A stretch of 64,000 nucleotides of DNA from an uncultured Candidatus Poseidoniales archaeon (GCA_902520595.1 CABYOM010000001.1:528-64527), one strand, 5' to 3'; counted from the stretch's first letter, positions 1 through 64,000 are shown. The notes: generated by a model not told the origin, from the sequence alone. Numbers and translations: made by a program.

Positions 1-65
1 TATTGATTCATATTCTGTTCATTCCAATTCGTGGTTGTGTACGAATGCGGTTCACTGCGAACCCT

Positions 66-1214
66 TCAGGTGCGTTCTTTGTTCACGAAGGCCGCCATGC
101 GACGGTATGTTGCGCATCTCCACAGGTATTCCAACGGTCCAAATCGGTACCGCTTGAGCCACTTTTCAGCGAGGTACAACTGTGCCCACCAAATGACGAT
201 GATGAGCAAAAACACCGTGGTGCGACTCAACCATTCCCCAGGAAGCAGTGAAGCGAGCGTCACGCACACAACGGTTTGACCAATGTAATTTGTCAGCGCC
301 GTCTTCCCAAGGGCTCGAATCCGATTGATGAGCACCCCGCTTGTCTTTTCATTCCACCACATCAACAAGCCAAGGTAGCCCAAAGCCATGGGGACCGTGC
401 CCACTGTGTTGGCAAAGTTCCCTTGAACGATGGCTATGGGTGAGAAGTTTTGCGTGGCGGTCCATGCCAATCCAACGCCTGAAAGAAGGGCGCCAAGAGC
501 GACAAGACACAGGCTGCGCTTGAAAAACGCGTCGCTTGCATTGACGTGAATTAACATCCCGTTGGCATACAAGCCCATGCCGATGAACATCATGCCCATA
601 GCCCGAGCAAACACATCGTACATCAACCCAAGAAACACCAAATCAACATCGGATGATGGGTTCTTGATGGAAAAACCCCCCCAGACTTTGAGGAAAGCGG
701 CAGGGTCAACGAAGGAGACAGTCAATCCACTGACGATGATCGGTGAGAGGTATAACAGGGTGCCAACCGAAATGAGCAGGTTTGGTGGGAGTTTTCTGCA
801 GAGCAACAACACAGGTGCACAACAGGCGTAGACAAAGAGAATGTCGCCCACCCATATCGATGCATGGAACGACCCCATGAGGAGAAGAAGGAAATTTCGC
901 CACAAGCTGAGCCTTACAGGCGAATGGCCCTTGGCTGCAGCACGTTCACAGAAGAGAAGCACGCTTGCGCCGAAAAGAATTGAAAAAAGAGCCATGAACT
1001 TCTGGTCAGCAAATACTTCGCCAAACCCACCAACCAACCAATCCAGTATCGTTTTGTTTTCCGGGCTGGAGATGTCAAAGTAAGCCGCACCTACGAAAAA
1101 GAAGGAGACAGCGTTCATGATGAGAATGCCCATAACGGCCACGCCACGAACCGTATCGAGGTGGGTGATACGTTGGAAAGAGGGCCGGACCTCCCCTGTC
1201 GCTTGTTGCTCCAT
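66..1214 (-). CDS. Polytopic membrane protein, YeiB/DUF418-like
   Basis: 382-aa ORF with many hydrophobic segments. N-terminal 'HLDTVRGVAVMGILIMN' and C-terminal 'RFGPLEYLWRCATY' resemble the YeiB/DUF418 family as I remember it. Confidence 0.55.
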   Translation of the reverse strand: MEQQATGEVRPSFQRITHLDTVRGVAVMGILIMNAVSFFFVGAAYFDISSPENKTILDWLVGGFGEVFADQKFMALFSILFGASVLLFCERAAAKGHSPVRLSLWRNFLLLLMGSFHASIWVGDILFVYACCAPVLLLCRKLPPNLLISVGTLLYLSPIIVSGLTVSFVDPAAFLKVWGGFSIKNPSSDVDLVFLGLMYDVFARAMGMMFIGMGLYANGMLIHVNASDAFFKRSLCLVALGALLSGVGLAWTATQNFSPIAIVQGNFANTVGTVPMALGYLGLLMWWNEKTSGVLINRIRALGKTALTNYIGQTVVCVTLASLLPGEWLSRTTVFLLIIVIWWAQLYLAEKWLKRYRFGPLEYLWRCATYRRMAAFVNKERT

Positions 1215-1493
1215 GATTTGGCCCCAGGCACACGGGGCTTAATGGAAACCCTTGTACATCACGTGAATAACGGATTTTGTTGGAATGTCAAGGGCCATGG
1301 TTTGGAGATGACTTGTAAGCCAAGTGAATACCTCGCGAATAACAATCACAAGGGTTTCTCAATAATACCGTTGTGAACATTGCAAACGAATGCATTGGCT
1401 TTCAGTCCGTCCTATCCAACCCAAGGCACTGACAAGACCAATTGCAAGCCTTTTGATTTACATATATCCAAGCAAAGGTTATTCCGATAGGCC

Positions 1494-2261
1494 CTATCTA
1501 TTTGCCCATCCTACTGTTGCAAAGATAATCAACGCGATTCCTACAACCAGCAAAGCGGGCCAACCAAAAGAGATTATAGCAATTAATGAAATTCCTGCTA
1601 CAATACCAACCCTTACTTTCACAACAGGATCACGAATATCTTCGGTAGAACTGAACCATGACCAGGGCCTCGCCAAAGCAATCACGCCACATGGGAAAAG
1701 TAAGAGTGAAGCCCACATGCTGAATTTAGCAATAGAGCCCAAAGATTCACAAGTTTCGTCACAAGTCCCAATTGAGCCCCCCAAACCGGAACCCATTCCG
1801 GAAAGAATCCAGAAAAATCCCACGATGATCATGAGTACGAACATCACAACACTACCAGCAATAATGAGGAAACCAACCATTTGCGCTTTATCACCTTCAG
1901 ATTTTGCGACGATGATTTTCTCTCGTACGTATGACACAGGATCGCCACCAACCGTAGAGGGCACGACCGTACTCTGTGAATCACTTGCAAGAGGAACTGA
2001 GGTATGTTGGAAATTACGAGGGTCTTCCGCTAAGAAAACCGTCTTTTGCGTCTTCGTTCCCAATGCAAATGCAAACCAAACGATCGAACTCAAACACATC
2101 AAACTCGAGATTAATCCCATGCATAAAAAAGTCTGACCGACACCAGGATCAAGCGTATCTCCTTCGTCATACATCAAACTGCCAAGAACATTTACTGCCT
2201 GTAAAATGAGAATGGCGATGCCAGCGAGAATTGCGGGTCCAGAGAACTTTTTCCAGTTCAT
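1494..2261 (-). CDS. Hypothetical integral membrane protein
   Basis: 255-aa ORF with at least 6 clear hydrophobic helices. Preferred over the overlapping + strand ORF 1390..2136, which is low-complexity. Confidence 0.4.
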   Translation of the reverse strand: MNWKKFSGPAILAGIAILILQAVNVLGSLMYDEGDTLDPGVGQTFLCMGLISSLMCLSSIVWFAFALGTKTQKTVFLAEDPRNFQHTSVPLASDSQSTVVPSTVGGDPVSYVREKIIVAKSEGDKAQMVGFLIIAGSVVMFVLMIIVGFFWILSGMGSGLGGSIGTCDETCESLGSIAKFSMWASLLLFPCGVIALARPWSWFSSTEDIRDPVVKVRVGIVAGISLIAIISFGWPALLVVGIALIIFATVGWANR

Positions 2262-2376
2262 TCACTTTATGCACCACTGCATCAGTATTCAATGATGCGC
2301 CGGTTCAAATGGGAGTCCATGCGAACACCATCGTTTCAAAGGGTATCCTTGAAAGGGTCAAGCCAGTGGCAAATGC

Positions 2377-3792
2377 ATGGACGAATGGCCTGTTGAGTGT
2401 TTCAAAGCCTACGACATTCGCGGTCTTGCTTACGGTGATGGAACCGGTGAGTTGACTCCTGACTTCGCCTATCGACTTGGCCGGGCTATGGCGACATACC
2501 TTGAATGCGATACATTTGCAGTCGGTCGTGATATTCGTCATTCCTCTCCCGCGTTAGCCAATGAACTGATGCGAGGGTTAGTTGATGGAGGCGTCACGGT
2601 TTCTGATTTAGGAATTGTATCAACCGGATGTGTCTATCATGCATGTTGGACTTTACCTGTTGATGGAGGCGTTATGGTGACTGCAAGTCACTTAGCCATG
2701 CCAACCTACAATGGATTCAAGATGTGTAGAGGAACTCTGCCGCTTGCTGGTGAAGAAATTCAAGAATTGAAAGACGTCTTTTTGCAAGGAAACTTCAGAG
2801 AAGGAACCGGACAAATTGTCGATACACCGCACTTGGAAACCTACCTTGATGCCATCATCGAATCAACGGGGCCAATCACTCGATCCGTCAAGGTCGCAGT
2901 TGATTGTGGAAACGCTGTTCCTGGTCCTGCCATGACTGCTCTTCTTGACCGAATGGGTTGTGAGCATGTTGATTTGTATTGCGACTGGGATGCTGACGAG
3001 CCAAACCATGGAGCAGACCCGACACGCCCAAAAAATATGGTTGACTTAGGAAAAGCTGTTGCCGAAAACGGCTGTGAATTTGGTCTTGGTGCTGATGGTG
3101 ATGGAGATCGAATTGGCGCTGTAGATGAGGCTGGTCGATTCATCTATCCAGACCGCTTGATTGCGTTGCTTGCCGACGATGTTGTTGGCACTGAGGAAGG
3201 AAAAGACCTGCTGATTTACGATGTCAAGTGCTCGATGAACGTCGAGAAGGCAATTGTTGCTGCTGGTGGCCGACCGATGATGGCCAAGACAGGGCATTCG
3301 TTCATGAAACGGGTTTTAGCAGCCCATCCAGATGCGTTGATGGCTGCAGAAATGAGCGGCCACATCTTCATGGCTGACCGTGGATGGTACGGTTTTGATT
3401 GTTCATTGTACAACGCTGCTCGACTGATTGAGTTGTGGTCGCGCACCAATGGGCTGAAGTTCAGTGAAGAGTTGAATCGTTTGGCACCAAACCTGCCGAC
3501 TACGGGGGAGGTCAAGGTGCCTTGTCCTGAAGAGAAGAAACTCGAAACTGTGGCTGCCATTCAGGGAGCCTTTAACGACTATGAATCCTCAACCATTGAC
3601 GGTATTCGAGTTCGCTTCAACAACGACAGCACGGGTGAACAGATTGGATGGTACTTGGCTCGTAAGTCAAACACAGAACCAATCCTTGTGATGCGCGTCG
3701 AGGCAGTGGATGAAGTGGTCTTGAAAGCCCTGATGATGATGATTCAAGAGCGAGTTTCACCAATCATCAACATCGACAAATTGCTTGGATAA
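2377..3792 (+). CDS. Phosphoglucomutase/phosphomannomutase family protein
   Basis: Motifs 'FKAYDIRG', the phosphoserine loop 'VTASHLAMPTYNGFK', the metal loop 'GADGDGDRIG' and 'EMSGH' are typical of alpha-D-phosphohexomutases. Confidence 0.85.
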   Translation: MDEWPVECFKAYDIRGLAYGDGTGELTPDFAYRLGRAMATYLECDTFAVGRDIRHSSPALANELMRGLVDGGVTVSDLGIVSTGCVYHACWTLPVDGGVMVTASHLAMPTYNGFKMCRGTLPLAGEEIQELKDVFLQGNFREGTGQIVDTPHLETYLDAIIESTGPITRSVKVAVDCGNAVPGPAMTALLDRMGCEHVDLYCDWDADEPNHGADPTRPKNMVDLGKAVAENGCEFGLGADGDGDRIGAVDEAGRFIYPDRLIALLADDVVGTEEGKDLLIYDVKCSMNVEKAIVAAGGRPMMAKTGHSFMKRVLAAHPDALMAAEMSGHIFMADRGWYGFDCSLYNAARLIELWSRTNGLKFSEELNRLAPNLPTTGEVKVPCPEEKKLETVAAIQGAFNDYESSTIDGIRVRFNNDSTGEQIGWYLARKSNTEPILVMRVEAVDEVVLKALMMMIQERVSPIINIDKLLG

Positions 3793-6700
3793 TCATTCAA
3801 CTGAATCCCAGAAATTGGTATTTGCTTCACTGCCCGACTCTTTGAACGCTTGCTCATCGTGCCTGACAGTTGGTGCCGGATGTTTGCCACCTGGAGCGCC
3901 CGGATGTTTCCATGACTCGACATGTTCCCACACGCCTTCACGCGGTGGAACTCCAATCTTTCCACCGGTATGCGCAGCATAGAGAATCCCAATTTTTGAG
4001 AAAATCATCCACTTGTTCCACTCCGGACGTTGATGGTTTGTTCCGCAGTCTTGGAAGGCGATGAAAATCTCAGGGTTCTGAGTATGTTGGTAATGGCCAG
4101 CGATAGTGCCCCAGTGTCTATTCTGATGTCTGCCTGGCTTGAATACGTAGGTGCCATTCACTTCTGAACTTCCGGCTCCTGAAACGGTTACACTCGGGGG
4201 CATGGATTTGGCTGGTATCCTTTTCACTGCCGGCTCTTTGAATACTGACTGTATTTTTTTGGCAGAATCTGAAGATTTACGATCAACAATGTCAAAATCT
4301 AATCGCCCAATCTGGTTATAGCCACCATCTGAAAAGACTCTAATGCTCCACCTGCCTGCTGATTTGGCTGGAAGTGAGAGTTCATTTCGGCCTACATCTC
4401 GGAAATACATCCAGTTTTGGTGTTGTTCTCCATGCTCGTGGTCCGTCGCTTTTTCAGGATACAAACCAAACCAAGCTTCGTTACCACTTGGCCGGTTGTT
4501 CACATTGAAGCGAATTGGTTTACCAGCCCTCGCTTCTAAGATTTTGATTTCACAGGTGCGACCCTTATTCAAGCTTCCTGAACTGCCCAGAGATGAAACA
4601 ACCTCGAAGACGACGTGTGTAAGCTCTCGACCATTGTGGTCCGTATCATGAAGCCTTAGAGTCCAGGTTCCCAATCCAGGGTTGGGCAGGGTGATGTCCC
4701 CCTTGGTCCTGCCTCCAAGATACTCATAACTGGTATCGTGTCTATCGTTAACTGCTTCATCGCCATGAGGTATCGCTACGGGAACGATTCCTATCCAAGC
4801 GTCATCGGGTAGTTTAGGTGCGGTGAAAGAGAAATCAATGCCTTCGTCAATCGTGTATGTGGATTTCGAGGTTGTGATTGTTGCCTTTCCTTCGACTAAA
4901 CTTTCGGATGAGGTAGTCGTGGAGCGTTGTTGCGGACTACTGTGAATATCGAAATCCAAGCGATGCTTGAGATTGTATCCACCATCTTTGAAAACGCGGA
5001 TGCTCCACTTGCCTGCGGGTTGTCCCGGTAATGTGGCATTGTTCACATCAATATCCCTCAACCAGCTCCATCGACCACCGTGGTCTTGATCACCAGCGTT
5101 TACAGGATAGATACCTACCCATGCCTCTCTTCCCCAACGTGTTCTATTGATTCTGAAGTGTACCGGCTGATTTGGCGCTGCGCGCCCAATAATCTCAATT
5201 GGCTCCTTCTCCTCTTCAAGACCCTTTCTCGCTGCTTCTTTCAATTTCAAAATTATTACTAAAACCCCGATAAGCATCAATGTGCCAAAGCCTGCAAGAA
5301 TCCCACCAAAAATTGTCATGACTGTAGATTCGACAAGTGTCTCACCGTCTTGAATCCACATTAGAGCGGGAGGATTTATCCCTTCGCTGGATACGTATTC
5401 GGCTGTGATTGTAGTGTTTCCTGCCATACACCCATAGCAGGCACGTCCAATTTTCACCAATTGGGTATCATTCTTCCATTTTTCCTTCGGCCAGTGTTGT
5501 GCATCGCAGCCACTACCCTCATGAGAAATTTCAACTTCGAATACTTCCCTTGTTTCATCCGCTGCACTCGGTGTTGATTCAGCATTCCATGGACTGCTCA
5601 TCCAATCTCCAGAATGTGTAGCATTCACAATGATATTTTCACAATAATCATGGATGCCATTGCCATTGTAGTCACCCGGTGTACCTTTGACGTAAATGAT
5701 GAAACCCTGGTCGCCGAACATATCAATATCCTCGATTTCTAAAGTTGCAGATGAAACACCATAGTGTTCAAAATTTTCAGCTGCTATTCCACCCAAGATA
5801 AGAAGCACTACACCGGGAATCAAGAGGAGTATGGCAAACACGGGTGCAATTTTCGTCCACCAAGGGGCGGGCTTACCGGTTTCGGCATACGATATGGCCC
5901 ACGAAGAGATGAGGATTAACGAAGCGACCACTGCCATGAATCCGCCAACACCAAACGCTATTGCGCCCGGAATGAGCATTCCGAGATTCTCCTGTCCACT
6001 TCCAATAAAAAGTGGTAAACCGATGATGAACAAGAATATGCCAATCACAAGTGCGATAACCGCTGGACGCTTGTTTGGCACTGCATCCGCCTCCTCGACA
6101 CTTCTCTCGCGATGAGCAGTAAATGTATCAGTGGTTTCTGATGATGTTGTGCTGGATTCTTCTTCTTCACCCTCGGCTTCGCTCTCTGATTCAGCACTTT
6201 TCTGATTATACGCGTATTCTGGAGAGAAGACCATTTTTACAAATTTTCGGAACACAAGCAACAGAGGTAAACCTCCCCACCAAATTAAACCGAACCCATA
6301 GGGGAATATTTTCCACCAATTCGTTGCCCAGTCACCCCAAGGCAATAATGTCCATGCGACTGGAAGACAAACGAGCCAAAGTAATGCCCAAATGGCCGTA
6401 AAGGGTAAACCGAAAAGGAGCAATCCATTTGTCGTATCCTGCCATTCTTGAGTTACGCTTTTGGTGCGATATGTGATCTTTAATGCCATGGCTGCAAGTG
6501 GAGCAATACCGATTGAAGCGAGGAAGGTTCCAAGCAGCAACCACCAAACTCCACCGCCACCCACGGAGTACATGCAGCTCTCTTCAGTGCCACCTGCGCT
6601 GACGCAAACTGGGTCGACTTGCATTCCAACGGTTTGAAGCGCGTGAATGCCTTCTTCAAGGAACCATTGAACTTGAAGAACTTCAAACATCAGGACTGCC

Positions 6701-6831
6701 CATGAACTTCCAAGTACAAACAATCTGATGATTGAGAGATTACGTGAATTGAGTTCTTCTAAAGAACAGTCATGCTGGCCGTAATTCATCTTAGAATGAA
6801 TCTGCTCAGCCATAAAAGTCCTAGAAGGCAC
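3793..6831 (-). CDS. Large multi-pass membrane protein with three internal ~110-aa repeats
   Basis: 1012-aa ORF. The N-terminal third is hydrophobic. Three repeats share 'EAW(V/F)G(I/L)YP...GRWS(I)RVF(K/S)DGGYN...RLDFDI'. No family recognised; the start codon is uncertain. Confidence 0.55.
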   Translation of the reverse strand: MPSRTFMAEQIHSKMNYGQHDCSLEELNSRNLSIIRLFVLGSSWAVLMFEVLQVQWFLEEGIHALQTVGMQVDPVCVSAGGTEESCMYSVGGGGVWWLLLGTFLASIGIAPLAAMALKITYRTKSVTQEWQDTTNGLLLFGLPFTAIWALLWLVCLPVAWTLLPWGDWATNWWKIFPYGFGLIWWGGLPLLLVFRKFVKMVFSPEYAYNQKSAESESEAEGEEEESSTTSSETTDTFTAHRERSVEEADAVPNKRPAVIALVIGIFLFIIGLPLFIGSGQENLGMLIPGAIAFGVGGFMAVVASLILISSWAISYAETGKPAPWWTKIAPVFAILLLIPGVVLLILGGIAAENFEHYGVSSATLEIEDIDMFGDQGFIIYVKGTPGDYNGNGIHDYCENIIVNATHSGDWMSSPWNAESTPSAADETREVFEVEISHEGSGCDAQHWPKEKWKNDTQLVKIGRACYGCMAGNTTITAEYVSSEGINPPALMWIQDGETLVESTVMTIFGGILAGFGTLMLIGVLVIILKLKEAARKGLEEEKEPIEIIGRAAPNQPVHFRINRTRWGREAWVGIYPVNAGDQDHGGRWSWLRDIDVNNATLPGQPAGKWSIRVFKDGGYNLKHRLDFDIHSSPQQRSTTTSSESLVEGKATITTSKSTYTIDEGIDFSFTAPKLPDDAWIGIVPVAIPHGDEAVNDRHDTSYEYLGGRTKGDITLPNPGLGTWTLRLHDTDHNGRELTHVVFEVVSSLGSSGSLNKGRTCEIKILEARAGKPIRFNVNNRPSGNEAWFGLYPEKATDHEHGEQHQNWMYFRDVGRNELSLPAKSAGRWSIRVFSDGGYNQIGRLDFDIVDRKSSDSAKKIQSVFKEPAVKRIPAKSMPPSVTVSGAGSSEVNGTYVFKPGRHQNRHWGTIAGHYQHTQNPEIFIAFQDCGTNHQRPEWNKWMIFSKIGILYAAHTGGKIGVPPREGVWEHVESWKHPGAPGGKHPAPTVRHDEQAFKESGSEANTNFWDSVE

Positions 6832-6853
6832 TGATTCTTATTCTTTCACTCGA

Positions 6854-7630
6854 TTAGAGTTCGCTTTCATCGAAGGCAGGGGCAATCGTGTAATCGAAGA
6901 TGATGAGTTCGACAGAGTAGGTGACTTCTTCACCATTATCGCTTCTCTGACAAGCGGGTCCCGGGGCGTTACCTGCTTCAGCATCAACACTAATCTCTGC
7001 AGAATACGAGCCTAAACCAGCACCCATTGAATCGATTTGAGAAACAATTTCCGACTCTGAAAGGCCGGAAACAGTAGCGCCAACCATAGAGGAATTGAAC
7101 CACTCAACAGTGACATCATGGCCGCCGTTTTGGCCACCATTTTGCCCATCAGCAGTACCATTGAATCCCGCATGCATGGCAGTTCCAGTGATTGTGTCCC
7201 CGGCATTTTGACCGCCGAGTGGTCCTACACAGGAAGGCCCTTGCGCCTCTTCATCTTCGCCATATGACATCATGACTCGAACACCAACGATGTTCATGTC
7301 TTCAGCATCGTCAACTGCGTCGGTGTGAAGGTCGTCGATCATCAATGTCTCGCCATCTGCAATGTATTCTATTCCATCAGCGATTTGAACATAAGTCAGT
7401 TCTCCATTAACATTGTAATCAGCGACGCCGCCCATTGCTCCACTTCCAGAAGTGTCTCCACCCATAATTGCAAAGTAACTCGGGAAAGCGACAACGAAAA
7501 ACACAATGCATACTAATGCAATTTGTGTATCTTGGTTCGATTTCAAATCGTCTAACGTGCCCATTAGCGTCGCCCTCAAACAAACCGAGGAAGACCCAAC
7601 CTCTATCACTTTCGGTCGATTGTTGAGCAA
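6854..7630 (-). CDS. Hypothetical acidic protein with one N-terminal TM/signal anchor
   Basis: 258-aa ORF with TM 'IALVCIVFFVVAFPSYFAIMG' followed by a D/E/G-rich domain. The true start may be an internal Met. Confidence 0.45.
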   Translation of the reverse strand: MLNNRPKVIEVGSSSVCLRATLMGTLDDLKSNQDTQIALVCIVFFVVAFPSYFAIMGGDTSGSGAMGGVADYNVNGELTYVQIADGIEYIADGETLMIDDLHTDAVDDAEDMNIVGVRVMMSYGEDEEAQGPSCVGPLGGQNAGDTITGTAMHAGFNGTADGQNGGQNGGHDVTVEWFNSSMVGATVSGLSESEIVSQIDSMGAGLGSYSAEISVDAEAGNAPGPACQRSDNGEEVTYSVELIIFDYTIAPAFDESEL

Positions 7631-7657
7631 ATATTCAGAAGATTAAGAGAAAATATT

Positions 7658-8248
7658 TCACTCTGATTCCCAATCAATCCACGATTGTTGAGGGGTGTTT
7701 GGCCAATCGTTCTTGCCGACAGAAAAACCGAGTTTCGCGAACTTTTTCCTCGACTTTTTCCAAACAGGGAGAAAAAAACCAATTTTTGAACGCTCACCGA
7801 AACTCCAACGCCAAGGGCATCGTGGTAATCGCGAAACCCAATGTTGCAGTAAAGATTGAGTCAATGGATGTTCAAGACCGCCTGGTAAAACCCAAGAAAT
7901 CATGTTGATCGCTCCTGATGAGCCGCGCGTTTCTGCCCAACTTGTTACTTCCAGACCACGAAGCGGTCCATCGAGGATACGCAGACCAAGCGTCCGAGTC
8001 GTTTGCGTCATTGGCATGATGATGGCAAATCGATCAACCATTCTCGAGCCTTCATGTCGTTCCATTGCCCATCCCGCTTCTTCAGCAAGAATACGAAATG
8101 CTTTGATGGATTGAACTGGCGATACACAGACTTCGAAATCTTGCGTAGCGCGTCGCACCATGATGTGGCCAAACGTTGGGTCGGCATCAACACTCCGATG
8201 AAGGAGTTTGAATTTGAACAGCCTAACGGCTGTATAGATTGTTTTCAA
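7658..8248 (-). CDS. Hypothetical protein
   Basis: 196-aa ORF on the same strand as its neighbours. No recognisable motif. Confidence 0.35.
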   Translation of the reverse strand: MKTIYTAVRLFKFKLLHRSVDADPTFGHIMVRRATQDFEVCVSPVQSIKAFRILAEEAGWAMERHEGSRMVDRFAIIMPMTQTTRTLGLRILDGPLRGLEVTSWAETRGSSGAINMISWVLPGGLEHPLTQSLLQHWVSRLPRCPWRWSFGERSKIGFFLPVWKKSRKKFAKLGFSVGKNDWPNTPQQSWIDWESE

Positions 8249-8407
8249 TCAAACCTGATGTTTGATTCGCTTGTATGCACGGTGTTCCCACAGTCCCACC
8301 CTTTCAGGTGAGGTTTTCCGTAGGGAGGACCGAGTATGACTACCGTGCTTCACTTGACGCGAGCATGTCGCGTTCGAAAGTGCGCTCGGCGGCGCTCGAT
8401 ACCTGTT

Positions 8408-8710
8408 TCAACCGAAAAGGGAACCAAGACCGTCGAAACCGCCTGCTTCTTCTTCTTCCTCTTCCTCTTCAACAGGGGCAGGGGCGTCTGAAGAACCACC
8501 ACCAGCAGCTGCGGGAGCAGCGGCAGCAGGAGCGGCAACAGCCTGGGTCATTGCATCAGCGATGTCAACACCGTCAAGTGAAGCAACCAGTGCTTTCACT
8601 CGAGCGTCGTCAGCTTTCACGCCAGCAGCCTTTAGAATGGCGCTCACGGTTTTTTCGTCAATGTCTTTTTCAGCAGCGTGCAGTAGCATAGCAGCGTATA
8701 CGTATTCCAT
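8408..8710 (-). CDS. rpl12: Ribosomal stalk protein P1 (L12)
   Basis: 'MEYVYAAMLLHAAEK...' followed by an Ala/Pro hinge, a poly-Glu run and the C-terminal 'GFDGLGSLFG' typical of archaeal P1. Confidence 0.92.
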   Translation of the reverse strand: MEYVYAAMLLHAAEKDIDEKTVSAILKAAGVKADDARVKALVASLDGVDIADAMTQAVAAPAAAAPAAAGGGSSDAPAPVEEEEEEEEAGGFDGLGSLFG

Positions 8711-8733
8711 ATTTTTTCACCTCATTATTTAGT

Positions 8734-9750
8734 TCAACCGAATAGATCTCCAAGTCCGCCGAAGCTTTCCTCTTCTTCCTCTTCTTCCTCTTCGTCGGCT
8801 TCAGTTGGTGCCTCAGAAGTGCTTTCAGGAGAACTTGCAGCGGTTGCGGCAGCGGATGCTGCTGCGCCCAACATGTTGGCAAGTTCTTCATCGAGTGCGT
8901 CGCTGTCAAGCTGTCCAGCAACGGCCATAGCGCCGTTGTGTGCTCGTCCAACGAGATGTGGCATGGTGTCTGCAGTTGCGATTGCAGCCTCCAGTGCAAC
9001 GGCCATTGCCTCTCGGCTGGCCTTTGCAAGAATTGTTGGCATTGTTTGGTTGGTATACCAAGTAATGTTGCAAGCGAGATTGAATGCACCAGCAGCATAG
9101 CTGATGAGGTCAGTCTCGAATTGCTCGTAGTCAATATCAAGTGTGCTTGGAGAGAAGACTGTGCCGTCTTCAAGAGTACCGCACAAACGTAGACCAGTGA
9201 CAATTGGGTTAATTCCAATCTTTGAGAGCATCATACCCATGTCACCTTCAAACACATCACCTTCTTCAAGAACAACGGTTCGCTTTTGGATTTGGACGGA
9301 GCCACCCATAATCTTTGCAGGAATTCCAACGGAGTTCAATTCACCAACTATCGGTCCTGGTGGCATGCCAGTGTCCATCTTTTCAACAACAATCTGATGG
9401 GGTGCAACGTCGCCTTCTTTAGCAGCACGTCCAGCCTCAGTCTTCTTGAGTTCGTCGAACATCTTGAAAGAGTTCAAACTTGAAGAGGAAACCAAAGCGG
9501 GTTGGACCGCACCTTGAAACAACTCATTGAGATTCTCATCTTTGAGTCCACAACGTTCCCACGCAATAGACATCAGACGCTTCTTTGCAACTTGGATTTT
9601 CATATCGCCACGAAGGGTAGCACGCATTCCGAGCATTGCTCCGGCAGGAACACCGTGAATATCGATAACTGCAAGGGTATCTCCGCTCTTGATGAGATCG
9701 GTGAGATCTTGAACAGTGTCTTTCTTCCAAGACATAACCTTAGGAATCAA
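8734..9750 (-). CDS. rpl10: Ribosomal stalk protein P0 (L10)
   Basis: 338 aa with a C-terminal 'EEEEEEEEESFGGLGDLFG' stalk tail. Sits between L1 and P1. The 4-nt overlap with the L1 gene involves the P0 start (9750) and the L1 stop (9747). Confidence 0.9.
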   Translation of the reverse strand: MIPKVMSWKKDTVQDLTDLIKSGDTLAVIDIHGVPAGAMLGMRATLRGDMKIQVAKKRLMSIAWERCGLKDENLNELFQGAVQPALVSSSSLNSFKMFDELKKTEAGRAAKEGDVAPHQIVVEKMDTGMPPGPIVGELNSVGIPAKIMGGSVQIQKRTVVLEEGDVFEGDMGMMLSKIGINPIVTGLRLCGTLEDGTVFSPSTLDIDYEQFETDLISYAAGAFNLACNITWYTNQTMPTILAKASREAMAVALEAAIATADTMPHLVGRAHNGAMAVAGQLDSDALDEELANMLGAAASAAATAASSPESTSEAPTEADEEEEEEEEESFGGLGDLFG

Positions 9751-10391
9751 TTAATCACCTCGACTGCACATGATGGCCCCATAGTTGTCTTGATGTAGAG
9801 TGAGCGAATGTTTCCAACACCACGCTCGAGTCTGGAAATAACACGGTTGTATACTTCCATTGCATTTGCATAGAGTTCATCTTCTGATTGAGCGACTGTT
9901 CCAAAAGAGATTTGGAAAGTCATCTTATCACCGGACTTGACAACGACAGTTGATTGAAGACCAGTTGCGATGATTGCAGGATCAAGAGTTGGAGGAACTG
10001 GACGAGGCATTTTTCCTCGTGGACCAAGAACAACACCGAGATATCGTCCAATCAGTCCCATGTGAGGGACTTCAGAAAGGAAGAAATCGTATGCGTTTGC
10101 GATTTTCTTTGCTTTGCCTTTATTTCCGCCAAGGTCTTCAATTTCTTGAGGAGTAATGACGTGGATACCAGCAGCTTTTGCTTTCGTTGCTGCTTCTCCA
10201 GCAGCGAACATTGCGATTTTAAGTGCTCGGCCACGTCCTGAAGGTAGACGAATTTCTTCCTTGATACGGTTGTTAGGATTCTTCAAATCCACATCTCGAA
10301 TAGTAAATGCAATGTCAACTGACTCGACAAATTTTCTCTTAGGTGCACCTTCAAGTGCGTCCTTGATTGCTTGATTAATTTTGTTTTCCAT
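9747..10391 (-). CDS. rpl1: Ribosomal protein L1
   Basis: 214 aa with 'FVESVDIAF...LKNPNNRI...LPSGRG' and 'GPRGKMP', in the conserved L11-L1-P0-P1 order. Confidence 0.9.
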   Translation of the reverse strand: MENKINQAIKDALEGAPKRKFVESVDIAFTIRDVDLKNPNNRIKEEIRLPSGRGRALKIAMFAAGEAATKAKAAGIHVITPQEIEDLGGNKGKAKKIANAYDFFLSEVPHMGLIGRYLGVVLGPRGKMPRPVPPTLDPAIIATGLQSTVVVKSGDKMTFQISFGTVAQSEDELYANAMEVYNRVISRLERGVGNIRSLYIKTTMGPSCAVEVIN

Positions 10392-10452
10392 TTTCGTTCA
10401 CCTCAGTGGTCAGCGAGACGCTCAAAGACGCCTCTACCACGGTTCGTGATTT

Positions 10453-10734
10453 TCAATTAAACCGCTCGTCCCATTCTCCTTTGTTAATGATTGCGAGGGC
10501 ATCATTGGCCCAGTGTCCGTCGATCTTGACACGCATTGAAACGCACGTTCCAATGACTTCTTTGGTTTGCGCCTTCAAGTCAGCGCCAGTCAGGTGACCG
10601 AGGCCGTGCTTCTCTTGAGCAACTTCCATTGCTTTCTCGAGGGGCAAATCTTCGACTGCAGCGTCAACACTACCATTGCACTTCTTTACACCAAGAGCTT
10701 TGATGATAAGTTTGGATGTCCAAGGTTTCGGCAT
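10453..10734 (-). CDS. rpl11: Ribosomal protein L11, C-terminal (rRNA-binding) domain only
   Basis: From Met 'MPKPWTSKLIIKALGVKKCNG...VIGTCVSMRVKIDG' the sequence matches the L11 linker plus C-terminal domain. The longer ORF (to 10872) overlaps spt5 and has no L11 N-domain signature (no PPxGPxLG). Confidence 0.65.
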   Translation of the reverse strand: MPKPWTSKLIIKALGVKKCNGSVDAAVEDLPLEKAMEVAQEKHGLGHLTGADLKAQTKEVIGTCVSMRVKIDGHWANDALAIINKGEWDERFN

Positions 10735-10834
10735 TGTTTCAACTCCATTGCTCACTATGTGGGCATTCAGCCGACAAAACACCCCTATATAATCGCGCTG
10801 TGCGATGGGAGTTGAGTGACTGAGCCCGATAAAA

Positions 10835-11764
10835 TCACTCGACACGCTCCACGACACGAACGTGGTCGCCACGCATGTTGAGGGTCATTGGAATTGGTTG
10901 TTCATACAATTCCATACTGACTTCTTCTTTGGATTCTGCTACACTGAGGACACGAGCCTTTTCGCCCTTGAATGCCCCAGTAACGATTTCGACGATGCAT
11001 CCCACTTCGATTCCAGAGGTTACAGCCTTTGGCTCGAGGTAAGGAAGAATATCTCCGAGAGGAGCCTCGCCAGGAAGAACGGTCTTAGCGTTCTTGAGAG
11101 GTGTTTGGTTCAGTCCTCGACGGGCTGCTGGATCTCGGCCACCGGAACGTCCAATCAATTTCTCAACATGGTGAAGAGCGCTTGATTCGATAAAGAGATA
11201 GCCTCGCATTCCGGTAGGGTGAAGAATCGACATGATGTCTGGAAGAAGTGCTGTGAGAGAACCACTTCCGTGAAGACGGTTATACATTTCATCAGCAACA
11301 CGTTGTTCAGAGCCAATTGCTGTCTTCACGATGTAAAGGAAAGAACCGACTGAGCCATACATTTCGCGGAACAATTTGTCATTGTTCTCCATATCGAGGT
11401 TGGAAAAGATACAGTTGTAGTTTTGAAGAGTTCCCGGGTCAATCCATTCAGATTCAACATAACGGCCTGTAGGCGCGACTTCTTGGGTGCTTGAAACAAC
11501 CAAAATTGGTACGACATCAACAAGTGAACGCCCCATGTCAACGCCTCGCTCAGGGCCTGAGCCTTGATAGTGGAGTGATTCGACAGGGATTCCTGTCGAT
11601 TCTGAAACTCGAGCGAGAACTTCTTCAGGTGTGTCGCCAATACCCCAAACGCCATCCCACAATGCGGGGAAGTCGCCATCGGATTTACTGCGGCGCAGCA
11701 AAAGGAGTTTCTCTTCAAATCGAACGTATGCTACAAATGCTTCACTCATTTCATTCATCTCCAA
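10835..11764 (-). CDS. spt5: Transcription elongation factor Spt5 (NusG) with a ~145-aa Nudix-like N-terminal extension
   Basis: The C-terminal half has NGN ('FLYIVKTAIGSEQRVADEM...GYLFIES') and KOW ('GCIVEIVTGAFKGEKARVLSV') domains. The N-terminal half carries a degenerate Nudix box 'GIGDTPEEVLARVSESTGI'. Confidence 0.85.
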   Translation of the reverse strand: MEMNEMSEAFVAYVRFEEKLLLLRRSKSDGDFPALWDGVWGIGDTPEEVLARVSESTGIPVESLHYQGSGPERGVDMGRSLVDVVPILVVSSTQEVAPTGRYVESEWIDPGTLQNYNCIFSNLDMENNDKLFREMYGSVGSFLYIVKTAIGSEQRVADEMYNRLHGSGSLTALLPDIMSILHPTGMRGYLFIESSALHHVEKLIGRSGGRDPAARRGLNQTPLKNAKTVLPGEAPLGDILPYLEPKAVTSGIEVGCIVEIVTGAFKGEKARVLSVAESKEEVSMELYEQPIPMTLNMRGDHVRVVERVE

Positions 11765-11771
11765 TATGTAT

Positions 11772-12041
11772 TCAGTTTCCGATGTTCAATACATCGAAAA
11801 GCCAAGGCAGGAAGTTGTCCATCAAGACCAGCATGGCGAAACCAATTGCACCAAGAACAAACAAACCGATACCACAGATAATGGAGGTTTGCTTAAATTC
11901 TTGAGCGGACGGCTTACGAGCCATTCGGATAATACGTGCCCAAGAACCCCGAGAGATTCGGCGGAATTGGGATTCAATCCAGTCTTGACGGTCCTGAACT
12001 TTATCTTCGAATGAGCGTTTTTCTGCAGTTTCACCAGACAT
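11772..12041 (-). CDS. secE: Preprotein translocase subunit SecE/Sec61-gamma
   Basis: Small protein with a single C-terminal TM ('IICGIGLFVLGAIGFAMLVLM') directly upstream of spt5. ATG at 12041 is preceded by GAGG; the ORF track extends to a GTG at 12068. Confidence 0.8.
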   Translation of the reverse strand: MSGETAEKRSFEDKVQDRQDWIESQFRRISRGSWARIIRMARKPSAQEFKQTSIICGIGLFVLGAIGFAMLVLMDNFLPWLFDVLNIGN

Positions 12042-12178
12042 GGTACAACCTCGGGCCTTCAACGCCACCTACCCTCCCAATATAACCACTCCGTCGCGGG
12101 ATGTGAGATAATCTCTGCTCAAATTTCAAGATTTTGCGTTGCGAGGGTTGATGTGGGAGTGACGGAGAAGAGCGTCCA

Positions 12179-13075
12179 ATGGCGCAGCAAGACCCCTATT
12201 CAGTTTTGGGCGTTGGCCGTAATTCAAGCGATGTTGAAATCAAGCGGGCGTTTCGCAAAAAAGCACGCCAATACCATCCGGACCGGAATCCGGACGATGC
12301 GTCTGCTGAAGCGAAATTCAAAGAAGTTCAAGCCGCGTATGAATCAATAGCAACTGCAAAAGATCGAAATGAATTCGAACAACAACAACGCATGTCTTCT
12401 ATGTTCGGCGGAGGGGGAGGTGCCTCCTTTGGCGGAGGGGGAATGGAAGATATCCTCGGCCAGATGTTTGGCGGAGGGGGACGGCCACGTGGAGGAAATC
12501 CATTCGGTGGCATGGGCCAACAACCTCGACAAAGGCAGAGACGCCCCAAAGGCTCAGACATTGGGGTTAGCCTTGATTTAACAACTGAAGAAGCAGAAAA
12601 GGGCGGCGTTTTTTCGTTCTCATTTAAGCGGCTCAAACAAAACCAGCTTGGTAAGATGGAAGCGACATCAACAACGTTGCGTACTTCGGTAAAGGCTGGC
12701 ATTAAACATGGTACAACGACCCGAATGAAAGGGCAAGGTCACGACCACCCAGAAGGCGATGCTGGGGACGTCATGTTAACGATTCGAATTCAATTTGGCG
12801 AAGGGCGCTTTTGGGATGGGGAAGTTCTGGTCCAAGAAGTACCTACTCCTTTCAGCACTCTCATGCTAGGTGGAAAGGTCAAAGTGACGCTTCCTTCAAA
12901 CAAGAAAATTATGCTGAGTGTTGCTCCCGAAACATTGGTCGGAGATCGCCAGCGAATTGCAGGCGCAGGTTACGATGGTGGAGACTTAGAACTTGAGTTC
13001 GTATTACCGGATTATGATGAATTGACTCCCCAACAAAAACAAGCTCTTGAGACACTTAAAGACGCTGGATTGTAG
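12179..13075 (+). CDS. J-domain co-chaperone (DnaJ/CbpA-like, no Zn-finger domain)
   Basis: J-domain 'DPYSVLGV...YHPDRNP', a G/F-rich linker and a DnaJ C-terminal beta domain. No CxxCxGxG repeats. Confidence 0.85.
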   Translation: MAQQDPYSVLGVGRNSSDVEIKRAFRKKARQYHPDRNPDDASAEAKFKEVQAAYESIATAKDRNEFEQQQRMSSMFGGGGGASFGGGGMEDILGQMFGGGGRPRGGNPFGGMGQQPRQRQRRPKGSDIGVSLDLTTEEAEKGGVFSFSFKRLKQNQLGKMEATSTTLRTSVKAGIKHGTTTRMKGQGHDHPEGDAGDVMLTIRIQFGEGRFWDGEVLVQEVPTPFSTLMLGGKVKVTLPSNKKIMLSVAPETLVGDRQRIAGAGYDGGDLELEFVLPDYDELTPQQKQALETLKDAGL

Positions 13076-13083
13076 GTGTGTGT

Positions 13084-15456
13084 ATGGGTCGTCGAGGCAA
13101 ACACAATAATCGTGGCTCAAAAAACCACACCAAAGGCCCACAACTTTCAGACAGTGAACGTCTTTGGAAACGCCTTGCAAGCCACTTTTCTCATGAACAG
13201 GAAAACTGGAGTGCTGAATGGAGTGGAGATTCGATTGCAGACTACCTTATTCAACGGGAAAAGCTCGACATCGAATTTGCTAAAGACCAACGCTCAGAAC
13301 GGGCCTTTCGCAGTAGTATCGGCGAAATTATAGCCCATGCTCGTTCTAAAAATGAACATTTTGTCGAAGTAGAAAACAAGTGTGTGCGAATACGAACTCC
13401 AAACGAGACGGAACAAATCAAATCTTCGACTTTAGATTGGAAGGCCTTTGTAGCGACTCATGCCTCCAAAGGGAAGACTGGTCTGCATGGACGCCCTGCA
13501 ATCATCCAAGAAAATGCCCATCTCATTCCGTCGATGAACCAGGAAGATATTGAGCGGTACGCATTATTGGAAGAGGTTTGGATGGCTCATTTGAGCGGAA
13601 ATGATTACCCCGATTCCTTTTCTCTTCTCAAAGATGAAGTTGTTCGTTCATGGGGCAAATTTGATCTGGTTCGTGAAGCGAGATTCATCGCAAATCGGCG
13701 CTCAGGTTTGCGGTTCCGAGATGCCGAGCCGAGTATGGCACTGCTCCTCATTCAGTCCGGCCGCATCAATGCTCGAAGTCTGCTCGATTTACGGCTTGAG
13801 AACAAACGAAAAGGAGGATGGAATCCCTTTCCAAGAACCTATGATGAAGCACTGGTAGAGGCTGCAAACCGCTTACCTGAGTTGGATGGTGATAGCGAAA
13901 TTTCTGAGCATAGGAGAGATTTACGCCACCTTCCATTTGTCACCATTGACCCGCACGATGCAAAAGATTTCGATGATGCTGTCTGCCTTGTGGAGGATGG
14001 CGGCGCCCGAACATTGTGGGTCGCCATTGCTGATGTTGCGCATTATGTTCGACCAGATTCACGATTGGATGGGGCTGCCCGGGCACGTGCAACTTCGGTC
14101 TATTTACCGCATGCAGTATTACCAATGTTGCCGCCTCGACTGGCAGATGATTTGTGTTCACTTCGCGCAGGTGTTGATCGGCTTGCAATGGTGGTTGCGA
14201 TGGAAATTGATACCCATGACGTCATCGTAAAATGCACTGCATATGAAGCAGTCATCAGTGTTGCTGAAAACTTAGCCTATGAAGATGCACTCGACAATCC
14301 ACGATTTGCCGGAATGTTCTCATTGGCAAAATCCTGGCAAGCCAAAGAAGTTCGACTGAACATACAAAACGCCGAATTACGTCCAAGATTGCACGGTGAT
14401 GAAAGCATTCGAGTCGATGTGAAATGGCCGAATGCAGCGACACAAATGATCGAGTCGTTCATGGTTGCAACCAACGCATCAGTCGGACATCTGCTCGGCA
14501 AGGAGGGCGCACCTCTCCCATGGCGATGTCACACTCCGCCAGACGCCCTTGAAGTCGAAGAACTCAATGCAAAATTGGATGCTCTTGGTGTCGATATTGA
14601 ATTGCCTATGCCGAGTATACGAACGCATGGCCAATCAGAAGAAAGCGAACTCACTGACCTGCTCGCAGGCTGGGCTGGCGGTTCAATCGATACATCAGGT
14701 ATGCAACCTACCGAGAGAGAAACACCCGATAACGTCCCGGAATATCTCTCCAGTGTCCTTGATTCTAAAGCACGTCAAGATATTCTTGATGCACTTGAAC
14801 GCGCTCAAAGACAAGCATCAGAACTGAAAGGGCCAATTCGTCGAGTTGTGGACCAGGGCCTTTTCCATCTCATGCAAAGAGCGACCTACAGCGAAGAAAA
14901 CCTTGGACATTTTGGACTCAACCTCGATGCCTATGTTCACTTTACCAGTCCAATTCGTCGATATCCTGATTTGATGGCTCACCGTCAATTGAAAGCATAT
15001 CTACGCAATGAGGCGTGGGTTCATTCGCTTGAGGAAACTGCCAAAATTTCCAAACATTGCAGCGAGCAAGGACATACTGCAAAGCGTATGGAATGGGAAC
15101 TTGTCGCCAATGCGTATCACCTTCATTTATTGAGAGGAGGGAAGATCGGTGGCGAAAGTTCAGCTGAATCAACGCCCCTGGAACACACGTCATGGAATGC
15201 TCGAATTACCGGTTTACGCACGCCATGGGTCTTCTTGGATTTGGCAGACGATGGTGCAATTCACGGTCGCATGCACCTGCGGCAAATTGGTGGCAAAACA
15301 CAGATGAGTGTTGATGAATACGGGCTTGCAGTCATTCCTGCAGAACCTGACCAACGCGGTGAGCAACATCCCGTTGTTCAACTTGGCCAAATATTCCCGT
15401 GCCGTTTACGCGGCCTTGATGTATGGGCAGGTTCACTGGACTTGGCGCCAAATTAA
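13084..15456 (+). CDS. rnr: RNB-family 3'-5' exoribonuclease (RNase R/II-like)
   Basis: 'LPFVTIDPHDAKDFDDAV', 'HFGL...YVHFTSPIRRYPDLMAHRQL' and a C-terminal S1-like region. ATG at 13084 (GTG at 13078 in the track). Confidence 0.85.
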   Translation: MGRRGKHNNRGSKNHTKGPQLSDSERLWKRLASHFSHEQENWSAEWSGDSIADYLIQREKLDIEFAKDQRSERAFRSSIGEIIAHARSKNEHFVEVENKCVRIRTPNETEQIKSSTLDWKAFVATHASKGKTGLHGRPAIIQENAHLIPSMNQEDIERYALLEEVWMAHLSGNDYPDSFSLLKDEVVRSWGKFDLVREARFIANRRSGLRFRDAEPSMALLLIQSGRINARSLLDLRLENKRKGGWNPFPRTYDEALVEAANRLPELDGDSEISEHRRDLRHLPFVTIDPHDAKDFDDAVCLVEDGGARTLWVAIADVAHYVRPDSRLDGAARARATSVYLPHAVLPMLPPRLADDLCSLRAGVDRLAMVVAMEIDTHDVIVKCTAYEAVISVAENLAYEDALDNPRFAGMFSLAKSWQAKEVRLNIQNAELRPRLHGDESIRVDVKWPNAATQMIESFMVATNASVGHLLGKEGAPLPWRCHTPPDALEVEELNAKLDALGVDIELPMPSIRTHGQSEESELTDLLAGWAGGSIDTSGMQPTERETPDNVPEYLSSVLDSKARQDILDALERAQRQASELKGPIRRVVDQGLFHLMQRATYSEENLGHFGLNLDAYVHFTSPIRRYPDLMAHRQLKAYLRNEAWVHSLEETAKISKHCSEQGHTAKRMEWELVANAYHLHLLRGGKIGGESSAESTPLEHTSWNARITGLRTPWVFLDLADDGAIHGRMHLRQIGGKTQMSVDEYGLAVIPAEPDQRGEQHPVVQLGQIFPCRLRGLDVWAGSLDLAPN

Positions 15457-15555
15457 TTCTGTAGCACGCCTTTACCGTAGTCAAGAGCAAGCGTTTATAT
15501 CGACTATAATAAACGCACAAACGATAAGATTCAACTGTCCATAAGGTGATGAAAA

Positions 15556-17838
15556 ATGACCGGTACGCACACATTTTCCATCGACATCAGCGGGATGTCG
15601 TGCGGTGCATGCGTGGCCTCGGTCGAAAAAGTGACCTCACGAATCGAGGCAGTGGCCGATGTTTCAGTCAATCTTGGGTTGAGTAAAGCACGTGTCGAAC
15701 TGAAGTCTGAAAGTAATGTTTCCAAATCTCAAAAAGAAGTTCTTGCCGCAATTGTACGGGCTGGATACGAGGCGAAAATCGTCAGAAACAAGCCGGTTCT
15801 CATTGACCAAGCCAAACAACAGTTGCGATTTCAGAGAAACAAAGCAGCCTTCGCCCTTTTACTGGCATTACCAACCCTCTACCTGTCTATGTTTGCTGAA
15901 GACATGGGCGAAATTGCAGGTTTAAACACGCGCCTGCTCCTTGCAATGTTCGCGACAACGCCCGTTTATTTTTGGTCGGGCTGGGCGTTCCACTCGAAAG
16001 CTTGGACTTCCTTGCGTAACAGAACGGCAAACATGGACGTTCTCGTGCATTTGGGAACGACTGTCGCTTTTGTGTGGTCTGTTCTGCTTACACTCGCTCC
16101 ATTGATGTCCTTTCTTCCATCGATGTTCTCAACATCAACACACGTCTTCTATGATGGGGTTGTATTCATCATTGGATTCATTTTGTTAGGGAATTGGATG
16201 GAAGCTGCTGCAAAAATCAAAGCAACTGACGCCATTCATTCTCTGATGCAACTTCAACCAAAAGAGGCGCGATACGTTACCGATGAAGAGCATAAGCACA
16301 CAGAAACTCGAGATGTTGACGCAATTGCTGTAGGCTCGTTAATCAAAGTACTTGCCGGAGAAACAATTCCCTTGGACGGGGTATTGTTCCAGTGCAAGGC
16401 CAGTATTGATGAGTCAACCATGACGGGGGAGCCTTACCCCGTACGCAAAACAGACGGCCAAGAAGTCGTTGCTGGAACCATTGTTCTTGATGGCAGCGTC
16501 TTCATTCGAACAACTCGAGTTGCAGATGACACTTTGCTTTCAAACATTGTCGACTTGGTCGAGGAAGCGCAAATGGGTAAAGCTCCAATCCAGCGTTTAG
16601 TTGACAGAATTGCTGCAGTATTTGTGCCAATTGTCGTGCTTCTTGCCGTGCTTGCAGCGTGTTTCTGGCTGCTCTATCCAAATTCGAGTTCTTACAATCC
16701 TATGGAGACAAACGCTGAGTTAGCCATGATGGTTTTGGTTTCAAGTTTAGTTATAGCATGCCCATGTGCACTTGGCCTAGCAACACCTACCGCATTGATC
16801 GTTGGAACTGGCGTAGGTGCACGCTACGGGATTTTAATCAAAGGAATAGAGGCGCTCGAACATGCACATTCGACCGATACTTTGGTTGTGGATAAAACTG
16901 GAACATTGACCTCAGGAAAACCTCGAGTGAGCCATATTGAATTACTTGATTGTGAAGTCAAAGAAATCTTGTCCATTGCTGCGGCACTGGAAGAAGAATC
17001 GAATCACCCTCTTGCATCTGCAATTCGCACTTCATGGTCCAACGTCACCGCAGAGCGGCCGGATGTAAAGGGAATTCAAACCATGCCTGGGCTAGGAATG
17101 ATTGGTGATCTTGACGGCGCAGTTGTAGCAATAGGAAATGCCGAATTGATGGAAGATGTCGGTGTTGAAATTACAGAAGAAGTTCTACAGAAACTTGCTG
17201 CTGCCGCAAAGAAAGGCGTCACCTTGGTGATGGTGAGTATGGGCCTTAGATTGCTCGGATGGATTGAAGCAAAAGACCGGATTCGAGAAACCTCCAAACA
17301 GGCAGTCAAACGAGCAAAACAAATGGGCTACGATATCATAATGCTCACGGGTGACCGAGAAGAGGCTGCACAAACCGTTGCAGAAGAAGTGGGCATTGAA
17401 ACGGTTATTGCCGGAGTTAAACCTGATGAAAAAGCGCACCAAATTGCAGCTTTACAAGCGAAAGGAAAGACGGTCGCAATGGTTGGAGACGGCATTAATG
17501 ATGCTGCTGCTTTATCGATGGCTGATGTTGGACTAGCAATGGGGGCTGGCTCTGACATCGCTTTAGATGCCGCAGACTTTGTATTGCTTCGTAACGACTT
17601 AATCGATGCTGTCGCTTCACTCAACCTTGGCAGAAGTACAATGCGACGTGTGCGCAGTAACCTTGGATGGGCGTTCATTTACAATGCAATCGGTATCCCG
17701 TTGGCAATGGGTGTATTGTTACCGTTCACTGGATTCTTACTTCCACCTGCCTTTGCCGCTGCTGCAATGTCTCTCTCTTCGGTCAGTGTTGTAGGAAACT
17801 CTCTGCTTCTACGTTGGTGGAGGCCAAGTCTCGAATAA
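15556..17838 (+). CDS. copA: Copper-translocating P1B-type ATPase
   Basis: N-terminal HMA 'GMSCGACV', the TM 'CPC' motif ('ACPCALGLATP'), 'DKTGTLT' and 'GDGINDA'. Confidence 0.92.
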   Translation: MTGTHTFSIDISGMSCGACVASVEKVTSRIEAVADVSVNLGLSKARVELKSESNVSKSQKEVLAAIVRAGYEAKIVRNKPVLIDQAKQQLRFQRNKAAFALLLALPTLYLSMFAEDMGEIAGLNTRLLLAMFATTPVYFWSGWAFHSKAWTSLRNRTANMDVLVHLGTTVAFVWSVLLTLAPLMSFLPSMFSTSTHVFYDGVVFIIGFILLGNWMEAAAKIKATDAIHSLMQLQPKEARYVTDEEHKHTETRDVDAIAVGSLIKVLAGETIPLDGVLFQCKASIDESTMTGEPYPVRKTDGQEVVAGTIVLDGSVFIRTTRVADDTLLSNIVDLVEEAQMGKAPIQRLVDRIAAVFVPIVVLLAVLAACFWLLYPNSSSYNPMETNAELAMMVLVSSLVIACPCALGLATPTALIVGTGVGARYGILIKGIEALEHAHSTDTLVVDKTGTLTSGKPRVSHIELLDCEVKEILSIAAALEEESNHPLASAIRTSWSNVTAERPDVKGIQTMPGLGMIGDLDGAVVAIGNAELMEDVGVEITEEVLQKLAAAAKKGVTLVMVSMGLRLLGWIEAKDRIRETSKQAVKRAKQMGYDIIMLTGDREEAAQTVAEEVGIETVIAGVKPDEKAHQIAALQAKGKTVAMVGDGINDAAALSMADVGLAMGAGSDIALDAADFVLLRNDLIDAVASLNLGRSTMRRVRSNLGWAFIYNAIGIPLAMGVLLPFTGFLLPPAFAAAAMSLSSVSVVGNSLLLRWWRPSLE

Positions 17839-17868
17839 GTTCAAGAAGGACCTCTCAATGGTTCAACC

Positions 17869-18081
17869 ATGGACCAAACTGTACATTACCTCTCAATTTC
17901 AGGCATGACCTGCGGTTGCTGCTCTGGACGAGTCACGCGTGCATTAGAGGCAACTCCTGGCGTCCTCAAAGCGCTCATTTCTTTTGAAGACAACAACGGA
18001 AACATCTTGACGAACGCTGATGTCAACAGATCAACACTGGTTGAAGTTGTCAAATCAGTAGGATTCGAAGCATCCGCTTGA
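17869..18081 (+). CDS. copZ: Heavy-metal-associated copper chaperone
   Basis: 70 aa with 'ISGMTCGCCSGRV', an HMA fold motif, directly after copA. Confidence 0.85.
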   Translation: MDQTVHYLSISGMTCGCCSGRVTRALEATPGVLKALISFEDNNGNILTNADVNRSTLVEVVKSVGFEASA

Positions 18082-18122
18082 AGCGTTTGTTTCAAATCCA
18101 AGAGGCGCCGCCATCTGTTTGC

Positions 18123-18206
18123 GCGGGGGTCGCCCAGCTTGGTCAACGGCGGTGGGTTTAGGTCCCATTCCTTATCGGTTCGCAGGTTCGAATCCTGCCT
18201 CCCGCA
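18123..18206 (+). tRNA. tRNA-Leu (anticodon UAG), class II with long variable arm
   Basis: Hand-folded. Acceptor GCGGGGG/CTCCCGC (one G-U), anticodon stem GTGGG/CCCAT with loop TT-TAG-GT, a 13-nt variable arm, T arm GCAGG-TTCGAAT-CCTGC and discriminator A. CCA is not encoded. Confidence 0.85.
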
Positions 18207-18245
18207 CTCTTTCAGTTTTAGAATACAGTCTCATCAGGTATTGAT

Positions 18246-19508
18246 TTACACGGGTGAAACCTTGAGGAATCCAAACTGACTGTTATCCACTGCGACAACA
18301 GCCCCACCATCAATGGTAAGACAGATGTCCTCACCGGCCCAATCTCCATTTTCCGCACCTGCAAATGTTGATTCCCACTCTAATACTCCAGAAGAATTGA
18401 ATTTGATAAGGTAGACTCGCCAACTATCGGAGCAGTCATCCCCATTACACTCAGAGTATGAGGAGTATTCATCTCCAGTTCCGGCAACAATGACAACTCC
18501 ACCATCACCGGTAGCTTTGGCACCCCAAACCTCGTCGTGAATGTACGCAGGATTGAAACCTCTTGGGTTGCCTTTTTTCACTTCCCAAATCAAATCGCCA
18601 TCGTTGCTTATTTTCATGGTATAGGTGTCCCAATTCTCCGTTCCTGACAAGGTGTGTCCAGAGAGAAAGAATGTCCCGTCTGTAGCGATATCAAAAGCAA
18701 AATTGTGATCACTTGAATCGCCACCATATGTTTTCGCCCAGATGATAGTCCCGTCTATTTCCATCTTAATTACTGCATAATCGAGAGCCTCTTCGGTTAG
18801 GCCTGAGATAATTAATTGGTTGTTGAAAAGTCCGATTCGGTATCCCTGAGCAATGTGAGAATTGAGACTTTGAGATGAGGTTTGATTTCCGTTTTCATCC
18901 ATGAAAACCATGTGGCCTCTGCCCTCGGTGAAAAACGTATTTTCCCTATCTTCAGCTTGGATGTATCCCACCGCAGCGAATCCATTCTCAAGTTTAACGA
19001 TGCTTTCGTATGCATCACTTCCACCGTTATTTTCAGACTGTAAAAAAACGGTTGAGCCGTCTTCTTTGTTCAGTTTGATTACCGTGCTGTCCTCATCAAT
19101 TGCTCCAACGATGATGTATCCATCAGCCACTTCAATTGCGCTATTGCCGAGATTATGACCTGCACTTCCAAATTCTTTTTTCCACTCGAGGACCCCGTTT
19201 TGGTCAACCTTAGCAACCAGAACTTTAGCACTGTCCGGAATGAATCCCGTTTCTCCGATTTGTAAGAATCCTCCATCACTGCACGCCATAATGAAGTGTC
19301 CGTGTGACTCTTCTTGCGAACCAGAAACTGTAGATATCCACGCTTGTTGAGGCGCTTGGGCCAACTCTTCGGGTTCCAAAATAGTCATAATGTCTTCAAG
19401 AGGTTCGACGGACTCATCGGAAAATTCATCTTCCTCAGTTCCGTAACAACCAGAAAGAGAACTCACAACAAATAACAGGCACATTGTAACGGCCAAGTGC
19501 TTCTTCAT
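18246..19508 (-). CDS. Secreted lipoprotein with repeated beta-propeller-like units
   Basis: Signal peptide plus lipobox 'MKKHLAVTMCLLFVVSSLSGC'. The repeated 'G..I/V.G.T...D.....K....G...W' pattern suggests a beta-propeller. Confidence 0.6.
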   Translation of the reverse strand: MKKHLAVTMCLLFVVSSLSGCYGTEEDEFSDESVEPLEDIMTILEPEELAQAPQQAWISTVSGSQEESHGHFIMACSDGGFLQIGETGFIPDSAKVLVAKVDQNGVLEWKKEFGSAGHNLGNSAIEVADGYIIVGAIDEDSTVIKLNKEDGSTVFLQSENNGGSDAYESIVKLENGFAAVGYIQAEDRENTFFTEGRGHMVFMDENGNQTSSQSLNSHIAQGYRIGLFNNQLIISGLTEEALDYAVIKMEIDGTIIWAKTYGGDSSDHNFAFDIATDGTFFLSGHTLSGTENWDTYTMKISNDGDLIWEVKKGNPRGFNPAYIHDEVWGAKATGDGGVVIVAGTGDEYSSYSECNGDDCSDSWRVYLIKFNSSGVLEWESTFAGAENGDWAGEDICLTIDGGAVVAVDNSQFGFLKVSPV

Positions 19509-19636
19509 TTTGCAAAGCAAGAGCAGGAGATTTATGATAATTCTATTGCAGAGAAACTCAGGACGAGTGACAAATGGATGAAATCATTTGACATTTCCGG
19601 AGATTTATTTTTATCCTCACCATCAATGTAAATGCA

Positions 19637-20473
19637 ATGAACAAAAACAAAGGGTCTGAGAAAAAGCCTCATCCACCCAAACAAATCTTGCTTGGGGAAT
19701 CAGACCATGAATCGGACACAAAACTCACGCAAAAAAATTCAATTTGGTCGAAGATTCTGACTAAAGAGGCGGGTTTTATCTTTCTTCCCGCACTGATTCT
19801 GATTGCGATTTTTGCGGGGATAGAAGCAGAGGAAGGTGGTGGGATGAAATGTAGCGCTCATGGGAACTGGAGCCAAGCAGAGAATCCGATTGAAATTAAA
19901 GGAAGAGAATATTCAGTTTATTCCGTTGATAAAGACGATTTTAGGATGATTTCCGCAGCATACATTCCTCCAGGGACAGATCGAACGTGTGATGTTTTCA
20001 CTGATTGGAATCTTAAAAATAACGATGGTTTTCACATCCAAGTCGATGTTGATATTTACGGAGAAATACACGAACATTGTGAAGATGGCGCTCACAGATG
20101 TGAAGTAGCAGTACGTCAAGGTGGGCAGGAATGGATTGAACTCAATCCACGCGATTCAAACCAAGTTGGTGCATATTTTGCATACGATGATAGAGGTTTT
20201 CTAGAGGGGGGACAGATTTCCGTAGCAGTTGATAGTGAAAATAGGTTAGGGGGGATTGAAGTAACCGTCGGTAAAAGTACAGAATTCCTCTTCTGGTTTT
20301 CATTCCTTATCGTACCTGTCGGCGGAACTGTAGGCTTTTTCCTTGCAAAAAGAACTGGATATGACAACTTCAACCAAGGTATTGTATCCTCTATCAAAGT
20401 CCTCCTGAGAATTGGTTTAGTTGGCTTGATAGGATTCGTTGGTCTGTTATTCCTTATTTTGATGACTTGGTAA
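19637..20473 (+). CDS. Hypothetical membrane-anchored protein
   Basis: 278-aa ORF with one N-terminal and 2-3 C-terminal hydrophobic helices. No family recognised. Confidence 0.45.
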   Translation: MNKNKGSEKKPHPPKQILLGESDHESDTKLTQKNSIWSKILTKEAGFIFLPALILIAIFAGIEAEEGGGMKCSAHGNWSQAENPIEIKGREYSVYSVDKDDFRMISAAYIPPGTDRTCDVFTDWNLKNNDGFHIQVDVDIYGEIHEHCEDGAHRCEVAVRQGGQEWIELNPRDSNQVGAYFAYDDRGFLEGGQISVAVDSENRLGGIEVTVGKSTEFLFWFSFLIVPVGGTVGFFLAKRTGYDNFNQGIVSSIKVLLRIGLVGLIGFVGLLFLILMTW

Positions 20474-20484
20474 CAAACGCCACT

Positions 20485-22953
20485 TCAATTCGAGAGGTCC
20501 TTGATTTTCTCAATCAAGTCCATTCGGCGGAGTCGCCAAACTCCGAATGGGGTCATTGCGACTGCAATGAGTATCACACCGCTCATCAGTTGCCAAGCCA
20601 CGCTTGGAACAATGGTGACGGGCACAAAGAACTGCCAGGAAGAGAACGAGGCCGCTAGTCCGACTGCGCCACCGTATGCAAACAAAACGCCGACTATACC
20701 GCCAATAATGCCAATCAGCAGACTCTCAAAGAGAAGCATCAAGCCAAGGCTACGGGTTGATGCGCCCAATACTCGTAAAGTAGCCAATTCAAAGTCACGT
20801 TCTGCTACATTCATGATCATGGTGTTGAACATCACAACAATGGTGAACAGAAGTCCAAGATACATCATGGTCTGAAAAATCTGAGTTTGCTGGTCAAGCA
20901 GGCTGTTGATGCCATCGAGCAAAGTTTGCCGCTGAACAACACCTGTAGAGACTTCACCCAAAGCTGAATCAACTTCGACACCTTCTGGTAATTCCAGATA
21001 AATCGAAGTCGAATTAACGCCAAGAATTTCGCTCAAATCACCGCGAACGAAATACATCGTACGGGCAAGTTCAGCAGCCGCAGTTCCAACGATTTCAACT
21101 TCGTGTGGTGCACCGTTAATGTGTACAGATTGCTGGTCTCCAACATTCCATCCCAGGAATCGCATACTGCCTTCTTCCATCAAGACCTGAGTAACAGCCA
21201 TATTCCCAGAAGGTGCGTTTCCATCCAAAAGAGAGACTGCACGCATGCCACTTTCGAATGAGTCAAGACCTACAAGAGTGAATGTTCGCTCGATATCTTC
21301 AGCATCGGCAACTGAACCAAGAGGCATTTCGATGAGCATTTCATAGTTGACAGAATTATTCTCTGCCCAATCAATAACCGGTTGTTCCCCATCCGGCATA
21401 ATGTAGACTTGTGCATCCCAAAATTGGTCATCTTCAAGACCGCCAACCATTGTCTCTTGCAAGCCTGCAGACATCATTTGAATTGAACCAAACAGCATCA
21501 AAGAAATACCAACGGCAACAAAGGTCATCGTAAGTCGGATTGGTTTTCGAACGCTTGAGCGAATGGACAATCCAAGTGTCGTAGGCATCCATGATGTGAG
21601 GTTACGAAGGAGGTTGGAGCCAACTCGCATTTCATTTTGCCCACTTAACACTTCAAGTGGGTCGAGACGACTTGCTTTCCATGCTGGGAACGCACCAGAA
21701 AGGAACACAACAAACATTGTAGAACCAATGACGGTAAGATAAATTGATGACGGAATTGTACGCACAATGATTGGCATTCCGATAAGATCTTGATAGAAAT
21801 CCAGCATTCCATTCATGCCCCATGGTCCCGCTAAAGCACCCAGTGTACAACCGATGCCGCCAATTGCAATTGGGGCAATGAGATAGCCGGTCATGAGCGA
21901 TGAGCGTTCGACTCCAAGAGTCCTCAAGACCGCTATTTCCTTGGATTGACTTTGCACCAAACGTTGTAAACTCAAAACGATGGTAATGGACGCAATTGAG
22001 GCAATCATCACGGTGAAAGGAACGGTTGTTCGCTTGGTCCCTTCCAAATCTTGTCGCATGACTTCAACCGGCTCATTCTGTCCACGGTCTCGAACGCGTG
22101 CATCCAATTCATTGGCAGAGAGTGAAGTATCGACAATTCCTTTCAACACATCTATTTCTTCACCTTCATACTCTGAAGTGTCTGGTAAATCATAGGATGG
22201 TGTTCCTTCAACATCCAAAACAATCGTGTTACTTGTTCCGACTGCATTACCTGTGAGTCGAGCCATTCCTGTATCAGAAAGGTAGCCGACAACATATTGT
22301 CCAGATTCTGGAGGAAACAACGTTCCTTCAGGCGCCATAATGACATGAAGGGGGTGATAGCCAGTTCCAACGACAGTGAAGGATGCGCTCTCATTTCCAG
22401 CACCGATGTTCACCGTATCTCCAATCTCAATTTCAAGGGCTTCAGTAACGTGAGCATCGATGACAATTTCATCAGCAGTAACCGCAGTTCGACCTGTCGA
22501 ATGCCCTTCAGGCATCCACACACGGTCAGCATTCGCATCTGCCGGAATACCGTGCCAAAAAGAATTGATAATGTGTTCACCGGTATCGTTGGTATGGAAC
22601 ATCGCACCTTGTGTAACAGTGCGCCCTTCACATGATACAAGAGAAAGAGATGCGGCTGAGTCTGAGTCCATTTCTGACATCAAAGAATCGCAGAAAGCAT
22701 TGACTTGTTCAGGGCTCCAAGTTGCACTGCGATTGTCAATCCAAAGATCTGCCAAATTCGAACCGCCGTCTTCATCGGCTTGCATGGTGTCATACATGCC
22801 ACCGAGATTGTGTGCATAACCACCAAAAGTAATACCAGCGAAGACGCCGACAAACACCATCAAAACAACGGCAATAAGCCGAAGTTTTGTACGCCAAAGG
22901 CTTCGTGCCAAGCGCTTATTCAGTAGATTTGACACCCTGAGACCTCCAATCAC
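20485..22953 (-). CDS. ABC transporter permease, FtsX/MacB-type (duplicated)
   Basis: 822 aa with two FtsX-like 4-TM blocks separated by large extracytoplasmic domains. 4-nt overlap with the upstream ATPase gene. Confidence 0.8.
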   Translation of the reverse strand: MIGGLRVSNLLNKRLARSLWRTKLRLIAVVLMVFVGVFAGITFGGYAHNLGGMYDTMQADEDGGSNLADLWIDNRSATWSPEQVNAFCDSLMSEMDSDSAASLSLVSCEGRTVTQGAMFHTNDTGEHIINSFWHGIPADANADRVWMPEGHSTGRTAVTADEIVIDAHVTEALEIEIGDTVNIGAGNESASFTVVGTGYHPLHVIMAPEGTLFPPESGQYVVGYLSDTGMARLTGNAVGTSNTIVLDVEGTPSYDLPDTSEYEGEEIDVLKGIVDTSLSANELDARVRDRGQNEPVEVMRQDLEGTKRTTVPFTVMIASIASITIVLSLQRLVQSQSKEIAVLRTLGVERSSLMTGYLIAPIAIGGIGCTLGALAGPWGMNGMLDFYQDLIGMPIIVRTIPSSIYLTVIGSTMFVVFLSGAFPAWKASRLDPLEVLSGQNEMRVGSNLLRNLTSWMPTTLGLSIRSSVRKPIRLTMTFVAVGISLMLFGSIQMMSAGLQETMVGGLEDDQFWDAQVYIMPDGEQPVIDWAENNSVNYEMLIEMPLGSVADAEDIERTFTLVGLDSFESGMRAVSLLDGNAPSGNMAVTQVLMEEGSMRFLGWNVGDQQSVHINGAPHEVEIVGTAAAELARTMYFVRGDLSEILGVNSTSIYLELPEGVEVDSALGEVSTGVVQRQTLLDGINSLLDQQTQIFQTMMYLGLLFTIVVMFNTMIMNVAERDFELATLRVLGASTRSLGLMLLFESLLIGIIGGIVGVLFAYGGAVGLAASFSSWQFFVPVTIVPSVAWQLMSGVILIAVAMTPFGVWRLRRMDLIEKIKDLSN

Positions 22954-23645
22954 ACTTCTTCATCTGAACTGTCAATCTTTTCATCCGAGATGATTTTACC
23001 ACTGTCGATTCGAATAACTCGGGTTGCATACTTGACTAACCCTTCATCGTGAGTGACAAATACCGCGGTGATGTTCTCTTGCTTGCAAGCGTGAACCAAA
23101 GCCTCCATGACTTTGTTTGAAGTTTCAGTATCAAGATTTCCTGTCAATTCATCCCCAAGAAGAAGGGTTGGGCGCTTCGCTATACTTCGGGCAATCGCTA
23201 CGCGCTGTTGCTGACCGCCACTGATTTCACCAGGGAAACGGTTCACTTCAGCTTCTAATCCTACAAGTTTGAGTAATTCTTTGGCTCGTTCAGCATCTTT
23301 CTTACCAGCCAATTCTTGGATAAGAAGGATGTTTTCAAGAACAGAAAGGTCTTGCAGGAGATTAAAAAATTGGAAGACATATCCGATGTTTTCTCTGCGG
23401 AAAGAGGTCATTTTTTCAGAATGCTTTCGAGGTACTTCTGCGTCTTGGAAGATGTAGTTGCCGTCGGTCGGACTGTCAAGGGCCGACAGACAATTCAGAA
23501 GAGTGGTTTTACCAGAACCTGAAGGTCCCAAAAGTATGACTCGCTCACCTTCATGAATCTCCAAGTCAATTCCATCGAGTGCTTTGACGACTCCTGCTGG
23601 AGTCTCATAGTGGCGTTTTAATCCGGTCATACTGAGCAATGTCAT
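22950..23645 (-). CDS. ABC transporter ATP-binding protein (MacB/LolD type)
   Basis: Walker A 'GPSGSGKTTL', signature 'ISGGQQQRVAIAR' and Walker B 'LLLGDE'. The start is taken at 'MTLLSMTGL' behind a purine-rich RBS; the ORF track extends to 23717. Confidence 0.88.
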   Translation of the reverse strand: MTLLSMTGLKRHYETPAGVVKALDGIDLEIHEGERVILLGPSGSGKTTLLNCLSALDSPTDGNYIFQDAEVPRKHSEKMTSFRRENIGYVFQFFNLLQDLSVLENILLIQELAGKKDAERAKELLKLVGLEAEVNRFPGEISGGQQQRVAIARSIAKRPTLLLGDELTGNLDTETSNKVMEALVHACKQENITAVFVTHDEGLVKYATRVIRIDSGKIISDEKIDSSDEEV

Positions 23646-23788
23646 TTCTTCACCTTCTGAATTTGAGCCAATACGAATGTGCATGTGCATACCAATCGAG
23701 GCTGATGGTATCCGCAATTAGAGGCCCGATATATACTTGACCTCGTTTTGTCTTTTTACCCGAATCTTGAGGGCTCAAGAAGGAGTTT

Positions 23789-24256
23789 TCAAAGTGATGA
23801 TGCAAAGGCTACGACTGCGTCGTAATCTGGCTCAACGCCAGGATTTTCTGCAACCCAGCGATGTTGGACAACACCGTTTGAATCGACAACGATAACCACT
23901 CGGTTCGCACTCATGTAGCCTTCAATACCGCCAAGGCCGACGAATGAAGCGTCGTATGCTTTGACAACATCTCGGTCGATGTCTGAAAGTAATGCAAACT
24001 CAAGGTTGTATTTACGAGCGAACTCAGCGTTGGCCCAAGGTGAGTCTACACTGATACCAAGAACAGTTGCATTGGCGCCGTTCAGCTTGCCAAGATTCTC
24101 TTGGAATGCACACATTTCCTTGTCACAAACGCCGGTAAAAGCGCCTGGATAAAAAGCGAGAATCACGGTTTGGCCGCTGTAGTCAGCAAGGCTAACGTCA
24201 TTCTTCTCTGTGTTCTTTAGGGTAAAGGCTGGGGCAGTGTCTCCAATATTGACCAT
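23789..24256 (-). CDS. Peroxiredoxin (AhpC/TSA, Bcp/AhpE-like)
   Basis: 'AFYPGAFTGVCDKEMC' peroxidatic Cys motif. The start at 'MVNIGDTAPAF' avoids overlap with katG. Confidence 0.8.
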   Translation of the reverse strand: MVNIGDTAPAFTLKNTEKNDVSLADYSGQTVILAFYPGAFTGVCDKEMCAFQENLGKLNGANATVLGISVDSPWANAEFARKYNLEFALLSDIDRDVVKAYDASFVGLGGIEGYMSANRVVIVVDSNGVVQHRWVAENPGVEPDYDAVVAFASSL

Positions 24257-24296
24257 AGTGGTCCCAATCAGCACCGGCGTATATCCGTTTCGCAGT

Positions 24297-26486
<2,190 letters not shown>

Positions 26487-26536
26487 TCAAGGTGAAGGTT
26501 TTCCTCGTTGATTGAATAGTTGGGGAAAACAACGGT

Positions 26537-27055
26537 TTACTTTTTTCGAGTCCAGTCTTTGTGTAAAATATGCGCAGGTATCGGAGGGGCTTCATCTTCA
26601 AGAGACATGACCTGTTCTGCAAGCCATTCCATCCACTCAAAATAACTCTGACGATTGTTCGTATTCCGCCAATCAGTGATGACTCTCTTCGTTTTTAGGA
26701 AGGTTACTACGAGTGCTCCTGCAAAATAATCATACATCAAATCCCAATCTAATTCCTCTCTATAAATCATCGCTCCGATGCTTTCCCATGTAGTCATAAG
26801 CGTGACAATGTCTTTCATATCTTCTCCGTGAAACTTCTCAAATTCTTCAGCCGACATGTTTTCCGGTGAGTTAAACACGACATGCATCCCGTATGCGAAA
26901 GTGGCAGAGTGATAAACTTCCGTTAATTTGAATGCTGCAGCACTTTCCCGGTCTTTACGCAGTTGATCGATTTGATACCAACTGAAAAGAAAAGCCCCTA
27001 GAATGGTAAGGAGACCAAAGACCTCAGCATATTGTGAAGCTGTTTCTAGATTCAT
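26537..27055 (-). CDS. Hypothetical protein with N-terminal TM helix
   Basis: 172-aa ORF with TM 'VFGLLTILGAFLFSWY'. No family recognised. Confidence 0.45.
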   Translation of the reverse strand: MNLETASQYAEVFGLLTILGAFLFSWYQIDQLRKDRESAAAFKLTEVYHSATFAYGMHVVFNSPENMSAEEFEKFHGEDMKDIVTLMTTWESIGAMIYREELDWDLMYDYFAGALVVTFLKTKRVITDWRNTNNRQSYFEWMEWLAEQVMSLEDEAPPIPAHILHKDWTRKK

Positions 27056-27128
27056 AGGGCGACTAATGTAAGAAACAACATAGAGATTGTGTCAGCAGAT
27101 TGAAGAGAACGGGGTTCTTGGGATATTT

Positions 27129-28325
27129 ATGGCCAAGCCGCAGAAGAGTGATTTGGCTCACAATTGGACACTTGATGAATCGTGTGTTTTCCTTAACCAC
27201 GGTTCTTTTGGTGCGTCACCAAAGTTCGTGATGAAAGAACTGCGAAAGTGGCAAGACATTCTTGAAAACGAACCAGTTCGTTTCTATGAAAAAATTGCCC
27301 CGGATGCCATGCTTAATGCGCGTATCTCTCTCGCTAAAATGCTGGTTTGTGACCCAGAGGATTTAGCATTGGTTGAGAATGCAACCTCTGGAGTGAATAC
27401 GATTCTTCGTTCACTTGAATTCTCGGCAGGTGATGAAATTCTCGTACCCGACCATGCCTATCAAGCCTGTCAGAATGCCATTGATTATGTTACAACAAGA
27501 TGGGGCGCAAAAGTGGTCACCTGTCGTATTCCTTTTCCACTTGAACATGCTGATGCCGCCTATGATGCGGTCATGTCTCAAGTGACTGACAAAACAGTAC
27601 TTGCTCTCATCGATACGGTTACCAGCCCGACTGGATTATTGATGCCTTTTGAGAGAATTGTTCACGATTTAGAAGCAAAAGGCGTTCATGTGATGTTGGA
27701 TGCAGCACATGGTGTTGGAATGATTCCTCTTCACCTCGACCAACTCGGTGCTTCGTTTACCACAAGCAATTGTCACAAGTGGTTATGCGCTCCAAAAGGG
27801 ACTGCTTTCTTGCATGTTCGCAAGGACCTTCAAGCCAAAATCCACCCACTTACCATCAGTCATGGAATGACGTTTCCACTTGGAGATACAACTCGATTTA
27901 GACATGAATTTGACTGGACGGGAACGCGTGACTTCTCAGGACATTGCTCAATTCCAGTCGCCATAGAAGGAATGGCAGCAATGGTTGAAGGCGGATGGCC
28001 GGCAATAATGAAGCAAAACCATGACCTTGCTATTCAGGGGAGAAACATTCTGTGTGAACGTCTCGGCATTAGCCAGCCATGCCCTGATGACATGATTACC
28101 TGTATCGCAACCTTGCCACTACCCGGTGATTCAAGCGGAGGAATTCCGTTGCATGATTCAGATCCGCTTCATGAAGTGCTTTTAGAAAAATACGGCATCC
28201 AAATCCCCGTATGGACTTGGGAGTCGCCCAAGGGCCGTTACATTCGAATCTCTGCACAACTCTACAATCACGTCGATGAATACCACTATCTGGCAGATGC
28301 GCTTGCTACCGAGTTAAATCTCTAA
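27129..28325 (+). CDS. Class-V (PLP-dependent) aminotransferase / isopenicillin-N-epimerase-like
   Basis: 'FLNHGSFG', 'DAAHGVG' and the PLP-lysine context 'SNCHKWLCAPKGTAFL'. Confidence 0.75.
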   Translation: MAKPQKSDLAHNWTLDESCVFLNHGSFGASPKFVMKELRKWQDILENEPVRFYEKIAPDAMLNARISLAKMLVCDPEDLALVENATSGVNTILRSLEFSAGDEILVPDHAYQACQNAIDYVTTRWGAKVVTCRIPFPLEHADAAYDAVMSQVTDKTVLALIDTVTSPTGLLMPFERIVHDLEAKGVHVMLDAAHGVGMIPLHLDQLGASFTTSNCHKWLCAPKGTAFLHVRKDLQAKIHPLTISHGMTFPLGDTTRFRHEFDWTGTRDFSGHCSIPVAIEGMAAMVEGGWPAIMKQNHDLAIQGRNILCERLGISQPCPDDMITCIATLPLPGDSSGGIPLHDSDPLHEVLLEKYGIQIPVWTWESPKGRYIRISAQLYNHVDEYHYLADALATELNL

Positions 28326-28356
28326 CAGGAACGGTTATTAGAATCCTGAAAGAGTG

Positions 28357-31062
28357 ATGTTTGTGGTCCGAATCATTCAGCCTGCTGGGAAATCAGGAGC
28401 TCCTCTCGTTCGAATCGGACTTCTGGAAAATGTTGAGGAAGTCATTCTGCTCTGCTCGCCTGAATCGATGAATGATGAAGAGTTCGAGCGTATACAATCG
28501 GTCGCCAAAGAACTTGGGTCGAAAGCCAAATACACTCGCGAAATTATTCCAATCCTCGGAGTTACAGTTCCTGAAATTCTCGACAGATTGACTGAGGTTA
28601 AAGAAAAAATTAATCACGGGAGAATCGATGCAAAAATGCAGCCAACTAATTTCCTAAAAAAAATTATCCACTTAAGAACCAAATTTTTTAACAAAAAAAA
28701 ATCCACTGGAAACAAGACACTTGTTTCGACAAATGGTAGCACCCTCTTATTCGGCAATTGTATTTTATCAGTGTTTTCGGAATGCGAAACACTTACCATG
28801 AATTGGAAAGATTCTACATATTTTTTGTCACGCGGTGTTACAAAAAAAATGCCACCTATGTCTGAGGACTTTGTTTGGAAAATATTTGGTCTTCAACACA
28901 GAATTAAAGAAGGCAAGAGTCAGATTCTATCGGATGGAAGAATCATTGCACAACCATCAAGCGTTTCGCTTCGAGGTGAAAAAATTTATTTCGAATGGGA
29001 TAATGAGCCTTCGGACAATTATGATGCAGCAGAGGGAGCGAAAATAATTGCAAGTGAAATGCGAGCATTGTGTAGAATAAATGCCCCAACAAAATATGAT
29101 TTTGTAGTCAGGGGTTCTACAAAGTTTGATTACTTTGACAGGTATACAATTAACACAAATAAACCAGTTCAACCAAACAGCATGTTCAAACCAGCATCAA
29201 ACGAATTTTTTTCAACTATTCAAATGCCCAAATTTCCGCATGGTAAAGCCGCTTCAAATACATCTTGTCTTCACATTATCGTCAATGAAAGAGACATTAC
29301 TCCAACTGCGTTTTCAATAATGTTACACAAGCCTGACCATGTCGTACTTTGGGTGCTAAATACTGCAATGAATGACCAAAAACGTGCAGAATTTGAAGGA
29401 AAAATAACTGTTTTGGTTCATTACTTGACTGGCGAAATTATTCCTAAACTCAAAGATGCCATCAAACCGGTGGGGAGTGGCAAGGCATCAGAATTTCTCG
29501 AACAAAACCCTCCACCTAAGATGGATATTGAGTTTCACATGGTCAGTCTCCAGGAACTAGGAGATTCACAAGTAATCTTGCCACAAATTCCACCAGTAGA
29601 GAAGATATTGGTGGAATTGAACTCAGGTTTTCTCGGACTTCAAGACCAAATGATGAAAACTTTATCCAATGCAAATACAGACTTTGAACGATGGATTACA
29701 GATTCTAACAAATTTGAAGCAGTCCGGATTTCGGATATTGGTGGGAAAATAAAGGGCGGAAATCACCCTAATTTATCGAGATTATTGTTGCGGAAAAGAA
29801 TACCATTTGGAGGAACTATACTTTCGAATAAAGAAGATTATCTCCGTAAATTAGGGATTGTGCTGCCTATTCTTCTCAAAAATAAGAGGTTCGAAAATGG
29901 CCTTTGGAGGCCAAAAGGTGGATTATTCGTTAATGAAAATGGGAATAATATTGAAGTGAAAGGCAAGAAGTTTCGTCCAAGATCAATAGTAATATCTTCA
30001 AACTCATATTTTGAAGTGAGACTCGACAATGAAGAGTACTTTTTGACCTTCGGAAAGAGTAACCATATGGTTGGAATATGGTTAGAAGAACTCGCTGCTT
30101 ACCTCATTCATTTCTATTGGAAAAGTCATTTTTCAGTGTATGGAATGGAATCCAAACTAATTGCAGGAAATTGGATGCTAGGTACCTCGGATGATGTTGA
30201 CATTTACTGTATTACAGATTTTGGTGAAGTCATTGGCGAGGCAAAGGCCATTTCTAGGCTAGATTCCTCGAGAATTTCACCAATAATTGGCCAACTTTCA
30301 GGTGAAACCTTTGTTGTAGGTACTCGACATGGGCAAATGCCTATGCTAGTTATTGCTACTGATTCGTCTCCATTCGACGAGATAGCTAATCGAGAAGGGG
30401 TCGTCATATGCAGTTGGTGGGAACTTCAGTATCCTGAACGAATCATGCATCGATTCAAAACTGGCAGACGTAGTGAAGAAGAGTTGGCCGAAATAGCGGC
30501 TTTGAATGTGAAAGTTGCTGCTGCTAAAGAAGAGGCTGAAAAGAAAGCAAAAAAAGAAGCTGAAAAGAAAGCAAAAAAAGAAGCTGAAAAGAAATTCAAA
30601 AGGCCTGCTTTCGTTCTCCCTTTGTTTTGGAAACATATGCCTGATCAAGCAAGCTTTTTGGAAAAACCCATCGAAGAACAGAAGAGGCTATCAAATGAAA
30701 ACAAGGAAGAACGCCGCAAAAACAAGGTATATTCGCCGGAAGTTCAACAAAATACTTTGTTTGCTGGAACTGTGAATTATAAACAGTTCAAACTACTCGA
30801 CGATGGCCCTAAAAAAACTATTTCTATTTCTGGAGTTGAAGAACTCAAGGAGGCTGTCATCGCAATCGCAAAACCAAAACATAAAACCCTATTTGGAAAG
30901 ACAGGCGATGCAGTTACAGAACGTGAAGAGGCGAATGGTTACGATATCCGAGTGGTTGATATCTCTCTAAAACCAGAAACTTTGGCTACTGATGAAAACA
31001 TTACAGCATACCTTCTCGACTGCTACCCAATTCTTTCAGAAGATGAAAAAGAAGAATCATGA
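28357..31062 (+). CDS. Two-CARF-like + PD-(D/E)xK nuclease protein (Can1/Can2/Card1-like) with K/E-repeat C-terminal tail
   Basis: Two Rossmann-like units resemble Card1/Can2 CARF domains. The first has 'VVRIIQPAGKSGAPL...VEEVILLCSPES...LVSTNGSTLLFG'; the second has 'CLHIIVNERDITP...DHVVLWVLNT...ILVELNSGFLGLQDQMM'. They are followed by 'GIWLEELAAYLIHFY...GTSDDVDIYCITDFGEVIGEAKA' (D...ExK). Motif-level call only. Confidence 0.5.
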   Translation: MFVVRIIQPAGKSGAPLVRIGLLENVEEVILLCSPESMNDEEFERIQSVAKELGSKAKYTREIIPILGVTVPEILDRLTEVKEKINHGRIDAKMQPTNFLKKIIHLRTKFFNKKKSTGNKTLVSTNGSTLLFGNCILSVFSECETLTMNWKDSTYFLSRGVTKKMPPMSEDFVWKIFGLQHRIKEGKSQILSDGRIIAQPSSVSLRGEKIYFEWDNEPSDNYDAAEGAKIIASEMRALCRINAPTKYDFVVRGSTKFDYFDRYTINTNKPVQPNSMFKPASNEFFSTIQMPKFPHGKAASNTSCLHIIVNERDITPTAFSIMLHKPDHVVLWVLNTAMNDQKRAEFEGKITVLVHYLTGEIIPKLKDAIKPVGSGKASEFLEQNPPPKMDIEFHMVSLQELGDSQVILPQIPPVEKILVELNSGFLGLQDQMMKTLSNANTDFERWITDSNKFEAVRISDIGGKIKGGNHPNLSRLLLRKRIPFGGTILSNKEDYLRKLGIVLPILLKNKRFENGLWRPKGGLFVNENGNNIEVKGKKFRPRSIVISSNSYFEVRLDNEEYFLTFGKSNHMVGIWLEELAAYLIHFYWKSHFSVYGMESKLIAGNWMLGTSDDVDIYCITDFGEVIGEAKAISRLDSSRISPIIGQLSGETFVVGTRHGQMPMLVIATDSSPFDEIANREGVVICSWWELQYPERIMHRFKTGRRSEEELAEIAALNVKVAAAKEEAEKKAKKEAEKKAKKEAEKKFKRPAFVLPLFWKHMPDQASFLEKPIEEQKRLSNENKEERRKNKVYSPEVQQNTLFAGTVNYKQFKLLDDGPKKTISISGVEELKEAVIAIAKPKHKTLFGKTGDAVTEREEANGYDIRVVDISLKPETLATDENITAYLLDCYPILSEDEKEES
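30532..30594 (+). repeat. In-frame 24-bp tandem repeat (about 2.6 copies) encoding (EAEKKAKK)n
   Basis: gaggctgaaaagaaagcaaaaaaa / gaagctgaaaagaaagcaaaaaaa / gaagctgaaaagaaa, read directly from the sequence. Confidence 0.9.
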
Positions 31063-31123
31063 ATTGGATTTATTCTACTCCCGAGTTTTCTTTAATGCAA
31101 ATAGAGGTCACCAATGATGACGT

Positions 31124-33421
31124 TTGAACTCAGCAAAAACCGCATGCTGCTCACTTGAGCACCTTTTTGTAATAGATACCCAAGGACATTGTATGACTGC
31201 TCAGCCAACTGGTTCTCTCGACCCGTGGTGCAAAGATGGCAGCGAATGTAAACCCGAATGGGATGCAGAAAAAATGGGCCATGAACATCCTCTGGAATTT
31301 ATGGCGGAGTTACTGCAACAGTGGCCCACTGGTGCGCCAACTGTTGATTTAGAAGACGAAGAGCGTCACCTACGTTTCATCCAGATTGTAGCTGGTTATC
31401 CTGAAATCGGCAGAGGAATGTATCCTCTAGACTGGCCGACACACCCAATGTCTGTGAAGGCGCTTCAACTCTCATTATTTCTCGATAGTTTGGCTGTTCC
31501 TGAAGAATTAATTCAAAATCCTTCAATTAAAGCACATTCCGTTCGAAGTGCAATATTGGCTTTGGATGCTCGAAAATACGAATATGGAAAAAAAGGGAAA
31601 TTGGATAAAACCCAACTCCAGTTATTACATGGAGAATGTTTAAGTCTGCTTTTCAAAGTAATTCGAGTCTATGTGAATTGGGAATCAAGCATTGATGAAA
31701 ATGGGGATAAATCAGCTTCCCATTATGAACATTTATTTCTAAATAACTTACATTCTAGCCAAAAGAAGCGGCGAGAAGGATGGTGGTTCGATTCCAATTC
31801 GGAAAAGAAATTCAAACTAGATCTGGCCAAATCTGAACAAGTGAACAGAGAGCAACATACTCACCAAATTAAACTCGGTTCTATTCAAAAATGGATTCAA
31901 GAATGGTCAACAGAAAATTCAAAAAATTACCCATATGAAGAAAACACTCGTCACAACTTACTTATTGGCGCATCTGTGATGTTAGAGTGCTTATTCGCCA
32001 AAATCAGGCAACATATAATCACAGAATACCGGCCAGGATGCGTCATAATTGATGGAGGTGGTAGAATTGAATTTCTCACGAAGAACGGTGATGTAGAGAG
32101 CGAGATGAAGAAAGTAATTGAAAACTCATTTCTAATTTCAAAGAACCATCATCACCCGTTTCAAGATATTATTGAACGAACTTTGCGCGAATACGGGGAT
32201 GGAAGAATAAACAAACCTCAGTTTCCTTCAATAGAATGGGACACTGATACCAACCCTCCGAGACCTAAACGGTCTGCTTACGAAAGATTCATCGGAGATA
32301 AAAGAGCTATCGAATTCTTTCCCCCAATAAAGTACAACGGTGAAGATCTCTACGAAGAGACGGAAAAAGATCAATTTGGCTGTTCGTTGTGCTCCAATGA
32401 AGATGGCCCCCTCGAATCAATATCTAAATCTGTAAAAAAGGGTCAATTTAAAATTCAAGATGTTTGTTTTCTACATGCTCTTATGTTTCGAATTGGAGAG
32501 GCGCAGCAAAGGCGCGACTCAAGCATTCGGCGAAAAGGAAAGAGCATTCCAAAATCAGTGGGAATTCATTCATGTACATTTCTAGACCTCAATGCCCTCG
32601 GTTCAATGTTTGGCACTCCAATTTCAAATACTCAAAACATTATGGAAAAAATACTCCACTTTCACCATCAATCAAAGAAAGATGGTGTTTCACAAAAGCA
32701 TTTACTGGTGATAGAACAAAAACGTAAAAACAAAATTGGAATGCAAAACAAGGTTCGCCAAATGTTAGAAAATAACAACGTGATCACTCAATCAATACTT
32801 GATGAAGAAAATGATGAGAATTTCAAATTGTATATACTTGAAACTCAAGAGCAATTAAGTACTTTCAAAGCCCGTAAGTCTTTCAGGTTTAACTCAAAAT
32901 GGTGGAGTTCTATATCTCAAATAGTTGATACGGATTCAAAACATTTTGGTGAAATTGGAGCATGGGTTGCTGCAGGAGACGACCTTCTCCTTGTGCGAAG
33001 GGGAGTCATTGGAGAAGAAGATGAAACACTTCAACAACAACTGAATGAACTTGATAAATTATTGAAACTTGAATTTCCGAATTCAGCCATAAAATTCTCA
33101 TTTTGTGCAGGATTAACTAATAGAAAAAGTTCCAATGTTGAAGGTCAAAAATGGGAAAAGATACCCGATATGATTCAACGAGCAAGAAAGAAAGAAAAAC
33201 AAGCGAAAAATTATTGGAAAACGAGAGCTGATAAAAGCGACCGTGATGATTTAATCTCAGAGTATGACTCAATTAGTGGAAGTATTAAACGTAAAAAAGG
33301 CTGGAAATTGATGAGTGAATGGGTTCCAGAAGACGGGCCTGTTTATTCAATTCCTTCAGTGAGAGAAGGAGTACCAAGAGAAGAAGAAAGTATGATTTAT
33401 CATTCAAGCATCTATGATTGA
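31124..33421 (+). CDS. Cas10-like (mCpol/GGDD-type) palm-domain nucleotide cyclase, orphan
   Basis: The motif order matches Cas10: 'RHNLLIGASVMLECL...GCVIIDGGGRIEFL' (palm 1); 'CSLCSNEDG...VCFLHALMFRIGE' (Zn knuckle); 'CTFLDLNALGSMFG' (DxD/N-LG metal motif, D488 at 32585-32587); 'ARKSFRFNSKWW'; 'GAWVAAGDDLLLV' (GGDD equivalent, 32969-32983); 'FSFCAGLT'. The track start is TTG at 31124; the first ATG is at 31193. Confidence 0.55.
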   Translation: MNSAKTACCSLEHLFVIDTQGHCMTAQPTGSLDPWCKDGSECKPEWDAEKMGHEHPLEFMAELLQQWPTGAPTVDLEDEERHLRFIQIVAGYPEIGRGMYPLDWPTHPMSVKALQLSLFLDSLAVPEELIQNPSIKAHSVRSAILALDARKYEYGKKGKLDKTQLQLLHGECLSLLFKVIRVYVNWESSIDENGDKSASHYEHLFLNNLHSSQKKRREGWWFDSNSEKKFKLDLAKSEQVNREQHTHQIKLGSIQKWIQEWSTENSKNYPYEENTRHNLLIGASVMLECLFAKIRQHIITEYRPGCVIIDGGGRIEFLTKNGDVESEMKKVIENSFLISKNHHHPFQDIIERTLREYGDGRINKPQFPSIEWDTDTNPPRPKRSAYERFIGDKRAIEFFPPIKYNGEDLYEETEKDQFGCSLCSNEDGPLESISKSVKKGQFKIQDVCFLHALMFRIGEAQQRRDSSIRRKGKSIPKSVGIHSCTFLDLNALGSMFGTPISNTQNIMEKILHFHHQSKKDGVSQKHLLVIEQKRKNKIGMQNKVRQMLENNNVITQSILDEENDENFKLYILETQEQLSTFKARKSFRFNSKWWSSISQIVDTDSKHFGEIGAWVAAGDDLLLVRRGVIGEEDETLQQQLNELDKLLKLEFPNSAIKFSFCAGLTNRKSSNVEGQKWEKIPDMIQRARKKEKQAKNYWKTRADKSDRDDLISEYDSISGSIKRKKGWKLMSEWVPEDGPVYSIPSVREGVPREEESMIYHSSIYD

Positions 33422-33466
33422 AACAGAATGAACATTGAGAGGCGTTCAAGAACAATTGTGCTTTAA

Positions 33467-35131
33467 TCACGCATCTGCCATGGCCTTCTCATCAGAAAGA
33501 CCTTTGAGTTCGACTGGATTCAACTCGATGATTGGCTGTGTTTTTGGATGGATTTTCAAGGCGAATTTCACGGGTAATTCTTTTTTCAATCGGATCAATC
33601 GCTTGTTTTCAGCAACGAGCTCTTCATTCACTTTTTGCATGTCTTCAACTTTCTGAATGAGTTCATTGACACGTTGTTCGAGCGCTTCACGTGCCGCAGA
33701 TTCCTTCTTCAGTTCTGATCGAAGCAGACGAGTTGTGTCTTCAATTTTGCCACCCAACTTCATTTGCAATGCTGCTCGAGCAGTGGATTCTTCCTTTACT
33801 TTCGTCGAAACCTGACTGATTTCTCTCTCAAGTTGGTCATGTGCACGAGAGAATTTATCCTTGATCGAATCAAAACTCTTACGGATTTGTGGAACCTTCT
33901 TTGACAACATATCATCAAGCTCACGGCTCAACTTATCGATGGTCTGGAACCGTGCTTCGAGAATATCATCCTCGTCTCCAAGTGCCTTGCGATGACTGTA
34001 AAGCAATCCTGGCATAATAAATGGAATTTCTTCCTTTCCTTTTACATTCTGGAAATAGCGCATTCGTGTCAAGAATTTATTGTACCGTGCTTCAAGGTCT
34101 TCACTGAGTTTTACAACCGCATTTGCAGATTGAGCATCTTCATTTCGTGCGGCTTTTTCCGAGATAAAAACCCCGTGTTCTTTTCGGAGCGGGTCAACAA
34201 CAACAGCGACAAAACGGCCGTCTTGACGGTTTGAGCGAAGATGGCCAAAGGTGTTGATATCAATTCCTGACAAGAAAATACCGATGTCTGGGTGAGTGTG
34301 AATCCATCCGATAATCTGAATGTTTGGAGTATGAGGGCCGCCACATCGACTGTTGGCCATATCACAAGCATCCATTGCCATAGCGAGAGCTCCTCCGTCA
34401 AATTCACAATACCCTGGACTTGCTTCAGTTTGTTTTGGAAAGAAACCACAGGTAACGACATTATTTCCATTATGGTCAATATGTCCAATCAACAAGCCAC
34501 CCATCTCAAGACGGCCGCGTGGCTGAGTGAACACTGTCGTTTGGTCAATAATTTCCTGAGGCACCAATGCTGGGTGGTCTTTCACTCGAGCCGTTCGGCG
34601 GCCTCCACCCGGAATACGTTGTGGAACGACAAAGAACGAACGGCCAATCATATCGTTGGCCATAAGATTGGATACAACTTCTTGGTGGTTATCGCGCACT
34701 TCTAAAGGAGAACCATCGCGAGGTCGCAGACCTGCTCTTTCAACGACCTGCATTACCGTCTCGCCAGGTTGTGGATTGATGTTATGTCGTGAACCATCTT
34801 GCATGATGAGGGTCAAATGTGCTTGTTTATTCGGGATTTCGTCAAGATCGATACCTTCGTCCCAATCGTCATCAAATTCAATTCCAGCCCCACCTGCAAC
34901 TTTCGCAACACCGACGTAAATGGTCGAGTCGCGATGCGCGGCAGCATTGTTATTCGAAATGACTGAACCCATCGCGTCATAAATGTCGAACTGTCCTTTC
35001 GGTGCGAGTTTCATATCCTGAACAGCTTGCTTCAGGGTGGCATTCTGAGGTACTTCGACCCGTTGCTTTTGGGTTTGATCAAGGGTGTTGGCTACAGTCA
35101 GGGGTATCATTTGGTTTTGCATGTTTTTCAT
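33467..35131 (-). CDS. Ubl-Ubl-JAB/MPN(JAMM) metalloprotease with C-terminal coiled coil
   Basis: Two beta-grasp-like units end in 'VAKVAGG' and 'VVPQRIPGGG'. The JAMM motif is complete: 'LEMGGLLIG' ... 'IIGWIHTHPDIGIFLSGID' (E, HxH, S, D). The last ~200 aa are heptad-rich. The likely true start is the second ATG (35122). Confidence 0.8.
   Translation of the reverse strand: MKNMQNQMIPLTVANTLDQTQKQRVEVPQNATLKQAVQDMKLAPKGQFDIYDAMGSVISNNNAAAHRDSTIYVGVAKVAGGAGIEFDDDWDEGIDLDEIPNKQAHLTLIMQDGSRHNINPQPGETVMQVVERAGLRPRDGSPLEVRDNHQEVVSNLMANDMIGRSFFVVPQRIPGGGRRTARVKDHPALVPQEIIDQTTVFTQPRGRLEMGGLLIGHIDHNGNNVVTCGFFPKQTEASPGYCEFDGGALAMAMDACDMANSRCGGPHTPNIQIIGWIHTHPDIGIFLSGIDINTFGHLRSNRQDGRFVAVVVDPLRKEHGVFISEKAARNEDAQSANAVVKLSEDLEARYNKFLTRMRYFQNVKGKEEIPFIMPGLLYSHRKALGDEDDILEARFQTIDKLSRELDDMLSKKVPQIRKSFDSIKDKFSRAHDQLEREISQVSTKVKEESTARAALQMKLGGKIEDTTRLLRSELKKESAAREALEQRVNELIQKVEDMQKVNEELVAENKRLIRLKKELPVKFALKIHPKTQPIIELNPVELKGLSDEKAMADA
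34886..35122 (-). repeat. Copy A of a ~237-bp near-identical duplication (Ubl-coding 5' end)
   Basis: Aligns with 35621..35857 at a constant offset of 735. I see only two mismatches (34889 vs 35624, and the atcctg/atactg change giving D to Y). Confidence 0.9.
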
Positions 35132-35194
35132 CTCCGTTTTGGGTTTTCAATTACTAATTTTGTGAAGTGTTTCTTATTCTGTTAAATTTGACAT
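35132..35194 (-). promoter_or_regulatory. Leader cassette 1: palindromic TATA-like motif (35180-35193) + GGAG RBS
   Basis: Minus strand reads TAG-ATGTCAAATTTAACAGAATAAGAAACACTTCACAAAATTAGTAATTGAAAACCCAAAACGGAGATGAAAAACATG. About 85-90% identical to 36310-36369. Confidence 0.5.
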
Positions 35195-35857
35195 CTAGGC
35201 GTTCAATAGATTTTGAATGTGATTGATGTAAGCACCAATCCGGCGAATAGGGTCGTTTCCAATTTGATTCAGATGTGGTAGAATCTGGCCATGACAAATC
35301 CAATGGCTTGGTTTATTGGTTCCTGGAAGCGTATTGCTTGAGCCTACTCCGTAGGAAACACTTGGCGTATTTCCATTAAAGATGGAGACACTGGGTCGTC
35401 GCGTGATTTGGTCGTGGTTGAGCACATATGCGTGAGGTAAGCCAGATGATGCGTTTGGGCAATGAATGGCAATTTGCCAAAAACCGTTACTGGTTTTTCC
35501 TTTGGATGGAAACTGAAGAGAAATCATAGAGGTATGAGTTGCGTTGGTATGAATTCGAACTGGGCGAAGAGATGGATACTCAACTTTGAGTTCTGCCAAC
35601 CGTTCACGCGGGATGCCTGAAGCTCCACCTGCAACTTTCGCAACACCGACGTAAATGGTCGAGTCGCGATGCGCGGCAGCATTGTTATTCGAAATGACTG
35701 AACCCATCGCGTCATAAATGTCGAACTGTCCTTTCGGTGCGAGTTTCATATACTGAACAGCTTGCTTCAGGGTGGCATTCTGAGGTACTTCGACCCGTTG
35801 CTTTTGGGTTTGATCAAGGGTGTTGGCTACAGTCAGGGGTATCATTTGGTTTTGCAT
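35195..35857 (-). CDS. Ubl-E2 (UBC-like) fusion protein
   Basis: The N-terminal 79 aa are identical, bar one residue, to Ubl1 of the JAB protein and end in 'VAKVAGG'. The remainder follows a UBC pattern: 'RERLAELKVEY', 'FWQIAIHCPNASSGLPHAYVL', 'SHWICHGQIL' (candidate catalytic Cys) and 'IGAYINHIQNLL'. Confidence 0.6.
   Translation of the reverse strand: MQNQMIPLTVANTLDQTQKQRVEVPQNATLKQAVQYMKLAPKGQFDIYDAMGSVISNNNAAAHRDSTIYVGVAKVAGGASGIPRERLAELKVEYPSLRPVRIHTNATHTSMISLQFPSKGKTSNGFWQIAIHCPNASSGLPHAYVLNHDQITRRPSVSIFNGNTPSVSYGVGSSNTLPGTNKPSHWICHGQILPHLNQIGNDPIRRIGAYINHIQNLLNA
35621..35857 (-). repeat. Copy B of the ~237-bp near-identical duplication
   Basis: See copy A (34886..35122). Confidence 0.9.
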
Positions 35858-35877
35858 ATTTCCATCTCCATGGGATT

Positions 35878-35988
35878 TCAGTTGTTGTTTTTTCGCGATT
35901 TATGATATCGGAAATTATTCGGATTCTTTTGATTCGATCGATTATCTCTTCTCTGTTTCTTTGTTTTTGCGTTCGCCATCTTTTTCAT
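35878..35988 (-). CDS. Tiny basic protein (33-36 aa), not in the ORF track
   Basis: Hand-translated as (MKK)MANAKTKKQRRDNRSNQKNPNNFRYHKSRKNNN*. It is preceded by the same GGAGATGAAAAAGATG leader and lies 21 nt after the acidic-protein stop. Confidence 0.4.
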   Translation of the reverse strand: MKKMANAKTKKQRRDNRSNQKNPNNFRYHKSRKNNN

Positions 35989-36009
35989 CTCCATTTTTAC
36001 TTCATATCG

Positions 36010-36309
36010 TCAATAATTGTTATCGTAATACTCTTCACGTTCATCGGGGGTGTCACCAGGCATGTCTGCATACTCAGCAGGTTCTTCTTCTGGATCGTAA
36101 GAGTCTTCATCTTCTTCGATATATTCGTCCCCTTCCTCGTAATCATCCTCGTAATCATCATCGTAATCATCATAGTCGTCATTCATGGTGTTCTGAGAAT
36201 CATCATAATCTTCTTTTGAGTCGTATCCGCGAGACTGATAGTAAGCGTCGTTGTTTGGGTTCATCTGGTTCGAGCGGTTATCATCTGAATGTTTTGACAT
36301 GTTTTTCAT
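36010..36309 (-). CDS. Hyper-acidic D/E/Y-rich small protein
   Basis: 99-aa ORF ('DDYDDYDDDYEDDYEEGDEYIEEDEDSYDPEEEP...') with its own leader cassette. Low complexity but on the correct strand with an RBS. Confidence 0.5.
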   Translation of the reverse strand: MKNMSKHSDDNRSNQMNPNNDAYYQSRGYDSKEDYDDSQNTMNDDYDDYDDDYEDDYEEGDEYIEEDEDSYDPEEEPAEYADMPGDTPDEREEYYDNNY

Positions 36310-36369
36310 CTCCGTTGGTTTTCAATATCTTATTTTGTGAAGTATTTCTAATTCTGTTAAATTTGACGT
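36310..36369 (-). promoter_or_regulatory. Leader cassette 2: motif 36355-36368 + GGAG RBS
   Basis: Minus strand reads TAA-ACGTCAAATTTAACAGAATTAGAAATACTTCACAAAATAAGATATTGAAAACCAACGGAGATGAAAAACATG. Confidence 0.5.
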
Positions 36370-36612
36370 TTAGCCATGACGTGGGCAAGACGAATCATTG
36401 CAACAGGCTCCGCAAGAATCGTTGATACAGTCAGCAGCAGCGAGATTACCGCAATCACATGTATCTGAGCACCCGCAATTGCAATTCTTGGAAGAAGAGC
36501 ATGTAGCCCCACCTGGTCCTTCATGGCATTCTTCATTAGCGGCAATACATGTGTCTCCACATGGTTTTCCGATACAGCATACTGGGTGTCCGTTATTTGG
36601 CATATTTTTCAT
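36370..36612 (-). CDS. Cysteine-rich small protein (20 Cys in 80 aa)
   Basis: 'PVCCIGKPCGDTCIAANEECHEG...NCNCGCSDTCDCG...CGACCNDSSCPRHG'. Has its own leader cassette. Metallothionein- or knottin-like composition; no family recognised. Confidence 0.55.
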   Translation of the reverse strand: MKNMPNNGHPVCCIGKPCGDTCIAANEECHEGPGGATCSSSKNCNCGCSDTCDCGNLAAADCINDSCGACCNDSSCPRHG

Positions 36613-36671
36613 CTCCGTTGGTTTTCATAATCTTGGGTTGTTAAGATTCCAGATAGTTGTTAAATTTGATA
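36613..36671 (-). promoter_or_regulatory. Leader cassette 3: motif 36658-36671 + GGAG RBS
   Basis: Minus strand reads ...TTATCAAATTTAACAACTATCTGGAATCTTAACAACCCAAGATTATGAAAACCAACGGAGATGAAAAATATG. The motif lies inside the 3' end of the upstream ORF. Confidence 0.45.
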
Positions 36672-37096
36672 ATCTCGGATAATGGCCGAGGATCGATACT
36701 TTCTCCTGTTTGTGAATCAAACAGTTTGTATGATGCTGATTTTCTATCTCTGTGCGCGAAAATTAGTCGTCCATGTCGATGCTTACCGTTCGCTTTGACG
36801 TGTTTGCTCCAAGAGATATAGAGTGCCTGAACTAAGATTGTTAATCCTGTAATGTATACGATACAATGAGAAAATAATCCAAATGAATTCAATACTCGAT
36901 CGGTAACTCGAATATGTTCTTCAAGATTCATGACTTCCTCGACCGTATTTGGGAATATGCTCTGACTGACAACTTCTGAAGTTAATTCAGAGATAATCTC
37001 GTGCCTGTTATCGGTCAAACTGAGTTCTACAATGTTTTGATAACCGCCTCCACAAGAAGCAATCACATCACTAATAATAAAAGACAATTTAAGCAC
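36641..37096 (-). CDS. Hypothetical protein with one central TM helix
   Basis: 151-aa ORF with a GTG start that overlaps the preceding small basic ORF by 8 nt. TM 'FSHCIVYITGLTILVQALYISW'. Confidence 0.45.
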   Translation of the reverse strand: MLKLSFIISDVIASCGGGYQNIVELSLTDNRHEIISELTSEVVSQSIFPNTVEEVMNLEEHIRVTDRVLNSFGLFSHCIVYITGLTILVQALYISWSKHVKANGKHRHGRLIFAHRDRKSASYKLFDSQTGESIDPRPLSEIIKFNNYLES

Positions 37097-37253
37097 CCAC
37101 CTTTGCAGTATGTTGTTTTACATCTTTCATGGTCAGGAGGTAGCTTTTCTCTTCTCGGAAGACTTTCCAAGAAGATTTATTTTTCTTGAAACGACGCTGC
37201 GTTTTCGGTTTGTTCATTGTACTCGTTTTTGTTTTTCGGTATGTTCGGGACAT
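37089..37253 (-). CDS. Small basic protein (54 aa)
   Basis: 'MSRTYRKTKTSTMNKPKTQRRFKKNKSSWKVF...'. The ATG at 37253 is preceded by GGAAGTGAACAAATG, the same RBS context as the 221-aa gene. Confidence 0.4.
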   Translation of the reverse strand: MSRTYRKTKTSTMNKPKTQRRFKKNKSSWKVFREEKSYLLTMKDVKQHTAKVGA

Positions 37254-37300
37254 TTGTTCACTTCCTTCATACAATGGCCTCAACCAGAAGATGAGTTTTC

Positions 37301-37314
37301 ATTAAAATTGACAA
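37301..37314 (-). promoter_or_regulatory. Palindromic TATA-like motif copy (TGTCAATTTTAAT on coding strand)
   Basis: Sits 47 nt upstream of the ATG at 37253, immediately after the stop of the 221-aa gene. Confidence 0.4.
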
Positions 37315-37318
37315 AAAG

Positions 37319-37984
37319 CTAGAATATCCAAGCCAATAACTCACCAGCATAGGACAATATACCGACGATGACCCAGACAAGGAGTGCTATAATTGCAATA
37401 AAGAACCAAATTATGAACTCAAGAATTTCGTAGATGAATTCGAATATACTGATAATAAATTCGAATACACTACCTATGAAGTTTGCAACTGCCACTAGAA
37501 AATCAACGAACGATACACCAACTTCCCATAGGAATTCTAAGAATGCCCAAATTTCTTCAAATATCGGCAGAAGGGCGTTGAAAGCAAAGTAAGCACCACC
37601 CAGGATTAAGCCCATTACGGTGACAAAAACGATCGCTTCGAAAATTTCTGGTATTGACGAAAGAATGTTACCAAACAGGGAATTTTTTTCTGCCTGAACA
37701 GGATTTTGAGGCCGTTCAAATCTTTGATTATTTTGACCTAATTCAATTCTCCGATTCTTTTTCCCATGCTTTTTACAATAACGTGAACTGCAACATAATC
37801 TGCATGAATTGGTAATGCAAGTGCGGCTACCGGTGTTCCCACATTTACATCGAGGCTGCGGGTTGGCAACTCTTGGTTTGATCATTTTCGGATTTATATC
37901 CAAGAGAATTTTTGCAGGGAAGGGATTGATTGATCCCGCATCGGGATTTTCAAAAAGGTCTGCAAGGTCAATCCCTTCTTCCAT
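37319..37984 (-). CDS. Cys-rich N-domain + multi-TM membrane protein (candidate effector)
   Basis: N-terminal 'CKCGNTGSRTCITNSCRLCCSSRYCKKH'. The C-terminal ~110 aa are very hydrophobic with reiterated 'FEFI' ('SVFEFIISIFEFIYEILEFIIWFFIAII'). Confidence 0.55.
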   Translation of the reverse strand: MEEGIDLADLFENPDAGSINPFPAKILLDINPKMIKPRVANPQPRCKCGNTGSRTCITNSCRLCCSSRYCKKHGKKNRRIELGQNNQRFERPQNPVQAEKNSLFGNILSSIPEIFEAIVFVTVMGLILGGAYFAFNALLPIFEEIWAFLEFLWEVGVSFVDFLVAVANFIGSVFEFIISIFEFIYEILEFIIWFFIAIIALLVWVIVGILSYAGELLAWIF

Positions 37985-38039
37985 ATGTTCACTTCCAATT
38001 TGTTGTTACTTTCTCATTCGATAACGAAGAGAAAAAGAA

Positions 38040-38052
38040 ATTAAATTTGATA
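38040..38052 (-). promoter_or_regulatory. Palindromic TATA-like motif copy (TATCAAATTTAAT)
   Basis: Sits 55 nt upstream of the ATG at 37984. An RBS-like GGAAGTGAACATATG follows. Confidence 0.4.
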
Positions 38053-38059
38053 ATGAATC

Positions 38060-38248
38060 TCACGCCGAGGAATGAGTGACGGAAAGGAGAACATGTCCAC
38101 ACTCACAACGAGGAAGTTCAATTCCTGTGAACACCATACGTTCTCTGTAAGCGCTGATATCAACGGGAATCTTTTGACCACAACGGCAAACCAGGATAGA
38201 AACCCACTTTCCTTGAGATTCGACTTCATCATCAATCCAAAGTCTCAT
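38060..38248 (-). CDS. Small Zn-ribbon protein (CxC...CxC), translationally coupled to E1-A
   Basis: 'MRLWIDDEVESQGKWVSILVCRCGQKIPV...LPRCECGHVL'. Its ATG (38248-38246) overlaps the E1-A TGA (38247-38245) as ATGA. Confidence 0.55.
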   Translation of the reverse strand: MRLWIDDEVESQGKWVSILVCRCGQKIPVDISAYRERMVFTGIELPRCECGHVLLSVTHSSA

Positions 38249-39801
38249 TCCATCCCCTCCGCCTTTGTGATTGATTGAGGGGGGGCATTCGTGTCTTCTT
38301 GGTCCCAAAGAGCATTTTCAAGTTGTTGAACACCGTCTTTTCGAGATACAATTCCCTGCGAAAGATTGCAATACACTTCATTATAACGCGCATTCCAATT
38401 GACCGAGCCAATACTCGAAATGTTTTGCCCTGTCAGGCGCTGAAGAGCAGAAATAGCTTGTAGAGAGCCTACAAAAGCGTTGGTAATGGCGAGTGAGGAA
38501 AGGGGTACTTCGCCATCTTCTTGACACGAATATACAACCTGGTCATGAGCAACTGAAGGACCATATATTTCGACTAAATTCGTATTTGAAAATTCGGTAT
38601 ATTGTGCAAACAATCCTGTGATTCCTCCGTTTACATACGGTTGATTTTTCCGAGCAGCGATCAAATCAGCAAGAACGCGAGGGCGCATTGCATCAAGACA
38701 GCCAAGAATAGCATCAGTGTGTTCAAGTTGAAGCCGTATTCCATCATCATTCAAAACCTCATAGTGTTGAAGAATGGATTCATCAGTGTCGAAAAGCAAT
38801 TCATCAAGGGCAAATCCTTCTTCTTCATCGGTTTCAACGGTGTTTTGAGGAGATTGAAGGAGGCCATCATGCAGTTCGTAAGCGATTGAAATTTCGGCGT
38901 CGGGAAGGTTGCGATTCAACCAGTCTTTAGCAGCTTCAATTTTTGGCCTTCCAATATCTGCTTCGGAAAAAATAACTTGCCGGTTGAGATTATGACGTTC
39001 AACTTCCATATCTTTATCGAAAACAAGAAGTTGCAGATCACTAAAATTAGAATTTTTTAATCCATTCACGATCGAATGCAGCGCCCACGTACCTAAGCCT
39101 CCTGCCCCAACGATGGTCAAATGACCTGAAGGGTTGGTCTTTGGTTCAGGGAGCGTAAAACGCATGACTGGAAATTTAGGATGAATATTTTCATCCCCAC
39201 CATACACCTGAAGTTTCTTGAGAAGTTCTTGTACCAAGGGAGTATCATCATCTAAACGCATCATTACTCGCTTATGGCCGGTTCCGTCATTTACAGAACG
39301 GATGTTGATGTGAGAATTAATTCCTTCAAGTTGGAAATCGAGATGATTGATACTTCCTTTCATCGAAGGCTCGTTCACCCGAACATTCACTGAAACGGAG
39401 ACTTTTGGCACATCGACTGGAGTGTAGCACTTGGCTCGTCGAAAAATCTCACTCCAAATCAAGCATGCTGAAAGAGTAGCTAGAGAGGGTTCAAAAATCG
39501 GATGAGCGGGTTTTTCGCAAGGTGTGCCGTCGAGAAATACGCCTCCTTGGCCATAGGATACAAGTATCATTGATGGGTCATGTTTCCATTCGAAATCTAT
39601 TGAATCATGAACCCATGAAAGAGTAAATTCCGAGCCTTCAGATTTACTCGGGAAATTCTTTACTCCCAATTGGTCAGCTAATTGCTTCATGGAGTGTTTC
39701 AATGCCTGTGGAATTGATTCCTCATCCACGAAAGTCACGTTTAGTGATTCTACTCTCTCTTGGTGAACCAGACCCCGTTGTCGACTAAAGATATCACTCA
39801 T
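38245..39801 (-). CDS. E1-like (ThiF/MoeB/UBA-family) adenylating enzyme A, two-lobed
   Basis: The C-terminal half has 'LTIVGAGGLGTWAL', 'DKDMEVERHNLNRQ', 'DIGRPKIEAAK', 'CLDAMRPRVL' and 'SCQEDGEVP'. The N-terminal half starts with the ThiF-type 'FSRQRGLV' but lacks GxGxxG. Its ATGA overlap with the Cdc48 stop places the start at 39801. Confidence 0.8.
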   Translation of the reverse strand: MSDIFSRQRGLVHQERVESLNVTFVDEESIPQALKHSMKQLADQLGVKNFPSKSEGSEFTLSWVHDSIDFEWKHDPSMILVSYGQGGVFLDGTPCEKPAHPIFEPSLATLSACLIWSEIFRRAKCYTPVDVPKVSVSVNVRVNEPSMKGSINHLDFQLEGINSHINIRSVNDGTGHKRVMMRLDDDTPLVQELLKKLQVYGGDENIHPKFPVMRFTLPEPKTNPSGHLTIVGAGGLGTWALHSIVNGLKNSNFSDLQLLVFDKDMEVERHNLNRQVIFSEADIGRPKIEAAKDWLNRNLPDAEISIAYELHDGLLQSPQNTVETDEEEGFALDELLFDTDESILQHYEVLNDDGIRLQLEHTDAILGCLDAMRPRVLADLIAARKNQPYVNGGITGLFAQYTEFSNTNLVEIYGPSVAHDQVVYSCQEDGEVPLSSLAITNAFVGSLQAISALQRLTGQNISSIGSVNWNARYNEVYCNLSQGIVSRKDGVQQLENALWDQEDTNAPPQSITKAEGME

Positions 39802-41987
39802 GGTATCACCCACTCGCCTTCATCATCATTATCGTCATCCCAATCGTCATCAAGAATCACATTCTTTTCAACGGAGGCAACGGCTCTCAACAAATGACGT
39901 GAAACGCGAAGACCTTGTTCCAAATCTTCTGTTTTCAGACATACCTCGGTCTTTTCAGCGATGCAGCGACGAGCTGAACAATGCTTGATTTGATCAATGA
40001 ATCCCTTCAATTCTGCACCTGTGGCTTTGTCTCTCAAACGAAGAACTGTGTTCAACCATTCTTGATTGGAAATAGTTGATGGAATATCTTCAATCTGGTA
40101 TTGGAAGAACTCAAAGAAGAGGTCATTGGTGAGTGGCCCAACCTCAATGGATTTACTGAAGCGCCCTGGGCGCAAAAATGCTTCATCGACCAGTTCGATT
40201 TTGTTGGTAGACGCCATAAGATAAATCCCATCTGCAGGCTTCAATCCATCCATCATGGTCAACAATTGAGCCACAACGGAACTCGAATGATGAGCACCTT
40301 CGGAATTATCTCGGTTTCGACCTACTGCGTCGAACTCATCGAAAAACAAGACAACTGGGGCGAGTTCTTCCGCTCGTTGGAACAATTCTCGAACAGCGCG
40401 TTCACTTTCACCAACCCACTTGGACAAGAAATCCGGTCCAGATACGGCCATGAATTGTACGTTTGCCAAACTCGCAGCTGCGCGACCAAGCATGGTTTTA
40501 CCAGTACCGGGCGGTCCGTGAAGCAGGACACCGCCGGAACATGAAAGACCGAGAGATGCATAGATTTCAGGATTGTTAATGGGGTGAACAAGGTGATCGA
40601 TAATCTCGCTTTTAGCACTCGCATGCCCAATCACAGCATCCATTTCAACACGGCCCATTGTTGCCGGACGGCGTTGCTGTGTTGCCCAAGGAGTAAATTT
40701 CTCAAATGCTTGTTCAAAGTCTACAGTCAAGATTTTTAGCCCTTCTAGTTCCCTTTCAGTGAAGTTTTCAGGATTCGTAAGTCTTGGCAGACCGAACTCA
40801 CGATGAAGTCCTTCACCACTCGCATGGCGGCACAAGTTCGCCAGGTCTGCACCGGTGCAGCCTACTGTTTTCATAGCCCAATCGGAAAGGGAAACTCCTT
40901 CCAATGGCATGTTTTTAGAATGTATTTCAAGGATTTTCTCACGGCCATTAACATCAGGATAAGGGACGTGGATTCGGCGGTCAAACCGGCCTGCACGAAG
41001 AAGGGCGGGATCAATTGTTTCGAGAAGATTTGTCGAACCAACGACCAAAACTTGCCCTCGGTCTTCAAACCCATCCAGTTGAATAAGAAGTTCAGTCAAT
41101 ATTCGCTTTTCAAGTTCACCACGACTGTTCTTACGGTCTCCGGCAATAGCATCGATTTCATCGATATAAATGACAGAAGGAGCTTCTCGCTTCGCTTCAG
41201 CAAACTTTTCACGAAGAGCTTGTTCAGAAGCACCGTATACACCACTGATAATTTCAGGGCCACTGATACAGATAAAATTGCATTGAGCCTCTCGGGCTAA
41301 AGCACGTGCAAGGAGCGTTTTTCCTACACCGGGCGGGCCGTAAAGAAGTATTCCTCGCGGAGGTTCCTGTCCCGATTTAACATAAATTTCAGGGTGGATA
41401 AGTGGTACAATTGCAATCTCTTTAATCGCTTCAATGGTTTTGTCAAGTCCACCTATGTCATCAAAAGAAACCGATGGGACATCAATAATTGAACGTCGTG
41501 ACTTTTTACCAATAATTTGGATGTCGATGTCAGGGGTGAGCCAACCATGCTGTGGGCGGCAACGTGTAACTTGAAGTTCGAGTGGCTCTCCATTCAGAGA
41601 AACTGTAAAGTGGTCATCTTTGGAAAGATAAACATCACGAATTGCCGCCTTAACGAGGGGCATTTCGTGGTCTTCGAGGGAACGAGTTGTAGGTTGAATT
41701 CGGACCTTAGCAAATGGGCCTTGAACCTTGAGGTGATCAATCTCAACGGAATCGCCTTCATTGATTTGCGCGTTGATTCGAAGAGTAGGCCCAAGGGCAA
41801 CTGAATCGTAAGGAATGTTCGGGTCGTATCGCAAAACCGCAACCGTGGTTTTTTGGCCTATAATTCGTACAGGGGAACGGCTCGCATAACCGTTGTCTTC
41901 AGCCGCTTGCGTATTCATGTAAACATCGTCTCCAGCTCCGCCATCAATCATTGGTGCAATACAGGTAAATTGGTTCATAATAATCAT
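39798..41987 (-). CDS. Cdc48/p97/VAT-like double-ring AAA+ ATPase
   Basis: N-domain pattern ('VRIIGQKTTVAVL...RINAQINEGDSVEI'). D1 has 'LLYGPPGVGKTLLARA...VIYIDEIDAI'. D2 has 'LLHGPPGTGKTMLGRA...VLFFDEFDAV'. The acidic tail is 'DDDWDDDNDDEGEWVIP'. Confidence 0.88.
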   Translation of the reverse strand: MIIMNQFTCIAPMIDGGAGDDVYMNTQAAEDNGYASRSPVRIIGQKTTVAVLRYDPNIPYDSVALGPTLRINAQINEGDSVEIDHLKVQGPFAKVRIQPTTRSLEDHEMPLVKAAIRDVYLSKDDHFTVSLNGEPLELQVTRCRPQHGWLTPDIDIQIIGKKSRRSIIDVPSVSFDDIGGLDKTIEAIKEIAIVPLIHPEIYVKSGQEPPRGILLYGPPGVGKTLLARALAREAQCNFICISGPEIISGVYGASEQALREKFAEAKREAPSVIYIDEIDAIAGDRKNSRGELEKRILTELLIQLDGFEDRGQVLVVGSTNLLETIDPALLRAGRFDRRIHVPYPDVNGREKILEIHSKNMPLEGVSLSDWAMKTVGCTGADLANLCRHASGEGLHREFGLPRLTNPENFTERELEGLKILTVDFEQAFEKFTPWATQQRRPATMGRVEMDAVIGHASAKSEIIDHLVHPINNPEIYASLGLSCSGGVLLHGPPGTGKTMLGRAAASLANVQFMAVSGPDFLSKWVGESERAVRELFQRAEELAPVVLFFDEFDAVGRNRDNSEGAHHSSSVVAQLLTMMDGLKPADGIYLMASTNKIELVDEAFLRPGRFSKSIEVGPLTNDLFFEFFQYQIEDIPSTISNQEWLNTVLRLRDKATGAELKGFIDQIKHCSARRCIAEKTEVCLKTEDLEQGLRVSRHLLRAVASVEKNVILDDDWDDDNDDEGEWVIP

Positions 41988-42021
41988 TCCATCTTGTTAT
42001 TTCTTTGAGATTCTAGTTTTT

Positions 42022-42035
42022 TGTTAAATATGATA
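42022..42035 (-). promoter_or_regulatory. Palindromic TATA-like motif copy (TATCATATTTAACA)
   Basis: Overlaps the last codons and stop of E1-B, 34-43 nt upstream of the Cdc48 start. Confidence 0.35.
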
Positions 42036-43568
42036 TTTGCAAGGTTCATCAAACCAAGGCGGCTGGGTTGGAGCGAATTGTTCAATCTGTCCTTCGAACC
42101 AGGTGCCTCGGAAATTACGATCTTTGTAATCGGGATTCAAATTCATCATCGTCAGTAAAGCCATCATAGAACCAACCCATGCCGTTGAAGTCACAATTGA
42201 AGCAATTGGTCGAATACCCTCTTCAGTACAAGAGATTACTTCGCTTGAGCGAGCGTTTTCTTTACCATAACGGCAAACCATGCAACCTTTTTGACCGAAG
42301 GTTTCAACGACTCCATGAAGTGCTTCAGTTGCACCATTTATCATGACACGCCCATTGTTAATTGCAGCCTCATTCAGAATTGTTCGAGCGACCATGTTGT
42401 CAAGACAAGCGAGATATATGCTGCTCTTACTTAATGCGTCAAACAACAGTGAAGGTTCAAGCCCGAGGTCATCAAACTCTTCCTCAAAATCGAAATCCTC
42501 TTGCACCAAATGATGTGGAGTGAGATACTCAAAATACGATTCAACATGAATCTTGAGATTCAGTGATTGGAGCTGTTGAGCAGCGGTCAATGCTTTCATT
42601 GAACCAACGTGGGTTTCATTGTAGAGTACTTGGCGATTGAGATTATGAAGTTCTATTTCTGCATCGCCATCGACAACGTGAATCGTTCCTTCTTCCATCT
42701 GCTCAACAAGTAAAGGGGCGCTCCAACTGCCAAGTCCACCTGCTCCCAAGAGGACGATATCATGACCAGAAAGAGACCATGAGGAATCGAATACCTCAAC
42801 AGGTGCATCCCATGGGATCAAACCCAAATCATCTGAAACTGAAAGTTGTTTTTGCGAAGACTGCATCGTTCGAGAAAGGAAATCAAAAGGACTCAAGTTT
42901 GGTTGAGTCGATGGTCGATATCGAGCAAGTGTCGCATGACCATCGCTGGTTAATTGCACGTCAACCAGTGTCCCATCAATTCCCGTGATATGTTTTCTCA
43001 CTTCTTCAAAGTCCGTAGATTCAACGCGGCATGTGACTGTAAACCATGCGTCGCTAATTTTCATGTGGGCCATACAATCAGCATCTCGAAGCATTTGTTG
43101 TAACATTGTTGCAGCTACAGCCACTCGCATCGATGGAGTAAGAACATGCTCTGAATAAATGGGGGATGGCGAAAGAGGTTGACGAGAAATTTTCGCTCGA
43201 ACTCCTTTCGCATAACCATAAAGATCAGCATGTTGAATGGCATGTGACGGATTCAGGCAAAGATGGTAGTCAAATGAAAGAGGTTCAGATTCTTTTAATG
43301 AGGTAAAGGTCTGACGAAACTGAGGACTTTCTTGCTCCCAATCCTCCCATCGCTTCGCGTTTGGAAAAGTAAGTTTCCAAAACACAGAATCCGGCAGAAC
43401 ATTTGGTCGGAGTACTCCGATGAATCCTGACTCTTGCCCTATACCAAACTGCGAGAGGAGAACAAGAAGGTCGCTTACGCCACCAGAGCTTCCAGAAACG
43501 AGTATTTTCAGATTTGAAACTTGTTCTTGGTCAACAAGACCTCGTTGGCGTCGATATTTATCATTCAT
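42024..43568 (-). CDS. E1-like adenylating enzyme B, two-lobed paralog
   Basis: 'YRRQRGLV' then degenerate 'ILVSGSSGGVSDL' in the N-lobe. The C-lobe has 'IVLLGAGGLGSWSA', 'DGDAEIELHNLNRQ', 'CLDNMVARTIL', 'GCMVCRYG' and 'SCTEEGIRP'. The start is taken at 'MNDKYRRQRGLV'. Confidence 0.8.
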   Translation of the reverse strand: MNDKYRRQRGLVDQEQVSNLKILVSGSSGGVSDLLVLLSQFGIGQESGFIGVLRPNVLPDSVFWKLTFPNAKRWEDWEQESPQFRQTFTSLKESEPLSFDYHLCLNPSHAIQHADLYGYAKGVRAKISRQPLSPSPIYSEHVLTPSMRVAVAATMLQQMLRDADCMAHMKISDAWFTVTCRVESTDFEEVRKHITGIDGTLVDVQLTSDGHATLARYRPSTQPNLSPFDFLSRTMQSSQKQLSVSDDLGLIPWDAPVEVFDSSWSLSGHDIVLLGAGGLGSWSAPLLVEQMEEGTIHVVDGDAEIELHNLNRQVLYNETHVGSMKALTAAQQLQSLNLKIHVESYFEYLTPHHLVQEDFDFEEEFDDLGLEPSLLFDALSKSSIYLACLDNMVARTILNEAAINNGRVMINGATEALHGVVETFGQKGCMVCRYGKENARSSEVISCTEEGIRPIASIVTSTAWVGSMMALLTMMNLNPDYKDRNFRGTWFEGQIEQFAPTQPPWFDEPCKYHI

Positions 43569-43572
43569 TTTA

Positions 43573-44127
43573 TCACCGGGTTCGAGCGCGATCATCGGGG
43601 TTTGGATTTTTCAATACATCCTCAATTTGATGCAACAAAAAACCTAATTTTTCCTTCTCTGTTTGATAGGTTGCAAATTGTTCAGAAAACCCTGGGCCCA
43701 TACACACCCCACATATTTCTCTTTGAGGAAGAATGTTGTATCTCCCTTTTTCAAAGATATTCTCGTGTAAAATATTCTCACACTTTGGTGTCAAAATGAA
43801 TACCTGTGGCGCTTCTGAAAAGGAACGTGAATCAATAAGAATTTGATAGTTCATCGCGGTGTAATCTCGGCTTGAGACAACACCCTGAAGATTGACAACA
43901 AAAGCTCCTACTGTGGTTTTTGAACTGTGGTCACGAATTAGATTAAGCGAAGGGTAAGAAGTTAATTTAAAACTATCAAACACTGCTTTCGATAAACTCG
44001 AACCCGAACGAACTCGAAGAGGGACAAGGTACTCATTCCGACTGTTTTCTCGGCTTCGCTCTGCCTCAGATGCTCTACGCAGAAAATCGCCATTGCCATT
44101 AAAAATTCCATATTCTTCATTATCCAT
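43573..44127 (-). CDS. UBC-fold E2-like ubiquitin-conjugating enzyme
   Basis: 'NYQILIDSRSFSEAPQVFILTPKCENILHENIFEKGRYNILPQREICGVCMG...LGFLLHQIEDVLKNPNPDD' follows the E2 core pattern: Y.i.i...P.v.f, H(P)N(I), a catalytic Cys, and ..LL..PNPDD. The track start is a GTG at 44136. Confidence 0.7.
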   Translation of the reverse strand: MDNEEYGIFNGNGDFLRRASEAERSRENSRNEYLVPLRVRSGSSLSKAVFDSFKLTSYPSLNLIRDHSSKTTVGAFVVNLQGVVSSRDYTAMNYQILIDSRSFSEAPQVFILTPKCENILHENIFEKGRYNILPQREICGVCMGPGFSEQFATYQTEKEKLGFLLHQIEDVLKNPNPDDRARTR

Positions 44128-44170
44128 ATTCTTCACTTCACTTTTTTGATTTCTTGAAACCGTTTCATAT

Positions 44171-44184
44171 CATTAAATTTGACA
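44171..44184 (-). promoter_or_regulatory. Palindromic TATA-like motif copy (TGTCAAATTTAATG)
   Basis: Overlaps the stop of the 369-aa gene, 43 nt upstream of the ATG at 44127. Confidence 0.4.
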
Positions 44185-45282
44185 AGAGGGGTGAGTTCTT
44201 GGCACACCTTCAATTATCAACATACGCTTATTCGACGCATTGCGTGATATCCTAGCCACGGCCCATTGCCCCTTGGGATCAACCGAGATTCCAGGTTTCA
44301 AAGCGTAAGACATCTTAAGAGGGGAGTTTGGATGATGAATATTGTACAATTGGATAGGTTCCTCTGACTCAGGAACCTTGACAAAGACATAATGCCCATC
44401 TTGGTAATACGGTCGATTCACTAATGCAGGAGAGTTTTTCCGAGCGAAACGGACGAGGACTCCCTCACAAGATGCCCCTTTTTTCGGAGTGTTTCCTGAG
44501 ATGAGAGCACGTTGCCAACCGCCCGAGGGTTGGAGAACACTGCCTTTGAAGATACTTTGATTCTCTTTCGCTACCGAAGGAATCTTCATTTTACATGGAA
44601 CTGGTTTAATCTTCATTTTGTTGTATTTCTTGCCTATTTTGGGTTGATTGTTGTGCGGTTTGAAGCTAGATGGAACTGGTGTTAGGTCTGGACGGAAGAC
44701 CACGGTTTTACTTGCCTCCGCGTTACGAATTTCGCAGCATCCCCAAAATCCTCGAATACGTTCAATATCGGCGCATTGATAATTCACTTTGATATCTTCT
44801 TGTCCTGTTTGAGGATTGAATAGCGATACTGTATTTCCTTTTCTTGGCGCTTGTGCAAAGACGATGTCTCCGTCTAGATACGGTTCTCCTTCAGTTCGAA
44901 AACGGTACGCATAGGTACCATTTTTTTGATTACGAGGCGTGATGAATACATTGATGTAATCTCCAACCTCAATTCCTGGAATGATAAGTTTGGTTCCATC
45001 CAAGCATTCAGTTCCTGTAAAAGGGCCTTTCAAATTTGTTTCGCCCCAAATTGATTCTACGCGCTTCAACATCCCCAAATGGATCGTAGTCGGTGCTTTT
45101 CCTACGAGTTGATGGTTCAGTGAGTTTCCATGTTTATCCATAGCATACCTCAAACTACCATCTCGAGGTAAAAGGCCAGATTGACTCATTGCCTCATATA
45201 CAGTTGAAGTTTCATCCACGAGAACACGTGTTGAAAGGGTCTCATTTGAATCAAGAATAAACCTCACTTCTCGTAGAGACAT
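44173..45282 (-). CDS. Ubl-domain protein with beta-rich repeat region (possible substrate adaptor)
   Basis: The N-terminal ~75 aa are beta-grasp-like and similar to Ubl2 of the JAB protein ('GLLPRDGSLRYAMDKHGNSL' vs 'GLRPRDGSPLEVRDNHQEVV'), with no terminal GG. The rest is unrecognised. Confidence 0.5.
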   Translation of the reverse strand: MSLREVRFILDSNETLSTRVLVDETSTVYEAMSQSGLLPRDGSLRYAMDKHGNSLNHQLVGKAPTTIHLGMLKRVESIWGETNLKGPFTGTECLDGTKLIIPGIEVGDYINVFITPRNQKNGTYAYRFRTEGEPYLDGDIVFAQAPRKGNTVSLFNPQTGQEDIKVNYQCADIERIRGFWGCCEIRNAEASKTVVFRPDLTPVPSSFKPHNNQPKIGKKYNKMKIKPVPCKMKIPSVAKENQSIFKGSVLQPSGGWQRALISGNTPKKGASCEGVLVRFARKNSPALVNRPYYQDGHYVFVKVPESEEPIQLYNIHHPNSPLKMSYALKPGISVDPKGQWAVARISRNASNKRMLIIEGVPRTHPSCQI

Positions 45283-45375
45283 GCCTTGTTAAGCCAATGA
45301 GAAACTGAAAAACTGTTAAAATTAACAAAGTTTGGCCGTCATAGTAACTAAATAATATAGAAAGGAGGAACACTT
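45283..45375. promoter_or_regulatory. Divergent promoter region with perfect-armed palindrome TGTTAA-AA-TTAACA (45314-45327)
   Basis: Lies between the first minus-strand gene and the CARF-like/wHTH gene. The + side has AAATAATATAG and an AAAGGAGG RBS before the ATG at 45376. Confidence 0.5.
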
Positions 45376-47046
45376 ATGCAATTATGCCTCGTAGAATTTT
45401 CTCGTCCCAACAAAGATTCTGGCGAGTACTTTTCAGTAGATTTTACCGACGCAGTATCCAATCACGAAGTTGATGAAATCATTCTTTTCCAATCGACAGA
45501 CCACGTTTGCAATGAACTTAGAGAGGAGTTGGAAGCGAAATTCCCACAAGCAACCATCCGCCTTGAACAACTTGAACCAATTTCAACTGACATGATCATG
45601 CATGAGATGATGCAGCTGCCATGGAATTTATTGCGACAGATTCTTTCAAAACTTGACGAAAGTCAAGACTCTCTATTTGTTCTCGGTCGTGGCACAAGTC
45701 TGCATCAGCATGTCATGTGGCTAACTGCTGAAATTCGAGGAAGCAAGATTATTTCCATCGATGAGCCGAATGTTGAACTCTTTCATGTTGGCTCTTCAAG
45801 AATAAATACAGAGATCGCTAAAGCAACCCTTGGGGCGTTCGTTCGTCTGCATGTTCAGGAAATCAATGAAAACATTACTGGTAAAAATGGCTGGTTCAGT
45901 GCGAATGATATTTCAAAGTTGCCTGGTGCTGTTGCCTCAGGAATAAACGCAGCAACACAACTGGCCTTGAAAGAAGGGTATTTGCTTAAAGAAGACACAA
46001 CATCCGGTAATACAGTGTACAAATTAACTCCAAAAGGCTGGACTCTGTCCCTAAAAAATTACATTGAATCGAAAGGTGTTGAAGATGAAGGTTTGAAGGA
46101 GATTTTGATTTCTTTCGCCCGACTCCCAAAAATAGCGTCTGCAGTAGGTCACAATGCACGACCACCACTCCTTACCTCGCAAATTTCTGCTGCGGGCATT
46201 CACGATGGTTTACTGGTCGTTCTTCAAAAAATAGATGATTCAATTGAGGGGTCGCACGTAATGACACTGGATGAAGCGTGTGATTTTTTCACAGAGCCAG
46301 AACTTGTTGGGGATCTGAGGGCCGCACAAGAAATACTACGGCAAAGGTGTGTTTACGATTGTGTTGATGTGAAAAATCACTTGGTCGTCATTAATCCCGT
46401 CTATGGAGAAGATTTTCAATTGCTCTTCTCAAAACATCTTCTTGCTGTTCTTGAAGATTTTGAAAAGCAATACGGCCGCCATCACTGGAATTTTGACATT
46501 ACAAGTCCAGTGAATCAGATTAAGCCTGCCGTTTCATCTTTCTCAAACGTTACGAAAGCCTCAACATGCTACATTCTCAAGTCTAAAGGTGAAAAAGGAG
46601 CAGTAATAGAAAAAGTCGAACTCTCTCGACACCCTCGCTATTCCCACAAACTGTCTGTTCCAAACTGGGGAGCCCTTGAGATAATGAATACAAAAATCGC
46701 TTCTGGGTATCGGAATGTTCTAGTTGCACTCATGCTCCTCGAAAATGTAAATTCCAAGAAATCATCAAACAGCCTTCCGTTTGACGATGTGGAAGAAGAA
46801 AATTTTGATGGCGTGGAGTGGTCTGAAATTGTTACTTTTGTTCAAGATTTGAAAAGCCCATATGACCTCAAGAAAGGAATCATCACTGGAAGCTCAACTC
46901 GAATGAAAAAACTCATTCAATCAAAACTTGTTCGTCGTAATGTCGCTGATGAAGGGTCTTCAGTTCACCGCTTTTCACTCACCAATGAAGGCTACCTTGT
47001 AGCAAGTCAACTGTATGGCGACATTAGCCGGGAGGGGATGGCGTGA
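45376..47046 (+). CDS. Tandem CARF-like + winged-helix regulator (Csa3-like architecture, duplicated)
   Basis: The N-terminal Rossmann-like unit has 'VDEIILFQSTD' and 'LFVLGRGTSLHQHVMWLTAEI' (the GGT-type CARF loop). wHTH-like stretches are 'EGYLLKEDTTSGNTVYKLTPKGW' and 'KLVRRNVADEGSSVHRFSLTNEGY'. A second Rossmann-like unit lies between them. Confidence 0.4.
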   Translation: MQLCLVEFSRPNKDSGEYFSVDFTDAVSNHEVDEIILFQSTDHVCNELREELEAKFPQATIRLEQLEPISTDMIMHEMMQLPWNLLRQILSKLDESQDSLFVLGRGTSLHQHVMWLTAEIRGSKIISIDEPNVELFHVGSSRINTEIAKATLGAFVRLHVQEINENITGKNGWFSANDISKLPGAVASGINAATQLALKEGYLLKEDTTSGNTVYKLTPKGWTLSLKNYIESKGVEDEGLKEILISFARLPKIASAVGHNARPPLLTSQISAAGIHDGLLVVLQKIDDSIEGSHVMTLDEACDFFTEPELVGDLRAAQEILRQRCVYDCVDVKNHLVVINPVYGEDFQLLFSKHLLAVLEDFEKQYGRHHWNFDITSPVNQIKPAVSSFSNVTKASTCYILKSKGEKGAVIEKVELSRHPRYSHKLSVPNWGALEIMNTKIASGYRNVLVALMLLENVNSKKSSNSLPFDDVEEENFDGVEWSEIVTFVQDLKSPYDLKKGIITGSSTRMKKLIQSKLVRRNVADEGSSVHRFSLTNEGYLVASQLYGDISREGMA

Positions 47047-48236
47047 CTGAAGAAGGCGAGTTTACTGTTGAAGATTTGCGTAAATTCCACGAACAAGAAG
47101 GTGAAGAGCCAAGTCTTGTCTGCCCCCACTGCGGCCCTATTTTTACATTAATTGATGAAGTTGAAGAGATGCGTCTAAGAGGGTTTGTAAAACACCAAAC
47201 TTCTCAATCAGATGAAGTGTATATTCTCGCTAAATTTGGGATATGTGGCGGAAAACACGACGGCATAGAGAACATTTCGCCCTATGGGGTCCCACTCATA
47301 CGCGAAGACGATTATAATCCAACGATTCCAAGGGCGCAACCCACTCCTGAAGAGCTCGCAGAGTTTGACCAGGAATATGATGCACCAGCGTGGGTACCAC
47401 AACCAAGTAATGAGACAAAGAATCATACCAAAACAAGTGCATCTACCGCGTTAGGCGATTATTTGTATGAATTGGATCCTCCCTACGTTATTGAACAATT
47501 CATTTCGGCTTGGCAAGAAGAAGAACATAACGAAAATCTCGATAAACAGAATGCTGCAAATGAGTGGTTCGATTGTTTATGGCCATTCATTAAAGACACA
47601 TTGGACGTCAAGGAAGGAGCCACGATTAAAGAAAACCTACTTGTCACAGTCTACCTTCATAAAACCGCTGTAATGAGGCATATAGAGCCGCTCTGGATGT
47701 TCTGGAAAAGGTTTGGTATGGGAAAAAGAGCACTCGAAAGGGCGTTGTTATCATTTCCTGCTGATTTACCAAGTCACTTCCAAGACCTTTTCACGATTAT
47801 TGAACGTGATTATGAGCCTGAGCGCTCGACCATCGAATCACTTGTCAACACCCTTGTTCGCAATAAAATATGTCCTGCGATGAGTGGTTCAGAAATGCAA
47901 GCCTTCATCCAAAATGCGACGGATTTCCTTGGAAAAATGAAACAAGCACCCTACGGTAATGTGAGTTGTTATGAATTTTTGACTTTAGAATCTCTTATTG
48001 CAGATTCCATGGCTCTTGGCGGTCAAACGCTGCCCCATGCTGGAATCATTGAACTTGTCTGTGTCTATGCAACCATGAGGCAAAAAAGCAGTTCTGCTGA
48101 TGGGTTCTTGCGGACAGTTTTCCCCAGTGAGGCTGACCCTCTCTGGAAGGCTGTTCTCTCACAACACGGAGCAAAAATCGGAATCGAACGAATGATTAAC
48201 AACTTGATAACTCATATCGAAACACATACACAATAG
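47043..48236 (+). CDS. Hypothetical protein with N-terminal Zn-ribbon-like motif
   Basis: 397 aa. The GTGA overlap with the upstream stop suggests coupling. 'CPHCG...CGGKH', then a helical region. No family recognised. Confidence 0.5.
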   Translation: MTEEGEFTVEDLRKFHEQEGEEPSLVCPHCGPIFTLIDEVEEMRLRGFVKHQTSQSDEVYILAKFGICGGKHDGIENISPYGVPLIREDDYNPTIPRAQPTPEELAEFDQEYDAPAWVPQPSNETKNHTKTSASTALGDYLYELDPPYVIEQFISAWQEEEHNENLDKQNAANEWFDCLWPFIKDTLDVKEGATIKENLLVTVYLHKTAVMRHIEPLWMFWKRFGMGKRALERALLSFPADLPSHFQDLFTIIERDYEPERSTIESLVNTLVRNKICPAMSGSEMQAFIQNATDFLGKMKQAPYGNVSCYEFLTLESLIADSMALGGQTLPHAGIIELVCVYATMRQKSSSADGFLRTVFPSEADPLWKAVLSQHGAKIGIERMINNLITHIETHTQ

Positions 48237-48256
48237 GCAGAAGAGGGGGTGAAGAA

Positions 48257-50038
48257 ATGATCGACCGAAAAAACAAGTCTGACATCGATCGAGCCAGGGA
48301 GGTGATGTTCAACCGAGAGGCCCCTACTTTCACTTGCAATTCTATTCCTGTAGGCAATCAACTTCACATAGTGAACTCTTTCAGTGAAGTTTCTCCATTG
48401 CATACAACAGATGCAAATGAATCACTTCCGGCAGTGAATATTCAGTTTTTGTCAAGCACTAATTCGGTCGAAATGAAAGGAATAATTGACCGTGGGAAAA
48501 AAATCGGCTTTCTTCTAATTTTCATAAACTGGCCAGGGAACGAAGAGAATCTTCAAAACGCATTCAAAGAAATCATCAAACAGAAAGTACCTTTGGGTCA
48601 AAACAATCAAAACCAAAATATTGAAATAAATACGCACTCTATCCGTAAAGGTGATTTCCAAAAGAAAATGTTGATCTTAGATAGTATTACTGAGAGCACA
48701 TCTGGAATATTTATTTTTGATTTTGACACCGGGATAGAAGGTCATTCCAAACGTCTCGAAAAAATCGGAGATTTTGCTTTAGATGTGGATTTTAATATCA
48801 GCGACCTACGTAAAAAAGTTCAGGAAGTCAAAGGAAAAGAAAAAGTAATTCTCGGTCTTTTCTCCAACTTAGTGCAAGCTAAAGTCGTTACAAATGAATT
48901 TCTCCTCAGGAACTTTATTACACTTGACGATAATTGCTTTTCAACACTAATTTTACCTGCTTCATATTTTCCTGGCGAATTTAATATGTATTTTGAACTT
49001 GCAGGAGTCATACAATCGATAATTAATTTTCTTACAACCACCCAAGATTATCGCAAAGGTATTATCGATGCCCAAAATGAAATTTTTCTAAGATGTATTG
49101 AAAATAAATTGCCGCAGAACGAAGCAACAGCAATTGCATGTAGCATCTATTTTGGACTTGAATCTCACAACATTTTGTCCAATAATAAAATTACTGTAAC
49201 TCCAACATCTGAAGACCTTCCATCTACGGGAATACATGATATTGATGGCGCCATTGAGAATGTAGAAAAATTTGCATTTGATGAATGTCAAAAGATAGAA
49301 AAGCAGATTAATCATGCGGTTTACTCATCTCTACGGAGCATAAATATACTATCAAATCAATTAAACGATTACCACAAACTTCTGTTCTCAGTTGTCGTTG
49401 GCGCTCAAAGTTCAATTTGGGAAAACCCTCAAGCGAGAAAGAAACTCAAGAATGAGGACAGAATTAAGGAAATGTGGAAATCTTTTTGTTCAGGAACAGC
49501 CCAATCTCTTATTGGCAAACAGACATACGGTGAAAACACGACTGAGGGGCAGATTCTGTATGCATTCGGTAAAAGCATTAAGCAGATTCAGCAGAATCGT
49601 GGCAAAGGGTCTTCTTTAATTTATCAAATTATTACTGAGGGACAAGACGATGTAGAAGACCCACTTGATACTCTTGAAAGATTAAAACTTAACATGAAAA
49701 GCAGTGAACATAACTTTGGGGCTGCTGTAAAGCCTCAAATACATCCAATTAACCTAATTCTGGACGAACAAATTTTGAAGTATTTGCACGTTCTATATCT
49801 CAAATGTAAGAGTATTACTCATACGCCTGAAATCTTAAAACAAGCCCCTGTTGGTAACGAGTTTGAATTTTTGTTTGTATCTTCGAAAGAAAAAAATCAC
49901 ATTAATAAGAGTGATTTGAAAACTATTCTGACTAACTTAAAAGATGCAGTTCAAGTATACTATCCCGGTGGTCTTTCATATGCGACAAGTACGCCAATGT
50001 TTAGAGAGACATCTTTGCAATGGTGGGTAGGTGATTAA
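48257..50038 (+). CDS. Hypothetical protein
   Basis: 593-aa N/K/I-rich ORF in tight operon spacing. No family recognised. Confidence 0.5.
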   Translation: MIDRKNKSDIDRAREVMFNREAPTFTCNSIPVGNQLHIVNSFSEVSPLHTTDANESLPAVNIQFLSSTNSVEMKGIIDRGKKIGFLLIFINWPGNEENLQNAFKEIIKQKVPLGQNNQNQNIEINTHSIRKGDFQKKMLILDSITESTSGIFIFDFDTGIEGHSKRLEKIGDFALDVDFNISDLRKKVQEVKGKEKVILGLFSNLVQAKVVTNEFLLRNFITLDDNCFSTLILPASYFPGEFNMYFELAGVIQSIINFLTTTQDYRKGIIDAQNEIFLRCIENKLPQNEATAIACSIYFGLESHNILSNNKITVTPTSEDLPSTGIHDIDGAIENVEKFAFDECQKIEKQINHAVYSSLRSINILSNQLNDYHKLLFSVVVGAQSSIWENPQARKKLKNEDRIKEMWKSFCSGTAQSLIGKQTYGENTTEGQILYAFGKSIKQIQQNRGKGSSLIYQIITEGQDDVEDPLDTLERLKLNMKSSEHNFGAAVKPQIHPINLILDEQILKYLHVLYLKCKSITHTPEILKQAPVGNEFEFLFVSSKEKNHINKSDLKTILTNLKDAVQVYYPGGLSYATSTPMFRETSLQWWVGD

Positions 50039-53000
50039 ATTGCAAAACAAATACCAACTTCGGGAACTTGCCCATGAGAACTTAAAACCGTCCAATAAAG
50101 AGTTTGTTCCTCGAAGTGCATTTGATAAACATAAAAGTGGAGAGGTATTTGTAAACCCGTTACTTGCCCATTATGACAAATTCTGGGATGTTGAAGAAAG
50201 ATCTTTTTCCTTTATGCAAACTATGTGCAATGTACTAAAAGGCCCTATAGAATATGAAAAACAAAAAGCAATCGATGCCACACAATATCTGCTACTCGGC
50301 AAACCATCTTCTGGGAAAACCACTGAATTAAGACGAATTTCTCATGAAATACTTGGTCAAATTAATGATGATCAAATCATCCACCTTTGCAGCCTTCAAA
50401 ATACTTCAGCAGTTCAGCGAGAAATCGAATCAAAAGAGGATTTATGGAATTGGATGATGAGAAGCCATGAATCAAAGGTTTGGGCTGAAAAGAGATATTC
50501 TTTGGAACAATTCTCTCAACTACATCTAGAAAATAACTTGAAACCAATACTCTTAGTCGATACCGTCGATCTTCTCATTTACGGAAAAATTGGAACAGAA
50601 AGCAGCATGAAAATCACCGAGTTTTGGAAAGAACTTGTATCGGATATAGAATTACTTGGTTGGACAGTTCTGTGGAGTTGTAGAACATATGAATGGAATT
50701 TGATGAAAGAACATAATTCTGCAGATAGAATTAATCTCATTGAAGTATCTCTTCCAATCTTGAATGAGAAAGAAATTACTCAAAGGCTTGAAAGTATTCC
50801 TACCGCGGATTATTTGCAAAGGCACATGGTTACACTTTCATGGGCATTTCCAATTGTAATAGGCCACTACATTAATTACAGACAAAAATTTGACTGGGCA
50901 CCAATCATCGAAAATTTTCGTGAATTACATTATGAAATGCGAAGAACGAGTTGCGATGAGGTAATAGTGGCTAACAATGCTGGACCTGTAACTTGGATTG
51001 CTAGAGAATTGAACGAGGAAATAGCTACAGACATATTGTATAAAGGAATCAGAAGCGCAATAATTGATTACATTGTGAAGGTGTACCATTATGGTTTGGA
51101 AAAAGTGGAAAATCGGTGGGAGGAGATTGAAAAGGAATTTTACTCTGCTGCAAGACCAAAATCAAGTGTATCCCGTATACAAATTGATGCTTCTTACTTA
51201 GAAGATTACGATGACAAAACCCTTACTGAGGCCTTGATTAAAAGAGCCGTAGGTTTCGGAATATTAAACAAGAATGGCGAAACCTTAGAGATGACTCACC
51301 AACTATTTGCTGAGTATTGTGTTTGGATACACAAGAGAGAAACAGACCGAGAATTAATGAAAAAATTCCCCTCAACCATATTTAGAAGTGAGTTAAAAGA
51401 CGCTGACCAAGCAGTTTTGAATGAAGGTAGAGATTGGTTCCTCCCCTATATCCTGTTTAACATGGATTTAGCTAAATTCCCAGACCTTCCTTCCTTCGAA
51501 AAATCAACAACACATGCATGGAAACAATTGGCAGACTTTGCTCGACATGAACAAAAATCAGAATTACCAAAAACTAAGGCCAAGCACATCGAGAACCACA
51601 ATGTTCCGTTTAATCATTCACGATTGATAAATAAGGAAAAAGAACAATTGTTAGATAATTTAAACAGTACTTTTCCTCTAATCATTAACGGTCCACCAGG
51701 AGTTGGCAAATCTCACCTTTCGTATATCTGGATAGATAAGATGGCTTTAGGTTTGGACTGGGAGCAACTTTTACCCGATAAAAAGAGGCAGATTTTTGTT
51801 GCAGACATTAATGCTTTACCTACCGCCTATTTTATGACTCAAAGTCAAAGGTTAGCCAGTCAAATCTCTGATAAAATCGATGAATATTATGGGGTAGACA
51901 CACGGCCGGTTAAATTTGAAAATTGGGGCGTGAGTGAATATCTCGCTGATTTAGAAAAGTTACTTGGAATTGAAAGTGAAACTTTTTCGTTCGAAGATTT
52001 TGAAAAAGAATGGAAAGAATATTCAAAAGGAAATAATTCGAGAGGTATAGCCGATCTGAATAAAATGTCCATCCAAGCACTGTGGAATGAGTATTTGCAT
52101 AATGTTATCGATAATCAAGGCGATCGCAAAGATTTTGAAAAATACAGAAAGTCAATAGACCACATTTTCAAGTATTGTAAACACCCTGTTGACGCTAAAC
52201 AAGTGTTTGGGAAATGGGCAATTGAAAGACGTAAACGTAGCCCTAAACTCTCTCTTTCTGAGCAAGCTGGCCAGTGTATCAAGCATGTTCTTCCCATATT
52301 AGCTAACGGAAGTTTAGAACAGCGAGAATTGATACATACCATGCAACCAGATATTCTCGTTCTTGATGAAATACAGGATTTGCCTGCGCCGGTAATCTTG
52401 CTGATGCTCATTATGCACAAAGGTGAGACAAACACTGTAATGATGTGCGGAGATGATGAACAAACTCTCGAGTTAATTCAATTCAACTGGAGCACAGTAT
52501 TTAAACACATATCTGTTGCCATACATGAGCTCTATGAAAGTTATAAAGAAGATTCAGAGAGCATAATTTTTATTGAAAAATGGGTAAATATACAAGATCA
52601 ATCACTCAACAAAATCCAAGAAAAAAACACTAGTTCCCTGAAAATGGTTGAGCGAAGTATTCCTGAAATTGTAGATGTATTAAGTCAATCATGGCGTACA
52701 AGTGTCACCTCTCTTGAAGTGCCAGATGAAATTAAAATTAATCGAAACAAAGGAACTGGTGCCATAATAGCTGGACAGTTCTCCATTGATCGCGAAAATC
52801 GAAACGAAGAGAACGACATCGATCAAGGTGTTGAATATTATGAAGTTAAGAATACAGATTGGTTCGAAAAAGTAGCAACTGAAATCTATGAGCAGGCTTT
52901 AGATGTAGCGATTCTTCTTCCCGATCTGACCCAGTGGGAGAGGTATAAACAACTTCTCGAGGAATGGGATATCAACATTGAAATTTGGACTCCTCGTAAG

Positions 53001-56000
53001 ATTAAAGGACTCGAATATTCTGTTGTTATTGCAGTTAATCCTTGGCATATTGATAAAGAACATTTCACGGATGTGATTGGAAAGAATATCACTTCTTGGA
53101 GTGAGGCAGAACAATACGTAACAGATAATCATGGAACATCTGAACATTCAGAAGCGAAAATCAATGCGATTGCTCTATTAGCTAACCAAAGACGAAGACA
53201 TTCAAATATCATGCTCTCGAGAGGAATGGACCAATTGTTCATCATCTCTGAAAATGAGTCGGGGATGATTGAGACCAAAGATCCAAACTTTAGAGACCAA
53301 CAAAAAACAATACTTGACGATAACGCTGATTTGTTCAGTGAAAAAACCAATAAAAGTAACTATCAAGGTATCAATCGATTGATTAAGCGTCTTAGCATGA
53401 TTATTCTTTCAGTTGAAACTGAAAGTGATAGAAATCAGGTAATGTACAAATCAAAACATATTCTTCAAACTCTAAAGTTAGATGAGAATGTTGAAGATTA
53501 TTTACCCTTTTACCTACTTTCAAAGATTACTTCAGATCATTTTGACGAAGATGAAAAGAACGACCTCCTTGGAGTCGGGCTAAGTAGATTTAGTGAATTG
53601 AGTTCATTAAACCCGCCTCTCGGAGTGAAAAATTCTCATTCAGCTTATGGAAAGTGGAGTGACTTTGACGAATTACAAAGTTTTTGGGAGTATACCGAAA
53701 GTCTTGTGTCCGTATGTAAAGAGGACGAAGGCAGATTGAAAATTCCAATTCTTCTTTTCAACGAATACAATTCTAGGTTAGAAGAGTTCATTTTACGATT
53801 CTCTAGACCAAATGATAGTTGTTTCAAACTAGACGATACCCTCGATCAAAAGGAAAAAGAATCTCAGAAGAATATTATTTCCGACTATATCGTAAATCGA
53901 ATCTTTGGTGGTCAGAAAGAAAGTGAAATCGAAGCGGAACAATGGTGCACTGCTGCGAAAACCATCAATCTAAGTACATTTTCAATTACCTTAGATGTTG
54001 AGAAGAATCCGAGATACAAACTGCTGTTAGATATTTTACAACGACAAGAAATGGACGATTATAGTGATGAAATTTCGAAGAAATCTTCTTCCAAGAGCAA
54101 GGATAAGAACGAATTACTGAAAATCGATACTGATTTTTGGAAAGAGGGGAGTCATCACCTTTCCCGTATTGACCCTTATGATTTATTTGATATTAGCAAA
54201 AGAATTTGCAGCCAATTAACGATATCAAGCAATTCTCTCAGTATCGAAGGTGTGAATTTTCTCAGTAAGCTAATCCCTAGAAGTTTGAAGGAGAGAAGGC
54301 AAGAATTGGAAAATCGATTCAACACCGGGGGTATAACCGATTTATGTAAAATTTGCAATGCTTTAGAAAAACAAGCATCGAACAACAAAATATCTCTACC
54401 TCTAATCTCTTCACAGATTGAAGATTATGTTTCACAAATCATAGCCAACAAGTTATTTGAGAATATAGCAAATCCAAGTGTCCGGAAAGCATTGTTAGGT
54501 AATTCATTCGGATTATACGATCTGTTTAAATCTAAGATCATGAAAACTAAAAACAAAGAGTTCAATTTAGGTAAGGCTATGCAATTAGGCCGTTTGTTAA
54601 TAAATGATCTAAGCCATGGGAATAAAGCCCCAAAACCGAGTGATTGGGAACTTACAATCATAACAGATCTTCAAAACTTTGCCACAACAGAAATTGGCCG
54701 AGATCGTTTTGTCACAACTACCTACATGGAAGACATAAAAATTACAGACGTAGAAGACATTTTTTGGAACGGAAACGACAAGACTGAAATGCTTCCAAAA
54801 CAAATTCAGGGAGAATTCCGAGAGACCCTATTTGCAACTTCATTACGCTATGAACTCGATGATAGAGGACGGAAAAACCTTATCTTTTTCTTAATTAAGA
54901 AGACATACATTGACAATTTTTCAAGATATACTATCCAAAGAAATGAGGAAGTAATGAGAGAAAAGATTGCTGAAAAAATAAACCTACTTCCTCTTAAACA
55001 AAGTGAGGTAGATTCAGAGAAATGGAATATTATTCTCGACGATGAAGAATTCGCCAAAAAATTGGTCTCTATACCCTATGAAGGCGTTTTATCTGATATC
55101 GACCCAGATATATATTTTGGAAGAACAGTGGGCGGCTTTATCAATGCCAAGTCATGGAATAAATCCTTGCAGAAGGAACTGACGAGTTTAAATAAAGGGA
55201 AAAGTATGAAACTTGCCATTGCCGAGATCCAGAAGCGAACTGATTCTGCGTATGATGCAGCAGGCGGCGAAGGAATGGGTTCTACCGAACTTCAATCACT
55301 TAAAATCAGTACACATGAACATTTGAGAAAGAATATATCTCTTCCACATTGGAGAGAGCAAGTGCTAAGAAAAAACAACAAGAATCTTACAAGTAGATGG
55401 GCGAATGATTTTATTCCAAATCTAAGTGCTAAACAATCAATAATTTTGTATTCGGATGTTAACAAAATAAAGAGGAAATTGTACAAATCCTATCTACACC
55501 TCGAAAAGGTGTTCAAAGAGGCGAAGGGAAAACTGAATTCGCGTAATTTACGCGAAACACAGTCTCTGGCGCATAAAGGTTTTACATGGATTAAGAACAA
55601 ATGGGGTGATGCAGAAGTGGAAGTATTTTTCACCGCCATAAAGAAAGAAATTGAATCATTCGATATGAATTCCTTCCTTGAAAAATTTGTCAATTATTTC
55701 CATACGAATATTAAGCTAAAGATGCAATGGAAGTCTCTTAGTAGTTCATTTTTAGAAGTTGAATATCCAAATACATACGAACTATTAGGACAGTTTGGAA
55801 TTAAAGAAATGAGGGATTTACTTGATAGCTTAACTGGGTCATCACGGGGGATTCACGAGTTTTCACTACTCAACATACCTTTAGACAGTCAGAAATTCTT
55901 GATTGACTTCTTACAAAAGTTTGGAAAAGATGAGAAATACATCCCGAGTACAACCCCTATAGATGAAAAACTAGATTCTTCAGAAACAATTGGAAATTAT

Positions 56001-56180
56001 CAAGTATTGAAACCACAATCCAAGCAGTTAAGAGCGACCTATAAGCAAAGAGATTTGCTGATTGTTAAAGCATTGCCGGAATTGGAGAGCGATTCCATCC
56101 GTAATCTACGTCCTTTAACGCGATTTGAAGAGGAAGTGTTACGGTCGATTTCTTCCGCGTTCAACGATGGACAACTCTAG
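50031..56180 (+). CDS. Giant (2049 aa) P-loop NTPase + SF1 (UvrD-like) helicase-core protein with long helical C-terminal region
   Basis: The first P-loop is 'LLGKPSSGKTTEL' with Walker B 'ILLVDTVDLL'. The second is 'IINGPPGVGKSH' with 'ILVLDEIQDL', 'VMMCGDDEQTL', 'QSWRTS', 'KIKGLEYSVVIAV' and 'IMLSRGMDQLFII' (the UvrD-type motif order). The GTG start overlaps the previous gene by 8 nt. Confidence 0.65.
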   Translation: MIKLQNKYQLRELAHENLKPSNKEFVPRSAFDKHKSGEVFVNPLLAHYDKFWDVEERSFSFMQTMCNVLKGPIEYEKQKAIDATQYLLLGKPSSGKTTELRRISHEILGQINDDQIIHLCSLQNTSAVQREIESKEDLWNWMMRSHESKVWAEKRYSLEQFSQLHLENNLKPILLVDTVDLLIYGKIGTESSMKITEFWKELVSDIELLGWTVLWSCRTYEWNLMKEHNSADRINLIEVSLPILNEKEITQRLESIPTADYLQRHMVTLSWAFPIVIGHYINYRQKFDWAPIIENFRELHYEMRRTSCDEVIVANNAGPVTWIARELNEEIATDILYKGIRSAIIDYIVKVYHYGLEKVENRWEEIEKEFYSAARPKSSVSRIQIDASYLEDYDDKTLTEALIKRAVGFGILNKNGETLEMTHQLFAEYCVWIHKRETDRELMKKFPSTIFRSELKDADQAVLNEGRDWFLPYILFNMDLAKFPDLPSFEKSTTHAWKQLADFARHEQKSELPKTKAKHIENHNVPFNHSRLINKEKEQLLDNLNSTFPLIINGPPGVGKSHLSYIWIDKMALGLDWEQLLPDKKRQIFVADINALPTAYFMTQSQRLASQISDKIDEYYGVDTRPVKFENWGVSEYLADLEKLLGIESETFSFEDFEKEWKEYSKGNNSRGIADLNKMSIQALWNEYLHNVIDNQGDRKDFEKYRKSIDHIFKYCKHPVDAKQVFGKWAIERRKRSPKLSLSEQAGQCIKHVLPILANGSLEQRELIHTMQPDILVLDEIQDLPAPVILLMLIMHKGETNTVMMCGDDEQTLELIQFNWSTVFKHISVAIHELYESYKEDSESIIFIEKWVNIQDQSLNKIQEKNTSSLKMVERSIPEIVDVLSQSWRTSVTSLEVPDEIKINRNKGTGAIIAGQFSIDRENRNEENDIDQGVEYYEVKNTDWFEKVATEIYEQALDVAILLPDLTQWERYKQLLEEWDINIEIWTPRKIKGLEYSVVIAVNPWHIDKEHFTDVIGKNITSWSEAEQYVTDNHGTSEHSEAKINAIALLANQRRRHSNIMLSRGMDQLFIISENESGMIETKDPNFRDQQKTILDDNADLFSEKTNKSNYQGINRLIKRLSMIILSVETESDRNQVMYKSKHILQTLKLDENVEDYLPFYLLSKITSDHFDEDEKNDLLGVGLSRFSELSSLNPPLGVKNSHSAYGKWSDFDELQSFWEYTESLVSVCKEDEGRLKIPILLFNEYNSRLEEFILRFSRPNDSCFKLDDTLDQKEKESQKNIISDYIVNRIFGGQKESEIEAEQWCTAAKTINLSTFSITLDVEKNPRYKLLLDILQRQEMDDYSDEISKKSSSKSKDKNELLKIDTDFWKEGSHHLSRIDPYDLFDISKRICSQLTISSNSLSIEGVNFLSKLIPRSLKERRQELENRFNTGGITDLCKICNALEKQASNNKISLPLISSQIEDYVSQIIANKLFENIANPSVRKALLGNSFGLYDLFKSKIMKTKNKEFNLGKAMQLGRLLINDLSHGNKAPKPSDWELTIITDLQNFATTEIGRDRFVTTTYMEDIKITDVEDIFWNGNDKTEMLPKQIQGEFRETLFATSLRYELDDRGRKNLIFFLIKKTYIDNFSRYTIQRNEEVMREKIAEKINLLPLKQSEVDSEKWNIILDDEEFAKKLVSIPYEGVLSDIDPDIYFGRTVGGFINAKSWNKSLQKELTSLNKGKSMKLAIAEIQKRTDSAYDAAGGEGMGSTELQSLKISTHEHLRKNISLPHWREQVLRKNNKNLTSRWANDFIPNLSAKQSIILYSDVNKIKRKLYKSYLHLEKVFKEAKGKLNSRNLRETQSLAHKGFTWIKNKWGDAEVEVFFTAIKKEIESFDMNSFLEKFVNYFHTNIKLKMQWKSLSSSFLEVEYPNTYELLGQFGIKEMRDLLDSLTGSSRGIHEFSLLNIPLDSQKFLIDFLQKFGKDEKYIPSTTPIDEKLDSSETIGNYQVLKPQSKQLRATYKQRDLLIVKALPELESDSIRNLRPLTRFEEEVLRSISSAFNDGQL

Positions 56181-56530
56181 AAGGTGAGTACTTTTTCACT
56201 GCTTTGAACCCAAGCTGAACATTCAGCCATGGTTGAGAATTGTGCTCCTTCGTAGTATGGTTGGCCCTTCAACACACCACAACGGTTCTGACAGGTTCCG
56301 CAGACTTTGACTGGAACGCCGTTGGCAATCAGTTCCTTGGTCATCGCCACCATGTCTTCACTGCCTTCAGGTGGTTGGATTCCATCACGTGCGAGGTCCA
56401 CACTGTCGTTCATCAAGAACAATCGAACCTCGGCTCCATCGTTGTTGAGTTGACGAGCCAAGCGAAGTGCGTTCCAAGTGACGTCGGTTCCGTCGTACGG
56501 TTGATGATTCAAGATGATGAGTATAGCCAT
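56177..56530 (-). CDS. DsrE/DsrF-like (YchN-fold) sulfur-relay family protein
   Basis: 'MAILIILNHQPYDGTDVTWNALRLA...VRLFLMNDSV...VKVCGTC'. Its stop overlaps the stop of the 2049-aa gene (CTAG). Confidence 0.65.
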   Translation of the reverse strand: MAILIILNHQPYDGTDVTWNALRLARQLNNDGAEVRLFLMNDSVDLARDGIQPPEGSEDMVAMTKELIANGVPVKVCGTCQNRCGVLKGQPYYEGAQFSTMAECSAWVQSSEKVLTF

Positions 56531-56626
56531 ACCCGTTCCAAAACGAGACGGTGTTTGAAAGCAACGATGCTGAGTTGCTGGGGATTGAAAACATCAATTC
56601 AAAAGGAGAACTGATGACCATTGTCT

Positions 56627-59600
56627 ATGAGTGGTTCATTTGCCAGGTTTGCCAAATGGCTCATCCCTCATCGAAAAAGAGTTCACGTCTCGGTATTCTT
56701 ACTTAGTATTCTCATGATTCCTGGAGTCTTGACTGCTCTGCAACCGATTGACATGGAATCCTATGAAATGGATTCTCCAGAACTTGAAGCCCAAGCGATT
56801 ATTGATGACGAATTTTCAAACTCTGAAATCATTCTCGGATTTTTGGTTTCTGCACGAGATCCAAATTATGTTCCTGCAATAGAAGACTGGTCTCCCGTAG
56901 CCCGAATGAGTGACGGAGCACCGGATTATTCTTCGCTTCCCAGTGTCACTGAAATGCTTGATGCTGGCGAACCTTGGGGCGGGATTAACGCACCAACGGC
57001 CGGCATCATGAACCTGACCTTGCTTCAAGAAATTGATCACAAAGTGGACCTCGTCCAGGAACATCCGTTGAGTAAAGCCATGAAACCACTGGTCAATGAC
57101 GTCACTGGAAATCAAGCACCTGGAGCAATCTCACTCTCTGACCATTTCCGTGGTTTCATGAACGGCTCCTCAATTCTCACTCAACCCGGATTAACAACGC
57201 TTGGAATCGTTACAGACCCGCCTACAAACTGGACAGATTGCGGCGTCTTGGAATGCCTTGAATTTGATGATGAGAATGTCACTCAGCAGCACATCGACAT
57301 GGCTGCGGCCCGAATGGCTGAAGCATCGGACAACAATTTCCTGAGATGGTTATCACTTGACAGAGGATTTGTTGCGGATATGAATGCGTTGCAAACTGGA
57401 CCCGTTGGTGGCTCACTCAACAGTAACGGGACATGGCAAGACGCATTTGTTGCAAACGGTCGATGGTCTGCATCCTCAACTTGGCTCTTAGTCCAGCTTG
57501 ACCGAGGTACCCTTGAAGAAATGGGTTGGGAAGTCATTTGGAAGGACGCTCTACAAGAAAAGAGCCTTGATTTCTCTGAAGACGGTGTTAAAATTGGGGG
57601 TTATCGTGTTGCCGATGGAACGCTCGTCCTCCACCCTCCACAATATACAGAGGAATATTGTATAGAACTCATGGAAGAGGAAGGGACCGGTTGTTCCACT
57701 GAATGGTCGTACATGGATTTGGAAGGCCACTTGCGCTCTAACGACCGGACGACCATTACACTGCTTCTGGGACAAGGCGTGAATGTAGAGGTAAATCGTG
57801 AATTGCAAGCAAGCGCAGGACTTGTCATTCTGATGGGTTTGGCAATTGTTGGATTGTTGTATGTCAGTCTACGCAGGGTGTCTGATGTTGTCATCGTCAT
57901 GTTTGCTTTGGGGACTGCTCTTGTCTGGATGCAAGGAATGATTGGACACTTCTCGACCATCACCTCATGGTTCGGAATTTCCATCATTGCTCGGTCTCAA
58001 TTCTCAAATTTGTTACCGATTTTGGTTCTTGCACTCGGAATTGACGATTCATTACACGCGCTGCATCGCTACAAAGAGGAACGATTGAAAGGAAAAACCT
58101 CACATGTTTCTGCAGAGATTACGCTGCAACGGGTTGGAAGAGCAATTTGCCTTACTTCAGTGACGACGATGGCTGCTTTTGCTGCGAACCTGTTCAGCGA
58201 TATTGCAGTGCTTCGCTCGTTTGGAATCGAAGCTGCGCTCGGCATATTTTCTGCATTCCTGCTCACCGGTTTATGGGTTCCAATGATCCGACTCTCTGTC
58301 GATGAATGGCTGGTCAAACGCGGCAAGAGTATCGAAGAGAAATCGGGTGTGACCCACTTGGTCCCCGAAGAATGGCTTCAAAGTATTGCATTAAATTCTG
58401 GAACTTTCCGTAAATCTGCACTCATTGCTACCATCGCGTTCCTACTTACCGTACCTGCTGCATGGGGCATGGCTCAACTCGAAGGGGATTTCGCTGTCGA
58501 AGATTTCTTGGATGAGCGCTCCGATTTTGCGATTGGAGTCTATGAAATATCAGAGAGATTTGCCGATGAAGGCGAACCCGCAAATTTACTTATTGAAGGC
58601 GATGTACTCGACCCGGAAGTATTTGCAGCCATCGATGTATTCCGACAAAACATGGATGTGCTTCCCGAAGGAGTACCTGATAAAATCACTCGCCAACCTG
58701 ATGGGACCATCGACATCTTAGCACTCGATGAAATGGTGATCGCTGCCCAAGGTTCACTGGTCTTGGATCCAACACCGTTTGAAGCAGCTGGATGGCAAGT
58801 TAACGAAACCGGACACGGCATGAATTGCTCAACTGCTGGAAGCGGCCCTCTGATGGATTTGACCGACAGAGAATGTCTCGCTTTCTTCTACGGTTTCCTT
58901 TCTCTTAACGGCGTTCCCGGTATCGGGCCAATACCAGACATCCCACCGAGCATTGTCGCCCTCTACATTGCCCCTGCTGTCGAATTGGACCCTACCCAGC
59001 CGTGGCTTGACGTCAACGGCGATGCGGCTGCATACGAACGAATGTTAATCCGCTTTGGAATGACTGCCCCTGAAGATTTCCCTGGCATGGCAGGCGGTAT
59101 GGAAGAAGTCTGGAGAGACCTCTCTCCATTCACCAATCTTTCCACTGGAGACCAACTTGAAGCCGGTGAAGTCAGCGAAGATGAGCCACTCACATGGGTC
59201 ATGCCTACCGGCCGTCCTGTTACTCGCTTTGTTGCTTCAACAACGATGCAAAGTGAGATGCAATCTTCTCTCGGACTCGGCTCACTGTTCGTATTCATCA
59301 CACTCTCTATCGGCTTCCGTTCGTTTAAACAAGCCACAGTTACCTTGGTACCTATTCTCTTGGTTGTGGTCTGGCTGTATGGACTCATGTATATGGCAGG
59401 CTCATCATTGAACATCGTGACGGTCACTATTGCTACGATTTCGTTGGGCGTCGGTATAGATTACTGTATTCACGTCACAGAGAGGTATAGGGAAGGCCGG
59501 GAATCCGGCGAAAGCCATGATGAAGCATTGATTGGAATTGGAGGTGCCTGTGGTCTCGCTCTCATCGGAAGTGCTGCCTCAGACATCGCTGGATTCAGTG

Positions 59601-59746
59601 TCATAGCACTTTCACCAATGGGACTATTCACAAACTTTGGAATCTTTTCCGCTGCGATGATTGCATTCTCTTTAGTTGCAAGTCTGGTCTTAACCACTGC
59701 CGCACTGGGATTGGTTGCCCGTAAACCTTCAGCGGAGGCATCGTGA
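56627..59746 (+). CDS. RND-superfamily (MMPL/SSD-type) exporter
   Basis: Two 5-6-TM bundles, each with 'G(I/V)(G)IDD/Y..H...RY(K/R)EE' ('LGIDDSLHALHRYKEE' and 'VGIDYCIHVTERYREG'), separated by large soluble loops. Confidence 0.7.
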   Translation: MSGSFARFAKWLIPHRKRVHVSVFLLSILMIPGVLTALQPIDMESYEMDSPELEAQAIIDDEFSNSEIILGFLVSARDPNYVPAIEDWSPVARMSDGAPDYSSLPSVTEMLDAGEPWGGINAPTAGIMNLTLLQEIDHKVDLVQEHPLSKAMKPLVNDVTGNQAPGAISLSDHFRGFMNGSSILTQPGLTTLGIVTDPPTNWTDCGVLECLEFDDENVTQQHIDMAAARMAEASDNNFLRWLSLDRGFVADMNALQTGPVGGSLNSNGTWQDAFVANGRWSASSTWLLVQLDRGTLEEMGWEVIWKDALQEKSLDFSEDGVKIGGYRVADGTLVLHPPQYTEEYCIELMEEEGTGCSTEWSYMDLEGHLRSNDRTTITLLLGQGVNVEVNRELQASAGLVILMGLAIVGLLYVSLRRVSDVVIVMFALGTALVWMQGMIGHFSTITSWFGISIIARSQFSNLLPILVLALGIDDSLHALHRYKEERLKGKTSHVSAEITLQRVGRAICLTSVTTMAAFAANLFSDIAVLRSFGIEAALGIFSAFLLTGLWVPMIRLSVDEWLVKRGKSIEEKSGVTHLVPEEWLQSIALNSGTFRKSALIATIAFLLTVPAAWGMAQLEGDFAVEDFLDERSDFAIGVYEISERFADEGEPANLLIEGDVLDPEVFAAIDVFRQNMDVLPEGVPDKITRQPDGTIDILALDEMVIAAQGSLVLDPTPFEAAGWQVNETGHGMNCSTAGSGPLMDLTDRECLAFFYGFLSLNGVPGIGPIPDIPPSIVALYIAPAVELDPTQPWLDVNGDAAAYERMLIRFGMTAPEDFPGMAGGMEEVWRDLSPFTNLSTGDQLEAGEVSEDEPLTWVMPTGRPVTRFVASTTMQSEMQSSLGLGSLFVFITLSIGFRSFKQATVTLVPILLVVVWLYGLMYMAGSSLNIVTVTIATISLGVGIDYCIHVTERYREGRESGESHDEALIGIGGACGLALIGSAASDIAGFSVIALSPMGLFTNFGIFSAAMIAFSLVASLVLTTAALGLVARKPSAEAS

Positions 59747-60225
59747 TGCAATGTCGACAGCTTACCACTGAAGATGTGGTTGCTGCATGGGAGATTAACG
59801 AACAAGGCCTACCTGGAACCGGACGCGTTTCGCATGAAGAAATGGCAGACTTGTTTACACTTTCAGAACTTGCAATCGGGGTTTTTGAAGAAAGCACATT
59901 GCGAGGATATGTGCTCTGCCTCCTTCCTAAAACCCGATATGGAAGTCTCAATTATGCATGGTTTAACCAACGCTATGACTCATTTCTTTACGTTGACAGA
60001 ATTGCTGTTGACCAAAAACACAGAAACCGTGGAATCGGCTCTCTGCTGTATCAACGTGTCATTGAGCATGCTGCCAAACAATCCTCTCCGGTGACTGCCG
60101 AAGTGAGTCTCAGACCGCCAAACCCTGGTTCGATTCGTTTCCATCTGCGACACGGTTTTATTGAAATTGGAACCTTTGAACATGGCCAAAAAGCAGTGAC
60201 AATGATGCTGCGTTCAGTTAACTGA
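59743..60225 (+). CDS. GNAT-family N-acetyltransferase
   Basis: Acetyl-CoA loop 'VDQKHRNRGIGSLLYQRVIEHA'. ATGA overlap with the exporter gene. Confidence 0.8.
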   Translation: MMQCRQLTTEDVVAAWEINEQGLPGTGRVSHEEMADLFTLSELAIGVFEESTLRGYVLCLLPKTRYGSLNYAWFNQRYDSFLYVDRIAVDQKHRNRGIGSLLYQRVIEHAAKQSSPVTAEVSLRPPNPGSIRFHLRHGFIEIGTFEHGQKAVTMMLRSVN

Positions 60226-60257
60226 GTCCGAGATTACAAACGGGGTCTTATTTAAGT
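60195..60257 (+). repeat. Direct repeat copy 1 (63 nt; GNAT 3' end + downstream promoter-like TTTAAG)
   Basis: Matches 60599..60661 with 6 mismatches by eye. Confidence 0.85.
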
Positions 60258-60280
60258 ATCAATAAGATCTCAACTATCTA

Positions 60281-60544
60281 ATGGAAAAAACGGAAGACAA
60301 GGATACGTTTTTACCGAAACCTGAATCGATAGTCATTAACATTTCAACTCCTGTTAAGAAAGAGAAAGAAGGGAATGAATATCCCAAAGGAAAAGAAGTT
60401 CTAACACCTCTCTTCATTTTTACCGGAATCCTTCTTTTTTTGGTTCAAATTTTGAGTGACAATTTTCTCACAGTATGCTGGAGTGAATATTGCTTTTTCG
60501 CTGGAATTTATTTCCTTTCGCTTTGGGAAAATAAACGAAAATAA
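60281..60544 (+). CDS. Small membrane protein (2 TM)
   Basis: 87 aa. Its N-terminus, 'MEKTEDKDTFLPKPESIVINIST', parallels the N-terminus of the 153-aa neighbour. Confidence 0.45.
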   Translation: MEKTEDKDTFLPKPESIVINISTPVKKEKEGNEYPKGKEVLTPLFIFTGILLFLVQILSDNFLTVCWSEYCFFAGIYFLSLWENKRK

Positions 60545-60551
60545 AACAAAA

Positions 60552-60629
60552 ATGGGGACCCGAATTTTAAATGGAATATTTGATTATGGTAGGAAAGAAG
60601 TGACAATGATGATGCGTTCAGTTGATTGA
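60552..60629 (+). pseudogene. Relic of a second GNAT C-terminus (25 codons)
   Basis: Translates to 'MGTRILNGIFDYGRKEVTMMMRSVD*'. Compare the intact GNAT end, 'HGFIEIGTFEHGQKAVTMMLRSVN*'. Confidence 0.35.
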
Positions 60630-60661
60630 GTCCGAGACAACAAACGGGGTCTTGTTTAAGT
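60599..60661 (+). repeat. Direct repeat copy 2
   Basis: See copy 1. Confidence 0.85.
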
Positions 60662-60683
60662 CGGAAGGAAATAAACACCTTTC

Positions 60684-61145
60684 ATGGATGAGGAAGTAGA
60701 TACTGAGAAAACGCGTCCTCCAAAGACGATTCTAATTCAGTCAACAAATCTTGAAGACTGGAACAGTGGGAAGAAATTCATGAATTTTCCCGGTTCTCAA
60801 GAACACTATGGTGCTGATCAAGTTGTCATCCCAGTAGACGGAAAACCCTCAATTCAGATTACTATGATTGCATTAATCGTGATTTTAATGTCAACGGGCT
60901 TGTTTTTGTTTTCAATCGATTCAGCACTCAGCATCGATGATGATTTTCTCTGCTGCCTTTTGTGCAATGGTAACGCTATGGGCATGATTCTACTCGGTAT
61001 TTCGAGTTCTCAATATGGTAAGTGGAAAAGTGATATGGGTGCAAAAATTACCTCCGGCACCTCCTATTTTGCCTCTGCATTATTTTTTATTCTCGCAATA
61101 ATATTCGTGGTATTGTGGGCAATCTACTACACATCTCGATTTTAA
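60684..61145 (+). CDS. Small membrane protein (3-4 TM), paralog-like to 60281..60544
   Basis: 153 aa. Shares the acidic N-terminus pattern and the upstream repeat. Confidence 0.5.
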   Translation: MDEEVDTEKTRPPKTILIQSTNLEDWNSGKKFMNFPGSQEHYGADQVVIPVDGKPSIQITMIALIVILMSTGLFLFSIDSALSIDDDFLCCLLCNGNAMGMILLGISSSQYGKWKSDMGAKITSGTSYFASALFFILAIIFVVLWAIYYTSRF

Positions 61146-61236
61146 CGGACTTAACAAGACCGGTGTATTCATCAATGAGCGAAGAACCGGACGGTTTGCA
61201 GTCTTAGGGGTTGGCCCCGAGAAAGTGGTGATTTTT

Positions 61237-62988
61237 ATGTCGAAAGAAGAACATGACGACAATGAAGATGAAGATGATTGGATGAAATACGCCAATGCCG
61301 GATTTGGGCAAACCGATTATTCATTATGGGATGACAGTGATGCCACTGAGCAATCTCTTCCAGAGGACGAAGAGGATTCCTCCATGGAACAACCCCAGCA
61401 ACTTGGCACCCACATGGAAGAGATTCCTAGAGCGCCGTCTCCTGCAGGTCACAAGCATTTGGTTCGCATCGGAACATGTGACCACTGCCTTGGTCGATTA
61501 GGTGGAAAGAAAACATTCAACCAAAGCATTGAACAATCAGGAATTGAAATTCGAGCAACTGTACTTGAGAGAGATTCCCATTTGAGCAATGTCCGAGAAG
61601 AGGAACCCTTGTGTCCGTTTTGTGAAAACCTCTACGAAGAAGCGGAATTACTTTCCGACATCATTTTTGATGCACTTGAACCCTATGAACTCTCCCGTCT
61701 TCAACTCGGTGCTCGAATTCCTAAGGATCAAATGGAAGAAGAGGAAGAGATGAGGAAACGTTTCGGAGCAGGCGGTTCTGACGCTCTGAAAAGTGGCCTT
61801 GTTAACGCCATTGCTCAGCACCTCAACACGCGCTTAGAAGGGGTCAAAATCGTCAATGACAAACCACAAATCCTCGCACTCATTGATGTCTTAACTTTGA
61901 CAGTAGAACTCGATATTCGCGCTCATTACCTCTACGGAAGATATCTCAAATTGGAGCGTGGAATCCCACAAACTCGATGGCCGTGCCGTGCTTGTAAAGG
62001 ACGAGGTTGTGAACGCTGCGACCAAACTGGACTTCAATACAAGAAAAGTGTTCAGGACCTCATTGGCAATCCTTTGCTTGAACTCTTTGACTCCAAAGAA
62101 CATGCTTTCCACGGCATGGGGCGTGAAGATATTGATGTGCGATGTATGGGTCGAGGACGGCCATTTGTCATCGAAATGAAAGAACCTAAAATTCGCTCAA
62201 TCGATGTAAGTGAAGCTATGAAGACAATCAATTCAGCCGCAGATGGAACTATCGAAATCACTGGCCTAAGGGATTCCACTCGAAGTGAAGTGGTACGAGT
62301 AAAGGACACTCCTGCTGAAAAATCCTATACCATCCGATTCCGCCTCCAACCCCTAAGCGAAGCAGAATTGACAGTACTGACCGCTCCTGTTGATTTGACG
62401 CATATCGATGTTCAAGAACGCGGTGGAAAGGGCAAGAAGCAATCCTCGAAAAGAAAGCGAAGGGGTGACAGGAAAAACGACCACGTCAAACCACTGCCTA
62501 CCGTCATAGACGTTCCGGAAGGGCCGGACGAAGCCACCTTGAAGGCGATGAAGAAGGCAGAACTGGTTGCGTTAGCTGAAGAAATGAAACTTGACACAAC
62601 CGGTACAAAGCCGGTACTTATCGAACGAATTCAGGCTGCTGGACCTCCCACTCCCGTCTACATTGACCTGCCGGATGATGAAGTTATTCTGAACACCATC
62701 GCTAAACTCTCTGGAGTGAAATTAGCTCAACGAACTCCGGAAAGAGTCGCTCACCGTCGTGCAGATCTAATCCGTCGTCGAACGGTATTTGAGACTTCTA
62801 ATCCAAGTATAGAGACGATGGAAGACGGAATGCGAGAAGTTGAATTTACGCTCCGATGTGAATCTGGGACCTATGTCAAAGAAACCGTGCACGGTGATGG
62901 GGGGCGAACGCAACCGAGTTTGTCATCACTCATCAAAGCAAAATGTGAAGTTTTGTGGCTAGATGTCGGTGACATTCATGCAGATTGA
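61237..62988 (+). CDS. pus10: tRNA pseudouridine synthase Pus10 with acidic N-extension and SAP-like insertion
   Basis: Zn motifs 'CDHCLGRLGG', 'CPFCEN' and 'CRACKGRGCERC'. Catalytic-domain strings 'GREDIDVRCMGRGRPFVIE', 'RVAHRRADLIRRR' and 'YVKETVHGDGGRTQPS'. The insertion contains 'KKAELVALAEEMKLDTTGTKPVLIERIQ'. Confidence 0.8.
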   Translation: MSKEEHDDNEDEDDWMKYANAGFGQTDYSLWDDSDATEQSLPEDEEDSSMEQPQQLGTHMEEIPRAPSPAGHKHLVRIGTCDHCLGRLGGKKTFNQSIEQSGIEIRATVLERDSHLSNVREEEPLCPFCENLYEEAELLSDIIFDALEPYELSRLQLGARIPKDQMEEEEEMRKRFGAGGSDALKSGLVNAIAQHLNTRLEGVKIVNDKPQILALIDVLTLTVELDIRAHYLYGRYLKLERGIPQTRWPCRACKGRGCERCDQTGLQYKKSVQDLIGNPLLELFDSKEHAFHGMGREDIDVRCMGRGRPFVIEMKEPKIRSIDVSEAMKTINSAADGTIEITGLRDSTRSEVVRVKDTPAEKSYTIRFRLQPLSEAELTVLTAPVDLTHIDVQERGGKGKKQSSKRKRRGDRKNDHVKPLPTVIDVPEGPDEATLKAMKKAELVALAEEMKLDTTGTKPVLIERIQAAGPPTPVYIDLPDDEVILNTIAKLSGVKLAQRTPERVAHRRADLIRRRTVFETSNPSIETMEDGMREVEFTLRCESGTYVKETVHGDGGRTQPSLSSLIKAKCEVLWLDVGDIHAD

Positions 62989-63129
62989 AGAAAAAATGGC
63001 TCTTGAAACTCCTTTTTTAGCAATTTTTCGGCTCCTGTATCCGTCGCGGTGCTTATATGGAGAGGGCAGGTCGCCAAACTGCTCGGAAGATGTATATCTG
63101 CACCGTCCGGCAAAAAGGAGTCGACCAAC

Positions 63130-63420
63130 ATGAAACGATCCAAGGGACTGCGAGTTCGCACACGAAGCATTCTACGTCGCCGAAAGTCTGAGCGTAGCCG
63201 CATCAATATCAGTCGCGTTATGCATGACTATCAAGAAGGCGACAGAGTTGCTATTGTACTCGATGGTGGGCAACAAATGGGTATGCCTCACCGCCGTTTC
63301 CACGGCCGAACTGGATTCATCGAAAAGCGACAAGGCGTGGCTTGGGTTGTTGCTGTTAAGGACGGCAACATGGCAAAAACGGTCATTGCTCGACCAGAGC
63401 ACCTTCGACCACTTGAATGA
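63130..63420 (+). CDS. rpl21e: Ribosomal protein L21e
   Basis: 'MKRSKGLRVRTRS...YQEGDRVAIVLDG...MPHRRFHGRTG'. AAAGGAG RBS upstream. Confidence 0.88.
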   Translation: MKRSKGLRVRTRSILRRRKSERSRINISRVMHDYQEGDRVAIVLDGGQQMGMPHRRFHGRTGFIEKRQGVAWVVAVKDGNMAKTVIARPEHLRPLE

Positions 63421-63429
63421 GGAATTACT

Positions 63430-63795
63430 ATGACTGAAGAAGAGCGTTTCGTAGACTTTGCTACTGTTCGAACATTATTGTTGGATGCTGAAAAGCGACG
63501 TAAGAATCTCACCTATGAACAAAAAGCTGCACTTCAACATGCCGAATGGGCTGCAAGTGATGCTCGTAACGGTTACAAAACCGACCCCGAAGTATTCCAA
63601 TCTTTGAAAGACGCTCTTTGCGAAGTTGAAACACTTTCAACTGCCCCTCACTTGGCTGCAAAGTTGGCAGAGTTAATGCCAATGTACCCAAACGATGTGA
63701 AGGCTGTGCTTGCTTCAAGCCGGGGAATGACCATCAGTGATGATGAAATCAATACCGTCTTGGAACTCGTTCGACAACATGTTGGCTTTGAATAA
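63430..63795 (+). CDS. rpoF: RNA polymerase subunit Rpo4/RpoF
   Basis: 121 aa in the conserved L21e-RpoF-DUF655 order, with the HRDC-like helical pattern 'LTYEQKAALQHA...AAKLAELMP...DVKAVL'. Confidence 0.7.
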   Translation: MTEEERFVDFATVRTLLLDAEKRRKNLTYEQKAALQHAEWAASDARNGYKTDPEVFQSLKDALCEVETLSTAPHLAAKLAELMPMYPNDVKAVLASSRGMTISDDEINTVLELVRQHVGFE

Positions 63796-63824
63796 TACAG
63801 CCACCCCCTTTGAGGTGATTTGAC

Positions 63825-64000
63825 ATGACTGGCGCTCGACGTGACCGTAATATCAAGATTGGTTCTGCTAAGAAAAAGAATACCTCCACCGCATCTACCG
63901 GTTGGTCAAGACCTGCTGAAGGTCGACGGGATATTACCCCGGCGAAGAAAACGCCAGCGCCACAGAGTCAAACGCCGCGTCGCTCTGAGAACCGTCGCAG
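63825..64000 (+). CDS. 5' part of a basic protein, probably the DUF655-type gene that follows rpoF in archaea (runs off the window)
   Basis: From the ATG at 63825 the frame stays open to the window end: 'MTGARRDRNIKIGSAKKKNTSTAS...'. Assigned by gene order only. Confidence 0.4.
   Translation, partial: MTGARRDRNIKIGSAKKKNTSTASTGWSRPAEGRRDITPAKKTPAPQSQTPRRSENRR

What the first reader, a model, noticed from the sequence alone, without database searches (positions are those of the whole stretch)
47043..56180. Tightly coupled three-gene unit ending in a 2049-aa dual P-loop / UvrD-like helicase giant
Start/stop overlaps (GTGA at 47043-47046, 8 nt at 50031-50038) tie the 397-aa Zn-ribbon protein and the giant gene into the operon; the 593-aa unknown follows the 397-aa gene after a 20-nt gap. 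The giant combines an N-terminal STAND/AAA-like NTPase ('GKPSSGKTTE', 'ILLVDTVDLL') with an SF1 helicase core ('GPPGVGKSH', 'VLDEIQD', 'CGDDEQT', 'KGLEYSVVIAV', 'LSRGMDQLFII'). About 900 residues of helical sequence of unknown function follow. NTPase-plus-helicase giants are typical of prokaryotic anti-mobile-element systems, but I cannot assign this one to a named family.
Basis: partly seen in the sequence, partly recalled or inferred. Interest (0 to 1): 0.6.

Follow-up and report, generated by a model that had tools for sequence, protein, structure and literature searches.

The report
Swappable archaeal NACHT-helicase giant gene pair
A marine archaeon (Poseidoniales) carries a 2,049-residue protein that joins an immune-receptor-type ATP switch to a UvrD-type DNA motor; with a co-evolving partner gene of unknown fold it forms a cassette that is exchanged between strains at one fixed site, so it is most likely an undescribed antiviral sensor.

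Summary
All ORFs, both start/stop overlaps and every quoted motif are present. The unit is drawn slightly wrong: the GTGA overlap ties the 397-aa gene to the upstream 556-aa gene, giving a four-gene operon (45376-56180).

Comparison of about 70 related loci splits this operon into two modules.
- The 556-397 pair belongs to the neighbouring ubiquitin-like (Ubl) cluster. It occurs with that cluster in four genera, and in four of five such loci no giant gene is in view.
- The 593-aa partner plus the giant is a separate cassette. Its history is unlinked to its flanks. Locus L077 has flanks 92% identical to the window but a cassette only 25-35% identical. Locus L060 has flanks 60-63% identical but a cassette 88-99% identical.

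The giant consists of:
- a complete NACHT-like STAND module;
- a UvrD-like SF1 helicase, with all catalytic residues of both modules invariant in 51 of 52 relatives;
- a roughly 970-aa tail that has no detectable homology between clades.

The partner has no sequence or fold relative. The family is nearly confined to Poseidoniales and occurs in 10 of 401 species genomes. Relatives lie next to Cas10-like, GmrSD and DNA-methylase genes.

Best reading (confidence 0.55): an unnamed antiviral STAND-helicase sensor pair. I class it as a new variant of a known kind. No function has been tested.

The parts
45314..45327 (+). Palindromic island promoter box TGTTAAAATTAACA upstream of the 556-aa gene. It is the only such box in the operon.
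   Evidence: exact match to TGTYAANNTTRACA. No match lies between 45328 and 56180. Transcription of all four genes from this box is inferred, not shown.
45376..47046 (+). 556-aa protein, the first gene of the operon and a putative wHTH regulator. It belongs to the Ubl-cluster module, not to the giant's cassette.
   Evidence: Homologues are always followed by a 397-like gene and lie next to a 369-like gene in four genera. The distant homologue in L036 has a C-terminal winged-helix hit. dN/dS is 0.11-0.15.
47043..48236 (+). 397-aa protein with a CxxC...CxxxH motif (C27, C30, C68, H72) and a nearly invariant C-terminal domain (about residues 150-390). It is paired with the 556-aa gene.
   Evidence: GTGA overlap; alignment; the C-terminal domain recurs in proteins of about 430-535 aa in 7 other genomes. 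No Pfam or PDB match.
48237..48256 (+). Left junction of the swappable cassette: a 20-nt spacer with the ribosome-binding site GAGGGGGTGAAG.
   Evidence: Nucleotide identity to L003 and L027 (~90%) ends at 48236-48279. The spacer and the first ~9 nt of the partner gene are conserved among cassettes that are only 30-45% identical.
48257..50038 (+). 593-aa partner protein: a predicted alpha/beta domain (~83-233) plus a helical bundle (~340-570). No known relative. It co-evolves with the giant.
   Evidence: AlphaFold2 model: pLDDT 75.5, pTM 0.70. No PDB or BFVD fold match at E < 0.01. No Pfam, PADLOC, NCBIfam, PHROGs or PDB sequence match. It directly precedes the giant in all 33 clade A loci. 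Identity to the window tracks that of the giant, r = 0.99.
50031..56180 (+). 2049-aa giant protein: STAND NTPase, SF1A helicase and a variable tail.
50211..51530 (+). NACHT-like STAND module (aa ~61-500). Walker A is S93-G95-K96. Walker B is D177-T178-x-D180. Sensor-1 is W215..R218. LPxL lies at 241-244. The winged-helix motif is H423-Q424-L425..E428 (THQLFAEY).
   Evidence: Alignment. All these residues are invariant in 49-51 of 52 full-length relatives. Fold matches to NLRP3/NLRP2 NACHT and Avs3. Pfam NACHT and NPHP3_N hits in family members.
51621..53270 (+). UvrD-like SF1A helicase core (aa ~531-1080). Motif I is GPPGVGKS (K560). Motif II is DEIQD (779-783). Motif III is GDDEQT (807-812). 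Motif IV includes R875. Motif V is KGLEY (992-996). Motif VI is LSR (R1064).
   Evidence: invariant in at least 51 of 52 (V873 and P878 of motif IV vary). Foldseek top hits are UvrD 2is6, Rep 1uaa and PcrA 3pjr, E = 1.7e-8 to 2e-7. Pfam AAA_19 hits 13 of 13 members.
53271..56177 (+). Variable C-terminal tail (aa 1081-2049). No recognisable domain, no repeats and no conserved catalytic-type residues. It is the fastest-evolving part.
   Evidence: Mean pairwise identity falls from 38% in the NTPase modules to 20% at the C-terminus. dN/dS is 0.37-0.44 against 0.20-0.27. There is no homology between clade A tails and clade B or C tails (hhalign probability below 1%). No self-repeats.
56177..56180 (.). 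Right junction of the cassette: CTAG, where the giant's TAG stop overlaps the stop of the convergent DsrE-like gene (56177-56530, minus strand). GC content jumps from 0.35 to 0.47 here.
   Evidence: Similarity to other loci resumes at 56178.

Best explanation
The core of the finding is a two-gene cassette. It comprises a 593-aa partner of unknown fold, translationally coupled to a 2049-aa cytoplasmic protein. That protein has an N-terminal NACHT-like STAND ATP switch, a UvrD-like SF1A helicase motor and a ~970-aa variable tail. I read the cassette as an antiviral or anti-mobile-element sensor-effector pair specific to Poseidoniales archaea.

Shown:
- Both ATPase sites are intact and under strong purifying selection across the family.
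- The tail and the partner are the variable parts.
- The pair is kept in the population as many deeply diverged alleles. These are exchanged by recombination at the conserved junctions: the end of the 397 gene with its ribosome-binding site on the left, and the DsrE stop codon on the right.
- In this genome the cassette is docked behind the 556-397 gene pair of the Ubl island, with no promoter box of its own.

Inferred mechanism:
- The variable tail, the partner or both recognise a virus-derived protein or DNA structure, while the helicase loads on DNA.
- Recognition releases the STAND switch through nucleotide exchange and oligomerisation, as in Avs and bacterial NACHT proteins.
- The output is then either ATP-driven stripping or unwinding of viral DNA by the motor, or activation of the partner as effector.

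Whether the output also feeds the neighbouring Cas10-like and Ubl modules is open.
For: Architecture:
- establish the domains.
- In 52 full-length relatives every STAND and SF1 signature residue is invariant in 49-51 or more, apart from two variable motif IV positions, although overall identity is only 20-30%.

Accessory and rare:
- The family is in 10 of 401 Poseidoniales species genomes.
- Among 1.84 billion representative proteins only 36 match at E < 1e-30.
- Genome-contig hits are Poseidoniales MAGs, unclassified 'Methanobacteriota archaeon' MAGs and one Woesearchaeota MAG.
- GC is 0.35-0.37 against 0.47-0.49 in the flanks.

Cassette exchange:
- Identity tables show unlinked histories.
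- dS is 0.14-0.20 for the cassette but ~0.97 for 556/397 against L024. Against L003 the pattern is the reverse.
- The breakpoints coincide with the cassette ends.
- Partner and giant identities correlate at r = 0.99. The 397 gene and the giant correlate at r = -0.08.

Modular sensor-like design:
- The chassis is conserved, but tails are not homologous between clades and partner families are unrelated.

Defence neighbours in independent contexts:
- Cas10-like gene, then partner, then giant, in one overlapping operon (L086, L092).
- DEAD helicase and GmrSD_N, then partner, then giant (L111).
- N6/N4 DNA methylase directly downstream (L001).
- A Cas10-like gene and the Ubl island in the window itself.

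Precedent: helicase modules are reported among effector domains of STAND-type conflict systems (PMC7159879).
Against: - No function has been tested, and the organism is uncultured.
- No effector-type catalytic domain (nuclease, TIR, SIR2, protease, pore) was found in the giant or the partner, so the killing or blocking step is unknown.
- PADLOC finds only a 38-residue P-loop match to mad8.
- Several relatives lie among ordinary-looking genes: the g2 site has radical-SAM and SNO genes, and clade C lies between M50 and M28 peptidase genes.
- Overall dN/dS is below 1 (0.28-0.32), so diversifying selection is not demonstrated. The diversity could reflect old alleles kept by recombination for other reasons.
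- The structure models are of moderate confidence (pLDDT 74-76).
Confidence: 0.55

Rival explanations
1. The giant and its partner are not a stand-alone system. They are the variable sensing arm of a larger multi-module pathway formed with the island's Cas10-like cyclase, the 556 (wHTH) - 397 pair and the Ubl/E1/E2/JAMM/Cdc48 cascade. Detection by the STAND-helicase would trigger cyclic-nucleotide signalling, Ubl conjugation or both. Alternatively, the 556 regulator would induce the giant after an alarm.
For: - The association recurs in two deeply diverged clades and in two orientations. It is tandem behind the 397 gene in 17 clade A loci. It is convergent with 397-like and 556-like genes that are only 26-30% identical in 5 clade B loci (L040, L087, L091, L093, L100).
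- A homologue of the island's Cas10-like gene is translationally coupled upstream of partner B and giant B in L086 and L092.
- In the window the cassette has no promoter box of its own.
Against: - The pair occurs without any of these modules: L001, the g2 site in L017/L018, L064-L069, and all of clade C.
- The Ubl/556/397 module occurs in other genera with no giant in view (L036-L039).
- The convergent orientation rules out obligatory co-transcription.
- Co-location in one hot spot or defence island would give the same pattern.
- Cassette and flanks have unlinked histories, which argues against tight co-adaptation with 556/397.
Confidence: 0.25
2. The cassette is a selfish or addiction-type module, or a cargo of a mobile element. 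It would persist by horizontal exchange rather than by protecting the host. One example is a helicase used by an integrated element.
For: The cassette has low GC, a patchy distribution and horizontal exchange between diverged backgrounds.
Against: - No integrase, transposase or replication-initiator gene was recognised among the neighbouring genes that were searched.
- No homologue was found in 2.9 million viral contigs beyond a generic helicase motif.
- Each clade stays at one chromosomal site (tree).
- Exchange occurs by homologous flanks, not by element ends.
- PHROGs gives nothing.
Confidence: 0.08
3. The giant is a housekeeping DNA repair or replication helicase (UvrD/Rep-like) with accessory subunits.
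For: The UvrD-like fold and the full motif set are present.
Against: - The family is present in only 2.5% of genomes of the order.
- It is hypervariable and swappable.
- It is fused to a STAND switch.
- It has no sequence-level match to any solved helicase.
Confidence: 0.02

Closest known systems
Avs (antiviral STAND) and bacterial NACHT (bNACHT) proteins
   Same: A central STAND/NACHT ATP switch carries all signature motifs. The chassis is conserved while the presumed sensor region is large and highly variable. The genes are rare and accessory. Fold matches include Avs3 (8dgc) and NLRP3.
   Different: There is no N-terminal effector domain: the NOD begins at about residue 60. A complete SF1A helicase lies between the NOD and the tail. 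The tail has no TPR- or LRR-like repeats. A coupled partner gene is nearly always present. No PADLOC Avs or NLR model matches.
UvrD/Rep/PcrA SF1A helicases, and the defence helicase GajB of Gabija
   Same: The fold and motifs I-VI are shared. Like GajB, this is a UvrD-type motor placed in a defence-type context with a partner protein.
   Different: Sequence similarity is below PDB phmmer detection. A GajB model hits only 1 of 13 members, at E ~2e-4. There is no GajA-type OLD/Toprim nuclease partner. The protein is three times longer and is fused to a STAND module.
STAND/NTPase-centred 'conflict systems' with helicase effector modules (Kaur, Burroughs, Iyer and Aravind 2020, PMC7159879)
   Same: The concept is the same: an NTP-dependent switch combined with nucleic-acid-targeting modules, including SF1 and SF2 helicases, and showing diversification.
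   Different: Those systems were described mainly in multicellular bacteria, and the SF1 module typically accompanies a PIN RNase. Here there is no PIN or other nuclease. The host is a planktonic archaeon, and the partner is an unknown fold.
The 2,237-aa NACHT-UvrD giant of related Poseidoniales (clade C; earlier scan finding e1-2624658)
   Same: The N-terminal STAND plus helicase chassis is the same, with identical catalytic residues. It also shows presence/absence and divergent versions at one fixed site.
   Different: It lies at a different chromosomal site, after an M50-peptidase-like gene. It has no coupled partner gene. Its tail is not homologous to the clade A tail. It is only 17-18% identical over the chassis.

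Membership tests
STAND NTPase (NACHT-like clade) | Walker A GxxxxGK[ST] and Walker B hhhhDxxD | tested here: met
   GKPSSGKT (K96) and LLVDTVD (D177, D180). These are invariant in 51 of 52 relatives.
STAND NTPase (NACHT-like clade) | Sensor-1 arginine after the Walker B strand, followed by an LxPL strand | tested here: met
   WSCR (R218) and LPIL/LPPL (241-244). R218 is invariant in 51 of 52, and the LPxL residues in 49-50 of 52. The assignment rests on motif order and the model's strand pattern.
STAND NTPase (NACHT-like clade) | Winged-helix domain with a conserved histidine (the 'FxHxxFQEFLAA'-type motif) | tested here: met
   EMTHQLFAEYCVW. H423, Q424 and E428 are invariant in 51 of 52 and L425 in 50 of 52. 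The motif lies directly after a predicted beta-hairpin at 412-421. Equivalence to the NACHT motif comes from my own knowledge of that family.
STAND NTPase (NACHT-like clade) | Pfam NACHT (PF05729) at or above the gathering score | tested here: inconclusive
   The window protein has no NACHT hit, and AAA scores 20.8 against a cut-off of 21.2. NACHT hits 4 of 13 clade A members, best E = 1.2e-5. A clade C relative scores 30.8 against 26.7, above the cut-off.
SF1A UvrD/Rep/PcrA-like helicase | Helicase motifs I, Ia, II (DExQD), III (GDxxQ), IV (R), V (KGLE) and VI (R) | tested here: met
   All motifs are present. K560, D779-E780-Q782-D783, G807-D808-Q811, R875, K992-E995 and S1063-R1064 are invariant in at least 51 of 52.
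SF1A UvrD/Rep/PcrA-like helicase | Two-RecA-domain fold with 1B and 2B insertions | tested here: met
   Foldseek top hits are UvrD 2is6, Rep 1uaa and PcrA 3pjr, with E = 1.7e-8 to 2e-7, probability 1.0 and target TM-score 0.43-0.46. The model is of moderate confidence.
SF1A UvrD/Rep/PcrA-like helicase | ATP-dependent 3'-5' DNA translocation or unwinding | not testable with these tools
   This needs biochemistry.
Gabija (GajA/GajB) | A GajB UvrD-like protein encoded next to a GajA OLD-family ATPase/Toprim nuclease | tested here: not met
   No GajA model hit for the partner, the 397-aa or the 556-aa protein. GajB models hit 1 of 13 giants, weakly.
MADS (mad1-mad8) | Full-length match to mad8 together with the other mad genes and a methyltransferase | tested here: not met
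   The mad8 match covers only residues 86-124, which is the P-loop, out of a 314-position profile. No other mad gene was hit.
Avs / bNACHT named families | N-terminal effector domain, then the NOD, then a C-terminal repeat sensor, with a match to a PADLOC or DefenseFinder model | tested here: not met
   No effector domain precedes the NOD. No PADLOC Avs or NLR hit. No repeats in the tail. DefenseFinder itself was not available.
Bub/Bil ubiquitin-like conjugation operons (as a component) | Constant co-occurrence with E1, E2, Ubl and JAB genes | tested here: not met
   The partner and giant occur without these genes in L001, L017/L018, L064-L069 and clade C. The Ubl cluster occurs with no giant in view in L036-L039.

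The most novel reading that the evidence does not exclude
Poseidoniales archaea would possess a modular, eukaryote-like innate immune pathway. A hypervariable NLR-type receptor fused to a helicase, together with its variable partner, would detect viruses and pass the signal to a CRISPR-free Cas10-like cyclase and a ubiquitin-like conjugation and Cdc48 machinery. The partner-giant cassette would be the exchangeable 'specificity' locus of that pathway, kept polymorphic in the population by virus pressure.
Probability: 0.2. Interest if true: 0.85.

Novelty: new variant of a known kind. Interest (0 to 1): 0.6.

Why it matters
STAND/NLR-type receptors and helicase-based sensors are two main themes of innate immunity in all domains of life. 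A natural fusion of both has not been described in the papers I could search. This one is encoded with a co-evolving partner of unknown fold and is kept as a swappable allele series in one of the most abundant archaeal groups of the surface ocean.

The fusion offers a clean test of how an ATP switch and a nucleic-acid motor are coupled. The unlinked histories of cassette and flanks give a ready population-genetic signal of virus-driven balancing selection in uncultured plankton. The repeated adjacency to Cas10-like and Ubl modules makes the question of cross-talk between these pathways directly testable.

The family is small and lineage-restricted, its function is untested, and a related clade was already flagged in this scan. 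The claim is therefore moderate.

Tried and rejected
Searches that gave nothing useful:
- PDB sequence searches with the single giant and with family profiles of the giant, the partner, the 397-aa, the 556-aa and the clade B partner proteins. They returned only P-loop-level or non-significant hits.
- NCBIfam and PHROGs.
- PADLOC. The only consistent hit is mad8, restricted to the 38-residue P-loop. It was rejected as membership after reading PMC13662399.
- Fold search of the partner model against PDB and BFVD. Best E = 0.014 (bestrophin, probability 0.33), rejected as noise. I considered a TIR or flavodoxin-like reading of the partner's alpha/beta domain, but no TIR structure was matched, so I dropped it.
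- hhalign of clade A against clade B partners: no homology.
- Viral contigs: only generic helicase-motif hits. The partner alignment was too variable to scan with.
- Self-comparison of the tail for repeats: none.
- Transmembrane scan: none, all four proteins look soluble.
- Sigma-70 promoter and terminator scan: not different from shuffled sequence, and not relevant to an archaeon.

Literature: searches of the available papers found no description of this family or of a STAND-UvrD fusion.


Full report
**1. Observation**

The ORF map confirms three + strand genes at 47043-48236 (397 aa), 48257-50038 (593 aa) and 50031-56180 (2049 aa).
- GTGA lies at 47043-47046, preceded by GGGAGGGG.
- A 20-nt spacer with GAGGGGGTG precedes the 593-aa gene.
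- The giant's GTG overlaps the 593-aa stop by 8 nt.

The GTGA overlap is with the stop of a fourth gene, 45376-47046 (556 aa), so the coupled unit has four genes. The only copy of the island's palindromic promoter box in this stretch is at 45314-45327. The giant's TAG overlaps the stop of a convergent DsrE-like gene in a CTAG at 56177-56180. GC is 0.35-0.37 over 48-56 kb and rises to 0.47 at 56.2 kb.

The window is archaeal: it encodes Pus10 with an archaeal THUMP domain. Related records are titled Poseidoniales, Poseidoniaceae or Poseidonia.

**2. The giant protein**

Single-sequence searches give only sub-threshold hits:
- AAA_19 covers residues 768-813 and AAA covers 87-186.
- PADLOC mad8 covers residues 86-124.
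- PDB phmmer finds nothing.

Across 13 family members the picture is consistent. AAA_19 hits 13/13, Viral_helicase1 11/13, NPHP3_N 9/13 and NACHT 4/13. UvrD-helicase hits one member at E = 1.3e-8.

An AlphaFold2 model of residues 1-1150 (13-sequence alignment, pLDDT 73.7) matches these solved structures:
- UvrD, Rep and PcrA best (E = 1.7e-8 to 2e-7, probability 1.0);
- Upf1-type helicases;
- NACHT modules of NLRP3 and NLRP2;
- Avs3.

The alignment with distant relatives shows a complete STAND signature:
- Walker A GKPSSGKT;
- Walker B LLVDTVD;
- sensor-1 WSCR;
- LPxL;
- winged-helix THQLFAEY.

It also shows helicase motifs I, II (DEIQD), III (GDDEQT), IV (R875), V (KGLEY) and VI (LSR). In 52 full-length relatives from three clades these signature residues are invariant in 49-52 of 52, apart from V873 and P878 of motif IV, although overall identity is 20-30%. 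Both ATPase sites are therefore functional requirements of the family.

The tail (aa 1081-2049) has no domain hit, no repeats and no conserved acidic, histidine or lysine constellation. None of the four proteins has a transmembrane segment.

**3. The partner and the other two genes**

The 593-aa protein has no hit in Pfam, PADLOC, NCBIfam, PHROGs or PDB, either alone or as a profile. Its model (15 sequences, pLDDT 75.5, pTM 0.70) shows an alpha/beta domain followed by a helical bundle. It has no significant fold match in PDB or BFVD. Only 7 protein clusters at 90% identity are found among 5.8 billion.

The 397-aa protein has invariant C27, C30, C68 and H72 and a nearly invariant C-terminal half. 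The 556-aa protein is similarly conserved. A distant homologue of it has a C-terminal winged-helix hit.

**4. Two modules, not one unit**

Five metagenomic or MAG loci with the same four-gene order gave incongruent identities. A metagenome scan raised the number of tandem loci to 14, and three more were recognised from the junction sequence.

| Locus compared with the window | 556 / 397 identity | Partner / giant identity |
|---|---|---|
| L077 | 92 / 92% | 25 / 35% |
| L003 | 92 / 92% | 43 / 48% |
| L024 | 75 / 82% | 92 / 88% |
| L060 | 60 / 63% | 99 / 88% |

- Partner and giant identities correlate (r = 0.99). The 397 and giant identities do not (r = -0.08).
- Against L024, synonymous divergence is 0.14-0.20 for the cassette and ~0.97 for 556/397. 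Against L003 it is 0.3 for 556/397 and saturated for the cassette.
- The diversity therefore reflects exchange of old alleles, not a local burst of amino-acid change.
- Nucleotide similarity breaks at 48236-48279 and resumes at 56178.
- The spacer, the ribosome-binding site and the first ~9 nt of the partner gene are conserved among cassettes only 30-45% identical. The DsrE end is conserved on the other side. These are the likely recombination anchors.
- dN/dS is 0.28-0.32 for the cassette (0.37-0.44 in the tail) against 0.11-0.18 for the neighbours. The cassette genes are functional and somewhat less constrained, but positive selection is not shown.

**5. Where each module occurs**

The 397-like C-terminal domain is found in 7 further genomes of three other genera. 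In the five loci fetched it always follows a 556-like gene and lies beside a 369-like gene. Where the contig extends far enough, E1, Ubl-E2 and Cdc48 homologues are also present. Four of the five (L036-L039) have no giant in view.

The partner-giant pair also occurs without these genes:
- L001 (with a neighbouring AhpC gene and a downstream N6/N4 DNA methylase);
- a fixed site in a second genus (L017, L018);
- L064-L069, which share the DsrE/MMPL right flank but have a different, non-coding left flank.

At the second-genus site, L017 and L018 have flanks 72-86% identical. Their giants are 27% identical and their partners 22%. In all 33 clade A loci the partner directly precedes the giant.

**6. 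The wider family**

A profile of the STAND-helicase chassis finds 327 proteins at E < 1e-3 among 1.84 billion representatives. Only 36 score below 1e-30, and the full-length members are 1,950-2,420 aa.
- In species-representative genomes the hits are Poseidoniales and unclassified archaeal MAGs. One 3,288-aa Woesearchaeota protein also matches.
- In the order, 10 of 401 genomes carry a member, and 5 of 67 high-quality genomes do.
- No real homologue is found in viral contigs.

A tree shows three clades.
- **Clade A** contains this gene and has the 590-660-aa partner.
- **Clade B** giants are ~2,000-2,100 aa. A coupled upstream 450-530-aa gene forms its own family with no detectable relation to the clade A partner (hhalign probability 0.2%). 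That family has no Pfam or PDB match.
- **Clade C** giants are 2,237-2,423 aa, follow an M50-peptidase-like gene and have no partner. One member is split into a 455-aa NTPase and a 1,924-aa helicase.

Tails of clade A are not homologous to those of B or C. Clades B and C share about 240 residues. The design is a conserved double-ATPase chassis with exchangeable tail and partner.

**7. Neighbourhood evidence for function**

- In L086 and L092 a homologue of the island's Cas10-like gene is translationally coupled upstream of partner B and giant B. It is 27% identical over its full length (E = 3e-53) and keeps the AGDD motif.
- In L111 the pair follows a DEAD-box helicase and a GmrSD_N (DUF262) gene.
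- In five clade B loci the giant is convergent with 397-like and 556-like genes that are only 26-30% identical to those here.
- In the window, the Cas10-like gene and the Ubl/E1/JAMM/Cdc48 cluster lie 5-19 kb upstream.
- Other sites show no recognisable defence genes.

**8. Interpretation**

The most economical reading is an antiviral or anti-mobile-element STAND-helicase sensor with a co-evolving partner (confidence 0.55). Shown are the architecture, the selection on both ATPase sites, the rarity, the cassette exchange and the variable tail and partner. The ligand, the oligomerisation step and the output are inferred. No effector enzyme was recognised, which is the main gap.

The chief rival (0.25) is that the pair is the sensing arm of a larger pathway with the Cas10-like, 556/397 and Ubl modules. 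The repeated adjacency in two clades and two orientations favours this. The many stand-alone occurrences and the unlinked histories argue against an obligatory link. A selfish-element reading (0.08) and a housekeeping reading (0.02) fit the data poorly.

**9. Comparison with known systems**

The pair works most like Avs or bacterial NACHT receptors and like helicase-based sensors such as Gabija's GajB. It fails the membership tests for each named family (see the membership table). Helicase modules in STAND-centred conflict systems have been noted computationally (PMC7159879). A recent census of prokaryotic STAND families does not mention such a fusion in its main text (PMC13581612). An earlier agent of this scan described the clade C giant. 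My data agree with that description and place the present gene in a sister clade that has a partner.

**Verdict**

This is a real, well-defined feature. I class it as a new variant of a known kind, with interest 0.6.

Noticed in passing
L086:150-9977 and L092:3-5006: A homologue of the window's orphan Cas10-like gene (31124-33421; 27% identity, AGDD motif kept) is the first gene of an overlapping three-gene operon: Cas10-like, then a 516-531-aa partner, then a ~2,083-aa STAND-helicase giant (clade B).
   Followed up: partly
L111:1373-14087: A four-gene same-strand string: a DEAD-box SF2 helicase (1007 aa), a GmrSD_N/DUF262 protein (632 aa), partner B (524 aa) and giant B (2070 aa). This is a giant embedded among recognised restriction-type genes.
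   Followed up: partly
L040, L087, L091, L093, L100: Clade B giants lie convergent with 397-like and 556-like genes, with a 369-like gene beyond them. This is the same neighbourhood as in the window, but with the giant cassette inverted.
   Followed up: partly
L076:2-7806 and L079:1-7175: In some clade A variants an extra 1,075-aa gene with no Pfam hit is coupled downstream of the giant, before DsrE. In L076 the giant is split, with its tail as a separate 666-aa ORF.
   Followed up: no
L023:3102-10302: A clade C giant is split into a 455-aa STAND NTPase gene and a 1,924-aa helicase-plus-tail gene, so the two modules can work as separate chains.
   Followed up: no
L051:250-10116: A 3,288-aa relative in a Woesearchaeota MAG is the only clear member outside Poseidoniales-related and unclassified euryarchaeal MAGs.
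   Followed up: no
L042 (CAJJCP010000020.1): In this Poseidoniales MAG all four operon genes are broken into 2-4 ORFs each. This is either frameshift-rich assembly or decay. Here the giant is followed by homologues of the window's aminotransferase (27087-28325) and MMPL (56621-59746) genes. That hints that the whole 28-56 kb island lies between these two core genes.
   Followed up: no
L017 versus L018 (same genus, same site): The flanking genes are 72-86% identical and the downstream 491/514-aa gene of unknown function is 82% identical. The giant and partner between them are only 27% and 22% identical.
   Followed up: partly
window 56177-56180: The stop codons of the giant (+ strand) and of the DsrE-like gene (- strand) overlap in the palindrome CTAG, leaving no intergenic spacer between the convergent genes.
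   Followed up: yes
window 47043-48236 and L036:9154-10701: The 397-aa family is longer (about 430-535 aa) in other genera. One member gives a weak PADR1-type zinc-ribbon hit (E = 0.005). Only the C-terminal ~240 residues are shared across genera.
   Followed up: partly
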